Positions 1 to 64,000 of a stretch of DNA of 64,000 bases are shown here, piece after piece. The notes below the pieces were generated by a model. That model ran no database searches, was not told the DNA's origin, and was given only the letters and a program-made list of their open reading frames with translations. The first letter of the stretch is position 1. Each line of letters starts with the position of its first letter. Made by a program: the position numbers and the translations under genes. The stretch is from an uncultured Acidobacteriota bacterium (GTDB taxonomy: Bacteria; Acidobacteriota; G020349885; CAZDZC01): NCBI GenBank assembly GCA_964509835.1, contig CAZDZC010000003.1, positions 127,642 through 191,641 on the forward strand, written 5' to 3'.

Positions 1-911
1 CAACGGGTTCAATAGGTTTGGACTGTGCTTTGGGTATCGGTGGATTTCCTCGGGGCAGAGTGATTGAAATCTTTGGACCTGAAGCGTCAGGGAAAACGAC
101 TCTTGCCTTGCATGTTGTTGCACAGGCTCAGAAAATGGACGGTTTGGCTGCGTTTATTGATGCCGAACATGCTATTGATCCAATTTATGCCGAAGCTCTC
201 GGAGTAAAAACAGATGATTTGCTAATCTCTCAGCCCGACAATGGAGAGCAGGCGTTGGAAATTGCTGAAATGCTTGTTCGAAGCGGAGCTCTTGATGTTC
301 TTGTAGTTGATTCTGTTGCTGCGCTGGTTCCCAGAGCAGAACTTGAGGGTGATATGGGTGATTCCCATATGGGACTCCAGGCCAGATTGATGTCTCAGGC
401 TCTCAGAAAGCTAACAGGCATTGTTTCAAAATCAAAGACGAGCCTGATTTTCATTAACCAAGTCCGTGACAAGATCGGGGTGATGTTTGGAAATCCTGAA
501 ACTACAACTGGGGGGCGGGCGTTGAAGTTCTACACTTCGGTCAGAATAGATATCAGAAGAAAAGGCTCTATAAAAGAAGGGGAAACCGTGACAGGTTCCC
601 GCACTATTGTTAAAGTGGTTAAGAATAAGCTTGCTCCTCCTTTCAAACAAACAGAATTCGATATAATTTATGGTATCGGGATTTCACGCGAAGGCGAAAT
701 GATAGATATCGGGTTGGAAAAAGGAATAATTGAAAAGAGTGGATCATGGTTTTCTTATGGGGATATGAGGCTTGGCCAGGGAAGGGCAAACGCTGTTCAG
801 TTTCTTTCTGAAAATGCTGATTTGCATAAAGAGATTCTTTCCAGGATATATGAATCTACGAAAAGCATCCAGAAACATAAGGCAGAGTCAATAGATAAAA
901 AGACAGAATAG
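1..911 (+). CDS. recA: Recombinase RecA (5'-truncated by window edge; track ORF 18..911 is an internal Met)
   Basis: Translation contains the RecA Walker A motif GPEASGKTT, the motifs [14 protein letters not shown] and SWFSYGD, and a C-terminal acidic tail. The reading frame is open to the window start. Confidence 0.95.
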
Positions 912-933
912 GTATTGACAAACCTGTTTAATG
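905..933 (+). promoter_or_regulatory. sigma70-like promoter: TTGACA(905-910)-N17-TATATT(928-933) upstream of tRNA-Phe
   Basis: A consensus -35 hexamer, a 17-nt spacer and a near-consensus -10 lie ~30 nt upstream of the tRNA 5' end. Seen directly in the sequence. Confidence 0.45.
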
Positions 934-963
934 TTTGTATATTATGAATCTTAAGTAAAAATT

Positions 964-1036
964 GCCGAGATAGCTCAGTCGGTAGAGCAGTGGACTGAAA
1001 ATCCGCGTGTCGGCGGTTCAAATCCGTCTCTCGGCA
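964..1036 (+). tRNA. tRNA-Phe (anticodon GAA), no encoded CCA
   Basis: The 7-bp acceptor stem GCCGAGA/TCTCGGC pairs cleanly. The D-arm is GCTC-AGTCGGTA-GAGC. The anticodon loop CTGAAAA gives anticodon GAA. The T-arm is GGCGG-TTCAAAT-CCGTC. Length is 73 nt. Confidence 0.93.
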
Positions 1037-1184
1037 CGAGTTTAGAAGCTTTCGACCTATCAGTGAATAACTGCCGGTTTATATCGGCGGAGCATACCAA
1101 TGGAACTCTTTCCAATATAAAGTCACACCACGATATAGGTCACACCTACTGAATCACACCTAGAAAAATGTGTCGAGAGCTGTA

Positions 1185-1210
1185 AAGGGGACCTTTAGGG
1201 TCCCCTTTTA
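1185..1210. terminator. Rho-independent terminator hairpin (GGGGACC-tttag-GGTCCCC + TTTT), A-tract on 5' side so possibly bidirectional
   Basis: A perfect 7-bp GC-rich stem at 1187-1193/1199-1205 is followed by TTTT at 1206-1209, downstream of the tRNA. Confidence 0.5.
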
Positions 1211-1269
1211 ATTTCCTGGGGGAACCTTTTTTATCATTTGTTTGACAGAGAAATTTTCGGCTGTTAAAA

Positions 1270-2346
1270 TTGAATTCGCGAAGAGAGCTGATTAAGGAGT
1301 TCTATTTGATGAAGAAAGATACCATAATATACGCAGACAGGCTATTCGGTTCCGGCGAGTGTGCAGTTGCAGAGTCGATAATCAGATTTGCTCCCGAAAG
1401 AATTGCTGCTGTTCTGGATCGTAATAATGACGGTAAATTTGTTCAGGAAATCCTCGGGTATGGCGGAGATATTCCATTTATTTCCGGGATTGATGATTTC
1501 AATGCGGAATATCTTATTCTTGGTGCTGAACTTAAACAAGAGGATAAGTTCATCAATTGGATTGAAACATCCTGTTTAGCATTGGAAAAAGGATTCAAAC
1601 TTTATAATATGAACCCCCTGAGGCATTCAGACAAGGTGAAACTGGATATTGCCGCAAAAAAGGGAAAAACAGAAATACTTGATTTTTGCTATCGGGGGAT
1701 ATCAAATTTCCCGAATGTTTTACTGCGGAAAGAATGGGAGGGGAAGGTTATCCTCACAGTAGGGACAGGTCTGGATTCCTGTAAATTGACAACCTCTATT
1801 GAAATTGTTTCCGAACTCAACAAAAGGGGTAAAAAGGCTGTATTGGCTTCTACGGGGCCTGCAGGGATTTTTCTAACCGGGAGAGGATTAGCTTTCAATT
1901 ATATTCCTTCTAATGAACTTTCAAGGGCAGCCGAAGATCTTGTCATCTCATATGTTGACAATTCCGTGGAGTTAATTATCGTGGAGGGTCAGGGAGCTCT
2001 GAATCATCCCTATTATTCCCCTGTAGCTGCAGCTTTAATACATGGGTGTAGGCCTGATGGAATGATTTTTTGCCACAGGATATCAGAGTCTTCAGTTCCT
2101 GGTTACCACAATGTAAAGATCAATGATATTCCGAAACTTGTTAAATTACATGAGCAATTCGCCTCTGCATCTGGAAATTCAACTGTTCTAGGGTTATCTC
2201 TGGATTGCAGCAGCCTGAATACGGAAGATACCAAAGGCGCAATTAAAGAATCACAGGTTCTTACAAGGCTTCCTGCTTCTGAACCGTTGAAGTTCGGGTG
2301 CTCTCAACTGGTAAGATCTATAGAAGAAATGGGATACATGGAGTAA
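1270..2346 (+). CDS. DUF1611-family protein (Rossmann-like N-domain + P-loop-like C-domain); function uncertain
   Basis: A 358-aa ORF (a start at Met 1310 is also possible). The DUF1611 assignment comes from overall pattern recall (GTGLDSCK, VLASTGPAG, IVEGQGAL motifs), not from a computed alignment. Confidence 0.5.
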   Translation: MNSRRELIKEFYLMKKDTIIYADRLFGSGECAVAESIIRFAPERIAAVLDRNNDGKFVQEILGYGGDIPFISGIDDFNAEYLILGAELKQEDKFINWIETSCLALEKGFKLYNMNPLRHSDKVKLDIAAKKGKTEILDFCYRGISNFPNVLLRKEWEGKVILTVGTGLDSCKLTTSIEIVSELNKRGKKAVLASTGPAGIFLTGRGLAFNYIPSNELSRAAEDLVISYVDNSVELIIVEGQGALNHPYYSPVAAALIHGCRPDGMIFCHRISESSVPGYHNVKINDIPKLVKLHEQFASASGNSTVLGLSLDCSSLNTEDTKGAIKESQVLTRLPASEPLKFGCSQLVRSIEEMGYME

Positions 2347-2358
2347 AAATCTGGTCTT

Positions 2359-2844
2359 CTACTTGTCTGCCTGGCGGGGATTAGTTCTAAGCCTGTTTCT
2401 GATGTTTTCATTTTTCTGCTGAAATTTTTCGATTCTTTCGGTCTGCTCATCGGTCAGTGTTTTTTCGTTATCAGGATTTTCAAGTGGCTTAACTGTTGTA
2501 TCCGCTACCGAACCAGTACTTTCATCAGAAGGGTAAATTGAGGGTTCGTTTACAGCATCTTTAGGCGGTATCCGGTCAACAGCTGGTTTTGCAAGTGATG
2601 GTTTCTGATTATTCTTCCCAGGCGGAGTGTCAGGTACCTCCGATTCCACAATTTTTTCTATCTGATCTTTCGGAACACCTATCTGTCCTTTTGCCACCCC
2701 GAAAGTGTACCAGTCGGAATTGTCCTGTTTGCTGGATACCTTAAGAACTCTGCCATTTTTAAAATAAACAAGATAAGAGGAAGAAAGGCAAACGCCTGAT
2801 GTGAAAACAAGAATAACAGCAAATATAACAATATTTCTTCTCAT
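2359..2844 (-). CDS. Hypothetical secreted/periplasmic protein with N-terminal signal peptide and Pro/Asp-rich C-terminal half
   Basis: The N-terminus MRRNIVIFAVILVFTSGVCLSS is a typical signal peptide. No recognisable catalytic motifs. Confidence 0.6.
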   Translation of the reverse strand: MRRNIVIFAVILVFTSGVCLSSSYLVYFKNGRVLKVSSKQDNSDWYTFGVAKGQIGVPKDQIEKIVESEVPDTPPGKNNQKPSLAKPAVDRIPPKDAVNEPSIYPSDESTGSVADTTVKPLENPDNEKTLTDEQTERIEKFQQKNENIRNRLRTNPRQADK

Positions 2845-2970
2845 AGCCGGAAGTATAAATCTTTTTTCTATCTATATCAAGTCTTCGATATTCTCTTTAC
2901 TAGATTAAAGCAGTATTTTATAATGAATTTTCGCGGGTCTTTCCTACTGTATTTTAGATCAGGAATAAAT

Positions 2971-4503
2971 ATGAAAGAAAAAGTCCTTGTATTAGATTTC
3001 GGCTCCCAATACACCCGGCTTATAGCACGGCGGATCAGGGAACACAATGTATATTCGGAAATAGCTAATTACAATATCTGTGCAGAAGATATAAAAAAAA
3101 TAAAACCTATAGGGATAGTGCTTTCAGGTGGTCCGGACAGTATTTATGAGAAAAACTCTCCCCAATGTGATGCGGAAATTTTTGGATTGGGTATCCCGGT
3201 GCTGGGTATATGTTATGGTATGCATCTTATGGTCAGTACTCTTGGGGGGAGAGTGGAAAGATCAGACAGCAGGGAGTACGGCAGGACAGAGCTGGAGATT
3301 ATCTGCAGAACCGGATTATTCAGAAACTTACAATCGGACAGAACTATTGTCTGGATGAGCCATGGTGACAAGGCAGCGGAACTTCCTCCTGGTTTTATGG
3401 TGACAGCCAAGACCAAATCAACCGATATTGCTTCAATATCCAATGAGAACAAAAAGCTGTTTGGCATCCAATTCCACCCTGAAGTTAACCATACTGTGAA
3501 CGGAAACATCATTATAAATTCATTTCTTTATGACATATGCGGTGCGGCTGGTGATTGGAGGATGTCCGATCTTGTTGAAGAGAAGACCGCTAAAATTGCA
3601 GACATTGTTGGAGACCGCAGAGCCATTTGCGCCTTGAGCGGAGGTGTTGATTCATCAGTAACTGCAACACTCGCATCAAAAGCAATCGGAGACAATCTGC
3701 AGTGTATATTTGTAGATACCGGCCTTCTTAGGTTCAGAGAGGCTGAAAATGTTATGAATTCATATCTAACCAGGATGAACCTGAATGTTAAGAAAATAGA
3801 CGCATCTTCGCTTTTTTTTCGCGAACTGAAGGGAGTCAAGGATCCAGAAAAAAAAAGAAAGATTATTGGAAAGCTTTTTGTGGATGTTTTTGTGGAGGAA
3901 GCAATAAAGACTGGTAATGCAGAATATTTTCTTCAGGGAACGCTGTATCCCGATGTAATTGAAAGCGCAGGTTTCAACGGGCCGTCAGCGGTAATCAAGA
4001 CACACCATAACCTTGTTCCGGAGATAATGCATCTTAATGTTATTGAACCGCTAAGGGACCTTTTTAAAGATGAAGTTCGGAAGCTTGGCCATGAGATGGG
4101 GATGGAGGATGATTTTCTGTGGCGGCATCCTTTCCCCGGACCTGGTTTGGCAGTAAGAATTCTAGGAGAAGTTACTCCTGAAAGGGTTAATGTTCTTCAG
4201 AAGGCCGATCATATATTTATTGAAGAGATAAGACATGCGGGGCTTTACCGTAAAATCTCACAGGCTTTTGCAGTGCTGCTTCCAGTCAAAAGCGTAGGTG
4301 TTATGGGTGACGGAAGAACATACGAGAATGTGTTGGCATTGAGAGCGGTTGAAACGAATGATTTTATGACAGCAGACTGGTCCAGAATACCTTTTGATGT
4401 TCTGGACAGAACAGCAACAAAAATAATCAATGATGTAAAAGGAATCAACAGGGTAGTTTATGATATCAGCACAAAACCACCGAGTACAATAGAATGGGAA
4501 TGA
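2971..4503 (+). CDS. guaA: GMP synthase (glutamine-hydrolysing), GATase1 + ATP-pyrophosphatase domains
   Basis: The sequence from MKEKVLVLDFGSQYTRLIARRIRE through the GATase region contains GICYGMHL. The PP-loop SGGVDSSV is present, and the C-terminus IEWE is the characteristic GuaA end. The track ORF starts 16 codons upstream; the Met at 2971 is the likely start. Confidence 0.95.
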   Translation: MKEKVLVLDFGSQYTRLIARRIREHNVYSEIANYNICAEDIKKIKPIGIVLSGGPDSIYEKNSPQCDAEIFGLGIPVLGICYGMHLMVSTLGGRVERSDSREYGRTELEIICRTGLFRNLQSDRTIVWMSHGDKAAELPPGFMVTAKTKSTDIASISNENKKLFGIQFHPEVNHTVNGNIIINSFLYDICGAAGDWRMSDLVEEKTAKIADIVGDRRAICALSGGVDSSVTATLASKAIGDNLQCIFVDTGLLRFREAENVMNSYLTRMNLNVKKIDASSLFFRELKGVKDPEKKRKIIGKLFVDVFVEEAIKTGNAEYFLQGTLYPDVIESAGFNGPSAVIKTHHNLVPEIMHLNVIEPLRDLFKDEVRKLGHEMGMEDDFLWRHPFPGPGLAVRILGEVTPERVNVLQKADHIFIEEIRHAGLYRKISQAFAVLLPVKSVGVMGDGRTYENVLALRAVETNDFMTADWSRIPFDVLDRTATKIINDVKGINRVVYDISTKPPSTIEWE

Positions 4504-7500
4504 TATCCAAACAGAAATTTGTGCACCTCCACAATCACAGCGATTTCAGCCTTCTGGATGGAGCCTGCAGGATTGACAAGCTTGTTAGTCTGGCTTATGA
4601 ATATGGAATGCCTGCAGTTGCGATGACTGACCATGGAAATCTATTTGGAGCTGTTAAATTTTATAATGCTGCAATGAACGCCGGGGTGAAACCGATTATA
4701 GGATGCGAAGTTTATGTTGCCCCAGGAAGCAGGAAAAATATGGACAAGAATGATGAAAGAAGATACCATCATCTTATTCTCCTGGTTGAAAATGAAATAG
4801 GATATAAAAATCTTTGCCTTCTGGTTTCCATCGGATATCTTGAGGGATTTTACTATAAACCCAGAATTGACAAGGAAATACTTGGAGAACATTCTGAAGG
4901 TTTGATTGCCCTGTCAGCATGCCTTGGAGGGGAAGTTTCATCGGAGCTTAACAAAGGTAATTACCCTGCCGCAGAGAAAGCCGCTCTTGAATACAGAAGA
5001 CTAATGGGAGAGAACAACTTTTTTTTAGAGCTTCAGAACCATGGGCTTCCTGAACAACGGTCTGTGAACATAGGTTTGAAGAAGATTTCCGAAAAAACAG
5101 GAATCCCTCTTGTGGCAACAAATGACTGCCATTTCCTCAAAAAAGATGATTTCCATGCGCATGAGGTTCTCTTATGCATTCAGACGGGCACCACCCTGGA
5201 AACGGAAAACAGGAAGTTCAGATATAACCATCAGTATTATTTTAAACCTACTGAGGAAATGACCGCTCTTTTTGAAGAGACGCCGGAAGCAATTTCAAAT
5301 ACTGTGCTGATAGCTGACCGGATTAAATTTGAACTTGATCAGAAATCGTCTCATCTTCCCGGGTTCGAAATTCCCGGGAAAATGAATGCAATGGAATATT
5401 TCAGGTCAATTGTTTTTGATGGGTTTAGCGAAAGAAAACTACTGCTTCTTGAGATGGAAAAAAGTGGTCTGCTCAGGAACGGAATTGAAAGATATGAAGA
5501 AAGGCTTGAACGGGAAATTAAAACCATTTTTGAAATGGATTACCAAGGATACTTTCTCATAGTCTGGGATTTTATTAGGTTTGCGAGAGAAAGGGGAATT
5601 CCTGTGGGCCCCGGGAGAGGTTCAGGGGTTGGAAGCCTTGTTGCGTATTGTATGAAGATTACAAATGTGAATCCCCTTCAGTATGATCTTTTGTTCGAGA
5701 GGTTCCTCAATCCTGAGAGGGTATCTCCTCCTGATTTCGATATTGATTTCTGCATTAGAGGACGGGAAGAAGTTATAAACCATGTCCGCGAGAAATATGG
5801 GAAAAACAATGTTGCTCAGATAATAACTTTCGGAACGATGGCAGCGAGGGGAGCGGTCAGGGATGTGGGGAGGGCTTTGGGAATGCCATATGGAGAAGTG
5901 GATAAAATCGCCAAGATGATCCCTTTTACCTCACCCAGCCTGGAGGATGCGCAGAACAAAGTTCCCGAGTTAAGAGAAATCAGAAAGGAAAAACCTGAAA
6001 TTGACAAATTACTAAGCATTTCAATGAAGCTCGAGGGATTATCCCGGCACGCGTCCACCCATGCAGCCGCAGTTGTAATAACTCCCCAACCGGTTGTTGA
6101 ATATACTCCTCTCTACAAAACACCGGAAGGCGAAATTACCACCCAGTACGCAAAAGATGAGGTTGAAAGAATCGGGCTACTGAAGATGGATTTTCTCGGT
6201 TTGAAGACTCTTACAAGTATAGATGATACATTAAAAAGCATTGAGCAGACTGAAGGATTTAAGCTTAATCTGGAAAAAATTCCGCTGGACGACAGAAAGA
6301 CTTTTGACGAGATATTTATAAAGGGAAACACTTTTGGAGTTTTTCAGTTTGAAAGCCAAGGCATGAGAGACACATTAAGGAGGTTTAAACCAGAGAAATT
6401 CGAAGATCTTATAGCTCTTAATGCTCTCTATCGTCCGGGACCGCTGGGCGGAGGTTATTTTGATGAGTTTATTAAACTGAAACACAGTAAATCGAAAGCT
6501 AAATTTATTTTCCCTGAACTTGAGCCGACTCTTGCAGAAACTTATGGAGTTATAGTCTATCAGGAGCAGGTTATGAAAATTGCCAGCGATATTGCGGGTT
6601 TCAGTTTAGGAGGCGCTGATTGTATGCGTCGGGCAATGGGCAAGAAAAAACCTAAAGAGATGCAGGCACTTAAAAAGGATTTTATTGAAGGAGCAAAATC
6701 AAGAGGTTTTAACGCAAAGAAAGCGGAAGAACTCTTCGAACTGCTGGAAAAATTTGCGGAGTACGGTTTTAACAAATCGCATAGTGCCGCTTATGCTCTT
6801 CTTGCCTTCCAGACCGCATATTTGAAAGCAAACTACCCAGTTCATTTCATGTGCTCTCTTCTGACAAGTGAAAGAGATAATACAGGCAAAGTTATGAGAT
6901 ATGTTATGGAATGCCGTGATATGGATATTGAGGTTCTGCCTCCGGATATCAACGAAAGCGGGAAATATTTCAAAGTTGTAAAGAATAAGATTGTATTCGG
7001 ACTATCCGCAATAAAAAATGTTGGTGAAAAAGCAATTGATTCAATCATTTAAGCAAGGGATAAAAAAGGTAAAATTGAATCTTTGTTCGATTTTTGTTCA
7101 AAGGTAGATCTCAGGCTTAACAATAAAAGAGTTCTGGAGAACCTTGTAAAGTCGGGGGCCTTCGACTCTTTAGGCAGTTTCAGATCACAGCAATACAGTT
7201 CAATTGACCGCGCCATTGAAGAAGCACAACAGAAACAAAAGGACGAGGCCATAGGACGGATTGCATTGTTCGGTGACAATGTTGTTGTCAGGGAAAACAG
7301 CAATTTGCTCCCAGATATTCCTGCCTGGCCTGAATCTGAAAGACTGGCGTACGAAAAAGAATCTCTTGGTTTCTATCTGACAGGCAATCCTCTGGAAAAA
7401 TACAGAGAGGAGATCAAGGATTTTGCTACCGCAGATGCTTCTAATCTTGCTGAAGGAAGCGATAAACGCAGAGAATCGGTAGCAGGGCTTATCTCTGCGG

Positions 7501-7973
7501 TAAGCGAAAAAATTGCGAAGAATGGTTCAAGAATGGCTTTCATTACACTTGAAGATTTAAGGGGTTCGATAGAAGTGATAGCCTTTTCTGATGTTTATGA
7601 ATCTTGCAAAACAATAATCGCTGTTGATACCCCTGTTCTTGTCCGGGGGCAGGTGGATGTGGTGGAAAATGGTGTTGAGGCAAAGATCAGGGCTGAAGAG
7701 ATAAGGCTTCTTGACAATATCCGCGGGGAGGAAGCAAAATCAATACTCATTGTAACTTCCGCGGTTGGTCTTGATGGTGATGCCATGCACAAACTCAATA
7801 ATATTCTTGAGAAAAGCAAAGGTTCCAAGACTGTTAATATAAGACTTAACTATCCTAAGAAATATTCAGTTAAAATCGCTCTCAACCCCTACATAAAAGT
7901 GAATCCCAATCCTAAACTGATTGATAGAATTAAGGATGTTTTCGGTAAGAACTCCGTAAAATACGAGTTGTAG
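4494..7973 (+). CDS. dnaE: DNA polymerase III alpha subunit DnaE, interrupted by a single in-frame TAA at 7050-7052 (track ORFs 4494..7052 and 7083..7973 are in the same frame)
   Basis: The N-terminal PHP domain (FVHLHNHSDFSLLDG) and the polymerase core are present. The sequence continues in the same frame after the TAA (..GEKAIDSII*ARDKKGKIESLFDFCSKVDLR..). Comparing with DnaE from memory, that position should carry a Glu codon (GAA). The combined length of ~1148 aa is typical for DnaE. Confidence 0.9.
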
Positions 7974-8002
7974 GTGAAATTTGAATATGCAGGCGAAGAA
8001 GT

Positions 8003-8575
8003 ATGATTACAGAAAAGCAGATTGAGCTGAAAAATGTAAGATCGCTTCTTTTGCATATCTGCTGTGCTCCGGATGCCGTATTTGTCGTAAAGGACTTTTT
8101 GAAACGGAATGACTTGGAAACCGGAGGGTTTTTTTACGATCCAAACATTCATCCGGAAGAAGAGTATGTCTTTCGCATCAGAGAGATGAAAGAGCTTTCA
8201 AGCAAGTTTGGATTCATGCTTTTTGAAGGGGAATATGATCCAGAACGATGGCACAATCTTGTGGCAGGATTTGAAAGTGCTCCTGAAAAAGGGGAACGAT
8301 GCCGAATTTGCATTGATATGAGGCTGCGCAGAACTGCTAAAAAAGCAAAAGAACTTGGATATGAAGCTTTTGCTACTGTTCTTACAAACAGCCCCAAAAA
8401 AATTATAAGTATTATCAATGAAATCGGGTATGAAGCAGCTGCAAGTTCGGGAGTGAAATATATTGAATCTGCTTTCCGAAGATCAGAAGGGTTTAAAAAT
8501 AGTGTTGCCTTATCGGAAGAATATGGTTTATACAGGCAGAATTACTGCGGATGCATTTACAGCAGAAGGGACTAA
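8003..8575 (+). CDS. queH: Epoxyqueuosine reductase QueH (DUF208)
   Basis: The N-terminal LLLHICCAPD and the C-terminal NYCGCIYS Cys motifs are characteristic of QueH. The ~190-aa size also fits. Confidence 0.7.
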   Translation: MITEKQIELKNVRSLLLHICCAPDAVFVVKDFLKRNDLETGGFFYDPNIHPEEEYVFRIREMKELSSKFGFMLFEGEYDPERWHNLVAGFESAPEKGERCRICIDMRLRRTAKKAKELGYEAFATVLTNSPKKIISIINEIGYEAAASSGVKYIESAFRRSEGFKNSVALSEEYGLYRQNYCGCIYSRRD

Positions 8576-8685
8576 AATCAAGCATTGATAGGGCTTTTGA
8601 TTATATTTCTGTTTGTTTGCCACTTGACAGGAAACTAAGAGTTTGTTATACATCCGTATGTGTTTTTATCAGAAAGGAGATAGAT

Positions 8686-9255
8686 ATGAATCAGAGAAGA
8701 TTGGTCATTTTAATCGCTTGTTCTTTGTTCCTTTTTTCCATGTGTATTTCTTTTGCCGGGGAGAGAGAAAATGACGGTGATGTTTATTTCACCAGAACGA
8801 ATATCTGGTTTGAAAAACCCGATCTGATTTATTCCACTAATTATCACAGAGGAGGGATTATCCCTGTTGCCTCGGAAGTCAAAATAATTGCGAAATCGAG
8901 AGGGAAAATCAGATTTCAATTAATAAGTGATAATTCTGAATATGTTCTTGTTCAGAATATAAAACACACAACTATAAGTTTTTCAGAGTATTTTGATACC
9001 TGCTTTACGAGAACTGATCCTACCTCAACAAAGGAATACAAAAAATTCTCAAAAATGGAAAAGGAAAACATAAAATCAGGGAAAATAGAAGTCGGAATGT
9101 CAAAAGAAGCTGTTCTGATGGCGTATGGTTATCCACCAAGCCATCAAACACCTAGACTGGAGTCCAATGTATGGAAATATTGGAGAAATAGATTTGTCAC
9201 AGATTCCATTTATTTTACAGACAATAAAGTTTCAAAAATCCAATCTGGCGCTTAG
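8686..9255 (+). CDS. Hypothetical secreted protein (signal peptide); track ORF starts at 8551 but the Met at 8686 has a good RBS (GAAAGGAG) and begins a signal peptide
   Basis: MNQRRLVILIACSLFLFSMCISFAGE is a signal peptide. No recognised domain. Confidence 0.55.
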   Translation: MNQRRLVILIACSLFLFSMCISFAGERENDGDVYFTRTNIWFEKPDLIYSTNYHRGGIIPVASEVKIIAKSRGKIRFQLISDNSEYVLVQNIKHTTISFSEYFDTCFTRTDPTSTKEYKKFSKMEKENIKSGKIEVGMSKEAVLMAYGYPPSHQTPRLESNVWKYWRNRFVTDSIYFTDNKVSKIQSGA

Positions 9256-9298
9256 GGTTTAAAATTTGGAATCACTGGTTTTTCCGGTTCACGGTTTG

Positions 9299-10030
9299 AT
9301 GAAAAAAAACATTGAAATTGCTTTGGTTGTTGGTGGCAGTAGGGGCATCGGTCGTTCAATCGCGCTGACATTGGCCGAGGATGGTTTTGATATTCTTCTT
9401 ACTTATAACAGCAGTCATTCCGAGGCAGATAAAGTAAAAGAAAGGATTGAATCCATGGGCCGAAGCTGCCAGTTATTCTGCTTTGATGTTTCAAATCTTT
9501 CACAAACAAAAAACGCTCTGGAAAAGACAGTTAATGAAAAAGCGCCATATGCAGTGATCTTTAATTCGGGAATAGCCAAAGATAATCTGATGGTATGGAT
9601 GTCTCAGAAAGAATGGGAAGATGTTATTTCTGTCAATCTTAATGGATTCTATAATGTTATGAACACAGTTCTTTTCTCCATGCTTCAGAAAAAGAAAGGA
9701 AGAATCATTGCTGTATCTTCCGTATCGGGTGAAACGGGTAATGCCGGACAGGTAAATTATTCAGCTTCAAAAGCAGGTCTTATCGGTGCTGTAAAATCAT
9801 TGGCCAGAGAAGTAGGGAAAAGGAATATTCTTGTTAATGCTGTAGCGCCTGGTATTATAGATACTGAAATGATACATGATCTTCCCAAAGATAAAATTCT
9901 TGCTAACATCCCTCTTAACAGGTTCGGAACTGAGCAGGAAGTTGCATCAGTTGTCAGCTTTCTTTGCAGTGATGGCGCCAGCTACATTCATGGTCAGGTT
10001 ATCGGTATTAATGGTGGATTGTGTATATAA
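9299..10030 (+). CDS. 3-oxoacyl-ACP reductase (FabG-like SDR ketoreductase)
   Basis: The glycine-rich NAD(P)-binding motif VVGGSRGIGRSIA is present, along with the SDR catalytic region (S...YSASKAG) and NAVAPGIIDTEM. Length and motifs are typical of FabG. Confidence 0.85.
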   Translation: MKKNIEIALVVGGSRGIGRSIALTLAEDGFDILLTYNSSHSEADKVKERIESMGRSCQLFCFDVSNLSQTKNALEKTVNEKAPYAVIFNSGIAKDNLMVWMSQKEWEDVISVNLNGFYNVMNTVLFSMLQKKKGRIIAVSSVSGETGNAGQVNYSASKAGLIGAVKSLAREVGKRNILVNAVAPGIIDTEMIHDLPKDKILANIPLNRFGTEQEVASVVSFLCSDGASYIHGQVIGINGGLCI

Positions 10031-10042
10031 AGTCTTCAGTTT

Positions 10043-11548
10043 ATGATCTACGATAACATTGTTATAGGATCGGGAATCAGCGGATTGACAATGGCAATGA
10101 TTCTGGCTATGAACGGAGAGAGTGTTTTAATTCTTGAGAAATCTGATAAAATCGGGGGACTTCTCGGGGGGTTTTACCGTAATGGTATATATTTTGATAC
10201 GGGTTTTCACTTTGCGGGAGGCTTAGCAGAGAACGAATTTTTCAGGCAGGCTTTAGATGTTCTGGGGCTCTCTGATTGTCTTGACATAAGGCTTTTCGGG
10301 TGTGAAGACACTATAGAATATTTGTTTGCCGATAAGAAAGAGGCAAACTGTTTTAATCATACGGACAGAAAGCTTGATATAGGTCTTAAAGAGCTTTTCC
10401 CAAAAGACAGCAAATCAGTATCTGATTTTTTTAAAAGGATTGAAAATATAGCGCTGAAGAGCAGACTGAACAGCCTGAACGAATTTCTTACAGGTACTGG
10501 TAAACTTTCAATGGAAGAAGATTATATATCTCTTGATAATGTCCTCTCCGGTTTATTCAAGAGTGAAAAGATTAAATCAATTCTTTCGGGCTACAATTTA
10601 TGTTACGGTGTCAAGCCATCGGAGATATCTTTTGCAGATCACTGCAGGATTTGCTACTATCTTTACAAATCACCGGGATATTTTAAATATGGCGGGAGAT
10701 CACTGCTAAAAGCGTTTGAAAATAAATTATCCAAATACCGCGTTGAAATAAAAATATCAGATTGTATTTTGGATGTAGGCACATCCGATAATGGCAGAAA
10801 TGTCAGAAATGTGACTCTTAACTCTGGAGAAATCCTTGAATGCAAGAGGTGTATTTTTACGATCCATCCCTATATGATATTGGAAACACTTAAAAATGCT
10901 AAGCTTTCTGCAGCGTTCAGAAAAAGGGTTTCCAATTTTGAGCCGTCGTTAGGGTTTTTCAGTGTTTACGGAACTCTAAAAAGTGACAGGAAATCTGTTC
11001 ACACATTCAGTCATAAAATAATATACCCGTCGGGTGAGAATATGAATAGTATGATGGGTTTCAGGAGTAAAAACAGGGCCATGGCACTTTTTATTCAACC
11101 AATTGATGAGACAACTGGAGGTGAAACCAGAAAAATCTGCGCACTGGAATCATCCTATGCTGAAGATATTTCAGATTTCATTGATCTGGATAATGGGAAA
11201 AAATCAGACAGATATTATGAGTATAAAGAGCAAAAAACATTGTCAATTAAGGACAGGGTTGACGAATATCTTTCATTAGACCGGAACGATTTCAGGGTGC
11301 TGGATTCAGCTTCCATGCTTACTTATAAACAATATTTGAATTCACCTTATGGTTGTGCTTACGGAATCAAACAGAAGATAGGTCAGTTCAATTTGCTGGG
11401 AAGGTTACCGATTAGAAATGTTTTTGCTGCCGGACAGAGTGCTGCCTTACCGGGCCTTTTGGGAGCAATGATGTCCTCATTCATTGTGGCAAAAAATATT
11501 ATCGGTGAGGATAAATTTATGCGTTTTGTTGAGGGAACAATAAACTAG
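10043..11548 (+). CDS. FAD/NAD(P)-binding oxidoreductase, phytoene-desaturase/amine-oxidase-like
   Basis: The N-terminal dinucleotide-binding fold IVIGSGISGLTMAMILAMNGESVLILEK is present. The ~500-aa size is typical of CrtI-like desaturases. Confidence 0.7.
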   Translation: MIYDNIVIGSGISGLTMAMILAMNGESVLILEKSDKIGGLLGGFYRNGIYFDTGFHFAGGLAENEFFRQALDVLGLSDCLDIRLFGCEDTIEYLFADKKEANCFNHTDRKLDIGLKELFPKDSKSVSDFFKRIENIALKSRLNSLNEFLTGTGKLSMEEDYISLDNVLSGLFKSEKIKSILSGYNLCYGVKPSEISFADHCRICYYLYKSPGYFKYGGRSLLKAFENKLSKYRVEIKISDCILDVGTSDNGRNVRNVTLNSGEILECKRCIFTIHPYMILETLKNAKLSAAFRKRVSNFEPSLGFFSVYGTLKSDRKSVHTFSHKIIYPSGENMNSMMGFRSKNRAMALFIQPIDETTGGETRKICALESSYAEDISDFIDLDNGKKSDRYYEYKEQKTLSIKDRVDEYLSLDRNDFRVLDSASMLTYKQYLNSPYGCAYGIKQKIGQFNLLGRLPIRNVFAAGQSAALPGLLGAMMSSFIVAKNIIGEDKFMRFVEGTIN

Positions 11549-12768
11549 TGAACAGAGTGGTTATTACAGGTTTAGGAGCAGTGTCGCCTGCCGGAAATGG
11601 CGTTGACAGCCTCCTGGGATGTTTGAGGAATTCAAAAAACTGTGTAAAAATCATGGATGAATGGAGCGTTTATGGCGGGTTGCTTGGGAAATTGGGTGCT
11701 CCCGCAGAATTGATCAATGAAAAGGAAGTCCCAAGAAACAGCCGAAGGTCAATGAGCCGTATGAGTATTTTTGCTTTGCAGGCTGCTAATGAAGCGATTG
11801 CATGTTCAGGACTGGATCCTGATTTTGTGAGTTCCGGAAATTTCGGTTGCATAATAGGGTCAACGATTGGAAGTTCGGTAACCCTTGAGGAAATATTCAG
11901 AAAGCTTTTACCGGAAAATGATTTGAGCCGTTTAAAATCAACAGATTTCTTTAAATGCCTTTCTCATACAGCCGCAATGAATATTGCGTCATGTTTGAAG
12001 ATCAAGGGGTGGGTAGAATCAACATCTGCGGCCTGCGCATCTGGATTGCAGGCAATAGGATGTGGATTTGATCTGGTGAGAAGCGGCAGGCAGAAGGCAG
12101 TGATCTGCGGTGGAGCGGAAGAGTTGTCTCCGCTTGCTACCGGTTCGTTTGATGTTCTTTATGCGACTTCAACAAGGTATAACACAGAACCGACTAAATC
12201 CCCGCGTCCCTTTGACGCAGAAAGGGACGGACTTGTTTGTGGAGAAGGATGCGGAATTGTCGTTCTTGAGACCCTCGAAATGGCTGAGAAGAGAAACGCA
12301 ACAATTTTCGGAGAAATTCTTGGCTATCATACATGCGGGAACGGGAGTCATATCAGTGATTCAAGCCGTGATGCTATTGTTGCCTGCATAAAAAGCGCTG
12401 TTGCGGACGCAAAGATCTCAATGAAACAGATTGATTATATCAATGCACACGCAACAGGGACAGTTCAAGGGGATCTTGAGGAAGCAATGGGATTAAAGGC
12501 TCTTTTTGGAGAATACGGAACTCCTGTAAGCTCCCTAAAGGGCCATATCGGCCATACGCTTGGGGCTTCCGGCGCATTGGAGTTGATCGCTTCGTTAATA
12601 ATGCTGAAGGAAAATACAATTTTCCCAAATTTGAATCTGGAGCGAACAGATCCTCTCTTTGAGGGAGTAAATCTTTTAAAAGACATAACTCGGGCAGAAA
12701 TAAAAACAGTGCTGAAAAACAGTTTTGCCTTTGGTGGAATAAATGCTTCCATGGTGATTTGCGGATAG
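11548..12768 (+). CDS. Beta-ketoacyl-ACP synthase (FabF/FabB-type KS) with intact Cys-His-His triad; GTG start overlapping upstream stop
   Basis: The active-site Cys sits in STSAACASGLQAIG. The two His residues sit in NAHATGT and GHIGHTLGASG. The protein ends with the KS C-terminal motif AFGGINASMVI. Confidence 0.9.
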   Translation: MNRVVITGLGAVSPAGNGVDSLLGCLRNSKNCVKIMDEWSVYGGLLGKLGAPAELINEKEVPRNSRRSMSRMSIFALQAANEAIACSGLDPDFVSSGNFGCIIGSTIGSSVTLEEIFRKLLPENDLSRLKSTDFFKCLSHTAAMNIASCLKIKGWVESTSAACASGLQAIGCGFDLVRSGRQKAVICGGAEELSPLATGSFDVLYATSTRYNTEPTKSPRPFDAERDGLVCGEGCGIVVLETLEMAEKRNATIFGEILGYHTCGNGSHISDSSRDAIVACIKSAVADAKISMKQIDYINAHATGTVQGDLEEAMGLKALFGEYGTPVSSLKGHIGHTLGASGALELIASLIMLKENTIFPNLNLERTDPLFEGVNLLKDITRAEIKTVLKNSFAFGGINASMVICG

Positions 12769-12792
12769 ACTATTTTGTGTGGAGGAAAAGCA

Positions 12793-13071
12793 ATGAATAA
12801 TGAGAAAATCAGGTCGTATGTTGATGAAATTCTTATAGAGAATTTTGAGTTGAGCAAAGACAAGCTTGATCCTGAAAAAAATCTTTTTGAAGATTTGGGA
12901 TTGGACAGCCTTGATCTTGTAGATTTAGTTGTTGTGCTGCAGGAAAAGTTCAATCTTAACATCAGAAATGATGAACGGATAAGTGCTATCCGCAAAGTGA
13001 AGGATATTTATTCTTATATTGCCGATTTAGCGAAAGAGGGGAAACTCAATTTAGAATCTGATGACCAATAA
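12793..13071 (+). CDS. Acyl carrier protein
   Basis: A ~92-aa protein. DLGLDSLDLVDLV carries the phosphopantetheine-attachment Ser (DSL). The start at 12793 follows a GGAGG RBS. Confidence 0.85.
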   Translation: MNNEKIRSYVDEILIENFELSKDKLDPEKNLFEDLGLDSLDLVDLVVVLQEKFNLNIRNDERISAIRKVKDIYSYIADLAKEGKLNLESDDQ

Positions 13072-13819
13072 GATAAAGCTAGTATTTTTTAATACTTACA
13101 TTTACACTTTATTCCTCATCTACTCAATGGTCACGATTCCTTTAATGTCGTTTGGAGGTGTTTTTGTAATAATACTTAGCACTAAGCGCAAATTTATGAA
13201 ATATTTCCGGCGCTCAATATCTATCTACGGATATATTCTTATCAAGATTGTAATATTTCCTTTCCTGAGAGTTGATTATAAAGATGAATCTCTGAAGAAA
13301 GAAAAAGGCCCGTTTATTTTTGTAGTTAATCATAGGTCGTTAACTGACGCTTTTCTTATGGCTTGTCTGCCGGTTGAGGCAATTCAGGTTGTAAAGGACT
13401 GGGCGACAAAAATACCTGTTTTGGGATTATATGCAAGATCCGCGGGTTATATCAATCTTTCAAAATTGACCTTTGAGCAGTATGAAGAGAAAGTTTCCGG
13501 TTTTTTGAAGCAGGGAGTATCCGTTATATGTTTTCCGGAGGGGACAAGGTCAAGGGGAAAAGAAATGGGACATTTTCACAGTTCAATCTTCAAAATAGCT
13601 CTGAAGGAAAGATGCCGTTTGGTGCCGTTGTGCATAGCGGGAAATGAAGATAAACCTTGCAGAGGATCTTTGGTTTTACATCCCGGTAAGGTTATAATGA
13701 GAAGACTGGAGGCGATAGATCTGGAAAAGGAGAATTTTGACAGTGCTTTCAGGCTCAAAACAGAAACTTGGGGAATTATGGACTGCAAACTCAGAGATCT
13801 TGACGAATTATTAAAATGA
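13061..13819 (+). CDS. 1-acyl-sn-glycerol-3-phosphate/lysophospholipid acyltransferase (PlsC family)
   Basis: The HX4D motif (NHRSLTD) and the FPEGTRS motif are present, with N-terminal transmembrane segments. Confidence 0.8.
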   Translation: MTNKIKLVFFNTYIYTLFLIYSMVTIPLMSFGGVFVIILSTKRKFMKYFRRSISIYGYILIKIVIFPFLRVDYKDESLKKEKGPFIFVVNHRSLTDAFLMACLPVEAIQVVKDWATKIPVLGLYARSAGYINLSKLTFEQYEEKVSGFLKQGVSVICFPEGTRSRGKEMGHFHSSIFKIALKERCRLVPLCIAGNEDKPCRGSLVLHPGKVIMRRLEAIDLEKENFDSAFRLKTETWGIMDCKLRDLDELLK

Positions 13820-15099
13820 TTAAAATTAAAAACCGACCAAGCTTTGCTTCACAAGAGGAAATTATTGAAATCCAGGAAAAGGCTTTAAAAAAACAGATAG
13901 ATTATTGTGTAAAAAATTCAAAGTATTATAAAAAAAGATTCAAAGGTGTTGATGTTTCCGCTGTTAAGCTTTCAAATTTGAGTGATTTGCCTCTGACAAG
14001 CAAATCGGACATGCAGAGGAATAACGAGAGCTTTATTGCAGTTCCGGACGAAAAAGTAACTGATATTGTTTTTACTTCCGGAAGTACCGCAACACCTTTG
14101 AAAGTTGTATTTTCCGAAAATGATTTGAAGCGATTGGCTTTAAATGAAGAAAAATCTTTTCTGACATGCGGGTTATCGTGTTCAGACACAGTTCTTTTAA
14201 CATGTACAATGGACAGATGCTTTATTGCCGGTATGGCTTATTTTCTGGGATTGAGGGCATTGAATGCTTCGGTGCTGAGAACCGGCAACAGCCCCTTGGA
14301 TGCTCAGGCCCGCATTATTGAAATAACAAAACCAACGGCGATTCTTGGTGTTCCCTCATTTCTCAAGAAACTGGCTGAGTATATTCAGGGAAATTATTCT
14401 TCAGAATTGTTTAAAAGCGTAAAACGACTTATCTGCATCGGCGAACCTCTGAGGAACAGACTTATGGAACCTCTGAAAATAACCAAATATCTTGAAAGCA
14501 TCTGGGATGCGAAAGCTTATTCAACATATGCTTCAACAGAAGTTGCTACCACTTTTTGTGAGTGCGGTGATCAGAAAGGGGGTCATCTTCTCCCCGATCT
14601 GGGTATTCTGGAAATTGTAAATGAAAATGGAACCCCACTGCCTGCCGGTGAAATCGGTGAAATTGTAATAACCCCTCTTGGTGTCGAAGCCACTCCTCTT
14701 ATAAGATATCGGACTGGAGATATGGGTTTTATGCTGACAGAACCATGCCGTTGCGGAAGAAACACATTAAGATTGGGACCTATACTGGGAAGAAAGAATC
14801 TGATGTTGAAGGTGAAAGGAACAACGGTTTTCCCCCAGGTAATATTGTCATTTCTGCAGGAAAACAACTATATTTCTGATTATTACATTTCGGTGCACGC
14901 ACTTGATAATCTTTCAGACAGAGTTAAAGTACATGTATCGTTAAAAGACGAAAATGATAAAATTATGAACGAAATTGAAAACGGACTTAAAAGTATTTTG
15001 AGGGTAAAACCGGAATTAATTCTTGAAAATGATGAAACGATGAAAACCGTTATTTACGGATCTTCAAGAAAAGCAAAGAGGATTTTTGATGATAGGTGA
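13816..15099 (+). CDS. Adenylate-forming enzyme of the phenylacetate-CoA ligase (PaaK / coenzyme F390 synthetase) family
   Basis: The ~430-aa size and the short adenylation motif FTSGSTATP match the PaaK-like architecture. Confidence 0.7.
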   Translation: MIKIKNRPSFASQEEIIEIQEKALKKQIDYCVKNSKYYKKRFKGVDVSAVKLSNLSDLPLTSKSDMQRNNESFIAVPDEKVTDIVFTSGSTATPLKVVFSENDLKRLALNEEKSFLTCGLSCSDTVLLTCTMDRCFIAGMAYFLGLRALNASVLRTGNSPLDAQARIIEITKPTAILGVPSFLKKLAEYIQGNYSSELFKSVKRLICIGEPLRNRLMEPLKITKYLESIWDAKAYSTYASTEVATTFCECGDQKGGHLLPDLGILEIVNENGTPLPAGEIGEIVITPLGVEATPLIRYRTGDMGFMLTEPCRCGRNTLRLGPILGRKNLMLKVKGTTVFPQVILSFLQENNYISDYYISVHALDNLSDRVKVHVSLKDENDKIMNEIENGLKSILRVKPELILENDETMKTVIYGSSRKAKRIFDDR

Positions 15100-15102
15100 T
15101 CT

Positions 15103-16569
15103 ATGAGCAACTGCACAGGCGATTTAGTTGATATTTCCGAGCAGGACATAAAACAGGCAATTCAGAAAAAAGGTCTTCTGACAATTGAAATTGAGCCCAG
15201 CCTGAAGTGCAATTTTAAATGTCCCTATTGCTATGTTGCGTCTGATAACAATAATGTGAAGGATTTATCGCTGAATGAGCTAAAAGATGTTATTGTTCAG
15301 GGGAAAGACCTTGGTGCCAGGAATATAATAATACTTGGCGGGGAGCCGATGATTTATCCTCATATTGTGGAGCTTATAGGGTTCATTAATTCGCTGGGCC
15401 TTAACTCGCATATATTCACAAATGGAACAAATATCAGCATGGAGACAGCGGACCTGTTGTTTCAACATGGCGTAAAGCCGATGCTCAAGTATAATTCAAA
15501 GGATAAAAATATTCAGAATTTTCTGTGCGGCAGAGAAAATGCTTTTGAGACCATACAAAATGCATTCAATAATTTACTGGAGGCAGGATATTCAAAAGAC
15601 GGACAGATAAAACTAAGTGTCAGCAGTATCATCTGCAGACAGAATCTACATGAATTACCCGATTTGTGGAGGTTTTTTAAAGGTAAGAATATCCTTCCGT
15701 ACTTTGAGATAATTACTCCCGGAAGTAAAAATACTTCCGATTTGGAGGTAAGTTCGAGTGAATTGAAGAAGCTTTTCCAGGAAATTTCGGAGATAGACAG
15801 GCTTGAGTTTGGAAATACCTGGGATCCTTTGCCTCCGATAATGGGTTACAACTGCTCAATACTCAAATATTCCTGCATTGTAAAATCAAAAGGTTTTGTG
15901 ATGCCTTGTGTAGGAGTAAGCATCAAGATTGGAGATATCAGGCAAAAAAAACTGAAGGATATTATTCATGACAGCGAAATCTTACATGAATTAAGGAATC
16001 ATGAAGATTATATAAAAGAACCGTGCAGAAGCTGTGATGCTTCGCCAAAGTGTTACGGGTGCCGCGGAGCAGCATTCAATTTGACTGGGGACTATCTTGC
16101 CGCAGATCCTTTGTGCTGGAGAAATGATGAAAGAAAAGAGGAAATTGCTTATCTGCCTTTCAAAACGGAAGGCCTTATTCCGCATTTGCCTCCGATGTCG
16201 CAGATAAAAAGGATTTTGTATATAGGTGAAAAAATCGGACATGTGGAATCTGAAATTAAGCGTGATAATATTTTTCTGGACAGCAGCGCGAATCTGGACA
16301 GATGTTTATTTGTAGAGATGGTAGCTCAGGCTGCCGGAGCGCTTGAAAGCTTCAAAGATATGAAAAATTCTCCTCGTGCTCTCAAGGGTTTTCTAGCGGA
16401 TGTAAGTAATTTTGAGTTTAGCGGAAGTGCGGGAATTGGAGATGTTTTGAAAATTGAAATAACAAAGATTGTTGATATGGATAAGATTGCATTGCTTAGG
16501 GGCGAGGTATTTAAAAATAAAGAATTAATTGCTTCCGGCAATATTAAACTATTCAGGGAAAATGGTTAA
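15103..16569 (+). CDS. Radical SAM/SPASM-domain enzyme with ~130-aa C-terminal hotdog-like extension
   Basis: CNFKCPYCY is the CX3CX2C radical-SAM cluster. The Cys-rich SPASM region is CRSCDASPKCYGCRGAA...CW. The C-terminal ~130 aa (..VLKIEITKIVDMDKIALLRGEVFKNKELIASGNIKLF) resembles a hotdog/FabZ-like fold. Confidence 0.8.
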   Translation: MSNCTGDLVDISEQDIKQAIQKKGLLTIEIEPSLKCNFKCPYCYVASDNNNVKDLSLNELKDVIVQGKDLGARNIIILGGEPMIYPHIVELIGFINSLGLNSHIFTNGTNISMETADLLFQHGVKPMLKYNSKDKNIQNFLCGRENAFETIQNAFNNLLEAGYSKDGQIKLSVSSIICRQNLHELPDLWRFFKGKNILPYFEIITPGSKNTSDLEVSSSELKKLFQEISEIDRLEFGNTWDPLPPIMGYNCSILKYSCIVKSKGFVMPCVGVSIKIGDIRQKKLKDIIHDSEILHELRNHEDYIKEPCRSCDASPKCYGCRGAAFNLTGDYLAADPLCWRNDERKEEIAYLPFKTEGLIPHLPPMSQIKRILYIGEKIGHVESEIKRDNIFLDSSANLDRCLFVEMVAQAAGALESFKDMKNSPRALKGFLADVSNFEFSGSAGIGDVLKIEITKIVDMDKIALLRGEVFKNKELIASGNIKLFRENG

Positions 16570-17245
16570 CAAACAGATGTCTGCGGTCACTCCAAAATTT
16601 CAAATAATACTTCTGCTGATTTTTATATTAGTTATCCCGGAAGCCAGCTATTGCAATGCACTGTCAGATAACGATGCGAATGCTATCTTGAAGAGGCTGG
16701 AAGGGAAAATGAGCCTGATCAAATCGTTAAGAGCTGAATTTGTTCAGGAAAAGAGCCTTAAAATGTTTGATCATATCATCCGGATTGAGGGGGTTCTGTA
16801 TATGCAGAAACCCGAAAGCTTCTCGTGGCACACTGAAAGCCCTTTGCGCTATTCTCTTATAATCAAAGATGGTTTCGCAAAGCAATGGGACTCTTCCGCC
16901 GGAAAGATTGAAAAAATATCACTGAAGGACAAGCCTGAATACAATTTCGTGGCTGCCCGAATTAAAGAATGGCTTGGAGCTGATTTTACCAAGCTTAAAG
17001 ATGATTATAAGGTGATGGTGTTTGAGCAAAACCCTCTTGTTGTTAATCTTAACTGCATGCCGGAGAGTCCGGTCTCAGATATGATTTCAACTGTCAAGCT
17101 TACATTCAGGAAAGACGAAAGCTATATTGATAAAATAGAGATATTTGACCCGGAAGGCAATCTGACAACAGTGAATTTTATTTCCGTTACAATAAATGGA
17201 GATATAGACAGGAGGGCCTGGGAGGCTGGCCAGGGTGTTCGTTAA
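16562..17245 (+). CDS. LolA-like outer-membrane lipoprotein carrier family protein (signal peptide)
   Basis: A signal peptide (FQIILLLIFILVIPEASY) is present. The ~220-aa size and its position before the MMPL gene match aryl-polyene-type clusters. The assignment rests on context and pattern, not on a strong motif. Confidence 0.55.
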   Translation: MVNKQMSAVTPKFQIILLLIFILVIPEASYCNALSDNDANAILKRLEGKMSLIKSLRAEFVQEKSLKMFDHIIRIEGVLYMQKPESFSWHTESPLRYSLIIKDGFAKQWDSSAGKIEKISLKDKPEYNFVAARIKEWLGADFTKLKDDYKVMVFEQNPLVVNLNCMPESPVSDMISTVKLTFRKDESYIDKIEIFDPEGNLTTVNFISVTINGDIDRRAWEAGQGVR

Positions 17246-19616
17246 ACCTTATCAATATTTCGCTGAATTAATTTCAAGGAACAGAAAACGGTTTCTTTAT
17301 TTGCTTACAGCTTTTTTTTTGCTTTCAATCGCCACTTTTCCGTTTTGTAAATTCAGTAATGACTTAAGAACAATCCTGCCTCAGAAAGCTAGTATTTCCA
17401 AGCAGATTGAATTTCTCGGAAACGCAGCATTTTCAAACAATATTATTATAAATCTCAGGCTGGAATCTGATAATTTTGATAAAAATGAGCTTTTCAGGGC
17501 TTCGGAATTAATAACCTCATCGCTGGACAGTCCTTTGATTACTGATGTCAAATCGGGAATCAGCGGAAAAAACATTAAGAATGATTATCTTAATTTAAGA
17601 TATCATTTACCGGCTTTTTTTGACGAAGAAGCTTTGGTTTATGCTGAGAAAGCCACCAGCTCTGAGGGTGTTCATGAAAGGCTGAAATCAATATATGATT
17701 CCGTTTTGAAATCAGCTGGAGCATTCAGCTCTTCGTTTATTGAAGCCGACCCGTTTGGACTTACCACCGGTATTCTGCAAAAAGTAAGACATGCTGCAGG
17801 CGCGACTTCTTATAACGCTAAGCTTGATGACGGCTATTTTCTCAGCAAGGACAGCAGGGAAGTAATGATAATACTCAGAACGACAGTAAAAACCACTGAT
17901 TTTGCTGAATCTAAAATACTTCTGGATTACCTTTATGAGAAACTTAAAATTCTTCCTCAACACATTCACGGAACTGTTATTTGTGCCCACAACCATACGG
18001 TCAGTAATTCCGAAGCGATAAGAAAAGATATAAATATCAATATGATTGGGATAAATATTGTCTTTTTGTTAATGATAATATTTGTTTTCAGGGATACAAG
18101 AAGCGTAATGATTTTTCTGCTTCCTTTTCTATCCTTTCCGCTCGCTATCAATGTGACATCATTAATTCATTCTGAGGTTTCGTTTTTTGTGTTGGGTCTG
18201 GGAGCTCTTATTGCAGGTATTGGTGTTGATTTCGGAATACATGCTTATGTTGCGGTCAGGTTTAACGACAATGGGAAGCACCGCTTAAGCGGGATTGTAA
18301 AACCATTGACGATAAGTGTTTTAACAACGATCTCAGCATTATTTGCCTTTTATTTTTCTTCAATTAAGGGATACCGGCAACTAGCAACATTTTCAATAAC
18401 AAGTCTCGGATTATGTTTTTTTCTTGCGTTGTTTTTTCTTCCTCAGCTATTAAGAAAGCGTTCCGGCAACCCTGATTATTTTCATAAGTTTAATCCGGAT
18501 GGTTTTTCCCGGGGGTTTAATTCATGTATATCTTTGCTCTGGCTTGTATTTATTGTCTTTTTCTTTATATTTTTTGATAAGGTTGATTATAAGGGCGACA
18601 TCAGGTTCATGGACGGGACAGAATCTCATATAATAAACGAGGAAAACAGATTTCGGGATGTCTGGATGAATGGGTTCGCAAAAGCCATGCTGGTTGTTGA
18701 AAATGAAAATTTTGAGACTGCGGTGAGGCTGAATGAAAAGTTCTATCAGAAACTTACAGCCAACATCAATACATCTGAAATATCAAGTCTTGCATCAGTC
18801 ATACCTTCCGGTGAAATTCAGAAAAACAATATTGAACGCTGGAAACGATTCTGGTCTGAAACGAGAATTGCTGAATTAAAGCGGGTGCTTTCAGTAGAAA
18901 TGCCTGTATATGGGTTTAAGGAGGGGGCTTTTTCTGATTTTTTTGGATTTATTGAGGATAAAAACATATTTAATGATAGCTCCCTGCCAGAGGTTTCAAT
19001 TTTGGAAGAATTGAAGCGTTTGTTTGTTCTGGAGAATAATGGCAAATACAATATAGTTACATTTTGTAACGATACTTCAGAAAACAGAAAACAGCTTTCT
19101 GATATAGCAGACGGAAATCCATCAGTATTTTTGGTTTCCCAGAATGAGCTTTCCAAGGGAATTCAGGAGACACTCTCTTCAGAACTGTTGCGCCTTTCGA
19201 TAATCGTTGCCACAATTATTTTTTTTGTGGTTGCTCTTCTGTTGATAAAGCCTTTTCAGGTAATGTTTTCCCTTCTTCCCGTTCTGACAGCTGTCTGCGC
19301 GACCCTCGCTGTGACAGTTTCAGATGGAATGACTCCTCCCGCGATCATGGCGCTTGTTCTTGTTATCGGGCTGTCAATTGATTATGGCGTTTTTATGGCC
19401 TTCCGGTTGAACCATGAGCGTGATAATGGAACATGTGTTGGGGTGTTTTTATCAACTTTAACTACATTTTCAGCCGCCTGTATTCTTCTTTTTTCTAATC
19501 ATCCTGTTTTATTTCAGTTCGGCATGGCACTGGCACCAGGGATTCTGGCGGGTTTTCTAACCGCTTACTTCGTTGTTCCTGCTTTGTACAATCTTTTTCA
19601 AAGAACAGGTCAATAA
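17235..19616 (+). CDS. MMPL/RND-superfamily exporter
   Basis: A 793-aa protein with two blocks of ~6 TM helices, each preceded by a large periplasmic loop. This is MMPL topology. Confidence 0.8.
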   Translation: MFVKPYQYFAELISRNRKRFLYLLTAFFLLSIATFPFCKFSNDLRTILPQKASISKQIEFLGNAAFSNNIIINLRLESDNFDKNELFRASELITSSLDSPLITDVKSGISGKNIKNDYLNLRYHLPAFFDEEALVYAEKATSSEGVHERLKSIYDSVLKSAGAFSSSFIEADPFGLTTGILQKVRHAAGATSYNAKLDDGYFLSKDSREVMIILRTTVKTTDFAESKILLDYLYEKLKILPQHIHGTVICAHNHTVSNSEAIRKDININMIGINIVFLLMIIFVFRDTRSVMIFLLPFLSFPLAINVTSLIHSEVSFFVLGLGALIAGIGVDFGIHAYVAVRFNDNGKHRLSGIVKPLTISVLTTISALFAFYFSSIKGYRQLATFSITSLGLCFFLALFFLPQLLRKRSGNPDYFHKFNPDGFSRGFNSCISLLWLVFIVFFFIFFDKVDYKGDIRFMDGTESHIINEENRFRDVWMNGFAKAMLVVENENFETAVRLNEKFYQKLTANINTSEISSLASVIPSGEIQKNNIERWKRFWSETRIAELKRVLSVEMPVYGFKEGAFSDFFGFIEDKNIFNDSSLPEVSILEELKRLFVLENNGKYNIVTFCNDTSENRKQLSDIADGNPSVFLVSQNELSKGIQETLSSELLRLSIIVATIIFFVVALLLIKPFQVMFSLLPVLTAVCATLAVTVSDGMTPPAIMALVLVIGLSIDYGVFMAFRLNHERDNGTCVGVFLSTLTTFSAACILLFSNHPVLFQFGMALAPGILAGFLTAYFVVPALYNLFQRTGQ

Positions 19617-19617
19617 T

Positions 19618-20289
19618 TTGAAAATTTATAAGCATATTGTTTTTTTCATGTTTGCTGTAATGGCCGCAACATCATGTGTTTCAATACCAAATAAAAAGCA
19701 AACTGATAATATGGCCCCAGTGAGGGATTCCGTGAAAATCAGGACGGAATTTCTAAATCTTCTTCCTGATATTTTTGAAACTGACAATACAATAGAATTC
19801 AGGTTCAAAGGGCGTTCCTTATCTGCCATAGGTCTTACAAAAGTTAATGTTCCTGACAAGTCTTATCAAGCGGTCACATTTAATCCTGCCGGTCTGGAGC
19901 TTTTCGAGATCACTTATGATAAAGAAATAATCTGCGGTTATATACATGAGAAATTGAATAAAAAAGGGGATTTGTGCACATGGGTTGCGGAGGACATAAA
20001 AAACATATATTTTGAACGCGTTCCTCCTGCGGATTCATCTGTAATACAAACAAAACGGGAATTGATATTCTCGACGGACAGCGGTGCTAAATCAATGATT
20101 TATGTTTTCAAGGGATCTCCTTGTTATCTTTTTGAAAAAAGACTGAAGGTGCAAGATCGGGTTGTGTGGAGCATCAGGTATGATGATTACTTCAAACAAA
20201 ATGAAAAAATCTATCCCAAGATGATATCACTTAAAAACTACATGTACGGTTATAAACTTGTAATAAAACTGAACGGTGTCAAGGAATGA
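19618..20289 (+). CDS. Hypothetical lipoprotein (possible DUF3261-like); probable TTG start at 19618 giving MKIYKHIVFFMFAVMAATSC lipobox signal
   Basis: An in-frame TTG sits right after the MMPL stop, followed by a lipoprotein signal peptide with the lipobox ATSC. The track ORF begins earlier, inside MMPL. Confidence 0.5.
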   Translation: MKIYKHIVFFMFAVMAATSCVSIPNKKQTDNMAPVRDSVKIRTEFLNLLPDIFETDNTIEFRFKGRSLSAIGLTKVNVPDKSYQAVTFNPAGLELFEITYDKEIICGYIHEKLNKKGDLCTWVAEDIKNIYFERVPPADSSVIQTKRELIFSTDSGAKSMIYVFKGSPCYLFEKRLKVQDRVVWSIRYDDYFKQNEKIYPKMISLKNYMYGYKLVIKLNGVKE

Positions 20290-20681
20290 AAATATTAAAA
20301 AAGGAAATAGATGAATTAGTTGTTGTAAATCCTGAAGATGCTTCTTCAACAAATATTGAAGTCACGCTGGCTTTCCCTGCTGATTTCATCGGATTCAGCG
20401 GGCATTTTCCGGATAACCCGGTTTTGCCTGGAATATGCTCTGTTCTTACCGTGGTTTCGATAGTCGAGAGATTAATATGTTCAACATTAATCCTGGAAAA
20501 AATTATCAAAGCAAAATTTTTATCGGTTATTAAACCGAACGATAATATAAAATTCACCATTGACTGCATTGATGGCTTTAAAAATATCGGTTGCATAGAA
20601 GTTCATGCCGACTTTTACAAAAGCGAACAGAAGGCAGGACATATCGAGATGGTTTTGAGATCGAATGCGGAGAAAATGTAA
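20286..20681 (+). CDS. 3-hydroxyacyl-ACP dehydratase, FabA/FabZ-like hotdog fold
   Basis: FSGHFPDNPVLPGI matches the FabZ active-site motif (HFP..P..PG). The protein is 131 aa. Confidence 0.8.
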   Translation: MKILKKEIDELVVVNPEDASSTNIEVTLAFPADFIGFSGHFPDNPVLPGICSVLTVVSIVERLICSTLILEKIIKAKFLSVIKPNDNIKFTIDCIDGFKNIGCIEVHADFYKSEQKAGHIEMVLRSNAEKM

Positions 20682-21153
20682 CATGACATCAAGAAAACAG
20701 TCTTTTTTTGAGCGTAAAAGCAGCGATCCTTCTCCGATTTCTGTCAGTGTTGAACAGGAAGTGTATTTCAGTCAGGCAGATCCTATGGGGGTTGTGTGGC
20801 ACGGAGAGTACCCCCGTTTTTTTGAAGTGGGATATTCTGCGCTGACAAAGTATTGCGGGCTGACTTTTATGGAGCTGCACAAGGCCGGGATTATGGCTCC
20901 TATTGTGAAGCATCACATTGATTATTACCAGCCGGTATTTGTGGGGGAAGTTATAAATATTGTGACATCTCTTATATGGTCTGAAGCAGCGAAAATGAAT
21001 ATTGAATATCGAATTTTCAACAGCAAAAAGGAATTGACTACATTCGGCTACAGCCAGCAGTTATTTGTTGACGCGAAGAGCAGGGAGTTGTGTTTTATAG
21101 GGCCGGGTATTCTGGAAGATTTGAGGGTCAGATGGAGAAAAAATCAAATATAA
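20665..21153 (+). CDS. Acyl-CoA/ACP thioesterase, 4HBT (YbgC-like) hotdog family
   Basis: VYFSQADPMGVVWHGEYPRFFEVG is a typical 4HBT N-terminal region. The ~160-aa size fits. Confidence 0.7.
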   Translation: MRRKCNMTSRKQSFFERKSSDPSPISVSVEQEVYFSQADPMGVVWHGEYPRFFEVGYSALTKYCGLTFMELHKAGIMAPIVKHHIDYYQPVFVGEVINIVTSLIWSEAAKMNIEYRIFNSKKELTTFGYSQQLFVDAKSRELCFIGPGILEDLRVRWRKNQI

Positions 21154-22271
21154 CTGAAAGAGCTGTTATTGTTGACAGAGGACTTTTAACCTGTTTCGGA
21201 AACGGTGTGGATATCTGCTGGGAAAAATTGAAACGGAATGAGTCAGGCATAAGGGAATTCTCCCGTTTCCCTGTGGATCATTTCATTTCACAAAGTGCTG
21301 CCTCAATAGATGGTCTTGATGTCAGTAAATCTCTTTCATATCAGATGCTGGAAATATTATTGAAAGACAGGCTCAGTAATTTGCCCGAAGATAACTGCTT
21401 GATTTTTTCTACCACAACCGGAGAAGTAGATTTGCTGGAAAAACATATCGCTTCTGAAGGAACAGCTACAGACGGTTTGGCACCTGGAGATTTCTTAATG
21501 AAGGTTCTCGAATTAACCGGCAGCAGCAAAGGATACCTTGTTTCCGCTGCCTGCGCATCATCTTCTTTGGCAATAATTAAGGGTGCGTTGATGATAGAGA
21601 AAGGGATACAGGATTGTATCCTGATAATAGGATGCGATTGTGTCAGCGAATTTGTTTTTTCAGGTTTTTCTTCCCTTCAGGCGCTTGCCAGGTATAGGGC
21701 AAAACCTTTCGATAGAGACAGGGATGGTCTTAGTCTGGGCGAAGCTGCCGGTTATGTTCTTTTGATGGGCGAGGGAAGGGCAGCGAGAGAAAATCGGGAG
21801 ATTTTGGGAAGGGTATGCGGTTGGGGTATGACTAATGATGCCAATCATATGACAGGTCCGGACAAAAACGGAGAAGGATTAAGCCGGTCAATCAGTAAAT
21901 CCCTGAGCTCAGCATTCATAACCCCTGAGCAGGTTGGTTCAATATCTGCTCATGGGACGGGCACTCGCTTTAATGATTCGATGGAGTTAAAAGCGTTTAA
22001 AACAATTTTCGGGAAACACCATGTTCCGGTTTACTCAGTTAAGGGAGGCATTGGGCATACTATGGGCGCTGCAGGTTTGGTGGAAGTTATTTTATGCTTA
22101 TGCTCATTGAAAGAAAAATTAGTCCCGCCGGTTGTCAACCTTGAAAACATTGATGAAGAGGCTGAAGGATGGGTCAGCAAAGAAAGTGTCTTTGTGGAAA
22201 AACCATATGCGCTATCAACAAATTCAGGGTTCGGTGGAGTCAATTCCGCAATTGTAATTAAATTGATTTGA
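21132..22271 (+). CDS. Beta-ketoacyl-ACP synthase (KS) with Cys-His-His triad
   Basis: The catalytic Cys is in VSAACASSSLAI. The His residues are in SAHGTGT and GHTMGAAG. A GAGGG RBS precedes the Met at 21132. Confidence 0.88.
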   Translation: MEKKSNITERAVIVDRGLLTCFGNGVDICWEKLKRNESGIREFSRFPVDHFISQSAASIDGLDVSKSLSYQMLEILLKDRLSNLPEDNCLIFSTTTGEVDLLEKHIASEGTATDGLAPGDFLMKVLELTGSSKGYLVSAACASSSLAIIKGALMIEKGIQDCILIIGCDCVSEFVFSGFSSLQALARYRAKPFDRDRDGLSLGEAAGYVLLMGEGRAARENREILGRVCGWGMTNDANHMTGPDKNGEGLSRSISKSLSSAFITPEQVGSISAHGTGTRFNDSMELKAFKTIFGKHHVPVYSVKGGIGHTMGAAGLVEVILCLCSLKEKLVPPVVNLENIDEEAEGWVSKESVFVEKPYALSTNSGFGGVNSAIVIKLI

Positions 22272-22288
22272 TTTTGATGTGAGTTGCC

Positions 22289-22933
22289 ATGACAAATATT
22301 AATGGAATAGGCTGGATATTAAAAAACGAATGTGGATGCATTAAGAAAAACCGCAACTTGATATTTGACAATATTGCGGAAGTACATGGCATTCTTTCCG
22401 ATAATTCTATCATCACTGCAAAATTTCAGGGTTATAAACGGTTTGATGATGAATCCAAAAAAACATTCTGCGCAACCGCTTTAGCAATTTATGATTCAGG
22501 GATTTCAGATTTTTCCGGATATGGAATAATCGGAACGAATCCGAACGGTTCCCTGGATTCCAATCTGCTCTACTTCAGAGATTATTTTAAAGCATCAAAA
22601 ACAATAGGCCGAGGGAATCTTTTTATTTACACTCTTCCTTCCAGTCCGCTGGCTGAAAGCTCTATCGCGTTTGGCTTAAAGGGACCTCTTTACTATTTGT
22701 GGTCCCCGGGGAATATTTATGAAGCTGTTTTAGAAGATGCAATAGCGCTGATCGAATCTGAAGAAACCGAGGGTTTGATTTTATCGCTGAGTTCGAATCA
22801 TTGTGTTTTAAGCCTGTCAATCATCAGGGGTGAGACTGAGAAATCAGGACACGTTCTGGAGAAGATCAGGAATTTTATAAAGAACAGTGACAATCTGGAA
22901 GAAATATTAAGCAATATAAGGGGTTTGGTTTGA
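22289..22933 (+). CDS. Small KS-like/thiolase-fold fragment protein lacking catalytic Cys (hypothetical; possible KS partner)
   Basis: Contains a GLKGP segment reminiscent of the KS pre-active-site motif, but has no Cys or His catalytic residues. The protein is 214 aa. The assignment is weak. Confidence 0.35.
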   Translation: MTNINGIGWILKNECGCIKKNRNLIFDNIAEVHGILSDNSIITAKFQGYKRFDDESKKTFCATALAIYDSGISDFSGYGIIGTNPNGSLDSNLLYFRDYFKASKTIGRGNLFIYTLPSSPLAESSIAFGLKGPLYYLWSPGNIYEAVLEDAIALIESEETEGLILSLSSNHCVLSLSIIRGETEKSGHVLEKIRNFIKNSDNLEEILSNIRGLV

Positions 22934-24372
22934 GCAGCAGTGGCAGGAAACCCAGGATACTGCTGATTCATCCCCTCGGTTATAACCCTGAGGGAAGGAA
23001 AACTGATATTTCAAGACTCGCGAATATAATGCCTCCGCTCGGATTGATAAGTATTGCGGCATGGATGGAAAAGCACGGTATCGAGACTGAAATAGCAGAT
23101 TGTCATGCGTATCCTCAGAGCGATGAAGACATTCGGAAAGCAGTGTCAGGATTTATGCCTGACTTTGCGGGGTTCAGCTGTACTACTTCATCCTTTCTGG
23201 ATGGAATCAGAATTGCGAATATTGTAAAAACAACAAAGTCTGACACAAAAGTTATATTCGGAGGTCCCCATGTCTCAGCTCTAAAAATGGGAATTCTGGA
23301 ATTTTTTCCGGTTGTTGATTTTGTGGTTGCCGGAGAGGGTGAAGATGCTGTAAAGGATTTAATCGAAAAATTTCCGCACATAAATGGAGTAAAAGGCCTG
23401 ATTTTCAGGGATGAAGATAAAATAATATTTAACGGAGATCAGACTGGGTTAATGGACCTTGACTCTCTTCCTTTTCCCGCTTACGAAAAATTGAAAGGTT
23501 TTCCGGAACATTATAAACTTCCGATATTCAATTATCCCAAAACCCCAAATGCAAGCATTGTGACTAGCCGCGGCTGTGTTTATGAGTGCAGTTACTGCGA
23601 CCGCTCGGTTTTCAGAAAAAGCTTCCGGTTTAATTCCGCTGAATACATTTTTGAGCATATTAAATTCTTGAAAAGAAACTACGGGATAAAGCATATCAAC
23701 TTTTATGACGATAATTTTACTTTGAATAGAAACAGGATTGATTCGCTATGCAGATTGTTAATTGATTCAGGAATCCATATTACTTTCAATTGCGCTGTCA
23801 GGCCTGAGCTTATTGATAAAGATCTCTTGAAAAACATGAAATCAGCCGGCTGCTGGATGGTAAGCATGGGAATAGAGAGCGGATCGGAGGATCTTCTTTC
23901 GAATCATCGTCAGAATGTAAAGCTTGACTCTTATGTTCAAAAAATAAAAATGACCAGGAAAGCAGGGATGCGGGTTAAGGGTTTATTTATGATTGGATTG
24001 CCCGGAGAAACGGAAAAGAGTATAAACGACACAATAAAGTTCATCAAAAAAAATCCTTTGGATGAAATCAACATTTCAAAGTTCACTCCTTTCCCCGGAT
24101 CACCCATTTACAAAAATATTTCAGAGCATGGTGATTTTGAGGAAGATTGGACTAAAATGGACTGTATGCACTTCCAATTTGTTCCTATGGGATTCACAAA
24201 GGAACGGCTTCAGGAGCTTTTTACAGAAAGCTATAAATCTTATTTCAAAAAGCCTCGCACTCTTTTCAATTATATCTCGATGATTTACCGCTCTCCGGAC
24301 AGCTGGCTGAGATTTATAGGAAATGCGGGGGACTATATTCGTTTTGCAAAAACAGACAAAAGAATTTCATGA
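22930..24372 (+). CDS. Cobalamin-binding (class B) radical SAM enzyme
   Basis: An N-terminal B12-binding Rossmann region (..KVIFGGPHVSA..) is followed by CVYECSYC (CX3CX2C) at residue ~215. The protein is ~480 aa. Confidence 0.85.
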   Translation: MSSSGRKPRILLIHPLGYNPEGRKTDISRLANIMPPLGLISIAAWMEKHGIETEIADCHAYPQSDEDIRKAVSGFMPDFAGFSCTTSSFLDGIRIANIVKTTKSDTKVIFGGPHVSALKMGILEFFPVVDFVVAGEGEDAVKDLIEKFPHINGVKGLIFRDEDKIIFNGDQTGLMDLDSLPFPAYEKLKGFPEHYKLPIFNYPKTPNASIVTSRGCVYECSYCDRSVFRKSFRFNSAEYIFEHIKFLKRNYGIKHINFYDDNFTLNRNRIDSLCRLLIDSGIHITFNCAVRPELIDKDLLKNMKSAGCWMVSMGIESGSEDLLSNHRQNVKLDSYVQKIKMTRKAGMRVKGLFMIGLPGETEKSINDTIKFIKKNPLDEINISKFTPFPGSPIYKNISEHGDFEEDWTKMDCMHFQFVPMGFTKERLQELFTESYKSYFKKPRTLFNYISMIYRSPDSWLRFIGNAGDYIRFAKTDKRIS

Positions 24373-24379
24373 TAAGGGA

Positions 24380-25423
24380 TTATTTTTCAATAACGATGCT
24401 TGCCGGGTTTCCGGAACAATCGTATCTTAAGCAGAATATCTTCTTTAAAACAGCTTCTTTCTGCGCATCGCAGATATTTAAATTGAATGGATTACGCGTG
24501 TTCGGGCACTTGAAAAGTGTCTGGTTTTTTATGCAAAGGGCACCTATTGCAGAGCTGAAAGCGCTTCCAGCCATAGTGCTTCCGTAAAGAGGTGCATAAG
24601 AAGCCAGAAGAGATTCTGATCCAACTGCTAGTTTCATATACTCACTTTCGTTTTCCAGTAGCCCGTCCGTGTCCAGAATTGTCAAATCAGGGTTGTCGCC
24701 ATGCCAATTTCCAATTGTATCAATATGAATTCCGCTGATAGAACAATAGCTTGAATCACTGTTATTGCTCAACAGAAAAAAAACACTTCCTTCTCCCGGA
24801 ACAGCAGCGCTTTTATCTGAAAAAGAGAAAGATGAGATTTCTCTGTCTTTGCTGTTTCTTGTTTTCAGCACATAACTCATTACATCGCCTATCTCTTCTG
24901 CGCTTCCGACTAAAACATATTCGCACCGCTTCTCTTTTAACCATAAATCAGCCAAAAGCAGGGCATAGTGGAATGAATGGAAAAACTGGCTTATTGTGCA
25001 GACCGGACCTCTGATACCTGTTATGGAAGAAGCATATCCGGTTGCAGCACTGTGAAGGGAGTGACCGAATCTTGTGGGGGACACAAGCTTGTCACCGTAA
25101 GTCAATATATCATCAAGAAACTCAAATGTAGTGGCATGCGGTCCCAGCCCTGTGGCTAAAATAATGCCTATATTTTCGATGTTTTCATCAACTGAAATCC
25201 CCGAGTCTTCAAGTGCTTCATACGCTGAAATAAATGCTATTTTGCTGAACCTGTCGAGCCTCCTCAGCTTTTTAAAATCAGGCGCATTTAATATTTTATC
25301 TGAAATACTATGGATATCTGCAGATGGTCTCTGAGCTGAACTAAGCAAATTTACCAGGGTGTCCGTTCCTTTTCCGCCAGAAAAAAGAACCCCCATGCCG
25401 TTTATAAAAAGATCAGTTTTCAT
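24380..25423 (-). CDS. KS-like chain-length-factor-type protein (no catalytic Cys at KS position, no His motifs), translationally coupled to upstream KS
   Basis: The N-terminus has the KS-like fold (LFINGMGVLFSGGKG). Where a KS carries GP..TACxSG, this protein has GIRGPVCTISQFFHSF, i.e. Q/F at the Cys position. It is shorter (347 aa) and overlaps the 25413..26567 KS by ~10 nt. Confidence 0.65.
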   Translation of the reverse strand: MKTDLFINGMGVLFSGGKGTDTLVNLLSSAQRPSADIHSISDKILNAPDFKKLRRLDRFSKIAFISAYEALEDSGISVDENIENIGIILATGLGPHATTFEFLDDILTYGDKLVSPTRFGHSLHSAATGYASSITGIRGPVCTISQFFHSFHYALLLADLWLKEKRCEYVLVGSAEEIGDVMSYVLKTRNSKDREISSFSFSDKSAAVPGEGSVFFLLSNNSDSSYCSISGIHIDTIGNWHGDNPDLTILDTDGLLENESEYMKLAVGSESLLASYAPLYGSTMAGSAFSSAIGALCIKNQTLFKCPNTRNPFNLNICDAQKEAVLKKIFCLRYDCSGNPASIVIEK

Positions 25424-26567
25424 ATGAAAATACCAATGCTGAATTCTGGCCTCCGAACCCCAACGAGGTTGACAGCCCCGTATTTCCTTTTAATTGTGTA
25501 ACATCTTTGGTTGGCTCAAAAGGAATATCGGGGTCTTTTTTGCTGAAACCGGCAGTTCCTGGTATCCAACCGTATTTTAGTGATATCACAGAAAACACCG
25601 CTTCAAGACCTCCCGCAGCGCCTAAAGTATGTCCGGTGAATCCTTTTGTTGATACGACAGGAATTTTCTCCCCAAAAATCCCGTTCAGAACGGCACCTTC
25701 AATCAGATCATTGTTGATTGTCGCCGTTCCGTGCGCGTTAACGAAACTAATATCGCCTGGGAGGGCATCACTTTGTTTCATTGAGTAAATAACAGCTTTT
25801 TTTAGTCCAATACCTTCAGGATGAGGAGAAGTGATATGATAAGCATCGCTGCATGTTCCGTATCCTTTTACACAAACAAAGGGAGGCGAAAGTCTCTGTT
25901 TAGCAATTTTTTCGTTTTCCAGAATTAAAATCCCTGAGCCTTCGCCAAGGTTGAGGCCGTTTCTGTCGGAATCAAAAGGACGGCAGGGTGAGTCGCTTGC
26001 TATCCCAAGAGAATTGAATCCTGACATCGGTATCAGATTGAGCTCATCCGCCCCTCCCGCAATAACTATGTCGCATATATCATTTGTAATCCAGGAATAT
26101 CCCACTCCTATAGCATCAGTTCCTGAACAGCAGGCGTTAACAATGGTCTGGCACAATCCTTTTACATTCAGGTATTTTTTAATCAGTTCAGCTATGTTTT
26201 CTTTCAGATAATCATAGACAGCCTTGAGAGAGGGGTTATCCGAATTTCGATAAGAGCGGTAGAAATCTAAATTATTCAGCTGGCTTCCCACGGTTGTCCC
26301 GATGCAGATCCCCAAACGCCTGGAAGACAGGTCGCTCAGCGAAGCGTCTTTAAGCGCTTGATCAACAGCCTCTGCTGCAAGAGAGAAAGTTCTGTTCCTG
26401 CTCCTGCAAACAAAGTTTTCAACTTCAAACACCGGTAATTTAATACCAGTATCAAGTAATGATGGCATCTTTACATTTCTGACTTTATGTCTGAAGGAAT
26501 TAATCGTCTGCTCAACACCCGTCCCGGCTGCTGAAATACATCCTGTGCCTGAGACAACAACACGCAT
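25413..26567 (-). CDS. Beta-ketoacyl-ACP synthase (KS) with Cys-His-His triad
   Basis: The catalytic Cys is in NACCSGTDAIG. The His residues are in NAHGTAT and GHTLGAAG. Confidence 0.9.
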   Translation of the reverse strand: MRVVVSGTGCISAAGTGVEQTINSFRHKVRNVKMPSLLDTGIKLPVFEVENFVCRSRNRTFSLAAEAVDQALKDASLSDLSSRRLGICIGTTVGSQLNNLDFYRSYRNSDNPSLKAVYDYLKENIAELIKKYLNVKGLCQTIVNACCSGTDAIGVGYSWITNDICDIVIAGGADELNLIPMSGFNSLGIASDSPCRPFDSDRNGLNLGEGSGILILENEKIAKQRLSPPFVCVKGYGTCSDAYHITSPHPEGIGLKKAVIYSMKQSDALPGDISFVNAHGTATINNDLIEGAVLNGIFGEKIPVVSTKGFTGHTLGAAGGLEAVFSVISLKYGWIPGTAGFSKKDPDIPFEPTKDVTQLKGNTGLSTSLGFGGQNSALVFSYEN

Positions 26568-26845
26568 TACTGTTTCATATTTTCATAAATATAATCTGCA
26601 ATCGTGCCGAGATTTATGAAAATCTCCTTGTTGTTTTGCAAATCGGCAACTTTCATCCCGAAATGCCGTTGAAGAATCACTACAATTTCCACCGCATCCA
26701 GAGAATCCAGACCCAGACCTCCGTTTTCTTCTCCGAAAAGGGGCTGATCAGCATTGATGTTTTCAGGTTTTGTATCGCCCAACGAGAGATTTGAAACAAA
26801 TAGATCTTTTAACTCGCTTATAATTTCATCTTTTGATTTTATCAT
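26567..26845 (-). CDS. Acyl carrier protein (track ORF extends to 27001 through the upstream gene; internal Met at 26845 is the likely start)
   Basis: LGLDSLDAVEIVV carries the phosphopantetheinylation Ser. The ~92-aa product is typical of ACP. Confidence 0.8.
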   Translation of the reverse strand: MIKSKDEIISELKDLFVSNLSLGDTKPENINADQPLFGEENGGLGLDSLDAVEIVVILQRHFGMKVADLQNNKEIFINLGTIADYIYENMKQ

Positions 26846-26855
26846 CACATCTCCT

Positions 26856-27758
26856 TTATTTATTGTTGTTTTCCCATATGTCTTCAAATAAAAAACACTG
26901 GTAAGGAAACCGCATTGAATATTCTTCCAAATCCCTGCAATATTCTTCAACTGAACTGTTAAAACATTTGTCTTTAAGACCTTCTCCGGTTTCCCTGTCA
27001 TTATAAATTACGGATGAAACTTCCACAACATATTTTTTAGGGGCTGTTTTCATCGAGAAAAGAACAATTACCGGACAATCTGCAGCTGTGGCAAGGTTGA
27101 AAGCACCACAGGGAAAATATGCGTATTCGCCTAGAAATCTTACTTTGCAGGTTTTGTGACCGTAATGTCTGTCACCCATAATCGACACAAGGTTGCCATC
27201 TGAAAGCACTTTCAGAATGCCAAGTATCAGGGTTGTTTTATCTTCATTGTGCAGAATATGAATTTTAGCGCTGGATTTTGTGAAATTCATGATTTTCTGG
27301 ACGGATTCATTCTGCTCTTCGTTCATAACAAGAAATATTTCCCTTCCGATGAAATCGAGCGCGCTCATTGTGACCTGCCAGCTTCCGAAATGACTGGTCA
27401 GAATAATGCAACCATTTTTGGATTCACTTATAGTATTTATCAGAGTATCTTTATTGTTTATTGTTATATCGAAAGCGACCTTCCCGGAGATAAAAGCATA
27501 TCTGTCAATAATTTGCTTTCCCTGACTCAGAAATAATCTGTAGATGTGAATGTATTTCTTAATGTTTCCGGAACCAGGAAATATGAGTGAAATATATTTT
27601 GATGCGCTTTTTACGGCTGTTCTGTCAAAGATAAGATAATAAAAACAAACCGGATAGAGGAGACTGTAGGCTCCAACCAAGCCAAAAACCGACAGCAGGA
27701 CCTTAAAACAGTTTATGCCCAGTGAATTCCCGCGCTGTTTTCCCATTGAATTATCCAA
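26856..27758 (-). CDS. LpxL/HtrB-family lipid A-type (Kdo2-lipid IVA-like) acyl-ACP acyltransferase
   Basis: A ~300-aa protein with one N-terminal TM segment. The overall LpxL-family pattern is present, including the HFGSWQ-type region (TSHFGSWQV). Confidence 0.7.
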   Translation of the reverse strand: MDNSMGKQRGNSLGINCFKVLLSVFGLVGAYSLLYPVCFYYLIFDRTAVKSASKYISLIFPGSGNIKKYIHIYRLFLSQGKQIIDRYAFISGKVAFDITINNKDTLINTISESKNGCIILTSHFGSWQVTMSALDFIGREIFLVMNEEQNESVQKIMNFTKSSAKIHILHNEDKTTLILGILKVLSDGNLVSIMGDRHYGHKTCKVRFLGEYAYFPCGAFNLATAADCPVIVLFSMKTAPKKYVVEVSSVIYNDRETGEGLKDKCFNSSVEEYCRDLEEYSMRFPYQCFLFEDIWENNNK

Positions 27759-28947
27759 AGGTTTTAATCTTCCTGTCTTTCTGGAAATGCTTTGCTATGA
27801 AAAAAACGCAGATCCAGACCAGAAACGCCAAGATAGGACCTATCATAAGCGAACCCAAAGCCCATTCCAGTAATCTGAAGTGCAACTCAGCTACAACGAC
27901 TTTAAAAGACAGTTCGGTCAACCATTTGCCGTTAAGAATAAAATAACCTGTTTCGATGCACAGGAAAGGAACAACGGGTGGCATACATATATTCTGAGCG
28001 AGAACTGCCATTAACCTGTTCATATGCAGTCTCGAAGTAACATATATTATAACAATTGTATGGACAAATAAGAGAGGCAGCGCCCCCAGAAAAACGCCTG
28101 TCGCTGCAGCGGAGCTTAACTCTTGAGGTGAATTATGTTCTTTTACCAGTTTTTTTATGAGGGTTATCGGATGAAGCAAAAGTGAAATAGCGTTTTGCCC
28201 GAAATCCCTGTGAATAAGTTTTTTATGGGGAATCGGAAGTAAGCGGCGCAATACAAGTTTAGTGTGAACTGCTGAAATTCTTAAGTTGTCGGACACTTTT
28301 CTGAAATGTGAAATCCGGTCTTCCGGGTTATCGGGATACCACACTTTTATGTCTATGGTTTTAATTTTCACTCCCCCCCATGCGAGTTTTGCTAGAACTT
28401 CTGTTTCAAAATCATATCTTTTCGCGCGGATATCAAGTTTTGACAGATGCCTGACAGGATATGCACGGAAACCGCTCTGGCAATCGGACAACATTTCACC
28501 GGTTTCAATTGTAAACCAGAAATTGGCGAACTTTCTTCCGAATTTACTTAATCCGGGGATGGTTTCATTATTGAAATCCCTTACACCCACCAAAAGAAAA
28601 TCGTCGTCACCTTGATTTAAAACCTGCAGAAATTTATTCAAATCCTCGGGCACATGCTGACCGTCCGCATCAATTGTTATCAGAAACCTTCCGTTTTGTT
28701 CTTTAATATATGCAAGCGCTGATAATATTGCAGCTCCCTTTCCCATATTGCTTTTATGGGAAATGACCTTTATCGGGGTACCGGAAAAAAGACCAGCGAT
28801 ATCTATGTCTGTGCTTCCGTCATCAACTACCAGAACATTGGGCACAAACCGGCTGCATTCCATGGCGATGCTCTCGATGGTTGATGCGTTATTGTAAACG
28901 GGTATTACACACCATATATCATTGGAGTGCAGACCGCCCTTTCTCAT
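27751..28947 (-). CDS. Family-2 glycosyltransferase with C-terminal multi-TM domain
   Basis: The GT-A N-terminus is CVIPVYNNASTIESI..VVDDGSTD, with a DxD-type region. The C-terminal half is hydrophobic. The start at the Met with an ATGA overlap on the upstream radical SAM stop. Confidence 0.8.
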   Translation of the reverse strand: MRKGGLHSNDIWCVIPVYNNASTIESIAMECSRFVPNVLVVDDGSTDIDIAGLFSGTPIKVISHKSNMGKGAAILSALAYIKEQNGRFLITIDADGQHVPEDLNKFLQVLNQGDDDFLLVGVRDFNNETIPGLSKFGRKFANFWFTIETGEMLSDCQSGFRAYPVRHLSKLDIRAKRYDFETEVLAKLAWGGVKIKTIDIKVWYPDNPEDRISHFRKVSDNLRISAVHTKLVLRRLLPIPHKKLIHRDFGQNAISLLLHPITLIKKLVKEHNSPQELSSAAATGVFLGALPLLFVHTIVIIYVTSRLHMNRLMAVLAQNICMPPVVPFLCIETGYFILNGKWLTELSFKVVVAELHFRLLEWALGSLMIGPILAFLVWICVFFIAKHFQKDRKIKTFG

Positions 28948-30266
28948 GTCAGGATCCAGTCCCAGAAAATCCCTTTGCATCCCTTGTCGTGAAATCTTTT
29001 CAAAAGTGAGTCGCAGGATCCGGGAGGGAATATGATAAGAGGATCTGATGCAAATGATTCGTTTAAATCTTTTTCCATGGCCTTAACATCAATTTCCGGG
29101 CTGAAATAATATCTTGCTTCCGAAAGGTCCTCTCCTCTCTTTATGATTCCTTCGGAAACAGCTCTATTTTCAATTCCCGTATCCGGAAGGATTCTTATGC
29201 CCATGAAGATGAAAGAAACACTCCTGGGAAGGTTTTTAATATTATCAATTCCTTCAGAAAGTGTTTTAGGAGTCTCTCCGGGGCCCCCGAAGATAAAATA
29301 ATTGGCGACAGGTATCTTAAATTCCGTAAATAATTCTATTGCTTCTACAACATCCTTGAATGAAAAACTCTTGTTTAAAGCTGAAAGGGTTGTATCCGTA
29401 GTGGCATCAGCCCCGATTTCAACCGCGCAAAGTCCGGTTTCTTTCATTAGTTCCACATCACGCTTCCTTAACTTTTCAGGTGTAAAAAAAGCAGACCATG
29501 GAACCGTCATGTTTTGTTTTTTCATATCTTTTATTAATTCCATGAATCTTCCCTGATTAAAGACCGAATCAGTGAAAACTACCTGTTTAATATCGTATCT
29601 GTGTGAAAAAAATCTGATCTCATTAATGATGTCAGATGATGATCTTAATCTCAGTGTCCTTCCTTCAAGAAGCGGATATGAACAGTAAAGACATTTTTTA
29701 GCGCAGCCTCTTTTGGTCTGAATTGAAAGGATACCGGTTTTCCTGATATAATATTCAGCCAGTTCGGAATCATGTTTTACTCCAGGAATAAGAAAACCTT
29801 CCAATGTTTTGCTGCTCTTAATCAGTTTTTCCTTAACAGGCTTCCCCTCGGAAATTTTTTCAAGAAGCTCCAGAACGGCAACTTCCCCTTCGCCAACTAT
29901 CCCGAAATCCGCGTCACTTTTGTTGAGAAATGTATCCGGGATAAGCGAAAAGCCTGATCCGCCAAGAATTACAGGAACATTAAAATCCTTTTTGACTTCA
30001 TTTATAATACTGACAATCCCATCGACATAAGACTTGTGATTTGTGCTGTCAACATTGTCAATATTGCGGATTGAGACACCTATAATATCAGGGTTGTAAT
30101 CAATCAGATCCCTTATTTTTTTATCAGGGGTCTCATTTGTAAGGCAGTCGAAATACTGAACATTGTAGCCTGCATTTTTGAGGACGGAGCCAATGATACT
30201 CATTCCTAAAGGAAAAACAGGATAAGGAAGGTCTGCTTTATTAACTGAGATCAATAAAATGTTCAT
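28944..30266 (-). CDS. Cobalamin-binding (class B) radical SAM enzyme
   Basis: A B12-domain N-terminus is followed by CAKKCLYC (CX3CX2C) at residue ~185. Confidence 0.85.
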   Translation of the reverse strand: MNILLISVNKADLPYPVFPLGMSIIGSVLKNAGYNVQYFDCLTNETPDKKIRDLIDYNPDIIGVSIRNIDNVDSTNHKSYVDGIVSIINEVKKDFNVPVILGGSGFSLIPDTFLNKSDADFGIVGEGEVAVLELLEKISEGKPVKEKLIKSSKTLEGFLIPGVKHDSELAEYYIRKTGILSIQTKRGCAKKCLYCSYPLLEGRTLRLRSSSDIINEIRFFSHRYDIKQVVFTDSVFNQGRFMELIKDMKKQNMTVPWSAFFTPEKLRKRDVELMKETGLCAVEIGADATTDTTLSALNKSFSFKDVVEAIELFTEFKIPVANYFIFGGPGETPKTLSEGIDNIKNLPRSVSFIFMGIRILPDTGIENRAVSEGIIKRGEDLSEARYYFSPEIDVKAMEKDLNESFASDPLIIFPPGSCDSLLKRFHDKGCKGIFWDWILT

Positions 30267-31534
30267 TTTTTGCTGGTTTTCCAGTTTCTGGTTTCACTGA
30301 GTTCGACCTGCCGGTATGTCCCTTTTTCCTTCTCCTTTTTCTGGACTTCAAGGTAAAGTTTAGCCATTTTAAACTCAATGCTGGCACTTTTGTAAAATGT
30401 TTCCCAAGCATAGTTGTACATTTCTTTCAGTTCTTCAGGGCTCATTTTTTTAGGCTGAAAAACCACATCTCCGCATGTGTATCTGCTCCAGTCGTTACTA
30501 AGTATTCTTTTCTCTGACTCGAACTGTTCTCTGATACGGGTGTGAGGGAACGGAGTTAAAACAGTAAATTCAGCAAGATCCAAATCAATTTCCAACAGGA
30601 AATCCACCAGCCGTTTAATATAATCCCTGTCATGGTCATCCATGCCGAGTATAATCGTGCCTTCCACGCCAATTCCTCTTTCTTTTAATCGCTTAACTCT
30701 GTTTTTTATATAATCGGAAGTGTCTACAACTGCCTGATAGACATACCAGCACCCGGCTTCAGCGGCAAGATCAAGAATCTCATCATCATCCTTTATAGGA
30801 TGTGAGATCCAGTTTTTTTTGAGCGGTTTCATTTCTCTGAACAGTTGTTTCACCCACTCTTCATCCTGCCCGAGGGAGTTGTCGACAAAAAAGAGTCTGT
30901 TGTTTTCTATGCTCTCAATTTCACCAAGTACATTTTCTATCGGCCTTGGCCTGAATTTTCTTCCTCCCAGGTATGGTGTGCAGCACGGAAAACAGTTGTA
31001 TTTGCATCCTCTCGAGGCGTGAACCAGATCAACCATCTGAATGCCTCGATAATTGTAAAGACTTCTATCCAGAATATCTCTTCTCGCGGTTTTTATCGAA
31101 GCGATATCCGGCAAAACGCTCCTATAGTTATATGTTTTCTTCATTACTCCTGATTCAAAATCTGATATTACTTCCGAAAAATGGCCTTCCACCTCTCCAA
31201 GAAATACGGAGTCCGAATGATTCCGGGTTTCTTCAGGATGCAGCGTCACAGCCAACCCTCCGCAAATAACAGGAACATTAATGGATCTGAAGGCATCTGC
31301 AATTTCCCACGCCCTCTGGATCTGGCATGTCAGCATGGAAGATATGGCTACCAGATCAGAAGATTGATCAATAACGAGATCCTGAACATTTTCATCGCAG
31401 AAAGTCACATTTATTGACGGATCCAATTCCGCAGCGAAAACAACGGGCCCGTGAGGAGGAAGGTTGAATTTAGGCTGATGCTCAAGTTTTTCCCATTTAG
31501 GGTAAATAATTTTCAGATTCATGTTATTTGTCAC
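30263..31534 (-). CDS. Cobalamin-binding (class B) radical SAM enzyme
   Basis: The B12-domain motif VICGGLAVTLHPEE is followed by CKYNCFPC (CX3CX2C) at residue ~175. Confidence 0.85.
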   Translation of the reverse strand: MTNNMNLKIIYPKWEKLEHQPKFNLPPHGPVVFAAELDPSINVTFCDENVQDLVIDQSSDLVAISSMLTCQIQRAWEIADAFRSINVPVICGGLAVTLHPEETRNHSDSVFLGEVEGHFSEVISDFESGVMKKTYNYRSVLPDIASIKTARRDILDRSLYNYRGIQMVDLVHASRGCKYNCFPCCTPYLGGRKFRPRPIENVLGEIESIENNRLFFVDNSLGQDEEWVKQLFREMKPLKKNWISHPIKDDDEILDLAAEAGCWYVYQAVVDTSDYIKNRVKRLKERGIGVEGTIILGMDDHDRDYIKRLVDFLLEIDLDLAEFTVLTPFPHTRIREQFESEKRILSNDWSRYTCGDVVFQPKKMSPEELKEMYNYAWETFYKSASIEFKMAKLYLEVQKKEKEKGTYRQVELSETRNWKTSKK

Positions 31535-31593
31535 CTTTTATTTATAAAAGCTATCCTGGTATTTTCCAAGTTCCTTCTTTTCACATATTCAGC

Positions 31594-32868
31594 TCATAGA
31601 TTCAGAAGATCGGAATAACATTTATAGAAAACATCTTCGGGAAGCAGCGTGTCTGTCACGGCGTTTGAAAATGTATAGTAGTCAAGATCTTTGACGATTA
31701 TCCTGTCTTTCATTTTTTCATAGACAGGGGTGCCCGGAATTGGTGTCAATATAGCTGAAAGAGGTAAATCTATTTTATGCTTTAAAATAAATTTTTTAAG
31801 ATCATCAAAATCCTTCTCACTATAGTCGGGTGAAATTATAAAGTCCCCGATAATTCTAACTCCGAGGGACTTTAAAATTCTTATGGCTTCCGGGATAAAT
31901 TCAGAGCTTATATTTTTGTTATAGCTCTTGAGCCTTTTGTCGCAGATATCTTCAAAGCCCACAACGGCGACTTCCAAACCTGTTCTATGCCACTCCGTGA
32001 TAAGTTCCGGATTTTTAACTATGGTGTCTGCGCGAATATTTGCGATGTATTTTTTCTTTATATTCTCCTGTCTGATCCGGTCAAGTAATTTTCTGGAGTG
32101 ATTAATATCAACAAATGTATTTGCGTCCGCAAATCTGATAACAGGGATATCATCAAGTAAACGGATTTCGGCGATTATGGATTCTATGTTCTTTATGAAA
32201 TATTTTTGTCCTGTGATTCTTTTTATTGCGCAGAAATTACAGCTACCTGTGCATCCATAGGATGACGATATCATACCCACCTTTTCCCCTATGGATTGTA
32301 TGACATAACTTCCTCTGTATTTTTCAACCAGGTCGTAACGGGGAGGTTTGTTTTCAACTATATCAGAAAAACTGTAATCAGGTAGTTCATATCGTAATGG
32401 TTTTTCATTGCTGGTCTTCAGAACTCCCCTTACGGGGGTTGCAGAATTTCTATTATCAAGATTGTCAACTAATTCACGAAAAGATTTTTTACCAAGCCCT
32501 AAAACAATGTAATCAATATCCGGGTGGTTGAAAAAATCTGGATCATGGGTGGCATGCTGACCTCCGACAACCGTTATTGCGCTTATATAAGTCTTTGCCG
32601 CCACCGCAATTTTTTTCATATAATTGGCTTCGCATGTGACGCCTGTGATTCCGACTATGTCAGGTTTAAAATTTATCAGTTCCTCTTTCAAACCATCGGG
32701 TTCTACTTTAAGATCAAGGATTTTAATCTCGTGCCCTTCGAGATTGCCTGCCAGTTCCTCCAGGCAGAGAGGTTCACCATTAAATGTGGCTTTAATGACG
32801 GTCACTCCGTAGTGCTCTTCGGGAATGCTCTTTCCGCAATTCGGGGGATTTACCAACAGAATTTTCAT
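31594..32868 (-). CDS. Cobalamin-binding (class B) radical SAM enzyme
   Basis: The B12-domain motif VVGGQHATHDPD is followed by CTGSCNFC (CX3CX2C) at residue ~205. Confidence 0.85.
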   Translation of the reverse strand: MKILLVNPPNCGKSIPEEHYGVTVIKATFNGEPLCLEELAGNLEGHEIKILDLKVEPDGLKEELINFKPDIVGITGVTCEANYMKKIAVAAKTYISAITVVGGQHATHDPDFFNHPDIDYIVLGLGKKSFRELVDNLDNRNSATPVRGVLKTSNEKPLRYELPDYSFSDIVENKPPRYDLVEKYRGSYVIQSIGEKVGMISSSYGCTGSCNFCAIKRITGQKYFIKNIESIIAEIRLLDDIPVIRFADANTFVDINHSRKLLDRIRQENIKKKYIANIRADTIVKNPELITEWHRTGLEVAVVGFEDICDKRLKSYNKNISSEFIPEAIRILKSLGVRIIGDFIISPDYSEKDFDDLKKFILKHKIDLPLSAILTPIPGTPVYEKMKDRIIVKDLDYYTFSNAVTDTLLPEDVFYKCYSDLLNL

Positions 32869-32880
32869 TTAAATTTATTG

Positions 32881-34053
32881 CTAAACAACTTCCAACAGCA
32901 TATAGCCAACTGAAAATCTGGCGCTTTCGGGAATATAACAAAGAACCTGCTGTCCTTTTTTAAGTTTTCCTGAAAAGAACAATTCTTCAAGCATAATGAA
33001 TATTGATGCGCTTCCCACATTTCCCTTATATTCAAGATTAGTAAACCATTTTTCGTACGGGATTCGGAAATCGATTTTTTCCATATGATCGTAAACCCGT
33101 TCCCTGAAATACCCCGATGAGTAATGAGGTAAAAACCAGTCGATCATCTCCGGGGTCATCTCTCTTTTACGAGCAATGGCACGCAATCCTTTTGTTATTG
33201 TTACATTCATGACTTCCCGTTTAACAAGCTCAACATCCTGTTTGACCGCAAAGTAATCATTTTTTACCGCTTCCAGAAGAGAGCCGCATTCACGCCAACC
33301 CTTGACTGAGCCGTCTTCGTTTTTTACGGCTCCTATATACATGCAGGTTTCATAATTACCTGCGTAACTGAGCATATCAATCCATTTTATTTTCAGAGAA
33401 ATTCCCGAATCATTTCTTCTGCTGGAAATGTACAGAGAACCGGCTCCGTCTGACAGCATCCACCGGAGAAAGTCAACATTGAATGCTAGATAAGGGTTAT
33501 TATCTACATCAGTGTCCTCAGGATGGGAACAATCGTGAAATCCTGAATTCATATATGAGGACGAAAGCTCTGATGCCGTCACTATTGCTGTATCCGACTG
33601 CCCTGATAAAATTCCCGTGTATGCATATTTTAAAGCCGTCATGCTTGTTAAGCAGACACCGCTTGTCGCGACGGCTTCACATGGAGGCAGTTTCAGTTCT
33701 CCCTGCACCATAAGCGCGTGATTTGGTGTTATGACATCGGGGGATGTAGTTCCGCAGCTCAGGATATCAATGCCTTCTTTTCTGATTGAATCCCAGGATT
33801 TGAGATTCATTATTGCCTGGGCGCAAAGCTGGGTATTAGTGTGGGTAAGTTTTCCGGTTTCAGGATCAATCGCGTAATACCGCTCCCTGATCCTGTTGTT
33901 CTTCAGGATTATATTACGCGTTCTTGACGTTAGATTGTGAACTTTCCCCAGCACATTTTCAATGCGCTCGTTTGACACAGGCTTATTTGGCAGAAAAATT
34001 CCAAGATCATTAATGTAAACATTTGTTTTAATATTCTCTTTCATCGTTTCCAT
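32881..34053 (-). CDS. FabH-like 3-oxoacyl-ACP synthase III (KAS III / initiation ketosynthase)
   Basis: Thiolase fold, with the active-site region ATSGVCLTSMTALKYA and the C-terminal GNVGSASIFIMLEEL typical of the FabH family. Confidence 0.75.
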   Translation of the reverse strand: METMKENIKTNVYINDLGIFLPNKPVSNERIENVLGKVHNLTSRTRNIILKNNRIRERYYAIDPETGKLTHTNTQLCAQAIMNLKSWDSIRKEGIDILSCGTTSPDVITPNHALMVQGELKLPPCEAVATSGVCLTSMTALKYAYTGILSGQSDTAIVTASELSSSYMNSGFHDCSHPEDTDVDNNPYLAFNVDFLRWMLSDGAGSLYISSRRNDSGISLKIKWIDMLSYAGNYETCMYIGAVKNEDGSVKGWRECGSLLEAVKNDYFAVKQDVELVKREVMNVTITKGLRAIARKREMTPEMIDWFLPHYSSGYFRERVYDHMEKIDFRIPYEKWFTNLEYKGNVGSASIFIMLEELFFSGKLKKGQQVLCYIPESARFSVGYMLLEVV

Positions 34054-34056
34054 TGC

Positions 34057-34335
34057 TCACATATTCTGTGGATTCCTGACATAATCCGCTAAATTCCTCA
34101 GAGAGGAAAGAACCTGCCTGCCTGTTTTTGAATCACCGATCCTTACACCATATCGTCGTTGAACAGCGACGGCAATTTCAACGACATCAAGAGAATCCAG
34201 CCCGAAGGGGGAGTTTTCCCCCACTAGAGGGGTGTCAGGAAAGATATCAGCCAAAGGATGTTTGATTTTGCATTCCTCTACGATCAATCCGAGAATTTCC
34301 TTTTCGAATTCATTCAGCTCTTCTGTTTTGTTCAT
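34057..34335 (-). CDS. Acyl carrier protein
   Basis: FGLDSLDVVEIAVAV carries the DSL Ser. The protein is 92 aa. Confidence 0.85.
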   Translation of the reverse strand: MNKTEELNEFEKEILGLIVEECKIKHPLADIFPDTPLVGENSPFGLDSLDVVEIAVAVQRRYGVRIGDSKTGRQVLSSLRNLADYVRNPQNM

Positions 34336-34349
34336 ATTTCCTGCTATGG

Positions 34350-35699
34350 TTAAGATAAATAATTCTTAAGTGAATATCCGGCAATTATAAGACACGAGGC
34401 AAAAAAAAGAATCAGACATAGTACCCAAGGTAAAACATCCGGAATGTTACCATTTCTGACGAAAATATCAAGAAATCCGTTAAGGCCCCAGGCAAGAGGA
34501 GATGCGATACTGATTTTTTTCAGCAAGTCAGGCATTACATAGACCGGAACCATTATTCCCCCAATAGCAGAAGCTATAACCACTGACAATGGTCCGAATA
34601 CTGCCGCTTGCCGGTAGCTTTTTGCAAGAGTCCCGATCAGAATCCCGTAACCCACGGCAGCAAGGGAACTGCTTATTGCCATAACCAGCAATGCGGGTCT
34701 TGATTTTCCGAGTTCAAGTGCTGGAGTCCCCAGAACAGGAAGAATATACAAGCCAACGCATATCATTATAAAGAACTGAAAAAGACACACAGCCATATAG
34801 GCAAATATTTTCCCCAGCAATAAGTTAATCTTCGGGGAGGGGGTAAGCAACAGGCGGTTAAGGGTTCCGTTGTCCCGTTCCATCAGCAGTGTCCCTCCGA
34901 GAGGTATCACGATGAAGAACATTCCAAACAGCGCCCAGGCAGGCACATTCTGTTGCACTGCAGTCGGGGAGGCAATTTTTTCTGTATTAACGGCGATAAA
35001 TCTGTCGTCATTCCAGTCAAAATTGAGGCCCGTTCCATGATCTTCTTCAGGAAGATACGGTTTCACCATATCATCAGATAAATTTCTGCTTTTGATTCCT
35101 GACTGGATCGCATGCGCGTGTCTGTTGAAATTTTCAGGCAGAATATCCATTATGAGCTTAAACTCAATGCTCAACAGCGCCAGCTTGATGCCGGATTCGA
35201 TCGCTGATCTTAGCGATCCCTGTGTTACAGGATCAAAGAAGAGGATTATTTCATTCTTGGCTCCCCTGTCTTCCGACAGTACTGATGAGCTATTAGGAAA
35301 TGCTTCGCCCTTAAATGATTTACCCATTCTTTCGTTTATGGATACCATCAGTTTCCCCGTCAGGTTTTCCGGGATGAAAATCCCAAGCTGATAATCGCCA
35401 TTATTTACAGCATCCAGAGCCATCTGTTTAGTTACAGTCCGGTTATCCAACTGTTTGAATACGGAAAAGTTGTTGTTTCCTGACGATAACCAATTTTCAA
35501 TATGAGTTCCAACTTCACCCGTATCCTCGTTCACAAGAAGCACCTCAATCTCTGTACCATCCTGCGTAAGAACATTGTTCTGTACCAGTGTCATTATGAT
35601 TACCAGAAGGACGGGCATTAAAAAAATTACAGCAAGCCCGGTTCTGTCCCTTCTCAAATGTAAAAATTCATTCAGCATTGTTGCGATAATTGAATTCAT
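34350..35699 (-). CDS. ABC-2 family transporter permease
   Basis: An N-terminal TM helix and large periplasmic loop are followed by a C-terminal block of ~5 TM helices. The gene is coupled to the downstream ATPase. Confidence 0.7.
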   Translation of the reverse strand: MNSIIATMLNEFLHLRRDRTGLAVIFLMPVLLVIIMTLVQNNVLTQDGTEIEVLLVNEDTGEVGTHIENWLSSGNNNFSVFKQLDNRTVTKQMALDAVNNGDYQLGIFIPENLTGKLMVSINERMGKSFKGEAFPNSSSVLSEDRGAKNEIILFFDPVTQGSLRSAIESGIKLALLSIEFKLIMDILPENFNRHAHAIQSGIKSRNLSDDMVKPYLPEEDHGTGLNFDWNDDRFIAVNTEKIASPTAVQQNVPAWALFGMFFIVIPLGGTLLMERDNGTLNRLLLTPSPKINLLLGKIFAYMAVCLFQFFIMICVGLYILPVLGTPALELGKSRPALLVMAISSSLAAVGYGILIGTLAKSYRQAAVFGPLSVVIASAIGGIMVPVYVMPDLLKKISIASPLAWGLNGFLDIFVRNGNIPDVLPWVLCLILFFASCLIIAGYSLKNYLS

Positions 35700-36457
35700 G
35701 TTCCGCTTCTCACTTCATGCCCGGTAAGCTTAATAAACAAATCTTCAAGATTTCGACATTCATCATTATCCTTTATAAGATCGCGAGGAGCACCGGATAA
35801 TATAATTCTGCCATAATCTATGAAACTAATTTTGTCACATAGTTTCTGTGCCTCATCCATGTAATGGCCAGTGTAAACGATTGTGAGTCCTTCCTTTACC
35901 ATGTTCTTGAGCAAATCCAGTATCATGTTTCTGGACTGGACATCAATTCCTACAGTGGGCTCATCAAGCAGCAGGATTTTTGGTTTGTGAATCAAGCCGA
36001 TAGCAAGATTAACGCGGCGTTTCATACCTCCGGACAGATTTGCCATTATCTTGTCCGAATGTGAACTTAAACACATAATTTCGCTCAGCCAATCAATTCT
36101 TGAAAGCAACAATTTTCTACTTATGCCGTACATTCTGCCGAAATATCTGAAGTTTTCAACAGCCGTAAGATCCGGATAGAAGGCAAGTTCCTGCGGGACA
36201 AGGCCTATATCTCTTTTAATCTGATCCGGGGCGGATAAGGCATCAATTTCGCGGATAATAACTTTGCCCGAATCAGGTTTCAGCAGGGTGCTGATGATTG
36301 ACATAAGAGTGGTTTTCCCCGCCCCGTTTGGCCCCAGCAATCCGTATATAATCCCCTGTTCTACAGAAAAACTTACCCCGGAAAGCGCTTTTGTACTGTT
36401 TTGCCTGTAAGTTTTAACGAGATCTTTTACTTGGATTATAGGGGATTGATTGTTCAT
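35696..36457 (-). CDS. ABC transporter ATP-binding protein
   Basis: Walker A (GLLGPNGAGKTT), ABC signature (LSGGMKRR) and Walker B (ILLLDEPT) are all present. Confidence 0.9.
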   Translation of the reverse strand: MNNQSPIIQVKDLVKTYRQNSTKALSGVSFSVEQGIIYGLLGPNGAGKTTLMSIISTLLKPDSGKVIIREIDALSAPDQIKRDIGLVPQELAFYPDLTAVENFRYFGRMYGISRKLLLSRIDWLSEIMCLSSHSDKIMANLSGGMKRRVNLAIGLIHKPKILLLDEPTVGIDVQSRNMILDLLKNMVKEGLTIVYTGHYMDEAQKLCDKISFIDYGRIILSGAPRDLIKDNDECRNLEDLFIKLTGHEVRSGT

Positions 36458-37470
36458 AACTTCACGGATTCTGCTAATTTTCTTAAGTCAAGAAAAATCT
36501 TCCTCTCTTTTTCCGCGCATTCCATAAGAATTCCGCTGAGTTTTTCATACGGCTCCTCTAAATCAATTCTGTCCTTGAGGTTTTTTGAACCAAGATACGC
36601 AAATTGCCTCCACAGATCGCCAACTCCTGTCAATTGTTCGGAAAGATTGCCGAATTCATCATTATTAAAAAGTTCTGCAGCCTCCTGCAGGAAAGCGGCA
36701 TAAATGAATCTGAAGCCTGCCCCCCCGGTGCCTATTTCTTCCTGCATTCTTATGACATTTCCGAGGTTCCTGGCAGCCTGTTTTTTACCGAAATTCTTTT
36801 CCCAGAGCAGCATACGGCCGGCAAGAAATCTGATTCCGCGAACACCCATAAAAAAAAGAGGAACAGAATTCATAACAAAACAGGTTTCCTTAATTCCTTT
36901 AATCACGGGTTTTCTCAAATCAACTTTTGCAGGGACATTAACCGGGTAGTACATTTTCCCGCTGGGTGCCATGGGGCCTTTCGCAAATCTGGCTTTAAGA
37001 AAATCATCTGTTCCGCATCTGACGGGAACCTCGATAACAGGATCGCTTATCAGATATTCATTCTTCTCTTTTCCGTAAACGACAACATTATGCGCGTTGA
37101 AGTGGAAACGCATTCCTTCCGGGAAATAAGGCACCCAGTAAATCCCGATCTGACAGCAGACAGGGCTTCCGTTTTCCAGCAGTCTGTCCAGCTTATTGAC
37201 CGCAACAGATTTATCGGAGAACTTTTCCATTTTGAAATCAATGGTCAGGCGGTTCATCGCTTTTTTGAATATACCCCCCGGTACTCCTCTGAAAGTGGTT
37301 AAAGGTATTGATCCGAATTTTATAAAGGGTGCATAGCCGAAAAAAAGCCCGGAACCTATTCCGAAAACCATTGGCTCTGATATATCAAGGCCGTGATGTC
37401 TCAGAATGCTTGATGTGACGCCATTTTCGCAGTGGGCTGACTGCCTGTGTTCATAATTTATAATCGTCAT
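36454..37470 (-). CDS. BtrH-N/DUF4872-like protein (putative ACP-dependent acyl/aminoacyl transferase, papain-like fold)
   Basis: The N-terminus SAHCENGVTSSILRHHGLDISEPMVFGIGSGLFFGY resembles the BtrH N-terminal domain family. This is recalled, not computed. Confidence 0.55.
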   Translation of the reverse strand: MTIINYEHRQSAHCENGVTSSILRHHGLDISEPMVFGIGSGLFFGYAPFIKFGSIPLTTFRGVPGGIFKKAMNRLTIDFKMEKFSDKSVAVNKLDRLLENGSPVCCQIGIYWVPYFPEGMRFHFNAHNVVVYGKEKNEYLISDPVIEVPVRCGTDDFLKARFAKGPMAPSGKMYYPVNVPAKVDLRKPVIKGIKETCFVMNSVPLFFMGVRGIRFLAGRMLLWEKNFGKKQAARNLGNVIRMQEEIGTGGAGFRFIYAAFLQEAAELFNNDEFGNLSEQLTGVGDLWRQFAYLGSKNLKDRIDLEEPYEKLSGILMECAEKERKIFLDLRKLAESVKL

Positions 37471-37985
37471 ATATTTCTGTCAGCTTTTATGTGAGCCCAT
37501 CTTGCAATGCAGTCAGGCTCATCTGGATTTTCTGGAAGTTTGTTAAGCTGATCTGCTTTTATTTGGAACAAGTCAGCATAAATCCGGATTATGTCGTCAC
37601 CAAGCGTTTTAAATTTCTCTGCCTTTAAATGTCTCTTTACACGCCATTTCGGGATTCCTGAATATTGGGACAACAAACCGACATCCATCTGATTAATGAT
37701 CATAAAATAATAAAGCGTTGATTTCGTCCCATTTCTGACTTCCTCAGCAGCATCTTTCACAAGTTTGAGCAGATCTTTCCAGAACTGTGAATTGGCAATG
37801 GTTTTGGCGTTCCAGCCAGAACTCAGCTCTTTCACATATTTCCCGTTTTTGTCCAGAGCATACTGGACTTCCTTATGTCCTGCATAAAGCGCTTCATCCT
37901 GAGGTACTTCTTTTGATCTCATCCCTACAACCTTGACATATTTAACGCCATAATAACCAGATCGATGCTTTTTTGCCAATTCCAA
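37467..37985 (-). CDS. Hypothetical protein, first gene of the minus-strand operon (overlaps next gene by 4 nt)
   Basis: A 172-aa ORF, translationally coupled to the downstream gene. No recognised motif. Confidence 0.5.
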   Translation of the reverse strand: MELAKKHRSGYYGVKYVKVVGMRSKEVPQDEALYAGHKEVQYALDKNGKYVKELSSGWNAKTIANSQFWKDLLKLVKDAAEEVRNGTKSTLYYFMIINQMDVGLLSQYSGIPKWRVKRHLKAEKFKTLGDDIIRIYADLFQIKADQLNKLPENPDEPDCIARWAHIKADRNI

Positions 37986-38305
37986 AAAGGCAGTATTCTA
38001 ACATCTGGCATTCTTTGTTGTCAAAAAAATAACTGTGGATGCATGAATTAAATTCCCTCAATAATTCAAATATGCGTAAATTCATTCTCTGAATTCGTTT
38101 TATGTATTGCCTCATCTAATTTTCTAAACGAAAACATGAATGTTGCCTCATTGAAATTCTAAATGAAATTGGTTTCATTTTCCATAGTAGTAGAGCTGTT
38201 AAACTGTGGGAAACCCTTTGGCGTTTTCCACATGTGCGTCAGTTACGGCAGTTTTAATAGCTTTCTGCTCTAACATCTCATTGCTCTTTTCATTGACCTT
38301 GTTTT

Positions 38306-38835
38306 TCATATTCTCAAATGATCGAGTTTGTTCTGCAGATCCGTGATATGCCTTTTTAGTTCCGCCGGATTTAATCTGTCGTGAGTGGTTTGCAGCTCTT
38401 TCTTTACGCTGTCTGCTACATCTGCTGACTGCATTACTCTCAGGAACAGCGTTTTGGCTTTGTCGTATTTTTTTTGTTTTCCTCTTTCTCTGGTTTTTTC
38501 AACACATTTCATCACCGGTTGAAAGAAGTTTATATACAGCCTCAGGTGGCCATACATCTCATTGAGTGCTTCCAGTTCTTTGTCTGTATCGTATCTTGCG
38601 TATCCTGCTGCTCTTCTGACAACTGAATAGTTTTTCTGTTCCACAAAGCAGTTGTCATTTTTATTACCTGTTCTTTCGTTACCGCTTTTTTTTCTCTCAT
38701 TGTCAGTCCCATTTTTTCCTCCTGGCTTATTCTATCAGGGGACCTTTCTTTTAGATTTTTATATGGCAATGTTATCATTTCATTTAGATTTTTCGTGGGT
38801 GCAATTTGTTCCCTTGACAATTGTGTAATAGCCAC
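38306..38835 (-). other. Two overlapping small ORFs in different frames (112 aa and 97 aa) within a ~1 kb AT-rich spacer; possible frameshifted gene remnant
   Basis: ORFs 38306..38644 and 38542..38835 overlap by ~100 nt in different frames. Both are Lys/Glu-rich. Neither has an evident RBS or a recognised domain. Confidence 0.2.
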
Positions 38836-39013
38836 TTATACTTAAGTATTAAATAGAAAGGTTTCCAATAGTTGAAGAGAGCTGCTGTATTTATATTCTG
38901 CACATTGTTCTTAGTACAGGTATGTTTCGGATAAGTCAAATTAGGTGTATTACAGTTATAGATGTATTTTCAGACGAAAGTTTGTTTTGAATCCATTTTT
39001 CAAGGGGTAATTT

Positions 39014-42000
39014 ATGTTTAAAAAGTATTGGTTTTTAGTTGTTGCTTTCTTCTTTTTATCTCATCCGTTATATACTGCAGAGTGGATAGAGATGAAGATT
39101 TCACAACCAGATACACCCCCTGATATTCTTGTTACAGAGGATATTTCAGGTTTAACTGTGAGTGTTCAAACGCCGGGATTTTATACTGAGAATGTAGATG
39201 TAGACAGTGTGATTTACAAGAGTATTTCTCTCCCTGCCTCAGGAGTTAATGCTGTGACCGGCGCTCCTGCAATGCCTTTTAAAGGAGTATGGATAACGGT
39301 TCCGAACGGTGTTGAAATAAGTGTCGAACTGACCAGTGAAGATCCTTCTGTTATTCTGTCAGGCATTACTATTTACCCAAGGCAGGAACCCGCTCTTGAC
39401 TGCGGTGATTGCGAACCGGAATTCTTTATTGATCAAGAATACTATACTGCTGATGAATGGTTTCCGAAAGATATTGCAAGAATCTCAGTAGATGGGATTG
39501 TGAGAGGTCGAAGGATGGTTTTCATTGAAATATCACCGCTTCAATACAATCCTGTTACTAAAGAGTTAAGAGCTTACAGTGATTTAAGTGTCAATATGAA
39601 CTTCGAGGGTGATATTAATACTCAACTCGAAACAGCAGCTGAGAACAAACGAACTCCCTTCTTTGACAGTTTTATTAATTCATTTGCTGAGAACTACAGC
39701 TTTACTGACAATATTGAGAGTAATCCTATCGGAACTGAATACCTTATAATTGCATATGATAATTTTGTAAACGAATTAACACCACTTGCTGAATGGAAGG
39801 CATTAAAGGGATATACATCGGAAATAGTTCCTTTTTCTTCCATTGGTTCAACATATGCAGATCTTCTTACTTACCTTCAGAGCAGATATAATAGTGAGGA
39901 TCTTACTTATGTGCTACTTGTTGGTGATTATAACCTGGTACCGAGTTATCCTCACAGCGGATTTGTATCTGATCTGACTTTTTCGCTTCTTGATGGTTCA
40001 GATTATCTTCCTGATGTTGTTCTGGGAAGGATCAGTGTACAGACGGATGCTGAGTGCCAGACAGTTGTTAACAAGATATTGCAGTATGACAGGAATCCTG
40101 ATACAGGTAACTGGTATGAATCAGTACTCTTTGCATCCTACCTTCAGGGCGGGTGCGAGGCACAAAGATTTTTCTTCGAAACGGCAACACATGCCATGCA
40201 TTTTCTAGAAGGGAATACTTCTTTAAATACAAGAACAGCTATGACGAGTGATTCACTTTCTTGCAGTCCTTATTACTACCGCAGTGACAATCCTACTTGG
40301 TATCCCCACAGACCGGCAGGTTACAGTGGAATGACCCCTGTACCCGCAGCCGATGCCGCTCTTATTACAGGATCTGCTCAGGCAATATCTGATGTCTCTG
40401 CAGGATTCAATGCAGGAGTTGGACTGATTCAGCATCGCGATCACGGAATGGAAACAGGCTGGGGAGATCCGTATTTTACTAATTCAAATGTTGATGCTCT
40501 GACAAATGGTGTGAAGACACCGGTAGTTTTTTCCATCAACTGTCTGACTGGTAAGTTCAATTACACAGGGGGTGATTGTTTTACAGAAAGACTCCTTAAG
40601 AAGCAGAATGGAGGAGCTGTCGCTGCTATTGGTGCATCTGAGGTCAGTTATTCCGGTTTTAATGATCTTCTTACACATGGGATTTTTGATTGTTTCTGGG
40701 ACAACTATGATACAAATGATGGAGGAAATAATTACAACCACTCATGGAAACCAGCAGAAGCTTTGCTGTACGGGAAATTCTATATGCTTACCTGGGAAGG
40801 GGACAACTCCGATACTTTGTATCAGTACAGATTATTTCACTGGTTTGGTGATCCTGAACTGACTCTCAGACTGAATTCTCCAATTACTCCTGTAATCTCA
40901 CATGATGACCCTATTCCGGTAGGAGCCACTGACATTAATGTCTTCTGCAGTGAAAACGATGCTTTAGTGGCTGTAACTGAAGGGGGAGTGTTACTTGGAA
41001 GAAATTATGTTTCAGGTGGATCAACATCTGTAAACCTCAACCCTGTACCTAACATTCCTACCTCTTTGAATATAACAGTCACTGGACGAAGTATTGATCC
41101 CTACGAGGCGATTGTGGATGTCATTGTTCCAGATGGTGCTTGGCTGAGCCATGATTCGCATACTTTGGATGATAGTACAGGAAACAGTGATGGTATTATC
41201 AACCCAGGTGAGACAGCAACAGTTACTGTAACAGTAGAAAATGTTGGAGCCGATCCAGCAACTTCGGTTACAGCGATATTGTCGGAGAATTCTTCCTACT
41301 GTAGTGTAATTGACAACTCTGCAACCTTTCCTGATATACCGGTTTCTGCATTAGCACAATCTAATCCTGATCATTTTACTTTCTCTGTTGATCCTACCGC
41401 ACCCAATGGACATGTGATTGTATTTACACTGAACTGGATTGCTAATGGAACTGACACGGGATCAACAACATTTAATGTGAGTGTCTGTGAGCAATTGGTT
41501 ATCTCAAATATTCAATATACAAATGTTACAACTGATTCTGTAGATATAACATGGACCACAAATCATCCAGCTGATTCAACTTTAACATATGGTTCAGCAG
41601 TACCACCGACAATTATAGAATCTACTTCAGGATTGGTTACGAATCATTCGATTTCTGTGTCTGGATTAATAGATTGTTCTCTTTACTATTTCATGGTCAC
41701 ATCATCTTCTCAAGGGTGCTATACAGCAATCGATGATAATGGCGGAGCATATCATCACCTGGAAACATATTCTCTCAGCTCTGCTTTTAATGATGATGTA
41801 GAGTCGGGAAATATCGGCTGGACTGCAGACAGTCCCTGGGCTATTACAACCTCCAGCTCTCATTCATCTACACACAGCTGGACTGATTCACCATCCGGTA
41901 ATTACGGCAACAGCATTGATACTTCCCTTATGTCTCCTGTCATAGATCTTACAGGATACTCCTCTGCTGAAGTATCATTCTGGCACCGCTATTATACTGA

Positions 42001-45000
42001 AAGCTGCTGTGACAGAGCTTACTTTCAGATATCGGTGAACAACGGTGCATCCTGGACTACTCTTGGATCTTATGCCGGGATTAATACAACCTGGCATGAA
42101 GTGAATTTTGACCTGACACCTTATGTAGGGACATCCCAGTTCAGGATGCGGTTCCGTTTAGATACAGACAGCAGTATAGTTTATGACGGGTGGTATGTAG
42201 ATGATATTCAGATATCAACACCAACACCATGTCATGCCGGAGTTCTGACAATGGACAGCAGTATTTACTCATGTTCAGGAGATACAATCAGTTTTGAATT
42301 ATTGGATATGGATCTGAACCTTAATCCATCAGTAATAGAGAATGTTTCTATTGAGCTGAACAGTACAACAGAGAATGTTCCTGAGACAATAATATTAATT
42401 GAGGATGGGGTCAATTCAGCATATTTTTATGGGTCAGCTCAGACAACAGATTTATCGCCAATACCTGGAGATGGTATTATTTCAGTAATTGACCAGGATA
42501 CCATAACCACTGTTTATAATGATGCAAACAATGGCGGAGGGATTCCTGCCTCTGTTATAACCACCGCAACTACGAACTGTGTTCCTCCTGTAATATCGGG
42601 AGTATATGTATCTGGTTTGACCGGATATTCTGTAGTTATCAACTGGGTAACAGATATAGATTCAGACAGCGTAGTCAATTATGGCACTGTTTTCCCGCCA
42701 ACAGAACAGTCATCTTCAGCAAGCCTTGTCACTTCTCACTCTCATATGTTGACAGGCCTTCAACCCTGTACAATTTATTATTTCAGTATACAGTCTTCAG
42801 ATGAATATGGAAACACAGCTATCGATGATAATGGAGGTAGTTATTATCAGTTTGAAACTTTCAGCCAGACCATATACATTCAGGAAGACTTCGAAACAAC
42901 TCCTTCTGGATGGAGCCATGGAGGATACTACGATGAATGGGAATGGGGGACTCCTACGCTTGGTCCTCCGGGAGCACATTCCGGCAACAATGTATATGCA
43001 ACCGATCTTGATTCAAACTATAAGAAATCGGGTGGTACTGGCGATGTAGAATGCTATCTGACAACACCTTCAATTGATCTGACAGCAGCGTCGGGAAATG
43101 TCTCCCTGAGCTTCTGGCATTATTATGAAATATGGAATGATGCTGCACCGAACGGACTTGACGATGGTGCATGGCTGGAGATTTCAACAAATGGTGGTTC
43201 AACATGGTCTGTTTTGACTCCTGATGAAGGTTATAATAATACGCTTGATAGCAGTGCACCAAGGCCAAGCGGTTCCTGCTTTTCCGGAGACAGCGGAGGA
43301 TGGATCGAATCAACGACATCGCTGAATTCCTACATTGGTTACAATGTAAGTATCAGGTTCTGGTTCTTTTCTGATGATAGCCAGGGAACAGCTTTGCCTG
43401 GCTGGTACATAGATGATGTTACGGTTCTGGGAGATTCAGGGCCCTGCGGTCCATATGTATTGTATGAATCATGTACAATTAATGATTATCCGATCGGAAA
43501 CAACGACGGGGGAATAGATCCCGGTGAAAGTATTACTCTACCAGTGGCGTTTATAAATACAGGAGTTGAAGAAGCAGGAAATGTTACTGCTCTTCTTACA
43601 TCAACCACATCGGGAATAACAGTAATTACTGGAAGTACAGATTTCCCGGATATTCCTTCTTCAGGCTCTGGACAGTCAGTATCTCCACACTTCAGCTTCA
43701 GAGTTGACAGCTCTGTTCCCTGCGGTACAACTATTGAGTTCAGTCTTGTTATTGATTATACAGATCCTGGTGGAAATCCAGGGCAAAATACAGATTCATT
43801 TAGTTTAAGAATAGATGGGAGTTTGCTAGCGCCTGCAAATGTGGCTATATTTCAAGACACTAACCCATGGGGTAGAACATCAAATCAGGATATCTTAACT
43901 GCCAACAACATTCCTTTTACATTTTTTAATACTTCCGGCATCGCTTCAGTTGATCTATCACCTTTTGACAAAGTAGTGATCTCCTCTGCACAGAGTTTGA
44001 CATTCTACCAGACGATTGCAAATAATCTTTCCTTGTTTGAATCATGGATACAGAACGGTGGTGTTTTTGAAATGCATGGAGCATGTCAATCTTCTAGTAA
44101 CTGGAGTGGTTTGACGATGCCCGGAGACTGGACGAGTATTTACAGAACCTCAGACACTTTGGGAATCAGTGATATATTGCACCCAATAGTTACGGATCCG
44201 ACATTGATATCGGATAGTGAAATTGATAACTGGAGCGCAAGTACGCATGGGTATATTTCAGTTCATCCTGTTACTGCTGATCTCCTTATATTCGATGAGA
44301 CTTATATACCAAATCAGCCAGTTACTATGGAGTGGAATCTGGGAAGCGGAGCAGTAATTGCCTCAATGCAAACACTGGAGTTCGGATATGATAATCAGTA
44401 TTCTGATATTCTAGAGAATATACTTCTCTATATGCCCGTCGGCACAGCAGGATGTGAACCCTTTAGTGAAATACATTTGGATGGTACTGACTACTCTTGC
44501 GAAGATGTGATCGAAGTTAGAGTTATAGATGATGATCTGAATACAGACCCGGGAACTGCTGAAACTGTTGATGTGGAGATGACATCTTCTACTGAAACTG
44601 TACCAGAGATCCTTACACTGACGGAAAACGGTCCAGATACAGGAATTTTCATGGGAACAATAGCTGTTTCGCTGACAGACAGTCCCGGTGTTCTTCAGAT
44701 ATCGCAGGGGGATACTGTTTACGGTCTTTACCACGATGATGATGCATTCGGAACAGGTCCTCAGGATTTTACTGCAGAAGCATTTATCCAGAGTGACTGT
44801 ACCCCTCCTGTAATTTCGAATGTTGCTGTTACAAATATTACTGGAAGTACAGCCTTAGTGACATGGACCACAGATGAACCAGCTGACTCTTTTGTAGAAT
44901 ATGGTGCAGATCCCATGCTGGGTTCAATGACTTCACTTAGTGGATTTGTTACAAACCACAGTATTTTACTGTCAGGTTTGACTCCATGCAGTGGCTATGT

Positions 45001-46531
45001 TTTTAAAGTTGGCTCTACTGATGGCGCAGGTAATGTCTCTATTGATGACAATGCAGGAATTTTGTGGTCTTTTGAGACTTACGGAAGTACAGTTTACCTT
45101 GATACTGACTTTGAGAGCGGTGCATCCGGCTGGACCCATACAGGTGTGTATGACCAATGGCAGCTGGGATATCCTTCATACGGTCCATCTGGGGCACACA
45201 GCGGAAGTAATGTTTATGCAATAAACCTGACTGGAAACTATACGAAGAACAACGGTTCAACAAACGGAAGCAACTGGCTTATAACCCCATCATTAGATCT
45301 GACAAGTGCTACAGGTGCGGAACTTTCATTCTGGCACTGGTATTATATATATACCGACAACCTTACAAACGGAACTGATGATGGCATCTGGCTGGAAATT
45401 TCAACTAATGGCGGTGCCTCCTGGCAGGTGCTTACACCGGACAATGGATACAATAATACCCTTGATGATGAAGCACCGTATCCTTACGGCCCCTGCTGGG
45501 CAGGTCTCAGTACAGTCTGGGAGGAAGTGACGGTTGACCTTTCAGCATATTCTGGAAACACTGTTAACTTAAGGTTCAGGTTTTTCGAAGATGATAATTT
45601 CGGAACTGCACGTGCAGGATGGTATATAGACGATGTTCTTGTTAATGTTGATGCACCGTGCACGCAAAGCTGTTCACCTGTTATTGCATCAATAGATGTG
45701 ATCAATCCTGATCCTGAAGTATGTCTGGGCACTGAACAGACTCTCTATGGCAGCGGAAAGGGAGAAGGAGCTCTAACTTATGAATGGGATCTTGATTATG
45801 ACGGGTTCACATTTAATGTTGATGCAGTTGGTGAAGTAATAAGCCATATGTTCCCTGTTGCGAATATTGATTTTGCCCTGAGAGTGACGGATTCCTGCAG
45901 TGACCCGGGACCGCAGCAGGATATTGACATTGTCAGTCTGAACCTTTATGGTCAAATATCAGCTTCATTCAACTGGAGTCCAACAGACTGCTCAGTTCAG
46001 TTTACAGATACATCTACAGGGGGAGCAGCTCCGTTCATTTATCAATGGGACTTCGGAGATGGCAGCGGGATTTCTACAGCATCGAACCCTCAGTATACCT
46101 ACTCCCTGTCAGGTACCTACACAGTTGAGCTCACCCTTACTTCAGCTGATGGTTGTCAGGACTCGCATTCAGAGTCTATTACCTGTACAACTGGTGTCAG
46201 GATACCTGAAATTATTACAGTTGAGAAATCTGTAACAGGAATAACCTTCAGCATTGATAATCAGAGAACAAACTCATTTCACAATCTTTACAGAGGTGAA
46301 CTGGGAAACTGGTACTCCCACAATAATAAAGTATCAACTGCTGAGTGTCCAGGTAGTCCTGCAGGCTTACTATCAGATGATACTTCAGTAACGAAAGATA
46401 GTGATAATTACTATTACATAATAAGTTATTCTGACGGTTTCTGTGAAACAGGATTCGGATACAACAGTGATATGGTTGACAGGTCAACGGTGTTTCTGCC
46501 TTCTGAGATGTGCACAGAGCTATGTCCTTAA
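39014..46531 (+). CDS. Giant secreted peptidase C25 (gingipain-family cysteine protease) with FN3-like, MAM/jelly-roll-like and PKD modules, and a C-terminal Cys-containing tail
   Basis: A signal peptide is followed by a C25 propeptide and catalytic domain (YLIIAYDNFVNELTPLAEWK..VLLVGDYNLVP). The catalytic His is in IQHRDHG and the Cys in FSINCLTG. Three FN3-like units (..ITWTT..TYG..) alternate with MAM-like units. A PKD unit (WDFGDGSG) lies near the C-terminus. Confidence 0.9.
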   Translation: MFKKYWFLVVAFFFLSHPLYTAEWIEMKISQPDTPPDILVTEDISGLTVSVQTPGFYTENVDVDSVIYKSISLPASGVNAVTGAPAMPFKGVWITVPNGVEISVELTSEDPSVILSGITIYPRQEPALDCGDCEPEFFIDQEYYTADEWFPKDIARISVDGIVRGRRMVFIEISPLQYNPVTKELRAYSDLSVNMNFEGDINTQLETAAENKRTPFFDSFINSFAENYSFTDNIESNPIGTEYLIIAYDNFVNELTPLAEWKALKGYTSEIVPFSSIGSTYADLLTYLQSRYNSEDLTYVLLVGDYNLVPSYPHSGFVSDLTFSLLDGSDYLPDVVLGRISVQTDAECQTVVNKILQYDRNPDTGNWYESVLFASYLQGGCEAQRFFFETATHAMHFLEGNTSLNTRTAMTSDSLSCSPYYYRSDNPTWYPHRPAGYSGMTPVPAADAALITGSAQAISDVSAGFNAGVGLIQHRDHGMETGWGDPYFTNSNVDALTNGVKTPVVFSINCLTGKFNYTGGDCFTERLLKKQNGGAVAAIGASEVSYSGFNDLLTHGIFDCFWDNYDTNDGGNNYNHSWKPAEALLYGKFYMLTWEGDNSDTLYQYRLFHWFGDPELTLRLNSPITPVISHDDPIPVGATDINVFCSENDALVAVTEGGVLLGRNYVSGGSTSVNLNPVPNIPTSLNITVTGRSIDPYEAIVDVIVPDGAWLSHDSHTLDDSTGNSDGIINPGETATVTVTVENVGADPATSVTAILSENSSYCSVIDNSATFPDIPVSALAQSNPDHFTFSVDPTAPNGHVIVFTLNWIANGTDTGSTTFNVSVCEQLVISNIQYTNVTTDSVDITWTTNHPADSTLTYGSAVPPTIIESTSGLVTNHSISVSGLIDCSLYYFMVTSSSQGCYTAIDDNGGAYHHLETYSLSSAFNDDVESGNIGWTADSPWAITTSSSHSSTHSWTDSPSGNYGNSIDTSLMSPVIDLTGYSSAEVSFWHRYYTESCCDRAYFQISVNNGASWTTLGSYAGINTTWHEVNFDLTPYVGTSQFRMRFRLDTDSSIVYDGWYVDDIQISTPTPCHAGVLTMDSSIYSCSGDTISFELLDMDLNLNPSVIENVSIELNSTTENVPETIILIEDGVNSAYFYGSAQTTDLSPIPGDGIISVIDQDTITTVYNDANNGGGIPASVITTATTNCVPPVISGVYVSGLTGYSVVINWVTDIDSDSVVNYGTVFPPTEQSSSASLVTSHSHMLTGLQPCTIYYFSIQSSDEYGNTAIDDNGGSYYQFETFSQTIYIQEDFETTPSGWSHGGYYDEWEWGTPTLGPPGAHSGNNVYATDLDSNYKKSGGTGDVECYLTTPSIDLTAASGNVSLSFWHYYEIWNDAAPNGLDDGAWLEISTNGGSTWSVLTPDEGYNNTLDSSAPRPSGSCFSGDSGGWIESTTSLNSYIGYNVSIRFWFFSDDSQGTALPGWYIDDVTVLGDSGPCGPYVLYESCTINDYPIGNNDGGIDPGESITLPVAFINTGVEEAGNVTALLTSTTSGITVITGSTDFPDIPSSGSGQSVSPHFSFRVDSSVPCGTTIEFSLVIDYTDPGGNPGQNTDSFSLRIDGSLLAPANVAIFQDTNPWGRTSNQDILTANNIPFTFFNTSGIASVDLSPFDKVVISSAQSLTFYQTIANNLSLFESWIQNGGVFEMHGACQSSSNWSGLTMPGDWTSIYRTSDTLGISDILHPIVTDPTLISDSEIDNWSASTHGYISVHPVTADLLIFDETYIPNQPVTMEWNLGSGAVIASMQTLEFGYDNQYSDILENILLYMPVGTAGCEPFSEIHLDGTDYSCEDVIEVRVIDDDLNTDPGTAETVDVEMTSSTETVPEILTLTENGPDTGIFMGTIAVSLTDSPGVLQISQGDTVYGLYHDDDAFGTGPQDFTAEAFIQSDCTPPVISNVAVTNITGSTALVTWTTDEPADSFVEYGADPMLGSMTSLSGFVTNHSILLSGLTPCSGYVFKVGSTDGAGNVSIDDNAGILWSFETYGSTVYLDTDFESGASGWTHTGVYDQWQLGYPSYGPSGAHSGSNVYAINLTGNYTKNNGSTNGSNWLITPSLDLTSATGAELSFWHWYYIYTDNLTNGTDDGIWLEISTNGGASWQVLTPDNGYNNTLDDEAPYPYGPCWAGLSTVWEEVTVDLSAYSGNTVNLRFRFFEDDNFGTARAGWYIDDVLVNVDAPCTQSCSPVIASIDVINPDPEVCLGTEQTLYGSGKGEGALTYEWDLDYDGFTFNVDAVGEVISHMFPVANIDFALRVTDSCSDPGPQQDIDIVSLNLYGQISASFNWSPTDCSVQFTDTSTGGAAPFIYQWDFGDGSGISTASNPQYTYSLSGTYTVELTLTSADGCQDSHSESITCTTGVRIPEIITVEKSVTGITFSIDNQRTNSFHNLYRGELGNWYSHNNKVSTAECPGSPAGLLSDDTSVTKDSDNYYYIISYSDGFCETGFGYNSDMVDRSTVFLPSEMCTELCP

Positions 46532-46596
46532 CCCAAGGAGAGGTTGAGAATATGTATATGAGAAGAGCAGGAAAAAACTAAAAGGGGAGACAGTAT

Positions 46597-49500
46597 ATGC
46601 TTAAGAACAGAGTAACAGACTTCGTGATAATAGTTTTACTGGCAATTATTTTGTCAGTATGTTTCATTGGTAATAAGGTATTAACCGCTGCGGATAAGGA
46701 ATTTGAAAGGATTTATGAACTTAGGGATCCTGGTCTGAATGCTGACAGTTATGAAGAAGATGATAATTGTACGGGGGTTTTATCAAACATTATCGAAGAT
46801 AGCGAAACCCAATCACATGATTTCTCAGATGACGGCGAAGACTGGATTGCCTTTAACGGATGTGCCGGGACCACATATACAATTTCAACTTCCAATTTAG
46901 GCCTGTTTGCTGATACTCTGATAGAGCTTTATGACAGGGACTGTTCCATATTACTCACATGGGATGATAACAGTGGTGGTGGTTTAGCATCCCTGCTTTC
47001 ATGGACCGTTACTGCATCAGGTCTGTATCATATAAAAGTTCTTCAAGCGGATGCGACTTTTGGAGCAGAAAGGGAATACGATCTGAACCTTTCAGGAAGC
47101 ACTGCAAGCTGTCTTTCTTGGATAAAAGCTTATGGAGGAACTGCTGATGATGCCGGAAGTTCAGTTTGTTCGACATATGATGGAGGTTATATTGTTTCAG
47201 GTAAGACATATAGCTTCGGTGCTTTAGCAAATGATATGTGGTTCCTAAAACTGGATGCCTATGGATCAATCGTATGGGAAGAAAGGATAGATGGAAACTC
47301 AGAGGATATTCCAGAGGAAATAATCCCGACTTCTGATGGTGGGTATATAGCAATGGGTTATACATTCTCACAAGGTGTCGGAGGGTACGATATATGGATT
47401 TTAAAACTGAACAGCTCCGGTAGTATTATTTGGCAGAAAACTATCGGATCATCAAGTGACGATGTAGGGTATGACATGGAGAACACTGCTGATGGAGGCT
47501 TTATTATTTCCGGTTATACCTTGAGTTCAGGCAGTTCAGATGCTTTGATCATCAAATTAAGTTCAGACGGTTTGATTGAATGGGAGATAAGAGCCGGAGG
47601 GACAGGTTATGATAATGGTGCATCAGTTGTACAGACATCTGACGGTGGATATTTTGTGACGGGACAGACCTCTTCATATGGTGCTGGTGGTTATGACTGT
47701 TGGCTGCTGAAGCTGAATTCCTCCGGTAATATTTTGTGGTGTAAGACATATGGAGGTTCTTTTACAGACAGGGGAAATCATGTAATAGAAACTTCTGATG
47801 GCGGTATCCTCATTACAGGATATACCAGTTCATATGGGGCAGGTAATGGTGATTTCTGGGTAATTAAAACGGACTCATCAGGTTCAGTGGATTGGCAGAA
47901 AACATATGGGGGAGCACTGAATGACATTGCATCAGGTTGCATAGAAGTTTCAGATGGATTTATAATCTCGGGAATGTTAACAGGTCTGGGAAACGGCAAC
48001 CAGGATTCCTGGTTCATAAAACTGGATTTAACAGGATCTGTGGTGTGGCAAAAAGCATACGGCCTTGACCTATATGAAACAATTGGATTTATAGCACCAA
48101 CACCTGATAAAGGAATAGTTGCTGCTGGAATCTGCAATTCAATTGGTTCTGGTGGAAATGATCTTTGGATAATGAAGTTTGATGAAACAGGGAGTCTCAG
48201 CAGTGATTGCGGTTTTGAAACAATCACTTCCACCGCAGGTTCAGATTCAACCGCATCAGTTAGTAATCCATCTGTTTCAGCAGTTTCAACATCCCTGCTT
48301 GTACTTGCCTCAACTGCCACTGTTCAACCATCAACAGCTCTCATTACAAATCCATGTCCTGACAGTGACGGAGATGGGTTATCGGACGATCTGGACAACT
48401 GTCCCTTTGACTTCAACCCTGTCCAGGCTGACTCTGACACTGATGATGTTGGAGATATTTGTGATGTATGTCCAGATGATCCCGATCCCGGTCAGGAGGA
48501 TCAGGATACAGATGGAGTTGGAGATACCTGTGATAACTGTCCTGCCGTGAGTAATCCTGGCCAGGAGGATACAGATGGGGACGGAATTGGAGATGTCTGT
48601 GATCTGGACGCCGATGGTGATGGGATTGATGATGATATTGATAACTGTCCATCGGTTCCGAACCCTGGACAGAATGACACAGATGGGGATACCGTTGGCG
48701 ATGAATGCGATGCCTGTCCCGGAGGAGATGACAGAATAGACTCCGATATAGATGGTGTTCCGGATGTATGCGACAATTGTGAATTCACTATTAACCCTTT
48801 GCAGGAGGATGTTGATGCCGACTACATGGGAGATGTCTGCGATAACTGCCCGACAACTTATAATCCCGGGCAGGAGGATGCTGACCTGGATGGTGTTGGA
48901 GATGCTTGTGATTTGTGCGCAGGATTTGACGATGCTTTAGATGTTGATATGGATTTAATTCCTGACGGATGCGACAATTGCCCGTCGGTTGCAAATCCAT
49001 CTCAGCTTGACAGTGACGGAGACGGTTATGGCGATTCCTGCGATGTCTGTGTCGGAGGGGATGATAACCTGGATGCCGATGGTGACACGGTTCCTGATGA
49101 ATGTGATAACTGCCCTGATATTCCAAACCCTGACCAGGAGGACGAAAATGCAAACGGCGTTGGTGATGTTTGTGATCTTGATGACTGTATAGGAGCCATA
49201 CCGATAGATGTTACACCATTTTCAGACAGTTATAATGTAACATCAGCAACTCATGCTGTTACGGATCCTGTTTCAGTATGTCCCTCCTCATGTCCTTCTG
49301 ATGACCACAGCGTATGGTTCCGGTATGAAGCCACCACCAGTGTTTCGGTCATTGTAGATTCTGTGGGAAGCAATTATGACACCATCATGACCGTTTACAG
49401 TACTGACCCGGTTCTTGGCTGTGATTCACTGACTTATCACAGCTGTAATGATGACTATAGCGGAACCCAGTCACAGGTGATGTTCACAACATGTCCCGGG

Positions 49501-52500
49501 GATGTTTACTATGTTATGGTGACTTCCTATGATTGCTCAGGAGGAACTCTGGTCCTCAATGCCAGCACTGCCGCACTTAAGGACAAAGACGGTGACGGTG
49601 TGGGTGATATCTGTGACAACTGCATGAACACTCCCAATTCCGGTCAGGAAGATGTGGATGGCGACGGTGTCGGTGACGCTTGCGACAACTGTGTATCAGA
49701 TCCTAATGCAGACCAGTCTGATGTGGATAGTGATGGTATTGGCGATGTCTGCGATACATGCCCTGATGATCCCGATAACGATATAGACGGTGACGGAGTT
49801 TGCGGTGACATAGACAACTGCCCGTTTGATGCAAATACAAACCAGAGTGATGTGGATACTGACACTATCGGCGATGTATGTGACAATTGCCAGGATGATG
49901 CTAATACTACCCAGGATGATGGCGATTCGGACAATGTTGGAGATGTATGTGACAATTGTCACTCCGATGCCAATACAGACCAGTCGGATATTGACGGTGA
50001 CGGGATCGGCGATGTATGTGATATATGTCCTGGTGATCCATGGAATGATATCGATGGTGACGGGGTCTGTGGTGATATTGATAACTGTCCAACCACTGCC
50101 AATCCTCTTCAGGAGGATGCCGACAGTGACGGTGTTGGGGATATATGTGATAACTGCGTAAATACATTAAATCCGACACAGGATGATACAGACTCTGATG
50201 GTGCTGGAGATGCATGTGACAATTGTGTGAACATTCCTAATACCGATCAGGAGGATATCGACAGCGATACTGTTGGAGATGTTTGCGACAATTGTCCTAA
50301 TGATCCGAATACTGATCAGGCTGATGCTGACGGAGACGGCACTGGCGATGTATGTGATATCTGCCCGTTGGATCCCGATGATGACATTGACGGCGACATG
50401 CTCTGCGCTGATGTGGATCATTGCCCGGAGCTTTATAATCCGATCGTTGACTACTCATATGATGATACGGTCACATACAGTTTCATTGATGCAACATCGG
50501 GAGATCTTGTTCTGGATATCGGAGATGATGCCCAGGCACTAATCCCGATCGGATTTGATTTTGTTTTGTACGATGGAGTTTACAGCCAGCTGAATGTCAG
50601 TAGTAATGGATACATTACTTTGTCATCTGATGGACTTGAGCCTTACAATATATGTATTCCTGACATATCAACTCCTGATCTGTTGATAACCCCTTTCTGG
50701 GATGATCTTAATATTACAGGAGATGCTGCTATCTACAGTATTCTCGAAGGAACTGCCCCCTACAGAAGGTTTACGGTTGAGTGGTATCATCTCAGACATT
50801 ATCCTGGAATAGGAAGCATTACATTCGAAGTTACTTTCTATGAATCTAATAACGAAATAAGAATGCAGTATCAGGATACTGACTTCGGAGATGTGACCTT
50901 TGATCTTGGAGCATCGGCAACATCAGGGATTGAGGGACCGGGGGGAACAGTCGGAACGGACTACTCATGTGACAGCCCTGTTCTAACAGATATGCTTGCT
51001 GTTCACTATACTCCAATAGTATCCAATGATGATACGGACATTGATACGGTCGGAGATCTGTGCGATAACTGCCCGATTGATGCCAATACAGATCAGTCTG
51101 ATGTTGATTCAGATATCTTCGGTGATGTCTGTGATAACTGTCCTTTAGATAATAATCCGGGTCAGGAGGATGTGGATAGTGACGGTTTAGGTGATATCTG
51201 TGACAACTGCATGGATATAAGTAATCCAACTCAACAGGATTATGACGGAGACGGACTCGGTGATGACTGTGACAACTGTCCTGATTATGCAAATGCCGGT
51301 CAGGAGGATGTTGACGGAGACGGTATCGGTGATGTTTGTGACAACTGTCCCGATGAACCCAACTCTGACCAGTCTGATGTGGATGCAGACGGTATAGGAG
51401 ATGTCTGTGACCTGTGTCCTGGTACTCCATATCCGGGCGTTGGTTATAACTATGATGAAACAGCGGCTTTTTCTTACATTGACACTTCTTTGGCAGGTAT
51501 AATCGCTATAAGCAGCGGAGATGATACTTCGACGGATATTTCCATAGGATTTGACTTCGAGTTCTACGGCAATATCTATAATTCGATAAAGGTCAGCAGT
51601 AATGGATATGCCACATTCGGAAGCGATGGGGATGACTACTCCAATGACTGCCTGCCCTACAGTCTTGATCCCAATGATCTTATTGCTGTGCACTGGGATG
51701 ACATGTCTGTTCCTCTGACAGGTATGGTCAGTTATTTTCTGGAAGGCACAGCGCCGGACAGACAGCTTACGATAGAATGGTATCATGTTGAACGGCTTGG
51801 AAGTTCAGGGGACATGACTTTTGAGGTCACATTATACGAAACTACAAATGAAATAAAAATGCAGTTTCTTGATGTCGTTGTCGATGTACCTTCCTACAGT
51901 TACGGAGAGGGAGCAACAACAGGACTGGAGAACATAGATGGGACCGAAGATGTGTCCTTTTCGTGCAATGTACCGTTCCTGTCAAACGGGCTTGCCATTA
52001 TGTTCTCACCCAGGGTCCCCAACAGTGACTTCGATGGAGACACTATCGGAGATATCTGCGACAACTGTCCCAGAACACCAAACACTGATCAGTCTGATGT
52101 GGATGGCGACGGAGTAGGTGATGTCTGTGACAACTGTATTGATACTCCGAATGAGGATCAGGAGGATGTAGACAGTGACGGTGTGGGTGATGATTGCGAT
52201 AACTGCCACGATAACAGTAATTCCGATCAGAGTGATATCGACACCGATAATGTTGGAGATGTCTGTGATAACTGTATAGATACACCAAACGAATTTCAGG
52301 AGGATGCTGATACCGACGGCGCTGGTGATGTTTGTGATAACTGTGTTGACGGGTTCAATACCGGTCAGGAGGATGGTGATGTTGACGGTGTGGGAGATAT
52401 TTGCGATAACTGTACAGTAGATGCAAACAGTGGCCAGGAGGATGCCGATTCTGACATAGTAGGTGATGTATGTGACAACTGCCCGTTGGATGCCAATCCT

Positions 52501-53652
52501 GACCAGTCCGATGTTGATACTGATACATACGGTGATGTCTGTGACAACTGCCCATTGGACACGAACACCGACCAGTCTGATGTTGATACCGATACAGTGG
52601 GAGATGTCTGCGATAACTGTCCAGATGATGCGAACACACTTCAAGAGGATGTTGATACAGATGGTGTGGGTGATGTTTGCGATAACTGTCCGGCAGATTT
52701 CAACAGTGATCAGAGTGATGTTGACGGTGACACTGTGGGAGATGTCTGTGACAACTGTCCAGATGATGCAAATACACTTCAGGAGGATGTGGACGGTGAC
52801 GGGATTGGAGATGTATGTGATGTCTGCCCAGATGATCCCGATAATGATATTGACGGTGACGGAGTCTGCGGGGATGTGGACAACTGTCCGGCAACATCAA
52901 ACAGCGGTCAGGAGGATGCTGATACAGACGGTGTTGGGGATGTATGTGACAACTGTATTGATGATGCAAATACCCTTCAGGAGGATGTTGACGGTGACGG
53001 TGTCGGAGATGTCTGTGACAACTGTCCTCTAATAATTAATATTATCCAGCAGGATGAAGATCTCGACCTAGTAGGGGACTTCTGTGATAACTGTCCCTCA
53101 GTTGCCAATCCTTCTCAAGTCGATGTTGACGGTGACGGTGTCGGTGATGTATGCGATGTCTGTCCCAATGATTTTAATAACGATATAGATAGCGACGGAT
53201 TCTGTGCTGATGTTGACAATTGTCCTCTCATCTCCAATCCCAAGCAGAAGGATTTCGATGGAGACGGCATTGGTGACGACTGTGATGATGATGTTGATGG
53301 CGATCTTGTGAACAATGAAATTGACTGTGAACCCTGGAACCCTGCAGTATGGGCACCTCCCGGTCCGGCTTCTGACCTGATGCTTTCAGGCGGTGCCAAC
53401 ACCGTTATGGAGTGGACAACTGCAGGTATAACCGGAGGATCAGCTTTTACATTTGATCTTATCTGCAGTGAGGACCCGTCCGATTTCAGTGCCTGTAAGT
53501 GCATTGAATCAGACGACAACGATACAACAGCATCAGATCCTGCAATACCAGCTAACTGTTTCTTCTATCTTGTAAGGACCAGGAATGGCTGTGGCGAAGA
53601 ACTGGGAACAGACTCCAACCTTGTTTCAAGGAGTGCATCATCTTGCCCGTAA
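46597..53652 (+). CDS. Giant extracellular calcium-binding protein: signal anchor, SBBP-type beta-propeller repeats, >40 thrombospondin type-3 repeats, two internal ~190-aa paralogous domains, shared C-terminal tail
   Basis: The N-terminus is hydrophobic. Eight ~50-aa repeats follow (YGG..D.G..V..T.DGGY...G.T.S.G.G..D.W..KL...G...W) at ~47.1-48.2 kb. Long arrays of DxDxDGxGDxCDNCP (TSP3) repeats follow. Two related domains sit at ~50.44-51.03 and ~51.43-52.02 kb. Confidence 0.9.
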   Translation: MLKNRVTDFVIIVLLAIILSVCFIGNKVLTAADKEFERIYELRDPGLNADSYEEDDNCTGVLSNIIEDSETQSHDFSDDGEDWIAFNGCAGTTYTISTSNLGLFADTLIELYDRDCSILLTWDDNSGGGLASLLSWTVTASGLYHIKVLQADATFGAEREYDLNLSGSTASCLSWIKAYGGTADDAGSSVCSTYDGGYIVSGKTYSFGALANDMWFLKLDAYGSIVWEERIDGNSEDIPEEIIPTSDGGYIAMGYTFSQGVGGYDIWILKLNSSGSIIWQKTIGSSSDDVGYDMENTADGGFIISGYTLSSGSSDALIIKLSSDGLIEWEIRAGGTGYDNGASVVQTSDGGYFVTGQTSSYGAGGYDCWLLKLNSSGNILWCKTYGGSFTDRGNHVIETSDGGILITGYTSSYGAGNGDFWVIKTDSSGSVDWQKTYGGALNDIASGCIEVSDGFIISGMLTGLGNGNQDSWFIKLDLTGSVVWQKAYGLDLYETIGFIAPTPDKGIVAAGICNSIGSGGNDLWIMKFDETGSLSSDCGFETITSTAGSDSTASVSNPSVSAVSTSLLVLASTATVQPSTALITNPCPDSDGDGLSDDLDNCPFDFNPVQADSDTDDVGDICDVCPDDPDPGQEDQDTDGVGDTCDNCPAVSNPGQEDTDGDGIGDVCDLDADGDGIDDDIDNCPSVPNPGQNDTDGDTVGDECDACPGGDDRIDSDIDGVPDVCDNCEFTINPLQEDVDADYMGDVCDNCPTTYNPGQEDADLDGVGDACDLCAGFDDALDVDMDLIPDGCDNCPSVANPSQLDSDGDGYGDSCDVCVGGDDNLDADGDTVPDECDNCPDIPNPDQEDENANGVGDVCDLDDCIGAIPIDVTPFSDSYNVTSATHAVTDPVSVCPSSCPSDDHSVWFRYEATTSVSVIVDSVGSNYDTIMTVYSTDPVLGCDSLTYHSCNDDYSGTQSQVMFTTCPGDVYYVMVTSYDCSGGTLVLNASTAALKDKDGDGVGDICDNCMNTPNSGQEDVDGDGVGDACDNCVSDPNADQSDVDSDGIGDVCDTCPDDPDNDIDGDGVCGDIDNCPFDANTNQSDVDTDTIGDVCDNCQDDANTTQDDGDSDNVGDVCDNCHSDANTDQSDIDGDGIGDVCDICPGDPWNDIDGDGVCGDIDNCPTTANPLQEDADSDGVGDICDNCVNTLNPTQDDTDSDGAGDACDNCVNIPNTDQEDIDSDTVGDVCDNCPNDPNTDQADADGDGTGDVCDICPLDPDDDIDGDMLCADVDHCPELYNPIVDYSYDDTVTYSFIDATSGDLVLDIGDDAQALIPIGFDFVLYDGVYSQLNVSSNGYITLSSDGLEPYNICIPDISTPDLLITPFWDDLNITGDAAIYSILEGTAPYRRFTVEWYHLRHYPGIGSITFEVTFYESNNEIRMQYQDTDFGDVTFDLGASATSGIEGPGGTVGTDYSCDSPVLTDMLAVHYTPIVSNDDTDIDTVGDLCDNCPIDANTDQSDVDSDIFGDVCDNCPLDNNPGQEDVDSDGLGDICDNCMDISNPTQQDYDGDGLGDDCDNCPDYANAGQEDVDGDGIGDVCDNCPDEPNSDQSDVDADGIGDVCDLCPGTPYPGVGYNYDETAAFSYIDTSLAGIIAISSGDDTSTDISIGFDFEFYGNIYNSIKVSSNGYATFGSDGDDYSNDCLPYSLDPNDLIAVHWDDMSVPLTGMVSYFLEGTAPDRQLTIEWYHVERLGSSGDMTFEVTLYETTNEIKMQFLDVVVDVPSYSYGEGATTGLENIDGTEDVSFSCNVPFLSNGLAIMFSPRVPNSDFDGDTIGDICDNCPRTPNTDQSDVDGDGVGDVCDNCIDTPNEDQEDVDSDGVGDDCDNCHDNSNSDQSDIDTDNVGDVCDNCIDTPNEFQEDADTDGAGDVCDNCVDGFNTGQEDGDVDGVGDICDNCTVDANSGQEDADSDIVGDVCDNCPLDANPDQSDVDTDTYGDVCDNCPLDTNTDQSDVDTDTVGDVCDNCPDDANTLQEDVDTDGVGDVCDNCPADFNSDQSDVDGDTVGDVCDNCPDDANTLQEDVDGDGIGDVCDVCPDDPDNDIDGDGVCGDVDNCPATSNSGQEDADTDGVGDVCDNCIDDANTLQEDVDGDGVGDVCDNCPLIINIIQQDEDLDLVGDFCDNCPSVANPSQVDVDGDGVGDVCDVCPNDFNNDIDSDGFCADVDNCPLISNPKQKDFDGDGIGDDCDDDVDGDLVNNEIDCEPWNPAVWAPPGPASDLMLSGGANTVMEWTTAGITGGSAFTFDLICSEDPSDFSACKCIESDDNDTTASDPAIPANCFFYLVRTRNGCGEELGTDSNLVSRSASSCP
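48340..53330 (+). repeat. Coding tandem-repeat arrays of thrombospondin type-3 Ca-binding motifs (4 blocks: ~48.35-49.19, 49.59-50.44, 51.04-51.42, 52.03-53.30 kb)
   Basis: The ~36-45-nt-periodic repeat gatgtctgtgacaactg... recurs throughout. It generates numerous spurious antisense His/Pro-rich ORFs. Confidence 0.85.
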
Positions 53653-53684
53653 GATGAGAAATATGCTCACCACATGAGATCGAT

Positions 53685-54329
53685 TTACAGGAGGAACAAT
53701 GTTGAGCAGCGCTGAATGTTTAATTGGCAGAGGTGGTACATTTTTATTCCGGCGATTACACTTATTCCTTTGAACATTTCAGCCATTTGTTCCGGCGTGG
53801 GTGGATTATAACTTTTGTCGAACATGGAATGAACGGGCCTGAAGAAATGGAACCTTCCTCCGCTCACTTTTGCCAGAAGCTTACAGAGCTTCTCTCCCGG
53901 AAGAGTTCCCTCTTCACTTCTGAAGCAGGGATTAAGCACAAAGAGAAGGGTCTTATGTCTCCTGTATTGAGATGCTGTCTGAATTGCATCCTTATAGGCA
54001 GGCTCATCAAATACATCTTTAAACTTATGGGTCAGAGGTTCGGGGTAGAAATCACTTATGGCAAGAACAATATTTCTGGAACCGGGTTTCCTGAACCTTT
54101 CCAGGCGACACATTTCCAGTCCTTTCCTCAGTCCGTCAGCGATCGGTGTTTCCCCGTCTACAGCAAGTTCTGAAAGATGTCGCAATATAACCCTGAAATT
54201 ATGAGTGGGGTTATTAATAATCTGAGCCTGCTTCCCCTGAATGGAGACAAGTCCGACCCTGTCATTGCTCCGTTTGAAATAACCTGTCAGGTTCTTCAGA
54301 AGTTCAGTGAACACCTTCACAAAAGGCAT
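53685..54329 (-). CDS. von Willebrand factor A (VWA) domain protein, ChlD-like C-terminal part; ORF as listed lacks its MIDAS motif, which lies upstream in the same frame (open to 54812 with no start codon) - likely frameshift-separated from the ChlI-like ORF
   Basis: The same-frame translation upstream of the first ATG reads ..LTLVLAVDVSRSTM, a DxSxS MIDAS motif. No ATG/GTG/TTG occurs between 54329 and the frame's upstream stop at 54813-54815. Confidence 0.65.
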   Translation of the reverse strand: MPFVKVFTELLKNLTGYFKRSNDRVGLVSIQGKQAQIINNPTHNFRVILRHLSELAVDGETPIADGLRKGLEMCRLERFRKPGSRNIVLAISDFYPEPLTHKFKDVFDEPAYKDAIQTASQYRRHKTLLFVLNPCFRSEEGTLPGEKLCKLLAKVSGGRFHFFRPVHSMFDKSYNPPTPEQMAEMFKGISVIAGIKMYHLCQLNIQRCSTLFLL

Positions 54330-54787
54330 GGTGGACCGGCTGACATCAACAGCAAGAACAAGAGTAAGGCTCTGAGGTTCAGACTTCTCCCAGCCCAGAA
54401 TATCCTCTCTGCCTATCCTGAACTTTCTGTCAGTGAAGCTGTACTTTCCATTGAAAAGAGCTTTATTGAGAGTAGGAAGAAAGGCTGGATTATTAAGGGA
54501 TTCATTATATTTAACAGCCCTGATATTCCTGCCTGTAACAGATGAAGAGGAATATGTTTTCTTAACTTTGTTCCTGCTCCTTCTTCCCGAACTCTTTCTG
54601 AGCTTTTTGAAAATATTGTGGAGAAAATTCCTGGCATTAAAAACAGACTGGAGTCCTCTGTAAACAGGAAGTTTGTCCTCTGTTTCTCCTGGCGAACTGT
54701 CGGGAAGGGTCTTTCCCGGTTTTCTCTTACTTTCAGGATTTGATATTACAGATTTAATACTGTTCTTAATTGACTTTGTCAGTCTTC

Positions 54788-55912
54788 TTAAGACAGAGGG
54801 CTTTTTTTTTCCTCAGAGACACCTTCTTTGGTGTAAGAAACATCTCCCGGGGATGACGGCGGAACTGTGCCTTCCAAGGCCGGTTTCTTTCCCGGTTTCA
54901 ATCCAAGGTACTTCGAAAACACTTCGTATATCTCTTCTTTAGTTGGAGGTTCAAGAAGTCCTCCGTCCCTCACTCTGTGAACAAGGGCAAGTTCGGCACT
55001 CATAAGAACATGGCTGTCTTCTGCAACAGTCTTTCCGTCAAGAGCTGCAAGAGTTCCTGCTGTCTTTGTGATGACAATATCAGGCCGCTGGCCGTCAACC
55101 TTAAGCTCTGCACATCCCGATGAGATGGCAAGAATAAGACTGTCGCCTATTGTTATATCCGGAAGGAGCGATTTTGCTTTTATAATTTTTTTGGCTGTCT
55201 GTCTTTCCTCTTCTTCAAACTTTTTTGCGAAAGCATCAGGATCATCTTCAAAAAGAATGTTCCTCTTGACAATTTCCACTCTCAATGAAGGATCTGATAC
55301 AGTTTCAGGTTTAACACAAAGAGGAAACCTGTCCAGGATCTGAGGCCGCAGTTCTCCTTCTTCGGGATTCATGGTCCCCACAAGAATGAACTCGGCAGGA
55401 TGGGAAACTGATAAACCTTCCCGTTCGATAGTATTCCAGCCAGATGCAGCAACATCAAGGATATCGTCAATAAGATGATCGGGAAGAAGGTTCACCTCAT
55501 CAATATAAAGGATATTCCCGTTGGCATCACCAAGTATACCGGGTTGGACCTTCTTCTCTCCGTCCTTAAGAAGCTTCTCAATATCAACAGTTCCGATAAG
55601 CCTGTCCTCTGTGCAGCTGAGAGGAAGATTCACCACCCTCATTGATCTGCTTACAGGTTCACCCAGAGGGGATTCACCACAGAAGGAACAGAGCTTTTTC
55701 GGATTTAGGGGAGAACATGAAAAAGGACATTCACTGTAACTTTCTCTATCAGGAAGAATGGAAGTGACGGAATGAACAACAGTGCTCTTGCCCGTTCCCT
55801 TGGGGCCGCTGATCAAAAGACCGCCCAGACGGGGATTCACAATATTGGCAAGATAGGCAGTCTTAAGCCTGTCCTGTCCAACTATGGCACTGAAAACAAA
55901 ATGTCCTCGCAT
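54788..55912 (-). CDS. Mg-chelatase ChlI/BchI-like AAA+ ATPase
   Basis: Walker A (LISGPKGTGKST), a Cys cluster (CPFSCSPLNPKKLCSFCGE), Walker B (ILYIDEVNLL) and the sensor/arginine finger region are all present, as in the ChlI family. Confidence 0.85.
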   Translation of the reverse strand: MRGHFVFSAIVGQDRLKTAYLANIVNPRLGGLLISGPKGTGKSTVVHSVTSILPDRESYSECPFSCSPLNPKKLCSFCGESPLGEPVSRSMRVVNLPLSCTEDRLIGTVDIEKLLKDGEKKVQPGILGDANGNILYIDEVNLLPDHLIDDILDVAASGWNTIEREGLSVSHPAEFILVGTMNPEEGELRPQILDRFPLCVKPETVSDPSLRVEIVKRNILFEDDPDAFAKKFEEEERQTAKKIIKAKSLLPDITIGDSLILAISSGCAELKVDGQRPDIVITKTAGTLAALDGKTVAEDSHVLMSAELALVHRVRDGGLLEPPTKEEIYEVFSKYLGLKPGKKPALEGTVPPSSPGDVSYTKEGVSEEKKSPLS

Positions 55913-56071
55913 AAAAACTTCTCCCGTAATTACACTCCAACAGAATAGCTTTATGGTTCGATGATGTCAACAGTTCTGAGCAATGCCGAAGTATGCTGTC
56001 GCAGGCAATTCGTTTTATTGATATTTCTCCTGTTTTTGCTAAAATGCGCTCGTTTCTGCTACAATTAACAA

Positions 56072-56091
56072 GTGTCCGCTTATGAGGACAC
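56072..56091. promoter_or_regulatory. Perfect palindrome GTGTCC-N8-GGACAC 37 nt upstream of rmuC start; candidate operator
   Basis: The inverted repeat is seen directly in the sequence. A regulatory role is inference. Confidence 0.3.
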
Positions 56092-56127
56092 AAGATATAG
56101 TCTGAACTGTTAAGCGCAGGTGAAATA

Positions 56128-57402
56128 ATGGAAACGGCAATAATCGCCAGCATCGGTATAATACTGATACTTCAGTTGATCAATATGATTATCCTGAATA
56201 AATCAAGCAGGGCTTCTGCCAATGCCGAACTTAAGAAATACCTGATGGATCAGTTCACTCAAATAAGGGACGAATCAAGAAAATCCTCCAAAGAAAACAG
56301 AGAGGAGCTTTCCGGCAATCTTCAGCTTTATCAGGACGCTGTTTTAAAGAGAATGTCCGAGTCTTCCGGATACCAGAAAGAGCAGCTTGAGACTTTCACC
56401 AAGCTGCTTGCTCAGTTGACAGAGGGAAATGAAAAAAAGCTGGAGCAGATGCGGACAACGATTGAGTGCAAAGTGAGAGAGCTTCAGGAAGGCAATGAGA
56501 AAAAGCTTGACGAAATGCGCAGGATCGTTGACGAGAAACTTCAGGAGACCCTTCAGAAACGCATCGGGGAATCCTTCAAGCTTGTGAGCGATAATCTGGA
56601 AAGGGTTCAGAAAGGTCTCGGCGAGATGCAGAACCTTGCAACCAGCGTTGGGGGCCTGAAAAGGGTTCTTGAAGATGTCAGGGCAAGAGGAGCATGGGGT
56701 GAAATCCAACTTGGAAGTCTCCTTGAAGAATTGCTGATAAAAGACCAGTATGAGGAAAATGTCGTCACAAAACCAGGCTCGTCCCAAAGAGTTGAATTTG
56801 CTCTCAAACTCCCAGGATATGATGAGGAAACACCAGTCAGGCTTCCCATTGATGCAAAATTTCCGCTCGAAAAATACAGTCAGGTTCTTGAGGCATACAA
56901 CAATGCGGACAACGCTGCGCTTGATGAGAGTATTAAAGAGCTTGCCAACGCCGTTAAAAAATCTGCAAAGGACATTTCTGAAAAATACATATCGCCGCCC
57001 GACACGACAAACTTCGCGATAATGTTCCTTCCCATCGAAGGGCTTTATGCTGAAGTGTTAAGGATTCCAGGTCTTGTGGAAAAGCTGCAACATGATTTCA
57101 GAGTGGTCGTCTCCGGTCCTACAACGCTGGCGGCTCTGCTAAACAGCCTCCAAATGGGGTTCAGGACCCTTGCAATCGAAAAACGCTCCGGCGAAGTATG
57201 GAAACTGCTGGGCGCAGTCAGAACGGATTTTGACAAATTCGGTGAAATGCTTGACAAGGTTGATAAAAACCTTCAGGCAGCCGGGAACAATCTCAGAGCA
57301 GTCACCGGAAAAACCTCAACCATAAAACGGAAACTAAAAGATGTTCAGGAACTCCCGGTAAATGAAGCAGCAGGAATGCTTGGGGATGGTGAGGACGATT
57401 AG
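56128..57402 (+). CDS. rmuC: DNA recombination protein RmuC
   Basis: An N-terminal TM helix is followed by a long coiled coil and a C-terminal RmuC nuclease-like domain (..LPIDAKFPLEKY..FAIMFLPIEGLY..). Confidence 0.8.
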   Translation: METAIIASIGIILILQLINMIILNKSSRASANAELKKYLMDQFTQIRDESRKSSKENREELSGNLQLYQDAVLKRMSESSGYQKEQLETFTKLLAQLTEGNEKKLEQMRTTIECKVRELQEGNEKKLDEMRRIVDEKLQETLQKRIGESFKLVSDNLERVQKGLGEMQNLATSVGGLKRVLEDVRARGAWGEIQLGSLLEELLIKDQYEENVVTKPGSSQRVEFALKLPGYDEETPVRLPIDAKFPLEKYSQVLEAYNNADNAALDESIKELANAVKKSAKDISEKYISPPDTTNFAIMFLPIEGLYAEVLRIPGLVEKLQHDFRVVVSGPTTLAALLNSLQMGFRTLAIEKRSGEVWKLLGAVRTDFDKFGEMLDKVDKNLQAAGNNLRAVTGKTSTIKRKLKDVQELPVNEAAGMLGDGEDD

Positions 57403-58883
57403 TTCTCGGTTTCTTCTTCGTCAGGGATAAGAGACAACCTGTATAAAGCCCATTCAGCTGTTGCTCTGACAGCAGGATCACTGTCTTTCCTTGACTTTTC
57501 AAGATAAGGCTTAGCACTCTTAAACTCTGCTCTTCCAAGGGTTTCAACGGCCTTTTGACGGACATAGGCTTTATAAGCATTTGATAACACATGGACCATA
57601 TGTTCATATGTAATTTCAGGGGGAAATTGCTCTAATGCTCTAATTGCATCACAAGCGACCCATTCATCAAGTTCAGTAAACTTTGCGATTACAGGAATTG
57701 CTTCAGGTTCCCCTATATTTACTAAAATCTCGAAAGCATCGTTAACAATACTGTAGTCCAGTTCGGGTTGAGATATCATCTTGCATAGAGGTTTTACTAA
57801 TGCATCACGACTGCTTGTCCCGGATAGTGCTTTCGCTGCTGAAATAGCGATATCAGAATTGTTTGAATCAAGGCAATAAAAAAGGAACTGGATTGAATCC
57901 ACATTATTCATTATTCCCAGTGTTTTAACAGCAGTTTCCATTAAATCATATTCATCACTCCAACTTCTGTATGCTTCACTGTTTTTTTCATAGTCAATCA
58001 CAGCAGATTTCAGTATTTCGATATCAATGGATACGCCTCGTTCCGTCAATTCCTTAACGACCCATGCCCTTAGATTAGGTTCAGGCCTGTTCACCAGACT
58101 CATCAGAATATTTGTAGATTCTTCTGTCTTGATATAATACAGTTTTGCTATAGCAGATTGCACAGTTTCGAAGCTGCTTGACTTAACCATCTTTTTAAGT
58201 ATTTCTACTTCTTCAGTAGCTTCTTTGGCTAGATACCAGTCCGGATCAAACTTATTTAAAGCTTCAGCAATCTTATAGCTGCTATATTTTTTATCGAAGT
58301 ATTTTTGCTTAAGGATATCCGTTGATTCTGAATAGTCTGTTTCAATCAAACAATCAACATAATCATTAATGTCATACTCACCAAATAATTCCCATCTGTT
58401 CAGAAAGAATTCAGCTGTTGCTCTCGGGTTAATTTTCTTCATCAGATTGAATATAGTACGATTATCTCCTCTAGATTCAATGATTTGAAACTTCAAATCT
58501 TCATACATTCGTTGTGCCTGTGCACTGTTAACCCAGTCCGGATCAATGTTGTCCAGAATCCACATTATGTAATAATAGTCGGCACTGACATTAAGTAACT
58601 TAATTAACGGTTCCACGGCAGATTTATCATTGAAGTGAAGGAGGGCTTCGTAGCATAAGTCATCCAAACTTATGTTTTGGTTTTTTGAACTGGAACTATT
58701 TTGAAGAATTGTAATTATCGTTCTGATGGCTCTTTTATCCCCAAGTTTTTTAAGGTTCAGAACTGCTTTGCATTGTTCAACCTCGTTGTCACTATTTAGC
58801 TTTTTGATAAGTTCCTCGTATTCTCCAGCAAATGACATAACAGAAAAAAGAAGAAATATAACTGTAAATAATTTCAGTTTCAT
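57399..58883 (-). CDS. Secreted HEAT/PBS-lyase-like repeat protein (paralog of 59785..61248)
   Basis: A signal peptide is followed by repeated ~30-aa alpha-helical units. The N-terminus (YEELIKKLNSDNEVEQCKAVLNLKKLGDKRA) and C-terminus (DPAVRATAEWALYRLSL) match the paralog. Confidence 0.7.
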   Translation of the reverse strand: MKLKLFTVIFLLFSVMSFAGEYEELIKKLNSDNEVEQCKAVLNLKKLGDKRAIRTIITILQNSSSSKNQNISLDDLCYEALLHFNDKSAVEPLIKLLNVSADYYYIMWILDNIDPDWVNSAQAQRMYEDLKFQIIESRGDNRTIFNLMKKINPRATAEFFLNRWELFGEYDINDYVDCLIETDYSESTDILKQKYFDKKYSSYKIAEALNKFDPDWYLAKEATEEVEILKKMVKSSSFETVQSAIAKLYYIKTEESTNILMSLVNRPEPNLRAWVVKELTERGVSIDIEILKSAVIDYEKNSEAYRSWSDEYDLMETAVKTLGIMNNVDSIQFLFYCLDSNNSDIAISAAKALSGTSSRDALVKPLCKMISQPELDYSIVNDAFEILVNIGEPEAIPVIAKFTELDEWVACDAIRALEQFPPEITYEHMVHVLSNAYKAYVRQKAVETLGRAEFKSAKPYLEKSRKDSDPAVRATAEWALYRLSLIPDEEETEN

Positions 58884-59707
58884 TTATCCTCCAGTACTTC
58901 AGGGAACTCTCTCTGAACCCACATAATAAAGTCCTCGACCTGTTCTTCCAGGAGCTTTCTGGACTGTTTCCTAGCTTCTTCCATAGGAATTGCTTCCTGT
59001 ATAATAGGGTCATAGAAGAGGGCTATGTTTGCTTCACAGTCTTTTCCAAGATCCTCTTTTATCTGCTGTGCATCCCCGATTAGGTTATAACTTTGAACGC
59101 TTGATGTATTTTCAATGCTCTTCTTGTTCAATACTTCAACATTAGTATGAGTAATATACTTTATCCCAAGATTGATATCGTCTCTGTAACCGTCAAACAC
59201 AAAATCGTGTTCCTCGGTAATTTCTATGTCTTTCTTGTAATCAACGAAGTACAAGTGTCTTTTGGTGCTGTTATAATTTTCCTTGAACAGATAATCCCTG
59301 GATTCGAATTTAATGCCTGCATTTTCCAGTTTTTTTAGGATGATCTCCTTCGCATCAGATTCTGAAATGAAACAGGGGGGTGTCATAACTATACATCCTG
59401 TAGATCCTCGCCCATCACCGTGAATGAATATGGGGGCAATCTTGCAGTTAATATTTTCATTAATTTCCATTGTGAATTGCTCTTTTACCGGTTTTCGAGG
59501 TGTAACGACTACTGTGTCGTCAGGTGTATCGATATTTTCTGCTGAGCAGTTACCTCCAAAAACAAACGCTGTCAAAGCACTTGCGACAATACTGCTTTTA
59601 AGCCATTTTGCGGGGACATACCTCAAAAGCATCTCCGGGTTGTTTTCATAGACAAACCGTTCAGGATACTTCGGACTTTGGTATTTCCTTTCTGCCTTTA
59701 TCTTCAT
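58880..59707 (-). CDS. Membrane-anchored protein of unrecognised family X (paralog B) with conserved FIHGDGRGSTGCIVMTPPCF motif
   Basis: An N-terminal cytosolic motif (K.YQSPKYPERFVYE) is followed by one TM helix and a periplasmic domain. It shows ~45% identity by eye to 62372..63205 and 63382..>64000. Confidence 0.7.
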   Translation of the reverse strand: MKIKAERKYQSPKYPERFVYENNPEMLLRYVPAKWLKSSIVASALTAFVFGGNCSAENIDTPDDTVVVTPRKPVKEQFTMEINENINCKIAPIFIHGDGRGSTGCIVMTPPCFISESDAKEIILKKLENAGIKFESRDYLFKENYNSTKRHLYFVDYKKDIEITEEHDFVFDGYRDDINLGIKYITHTNVEVLNKKSIENTSSVQSYNLIGDAQQIKEDLGKDCEANIALFYDPIIQEAIPMEEARKQSRKLLEEQVEDFIMWVQREFPEVLEDK

Positions 59708-59784
59708 TTCTATACCTCTAAAAAGAGTAAATACAAATTTGACAACGAAATACTATGATCAAAAACATATTAAGTCAAATAAAG

Positions 59785-61248
59785 TCAGTTTTCTAAAAGG
59801 GATAATCTGTACAATGCCCACTCTGTTGTGGCGCGAACTATTGCGTCTTCGCTCTGCATTTGTTTTCGGAGATATTTGACAGCATCTTTTCTCCCAATTC
59901 TCCCCAATATTTCCGTAGCTTTCGCTTTTACATCTCTGTTTTCACTTTCTTCAAGAGATTTGAATATGTAATATTTAATTTTATCATAAGTGAAACATGA
60001 AAGTGCTTCCAAAGCATCACAGGCTACATATTGATCTGAAAAGGGATTGATGTCAGTGCTGGAAAGGAATTCTGCAATAGATGGAATACTTCTATCATCA
60101 CCGATTTCACTGAGTATATGAAGCAAGTCTCCAGTTCTGTGATCAAGTGGTCCTTTCGCTTTGAGCAATTCACAGATTAAAGGAGCAGCCTCTTCACAAT
60201 CTCTTTCAGTAAAAGTTTTAGCAGCTTCAAAAGCGATTTCGGGAACCGTTTTATCAGAAAGGCACTTTAGAAGCAGTTGTGTGGACTGTTCACTGCGGTC
60301 ATCGTTGAGGATTGTTATAACTGCGCAGATTAATTGCTTGATATTATTCTGTCTTCTGTCTGCTCTAAGTTCTCCATTATTTTTCAGAACGAACTTTCTA
60401 AGATCGTCGAATGAGAATGATTCTCCTCTCCTGTAGAGTTCTTTAAGAGCATCGGCTTTATGAACACAATCGCTTTTAATAATAATTTTGAGAAGATCGG
60501 TAGCTTCTTCTGATTTGATCTCCAACAGCCTGTTGAGAGTATCATTATCATATTTGTTTGCATGAATGCTTTTTTCAAACTCTGCGAGAGCACTGATAAC
60601 CGTATCTGATTTATACCAGTTTTCGTCAAGTCTATACAGTGTTTCAGCCATTGGGGTAAAACAACAGTCTTTTTTAAGAAATATAGAAGTCAATATCTGC
60701 ACTGCTTCAGGATTATTTGAGTCAGAAATGCATTTAAGGATACTTGGCAGCTCTTTTTCTAAAAGATCGGATTTGGCAAGGAAATATGAAGCAGTCTGTT
60801 CTGGATTAATACTGATTAGAATTTCAAGATATCCGGCCTTGACCATGCCCTCTCTTTCAACATCTTTAACGATACTTTCGAATAACTTGGAAGCTTCATC
60901 CGTCTTTGTCCAATTCTTGTCCAGAGAGTTCAGAATCGGGACTAACCAGTACGGCTCCCTTGTTTCCTTAAGAGACTTGATCAACGGTTTTACTGCTATA
61001 GGATCGTTAAGCTTCTCTAAAGTATCCCAGATCTCTCTAACAAAATTACTTCTCCAGTTTCTACTTTCCATAGCATTGATCAAGTGCGGTACAGCCCTCT
61101 TATCGCCAAGTTCACGAAGCTTCAAAACAGCCTTGTACTGCGTTTCAATGTTATCACTCTTGAGATCATTGATAAGGGTTTCATAATCTGAGGAAAAGGA
61201 AACAACAGGAAGGAACAGCAGCATCAAAATTATAATTCTTATTCTCAT
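59785..61248 (-). CDS. Secreted HEAT/PBS-lyase-like repeat protein (paralog of 57399..58883)
   Basis: Same architecture as its paralog, with conserved N- and C-terminal segments (DYETLINDLKSDNIETQYKAVLKLRELGDKRA ... RATTEWALYRLSLLEN). Confidence 0.7.
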   Translation of the reverse strand: MRIRIIILMLLFLPVVSFSSDYETLINDLKSDNIETQYKAVLKLRELGDKRAVPHLINAMESRNWRSNFVREIWDTLEKLNDPIAVKPLIKSLKETREPYWLVPILNSLDKNWTKTDEASKLFESIVKDVEREGMVKAGYLEILISINPEQTASYFLAKSDLLEKELPSILKCISDSNNPEAVQILTSIFLKKDCCFTPMAETLYRLDENWYKSDTVISALAEFEKSIHANKYDNDTLNRLLEIKSEEATDLLKIIIKSDCVHKADALKELYRRGESFSFDDLRKFVLKNNGELRADRRQNNIKQLICAVITILNDDRSEQSTQLLLKCLSDKTVPEIAFEAAKTFTERDCEEAAPLICELLKAKGPLDHRTGDLLHILSEIGDDRSIPSIAEFLSSTDINPFSDQYVACDALEALSCFTYDKIKYYIFKSLEESENRDVKAKATEILGRIGRKDAVKYLRKQMQSEDAIVRATTEWALYRLSLLEN

Positions 61249-62372
61249 GTTACATCCTCAAGATAGGAAAGCATCGGATACATGACATTGTAATGTTTCT
61301 GAATAAACAGGGCGTTGCGTTTTTTAAACAATCGTTCTGCGAGTCTGTCTGCAATCGGAATAAGCAATCTCTCTGTTTCACAAAGGAGCGGAGAAACCTT
61401 TCCAATATTGCCCGTAGTTTGCCAATTAAGACATCCGCATCTGTGTTCACATCTCAGATTAAAAGCACACTCAGTACATTCACTTCCACATGATTGTGAT
61501 TGTTCATAAAGAGCATTAACTTTGTCAGTGTCTATACCTGAAGAAATATGGCCGATCGAGTATTCAGTATTTGAAACTCCGTCCTGAACAAACTGAACAC
61601 AGGGATAAATGCTGCCGTTCGGTGCGATGGAGACCTGCTTTTTCCCAAGCTGGCACTGGATGCAGACAGCTTCCTCTCCCCGGATATGAGAAGCAATCTT
61701 CTTTTCAAAAGGGCTGAAATAGAATTTGACATTGTTCTCTGTAAGTCTTTCATATTCCTTGGCCATCAGTCCGTATTGTTTTTTCAATACAGTCAGATCC
61801 TTGTCAGTCCATTCGGCTGAATGATCCAGTGAAGTCACAATATATCGAAAACCTTTATCGAGCATATTTAAAAAGGATGAATGGAAATCCTGCACTGTGT
61901 CCGGTGAGATAACCATGTATGCTTGCGCATAAGGTTGGAATTTAAGAAGAAGCTTTGCACGGTTTGAAACAATGCCGTAAGAACCTTCCCCTGCTGAATT
62001 TTTTCGATGGGAATTGTGAGCTTTCTCTGTACCGTCAATACTCAAAGCTACCGTGAGCCTTGATGCAGAAGCATATTTCAAGAAGGTCTCATCCATAAGA
62101 AGGCCATTAGTTGTGACTTTATGATGAAAAGAAATCCCTTTGCTTCTTGCGAGTTCAGAAGAATATTCTATCGCTTCGGAAATCAGTTCCTTTTTAAGAA
62201 GAGGTTCCCCGCCGAAGTATATTAGTCCAGTGTCGGGAGATGAGAAGGTTGTTGTAAAATCAATTGCCTGCCTGAGAGTTTCAGGTGACATATCTATCCT
62301 GTCTGAATGGGGCGCATAGCAGTAATCACAATTTAGATTGCAGCCTGTCGTTAGATGGAGAGTTATGTGCAT
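61245..62372 (-). CDS. Radical SAM/SPASM-domain maturase (anSME-like)
   Basis: CNLNCDYCY is the CX3CX2C cluster. The C-terminal SPASM Cys cluster is CIQCQLG...CGSECTECAFNLRCEHRCGC. The gene overlaps both neighbours by 1-4 nt. Confidence 0.85.
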   Translation of the reverse strand: MHITLHLTTGCNLNCDYCYAPHSDRIDMSPETLRQAIDFTTTFSSPDTGLIYFGGEPLLKKELISEAIEYSSELARSKGISFHHKVTTNGLLMDETFLKYASASRLTVALSIDGTEKAHNSHRKNSAGEGSYGIVSNRAKLLLKFQPYAQAYMVISPDTVQDFHSSFLNMLDKGFRYIVTSLDHSAEWTDKDLTVLKKQYGLMAKEYERLTENNVKFYFSPFEKKIASHIRGEEAVCIQCQLGKKQVSIAPNGSIYPCVQFVQDGVSNTEYSIGHISSGIDTDKVNALYEQSQSCGSECTECAFNLRCEHRCGCLNWQTTGNIGKVSPLLCETERLLIPIADRLAERLFKKRNALFIQKHYNVMYPMLSYLEDVT

Positions 62373-63205
62373 CAGATTCCTTTCTTATCAGCATATGCAG
62401 GGAACTCTCTTCTTAACCAATGAAGAAAATCATCAACTTGTTCAGCCAACAGCTTCCGGGACAGAGTCCTTGCTTTTTCCATATCATAGTTACCATCCAT
62501 CTTAGTCATAGGATCATAAAATAGCGCCATGTTGATGTGAACCTCATTTTTCATTTTCTCTCTGAATTCCTGGGCTTCACCTAAAATATTCGTGTAACCC
62601 ACACTTATCCACACCTTATCTTCCGACTCTTCAATGTCCCTAAGTTTTCTGACATTATCATGCGAGATAAACTTAATTGCCAGGTTAATGTCTTCAATTA
62701 AACCGTCAAAAACAAGATCGTTAGTTGTTTCGATTAAGAAGCTGTGATTCCCGGTGATATTGTGTTTCAGAATGTGTTTTGTGAAGTTCTTTCTATGAAC
62801 ATAGTTTCTTGAGTCAAACTTAAGACCATATCCTTCCAATTTGCTGAAAATGATCTCCTTTGCATCAGCTTCAGTAAGAAAGCAGGGAGGGTTCATTACA
62901 ATGCAGCCCGTACTGCCCCTTCCATCACCATGAATGAAAAGCGGCGCTATAGAGTAGTTCTTTTTTAAATTGATCTTATCTGGATGGTCAAATTCACCGT
63001 CTGTGATCGCTACATCTGAATTACCGTCTGATGAGCAACTCAATGTAAATCCAGAAAGTACAAAAACTGATAAAGCCCCGGTGATGACCCGGTTTTTCAG
63101 CCATCCATAAGGGATGTGCTCCAAAATAAGTTCCGGATGCTTTTCATAAACTAATCTGACAGGATAAGAAGGTGTTTTATAATTTTTCTTTGCTTTCAGC
63201 TTCAT
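62372..63205 (-). CDS. Membrane-anchored protein of unrecognised family X (paralog A) with conserved FIHGDGRGSTGCIVMNPPCF motif
   Basis: First gene of the minus-strand operon. It has the N-terminal KNYKTPSYPVRLVYE motif, one TM helix, and the conserved C-terminal region (ALFYDP...RKLLAEQVDDF). Confidence 0.7.
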   Translation of the reverse strand: MKLKAKKNYKTPSYPVRLVYEKHPELILEHIPYGWLKNRVITGALSVFVLSGFTLSCSSDGNSDVAITDGEFDHPDKINLKKNYSIAPLFIHGDGRGSTGCIVMNPPCFLTEADAKEIIFSKLEGYGLKFDSRNYVHRKNFTKHILKHNITGNHSFLIETTNDLVFDGLIEDINLAIKFISHDNVRKLRDIEESEDKVWISVGYTNILGEAQEFREKMKNEVHINMALFYDPMTKMDGNYDMEKARTLSRKLLAEQVDDFLHWLRREFPAYADKKGI

Positions 63206-63381
63206 TCATGTACCTACCAGAGTATGCAAGTCGAACTGCGTTTTATACAATCTGATACTAACTTATGTCCAATCAGCAGTCAATCAATATTTGTAATTTT
63301 CAAAGGTCTCTGTTGGAGAAGAACCAGTTATTGTGTTATCATTCGCGAGAAGGGGAATTCGTATTTATTCAGGAGGTTAAA

Positions 63382-64000
63382 ATGCAGGTCAGACCGGTTA
63401 AGAAGTATAAACTGCCGAAATATCCCGATCAGGAGCTGTTTTTTGATAAACCGGAACTTCTGCTTTCCAATGCCCCTGCGGATTGGTTCAAAAAGAAAAC
63501 AGTCATTGCAGCTTTGACGGCATTTACTGTTGGCAGTTCATATGCTGAAAGTCCGGTTGATAAACCCGTAGTTGAGCAGGTCGAACCTTCGGAGTTGAAG
63601 GAACAAGCCGTTTCTGAATCTGAGATTAAAATAGAAGATAAGCGATGTAAAATAGCTCCATTGTTTATTCACGGTGAAGGCAGAGGAGCTACGGGGTGTG
63701 TCGTAATATCACCTCCATGCTTTATGTCGGAAGTTGAAGCTTTCGAGATCATAGTTACAGAACTCCGGAAAGCTGGAATCGAATTTCCTGAGTTCAATTA
63801 TCACTGGAAGGACGATTTTTCTAAATTCAAAGGCTATGATAGCTATGATGCTGACGAACCTGTCACCATTAAATCATCACTTGTCTTTGATGCATTTAAT
63901 GAAGAAAAAAATCTGGGTATAAAGTTTGTTTCAATATTAAACCATAACAGATTGACCGATAAAGACACATCAGAAGAAATGCGAAGTTCTGTTCAGAGCT
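63382..64000 (+). CDS. Membrane-anchored protein of family X (paralog C), 3'-truncated by window end; not in ORF track because unterminated
   Basis: A strong RBS (AGGAGG) precedes the ATG at 63382. The frame is open to 64000. It encodes MQVRPVKKYKLPKYP...IAPLFIHGEGRGATGCVVISPPCFMSE, with no stop in frame. Confidence 0.65.
   Translation, partial: MQVRPVKKYKLPKYPDQELFFDKPELLLSNAPADWFKKKTVIAALTAFTVGSSYAESPVDKPVVEQVEPSELKEQAVSESEIKIEDKRCKIAPLFIHGEGRGATGCVVISPPCFMSEVEAFEIIVTELRKAGIEFPEFNYHWKDDFSKFKGYDSYDADEPVTIKSSLVFDAFNEEKNLGIKFVSILNHNRLTDKDTSEEMRSSVQS

What the first reader, a model, noticed from the sequence alone, without database searches (positions are those of the whole stretch)
57399..64000. 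Tightly coupled operon X - radical SAM/SPASM - HEAT - X' - HEAT' with a third X paralog divergent: candidate undescribed maturation system
Five minus-strand genes overlap by 1-4 nt. In order they are:
- a ~277-aa membrane-anchored protein X;
- an anSME-like radical SAM/SPASM;
- a ~490-aa secreted HEAT-repeat protein;
- a second X paralog;
- a second HEAT paralog.

A third X paralog is transcribed divergently off the window end.

All X copies share:
- an N-terminal cytosolic K.Y..PKYP motif;
- one TM helix;
- an invariant periplasmic motif IAP[IL]FIHG[DE]GRG[SA]TGC[IV]V[MI].PPCF..E..A.EII;
- a conserved C-terminus (ALFYDP...RKLL.EQV.DF..W).

SPASM radical SAM enzymes typically install thioether, formylglycine or other crosslinks on Cys- or Ser-containing protein substrates. 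The invariant GC....PPC motif in X is a plausible target. The 1:1 pairing of X with HEAT-repeat secreted proteins suggests complexes. I do not recognise this arrangement as a described system.
Basis: partly seen in the sequence, partly recalled or inferred. Interest (0 to 1): 0.7.

Follow-up and report, generated by a model that had tools for sequence, protein, structure and literature searches.

The report
Tagged exported proteins with radical-SAM maturase
A widespread but unannotated two-gene module pairs a radical-SAM/SPASM enzyme with exported proteins that carry a conserved tag at the very start of their signal peptide; this window holds an expanded copy (three such proteins plus two HEAT-repeat proteins), and the modification the enzyme makes is still unknown.

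Summary
The genes are real and lie where stated: X1, rSAM/SPASM, HEAT1, X2 and HEAT2 on the minus strand, with X3 divergent.

X has no Pfam, NCBIfam or PDB sequence match. Even so, it is a large family: 1,448 representatives at 50% identity, spread over at least 12 phyla.

In 98 of 120 genome loci an ortholog of the window rSAM (40-52% identity) lies directly downstream of one to several tandem X genes. In the reverse direction, every rSAM ortholog with enough upstream sequence has an X-type gene in front of it. No other neighbour is conserved. HEAT, MORN, ankyrin and TPR partners occur only in some lineages.

- X is more likely exported through a signal peptide with a conserved ~38-residue N-terminal extension than anchored by a true TM helix.
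- Only one Cys (C101) is invariant across the family.
- The rSAM scores best against PapB and SCIFF thioether maturases, not anSME.

Sister rSAM clades (36-40% identity) sit beside unrelated proteins that share only the N-terminal tag (K-P-x-K-x-Y-x-x-P-x-Y) and the signal peptide. The tag, not the Cys loop, is therefore the element that travels with the enzyme.

Best reading: tag-directed maturation before export, at an unresolved site. I found no description of this system in the databases or papers searched.

The parts
62372..63205 (-). X1, 277 aa: N-terminal tag, signal-peptide-like hydrophobic segment, variable linker, and a ~190-aa alpha/beta domain with invariant Cys101.
   Evidence: ORF. 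No Pfam or NCBIfam hit. Family profile search finds 1,448 representatives. AF2 model has mean pLDDT 85.
63092..63205 (-). X1 residues 1-38: conserved N-terminal tag (M-K-x-K-P-x-K-x-Y-x-x-P-x-Y-P ... P-x-x-W), predicted to be cytoplasmic.
   Evidence: P12, Y14, P15, P32 and W35 are conserved in at least 93% of 153 relatives. The same tag occurs on unrelated proteins next to sister rSAMs. Net charge is +2 before the hydrophobic segment and -0.3 after it.
62849..62950 (-). X1 residues 86-119: Gly-rich Cys loop and first helix ([VI]AP.F.HG.G.G..GC....PP.F.SE.EA..II). C101 and E112 are invariant.
   Evidence: Conservation table. DNA pattern hit at 62870-62944.
61245..62372 (-). Radical SAM/SPASM enzyme, 375 aa, with no N-terminal RRE-type domain. 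CX3CX2C lies at residues 11-18 (nt 62319-62342). The SPASM Cys are 240, 258, 299, 302, 308, 312, 314 and 331 (nt 61380-61655). A family-specific C-terminal extension covers residues 332-375 (nt 61248-61379).
   Evidence: Pfam Radical_SAM, Fer4_12 and SPASM. NCBIfam best hit is PapB at 224.9 bits, below the 340 cut-off. PDB best hit is CteB, 2e-33, aligned from CteB residue 99. Conserved Cys across 77 and 30 orthologs.
59785..61248 (-). HEAT1, 487 aa, a secreted HEAT-repeat protein (N-terminal signal-peptide-like MRIRIIILMLLFLPVVSFSS). Lineage-specific accessory gene.
   Evidence: HEAT_2 at 88 bits and HEAT_PBS at 47 bits. 4-nt overlap with the rSAM stop. Not conserved in other loci.
59708..59784 (-). 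77-nt spacer between HEAT1 and X2, with a sigma-70-like TTGACT-17-TAGTAT. It may mark a second transcription start.
   Evidence: The scan as a whole is not above shuffled controls, so this is weak.
58880..59707 (-). X2, 275 aa, a paralog of X1 (~45% identity).
57399..58883 (-). HEAT2, 494 aa, a secreted HEAT-repeat paralog of HEAT1 (31% identity).
63206..63381 (.). 176-nt divergent intergenic region between X1 and X3.
   Evidence: The upstream regions of X1, X2 and X3 are not alignably conserved.
63382..64000 (+). X3, the first 206 of 276 codons. This third X paralog is divergently transcribed and cut by the window end.
   Evidence: 100% identical to P0013 over 206 aa.

Best explanation
This locus is an expanded copy of a widespread, unannotated two-gene module. 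One to several tandem genes encode exported proteins, and a dedicated radical SAM/SPASM enzyme follows them.

Each exported protein starts with a conserved tag of 15-38 residues: (M)K-x-K-P-x-K-x-Y-x-x-P-x-Y-P, and in X also ...P-x-x-W. The tag sits in the cytoplasmic n-region of a Sec-type or lipoprotein-type signal peptide.

Proposed mechanism (inferred): the cytoplasmic, oxygen-sensitive enzyme has no RRE domain but has a family-specific C-terminal extension. It recognises the tag much as a RiPP maturase recognises a leader, and it modifies the protein before, or while, the signal peptide takes it across the membrane.

The enzyme's nearest characterised relatives are PapB, CteB/SCIFF maturases and QhpD, which all make Cys thioether cross-links. 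The leading candidate chemistry is therefore a Cys-centred cross-link. In X the candidates are invariant Cys101 and an acidic acceptor such as invariant Glu112. The site has not been shown, and the tag itself is a serious alternative.

The two secreted HEAT-repeat proteins are lineage-specific accessories, probably periplasmic binding partners of X.

Shown here: the gene structure, the size of the family, the two-way X-rSAM linkage, and the sharing of the tag across unrelated partner proteins.
Inferred: enzyme-substrate relation, timing, chemistry and site.
For: 1. X is a large unannotated family. 1,448 representatives have E<=1e-3 and 503 have E<=1e-30. No Pfam or NCBIfam model matches any of 128 members, and there is no PDB sequence hit.
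98 of the 120 carry an rSAM ortholog at 40-52% identity. It lies on the same strand directly downstream of X. Architectures are X-R in 59 loci, X-X-R in 22 and X-X-X-R in 6, with gaps mostly of -4 to +25 nt. Most loci without the rSAM are cut off just after X.
3. Reciprocal test. Among metagenome loci found with the rSAM alignment, 11 of 11 orthologs scoring at least 296 bits and having upstream sequence carry an X-type gene in front.
4. No other neighbour is conserved; the largest cluster covers 5 of 120 loci. X and the rSAM abut, so there is no room between them for a small precursor ORF.
5. Several tandem paralogs in front of one maturase is the usual precursor/maturase layout.
6. Sister rSAMs at 36-40% identity sit beside otherwise unrelated proteins: 74-120-aa acidic lipoprotein-like ORFs, a Cys/Asp/Glu-rich 352-aa protein, a 481-aa protein, and reduced X-like proteins of 190 aa that lack the Cys loop. 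These all keep the N-terminal tag and the hydrophobic segment. None of 58 loci with more distant rSAMs has the tag.
7. Export. The hydrophobic segment is short, the charge bias is positive-inside, and 41 of 149 members have a lipobox-like motif.
8. The enzyme has the CX3CX2C motif and the full SPASM Cys set. PapB is the best family for all 30 orthologs tested, with a best E of 1.9e-71. It starts directly at the radical-SAM core.
Against: - There is no biochemical evidence, and neither the modification nor its site is known.
- The Cys loop is absent from sister-clade partners L140 and L143, so Cys101 cannot be the universal target.
- The linker between tag and Cys101 varies from 7 to 82 residues.
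- The SPASM domain has 8 invariant Cys, including an extra C314 in a C-x-C that CteB lacks. PapB, Tte1186 and CteB use an open iron site on auxiliary cluster 1 to bind the substrate Cys (PMC10177961; 7 versus 8 Cys, PMC10352776). If C314 fills that site, PapB-type chemistry becomes less likely.
- The tag does not resemble the PapA leader LKQINVIAGVKEPIRAYG.
- A few loci (L049, L076, possibly L109 and L011) have X with no rSAM within the fetched sequence.
- Signal-peptide cleavage was judged by eye and simple rules, not with a dedicated predictor.
Confidence: 0.6

Rival explanations
1. First reader's version. The rSAM modifies the periplasmic-domain motif of X: Cys101 (and Cys108) become a thioether cross-link or formylglycine, as with QhpD on QhpC or anSME on sulfatases. 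The N-terminal motif plays no part in recognition.
For: - C101 is present in 151 of 153 members and E112 in 153 of 153. The surrounding 30 residues are the best-conserved part of X.
- The enzyme's closest families all act on Cys.
- The RRE-less, ~370-aa architecture resembles anSME, which recognises the residues around its target directly.
Against: - Cys108 is Val, Ala or Ile in most members.
- Sister-clade partners of closely related rSAMs lack the whole Gly-rich Cys loop yet keep the tag.
- No C/S-x-P/A-x-R sulfatase motif follows C101 (sequence).
- The anSME residue Asp277, which follows the second SPASM Cys, is Val259 here and nearly invariant. Its role as catalytic base is from my memory of the anSME structure paper.
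- The anSME model scores 121 bits against a 349 cut-off.
Confidence: 0.3
2. The tag itself is the substrate. The rSAM cross-links, epimerises or otherwise alters Tyr, Pro or Lys residues within K-P-x-K-x-Y-x-x-P-x-Y on the cytoplasmic side. This would control export or anchoring, or yield a modified peptide derived from the signal peptide once signal peptidase has cut.
For: - The tag is the only element shared by all partner proteins of the rSAM superclade.
- It always sits at the extreme N-terminus.
- P5, Y9, P12 and Y14 are the residues kept even in the shortest partners.
- It stays on the same side of the membrane as the enzyme.
- The enzyme has no RRE, so it may bind its target segment directly.
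- Eight invariant SPASM Cys could mean there is no open site for a substrate thiol.
Against: - I know of no precedent for rSAM modification of a signal-peptide n-region.
- The best-scoring characterised relatives are Cys-thioether enzymes and the tag contains no Cys.
- Cyclophane-forming families score much lower, at 1e-16 to 1e-20.
Confidence: 0.3
3. There is no enzyme-substrate relation. The rSAM makes or alters a small molecule or cofactor that X binds or handles outside the cell, and the two genes are merely co-expressed.
For: - Some SPASM and twitch enzymes act on small molecules (general knowledge).
- X has a compact alpha/beta domain with invariant His, Cys, Glu and Asp residues that could form a ligand or metal site.
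Against: - This does not explain why unrelated proteins next to sister rSAMs share the N-terminal tag.
- It does not explain why X occurs in one to several tandem copies per enzyme.
- No transporter or further biosynthetic gene is conserved nearby.
- All the top-scoring rSAM families are peptide or protein maturases.
Confidence: 0.07
4. X is a PD-(D/E)XK-type nuclease or a related DNA-acting protein, and the rSAM link is incidental.
Against: - The (D/E)-x-K position is E-F-V, and that E is present in only 83 of 153 members.
- The protein has a signal peptide or lipobox.
- The rSAM linkage is near-universal.
Confidence: 0.03

Closest known systems
PapB-family ranthipeptide maturases (NCBIfam NF047865), which form Cys-Asp/Glu thioethers in PapA
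   Same: Radical SAM core plus a full SPASM domain. This is the best-scoring family for the window enzyme (1.5e-66), for all 30 orthologs tested and for the sister clades. The alignment covers model positions 5-328 of 330. PapB needs only a leader plus a Cys and a downstream acidic residue (PMC9413430), and X could provide those (C101...E112).
   Different: The score is 225 bits against a curated cut-off of 340. The partner is a 275-aa exported protein, not a short peptide with CX3D repeats. The tag is unlike the PapA leader. There is an extra invariant Cys314 and a ~44-residue C-terminal extension.
CteB / SCIFF maturases (TIGR03974; PDB 5WGG)
   Same: Closest solved structure by sequence, at 2e-33. 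It shares the PC[VH]QFV motif and the CX2CX5CX3C spacing.
   Different: The alignment starts at CteB residue 99, so the N-terminal RRE domain is missing here. The score is 159 bits against a 425 cut-off. No SCIFF peptide gene is present. CteB has Ala where this family has Cys314.
Anaerobic sulfatase-maturating enzyme and its sulfatases (TIGR03942; PDB 4K37)
   Same: It works in the same way in outline. An RRE-less SPASM enzyme of about 370 aa in the cytoplasm modifies a full-length protein that carries a signal peptide, before export.
   Different: The score is 121 bits against a 349 cut-off. Val259 replaces Asp277. X has no C/S-x-P/A-x-R motif and is not a sulfatase.
QhpD-QhpC (quinohemoprotein amine dehydrogenase maturation; TIGR03906)
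   Same: An rSAM/SPASM enzyme installs Cys-Asp/Glu thioethers with 5-8-residue spacing in a protein subunit bound for the periplasm, guided by an N-terminal leader (from my knowledge of the system).
   Different: The score is 139 bits against a 453 cut-off, and the QhpD model aligns only from position 96. No qhp genes are nearby, and X is unrelated to QhpC.
Signal peptides with conserved n-region extensions (KxYKxGKxW, YSIRK, ESPR), and the TIGR04133 'rSAM_w_lipo' family
   Same: These are conserved sequence motifs placed ahead of the hydrophobic core of a signal peptide. The model name of TIGR04133 shows that at least one rSAM-with-lipoprotein pairing has been catalogued (what that pairing consists of is from my memory).
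   Different: No NCBIfam model of any kind matches X or the sister-clade partners. TIGR04133 matches only 1 of 30 rSAM orthologs, weakly at 2e-21. As far as I know, the known extended signal peptides are not linked to a radical SAM enzyme.

Membership tests
Radical SAM / SPASM superfamily | CX3CX2C motif for the SAM-binding cluster | tested here: met
   C11, C15 and C18 are invariant in 77 and in 30 orthologs. Pfam Radical_SAM scores 54 bits against a 29.5 cut-off.
Radical SAM / SPASM superfamily | Seven-Cys SPASM motif: CX9-15GX4C ... CX2CX5CX3C ... C | tested here: met
   C240-x12-G-x4-C258, C299-x2-C302-x5-C308-x3-C312 and C331 are all invariant. C314 is an additional invariant Cys. Pfam SPASM is just below threshold for the window protein, 19.8 against 21.5.
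PapB-family ranthipeptide maturase (NF047865) | Score at or above the curated equivalog cut-off (340 bits) | tested here: not met
   224.9 bits. The best of 30 orthologs has E 1.9e-71. Sister clades score 189-214 bits.
PapB-family ranthipeptide maturase (NF047865) | Adjacent short precursor peptide with a leader and Cys-X3-Asp/Glu motifs | tested here: not met
   There is no such ORF. X abuts the rSAM, and the tag is unlike the PapA leader.
PapB / Tte1186 / CteB thioether synthases | Auxiliary cluster 1 with an open coordination site for the substrate Cys (7-Cys SPASM) | tested here: inconclusive
   Eight invariant Cys are present here, and C314 aligns with Ala in CteB. Whether C314 ligates the cluster cannot be told from sequence. 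The literature basis is.
SCIFF maturase (TIGR03974 / CteB) | N-terminal RRE domain of about 100 residues, and the curated cut-off of 425 bits | tested here: not met
   The protein starts at the radical SAM core. It aligns with model positions 100-440 and with CteB residues 99-442, and scores 159 bits.
Anaerobic sulfatase maturase (TIGR03942) | Curated cut-off of 349 bits | tested here: not met
   121 bits.
Anaerobic sulfatase maturase (TIGR03942) | Asp directly after the second SPASM Cys (Asp277 in the C. perfringens enzyme). Its role as catalytic base is from memory. | tested here: not met
   The aligned residue is Val259, which is nearly invariant in the family.
Anaerobic sulfatase maturase (TIGR03942) | Substrate carries a C/S-x-P/A-x-R sulfatase signature | tested here: not met
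   C101 is followed by [VI]-[VA]-x-x-P-P, and there is no sulfatase domain.
QhpD (TIGR03906) | Curated cut-off of 453 bits, and neighbouring qhpA/B/C genes | tested here: not met
   139 bits. No such neighbours occur in the window or in the 120 loci.
HEAT-repeat proteins (PF13646 HEAT_2) | Repeats above the Pfam gathering score | tested here: met
   HEAT1 scores 88.2 bits and HEAT2 100.3 bits, against a 27.7 cut-off.
Phycobiliprotein lyases CpcE/F, CpeY and NblB | Curated NCBIfam cut-offs of 220-600 bits | tested here: not met
   The best scores are 26-47 bits and reflect shared repeats only.
PD-(D/E)XK nuclease fold (for the X domain) | Core alpha-beta-beta-beta-alpha-beta fold together with a conserved D...(D/E)-x-K catalytic motif | tested here: not met
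Bacterial lipoproteins (for X) | Lipobox [LVI]-[ASTVI]-[GAS]-C at the end of the signal peptide | tested here: inconclusive
   Not canonical in the window copies: X1 has T-L-S-C, X2 has G-G-N-C, and X3 has none. A lipobox-like motif occurs in 41 of 149 relatives and in all sister-clade partners inspected except L145. No dedicated predictor was available.
TIGR04133 'rSAM_w_lipo' system | The rSAM matches TIGR04133 and the partner matches its lipoprotein model | tested here: not met
   Only 1 of 30 orthologs matches, at 2e-21. The partners match no NCBIfam model.

The most novel reading that the evidence does not exclude
A whole clade of radical SAM/SPASM enzymes is dedicated to a new kind of signal: a conserved tag in the cytoplasmic n-region of Sec or lipoprotein signal peptides. 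The enzyme would modify the tag itself, or use it as a built-in leader, so that covalent radical chemistry is coupled to protein export for many unrelated exported proteins across more than a dozen phyla. That would add a maturation step to bacterial protein secretion. It might also yield modified peptides derived from signal peptides.
Probability: 0.3. Interest if true: 0.88.

Novelty: new variant of a known kind. Interest (0 to 1): 0.72.

Why it matters
Radical SAM/SPASM maturases are a main source of new peptide chemistry. Almost all the known ones act on short RiPP precursors, and only a few act on whole proteins (sulfatases, QhpC).

Here a large, phylogenetically broad clade has no annotation and is tied to exported proteins of about 100-480 residues. 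Those proteins share a strictly N-terminal tag fused to a signal peptide.

If the link is enzymatic, it defines three things:
- a new class of protein substrate;
- a new recognition element that replaces the RRE/leader pair;
- a checkpoint between cytoplasmic radical chemistry and export.

The hypothesis can be tested directly by co-expressing two genes and measuring intact mass. It would also give names to more than a thousand 'hypothetical protein' clusters and to their rSAM partners, including genes in cultured strains such as Hungatella effluvii DSM 24995.

Tried and rejected
I replaced it with a hand-made degenerate DNA pattern.
- The look-up of encoding contigs for X1 found no record. 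For X2 it returned only a 1.2-kb contig. The sequence beyond the window end and the source organism therefore stay unknown. P0013 supplied the full X3.
- The afdb50 fold library was unavailable.
- The X profile found no PDB sequence.
- PADLOC gave only generic viperin and HEAT matches, so this is not a known defence system.
- The promoter/terminator scan was no better than shuffles. The regions upstream of X1, X2 and X3 do not align.
- All-against-all clustering of neighbours and Pfam scans of upstream and downstream neighbours found no third conserved gene.
- I compared the tag with the PapA leader to test a 'ranthipeptide-type leader' idea. They are unrelated.
- Six literature searches found no description of the system.
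- I considered YkuD-like (S-H-G-C), alpha/beta-hydrolase HGGG and Rossmann Gly-loop readings of the Cys motif. I rejected them because the spacing and the predicted fold do not fit, and no Pfam hit supports them.

Full report
OBSERVATION

ORF listing confirms five minus-strand genes:
- X1: 62372-63205, 277 aa
- radical SAM/SPASM enzyme: 61245-62372, 375 aa
- HEAT1: 59785-61248, 487 aa
- X2: 58880-59707, 275 aa
- HEAT2: 57399-58883, 494 aa

A third X copy starts at 63382 on the plus strand and runs off the window. Its 206 residues are identical to the first 206 of a 276-aa public protein, P0013.

X1/rSAM, rSAM/HEAT1 and X2/HEAT2 overlap by 1, 4 and 4 nt. HEAT1 and X2 are 77 nt apart, so the 'five overlapping genes' are really 3 + 2. 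HEAT2 ends 4 nt inside the convergent RmuC gene.

X1/X2 are about 45% identical and X1/X3 about 35%. HEAT1/HEAT2 are 31% identical, E 5e-64. A degenerate DNA pattern for the conserved P88..E112 stretch hits the window three times, against zero expected.

Pfam gives Radical_SAM, Fer4_12 and SPASM for the enzyme and HEAT_2/HEAT_PBS for the two repeat proteins. It gives nothing for X.

X IS A LARGE, UNANNOTATED FAMILY

The word-indexed search found only four relatives. An exhaustive profile search of 1.84 billion representatives found many more: 1,448 at E<=1e-3, 1,130 at E<=1e-10 and 503 at E<=1e-30.

None of 128 members matches any Pfam or NCBIfam model consistently. The family profile hits no PDB sequence. 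The few members that carry a source name are called 'hypothetical protein'.

Conservation over 153 members defines four parts:
1. A strictly N-terminal tag, M-K-[IV]-K-P-[VIL]-K-x-Y-x-x-P-x-Y-P ... P-x-L-L ... P-x-x-W. P12, Y14, P15, P32 and W35 are each present in at least 93% of members.
2. A hydrophobic segment.
3. A variable linker of 7-82 residues rich in K, S, E, T and P.
4. A domain of about 190 residues containing [VI]AP.F.HG.G.G..GC....PP.F.SE.EA..II, then D167, S181 and A211, then FYDP, then LL..QV.DF..W.

Only one Cys is invariant: C101, present in 151 of 153 members.

TOPOLOGY

The hydrophobic segment is only about 12-16 residues long. Net charge is +2.0 before it and -0.3 after it. 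In 41 of 149 members a lipobox-like L-x-[GAS]-C follows it. X3 has a typical S-Y-A|E signal-peptidase site.

I therefore read X as an exported protein or lipoprotein whose signal peptide has an unusually long, conserved n-region, not as a protein with a genuine TM anchor. This rests on simple rules. No dedicated predictor was available.

FOLD

An AlphaFold2 model of X1, built with a 128-sequence alignment, is confident: mean pLDDT 85 and pTM 0.69. It has a disordered linker (residues 57-85) and an alpha/beta domain.

THE ENZYME

It starts directly at the radical-SAM core (MHITLHLTTGCNLNCDYCY) and has the full SPASM cysteine set.

In NCBIfam the best family is PapB, the ranthipeptide maturase (1.5e-66; 225 bits against a 340 cut-off). 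The next best are, each with its score and curated cut-off:
- SCIFF maturase: 159 / 425
- QhpD: 139 / 453
- CXXX-repeat maturase: 136 / 350
- Nif11 maturase: 135 / 519
- DynA: 124 / 450
- anSME: 121 / 349

No curated cut-off is reached. All 30 orthologs tested behave the same way, as do the sister clades.

The closest solved structure is CteB (2e-33). It aligns only from CteB residue 99, which means the N-terminal RRE domain is absent here. anSME follows at 7e-19.

Across 77 and 30 orthologs the invariant Cys are 11, 15 and 18, then 240, 258, 299, 302, 308, 312, 314 and 331.

Three features mark the clade:
- An extra invariant C314 (C-G-C), which is Ala in CteB.
- PCVQFV after the second SPASM Cys. 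CteB has PCHQFV. anSME has PCDFYV, whose Asp I recall as the proposed catalytic base.
- A conserved ~44-residue C-terminal extension (ER.L.PIAD..A..L.KKR..F..KHYN..YP) that CteB lacks.

PapB and Tte1186 bind the substrate Cys at an open iron site on auxiliary cluster 1 (PMC10177961). QhpD, CteB and Tte1186 have 7 SPASM Cys (PMC10352776). Whether the eighth Cys here closes that site cannot be told from sequence.

LINKAGE, FORWARD DIRECTION

The phyla and groups represented include:
- Planctomycetota
- Bacillota, including the cultured Hungatella effluvii DSM 24995 and Clostridium sp. D33t1
- Hydrogenedentota, Cloacimonadota and Acidobacteriota
- Bacteroidota, including Ignavibacteriaceae
- Verrucomicrobiota and Victivallales
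- Armatimonadota, WOR-3, Fischerbacteria and Firestonebacteria
- Deltaproteobacteria, a few Alpha- and Gammaproteobacteria, and Coriobacteriia

tblastn finds an ortholog of the window rSAM (40-52% identity, typically 300-420 bits) in 98 of the 120 loci. It is always on the same strand and directly downstream of X. Architectures are X-R in 59 loci, X-X-R in 22, X-X-X-R in 6 and longer arrays in 3. Gaps are mostly -4 to +25 nt.

Of the loci without the rSAM, nearly all are cut off just after X. Only L049, L076 and possibly L109 and L011 are real exceptions.

LINKAGE, REVERSE DIRECTION

An alignment of 30 rSAM orthologs was used to fetch 80 metagenome loci. All 11 homologs that score at least 296 bits and have upstream sequence carry an X-type gene directly in front. 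Ten of these are full X and one is a reduced form.

OTHER NEIGHBOURS

All-against-all clustering of the other ORFs in the 120 loci finds no family present in more than 5 loci.

Pfam scans of the immediate upstream and downstream genes show only scattered themes: ankyrin in 3 loci, LysM in 4, HEAT in 1, and TPR.

In the first four homolog loci the gene after X varies:
- L001: a HEAT protein
- L002 and L004: an 842-aa MORN-repeat protein
- L006: the rSAM itself

The HEAT proteins of the window are therefore lineage-specific additions, not part of the conserved core.

THE KEY TWIST

In the metagenome set, rSAMs at 36-40% identity form sister groups whose neighbours are not X:
- L150: three tandem ORFs of 74-120 aa, MKITPAKNYKKPLYAIGIAAAIMTVAVTGC..., followed by acidic low-complexity sequence.
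- L148: two Thr-rich lipoprotein-like ORFs that start MQWKPMKEYKAPAY...LLNGC.
- L141: a 352-aa Cys/Asp/Glu-rich repeat protein downstream of the rSAM that starts ...FQVKPVQTYDGARYPS...LIGC.
- L145: a 481-aa protein that starts ...LKVTPVKRYKAPKYPS....
- L140 and L143: reduced X-like proteins of about 190 aa. They keep the tag, a lipobox, the PP.F.SE helix and the DFI.WL C-terminus, but lack the whole Gly-rich Cys loop and FYDP.

None of these matches Pfam or NCBIfam.

A strict regular expression for the tag followed by a hydrophobic stretch finds no case near the 58 rSAMs below 36% identity. L144, L146, L147 and L149 were not resolved by this filter. L142 gave only a weak X-profile match and was not examined further. 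I did not inspect any of these five by hand.

Within the 120 genome loci, 165 of 182 X-domain ORFs carry the tag.

The element that travels with this enzyme clade is therefore the N-terminal tag plus signal peptide, not the Cys101 loop.

INTERPRETATION

Well supported: this is a dedicated enzyme-partner module, and the partner proteins are its substrates or at least its direct clients. The grounds are:
- the two-way linkage;
- several tandem 'precursor' paralogs per enzyme;
- the absence of any other conserved gene or small ORF;
- a shared tag on otherwise unrelated partner proteins.

Inferred: the tag acts like a leader. It is read in the cytoplasm by an enzyme that lacks an RRE, possibly through its C-terminal extension. 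Modification comes before export, as with anSME and sulfatases or QhpD and QhpC.

Unresolved: the chemistry and the site.

For a Cys thioether at C101 in X:
- every close characterised relative makes Cys thioethers;
- PapB needs only a leader, a Cys and a downstream acidic residue;
- C101 and E112 are invariant.

Against that reading:
- sister-clade partners lack the loop;
- the tag-to-Cys distance is variable;
- the SPASM domain has 8 Cys;
- C101 and E112 are 10 residues apart, whereas PapB is efficient at 1-5.

The alternative is that the tag itself is modified. That gives one uniform target for the whole clade, but it has no precedent and the tag has no Cys.

My estimates:
- about 0.6 that tag-directed protein maturation is correct;
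- within that, roughly equal weight for a downstream Cys and for the tag itself;
- about 0.07 for a small-molecule function of the rSAM;
- about 0.03 for X being a nuclease.

COMPARISON WITH KNOWN SYSTEMS, AND NOVELTY

In outline the module works most like anSME with sulfatases or QhpD with QhpC. By sequence the enzyme is nearest to PapB and CteB. It fails the curated membership cut-offs of all of these, and it lacks their defining partners.

NCBIfam has a model named 'rSAM_w_lipo' (TIGR04133). That model matches only 1 of 30 orthologs, weakly. No NCBIfam model matches the partner proteins.

Six full-text searches found no description.

I rate it a new variant of a known kind: an rSAM/SPASM maturase with a cognate substrate. 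Two features are unusual, namely whole exported proteins as partners and a recognition tag built into the signal peptide. The interest is substantial because the clade is large and broad, and the hypothesis can be tested with a two-gene co-expression.

LIMITS

- The source organism and the sequence beyond X3 could not be recovered.
- Signal-peptide calls are rule-based.
- The structural model could be compared only as a whole, so residue contacts such as the C101-E112 distance could not be read.
- No complex prediction was possible.

Noticed in passing
L150:1494-2539; L148:5174-5987; L141:7128-8186; L145:4476-5921; L140:265-837; L143:1791-2366: Sister-clade rSAMs (36-40% identical to the window enzyme) sit beside proteins with unrelated or much-reduced mature regions. 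These are small acidic or Thr-rich lipoprotein-like ORFs, a Cys/Asp/Glu-rich repeat protein, a 481-aa protein, and reduced X-like proteins without the Cys loop. All of them start with the same K-P-x-K-x-Y-x-x-P-x-Y tag. None has a Pfam or NCBIfam match.
   Followed up: partly
window 61431-61433 (Cys314 of the rSAM) and its orthologs: An eighth invariant SPASM cysteine forms a C-x-C with Cys312. It is Ala in CteB. It may complete the ligation of auxiliary cluster 1, which would bear on whether PapB-type thiolate binding is possible.
   Followed up: partly
window 61248-61379 (rSAM residues 332-375): A conserved C-terminal extension follows the last SPASM Cys (ER.L.PIAD..A..L.KKR..F..KHYN..YP). 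It is kept in the main clade and in sister rSAMs L141 and L145, is truncated in L148, and is absent from CteB. It is a candidate tag-binding element that replaces the RRE.
   Followed up: partly
L002:10995-13523, L004:6022-8550, L071:5846-7996; ankyrin, TPR and LysM neighbours in several L008-L127 loci: In a minority of loci the X-rSAM cassette lies next to a large repeat protein (MORN_2, ankyrin, TPR or HEAT) or next to LysM proteins. Different solenoid proteins seem to fill the slot that the HEAT proteins hold in the window.
   Followed up: partly
L121:about 1-7350: Nine X-like ORF pieces lie in a row upstream of one rSAM. Some are separated by 0-nt gaps. This looks like a long tandem array with frameshifts or assembly errors.
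   Followed up: no
window 63255-63283 and 59750-59778 (minus strand): The same promoter-like hexamer pair, TTGACT-17-TAGTAT, lies 50 nt upstream of X1 and 43 nt upstream of X2, although the two upstream regions do not otherwise align. The scan as a whole is not above shuffled controls.
   Followed up: partly
window 39014-46531 and 46597-53652 (+): Two giant ORFs. One is a 2,505-aa protein with a Peptidase_C25 (gingipain-type) domain and its propeptide, plus MAM-like, fn3 and PKD domains. The other is a 2,351-aa protein full of thrombospondin type 3 repeats.
   Followed up: no
window 53685-54329 and 54788-55912 (-): A small vWA-domain protein lies next to a ChlI/MoxR-type AAA ATPase (Mg_chelatase, AAA_5, AAA_lid_2), between the giant proteins and RmuC.
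   Followed up: no
window 34350-37470 (-): A BtrH_N/DUF4872 protein (papain-like N-terminal domain) is directly followed by an ABC ATPase and an ABC-2 permease. The overlapping stop and start codons suggest one operon.
   Followed up: no
window 57399-57402: HEAT2 (minus strand) and the convergent RmuC gene (56128-57402, plus strand) overlap by 4 nt at their 3' ends. That leaves no room for a separate terminator between them.
   Followed up: no
window about 24000 and 38000-40000: GC skew changes sign where the coding strand switches: plus-strand genes up to ~24.4 kb, minus-strand genes from 24.4 to 38 kb, then plus-strand genes again from 39 kb.
   Followed up: no
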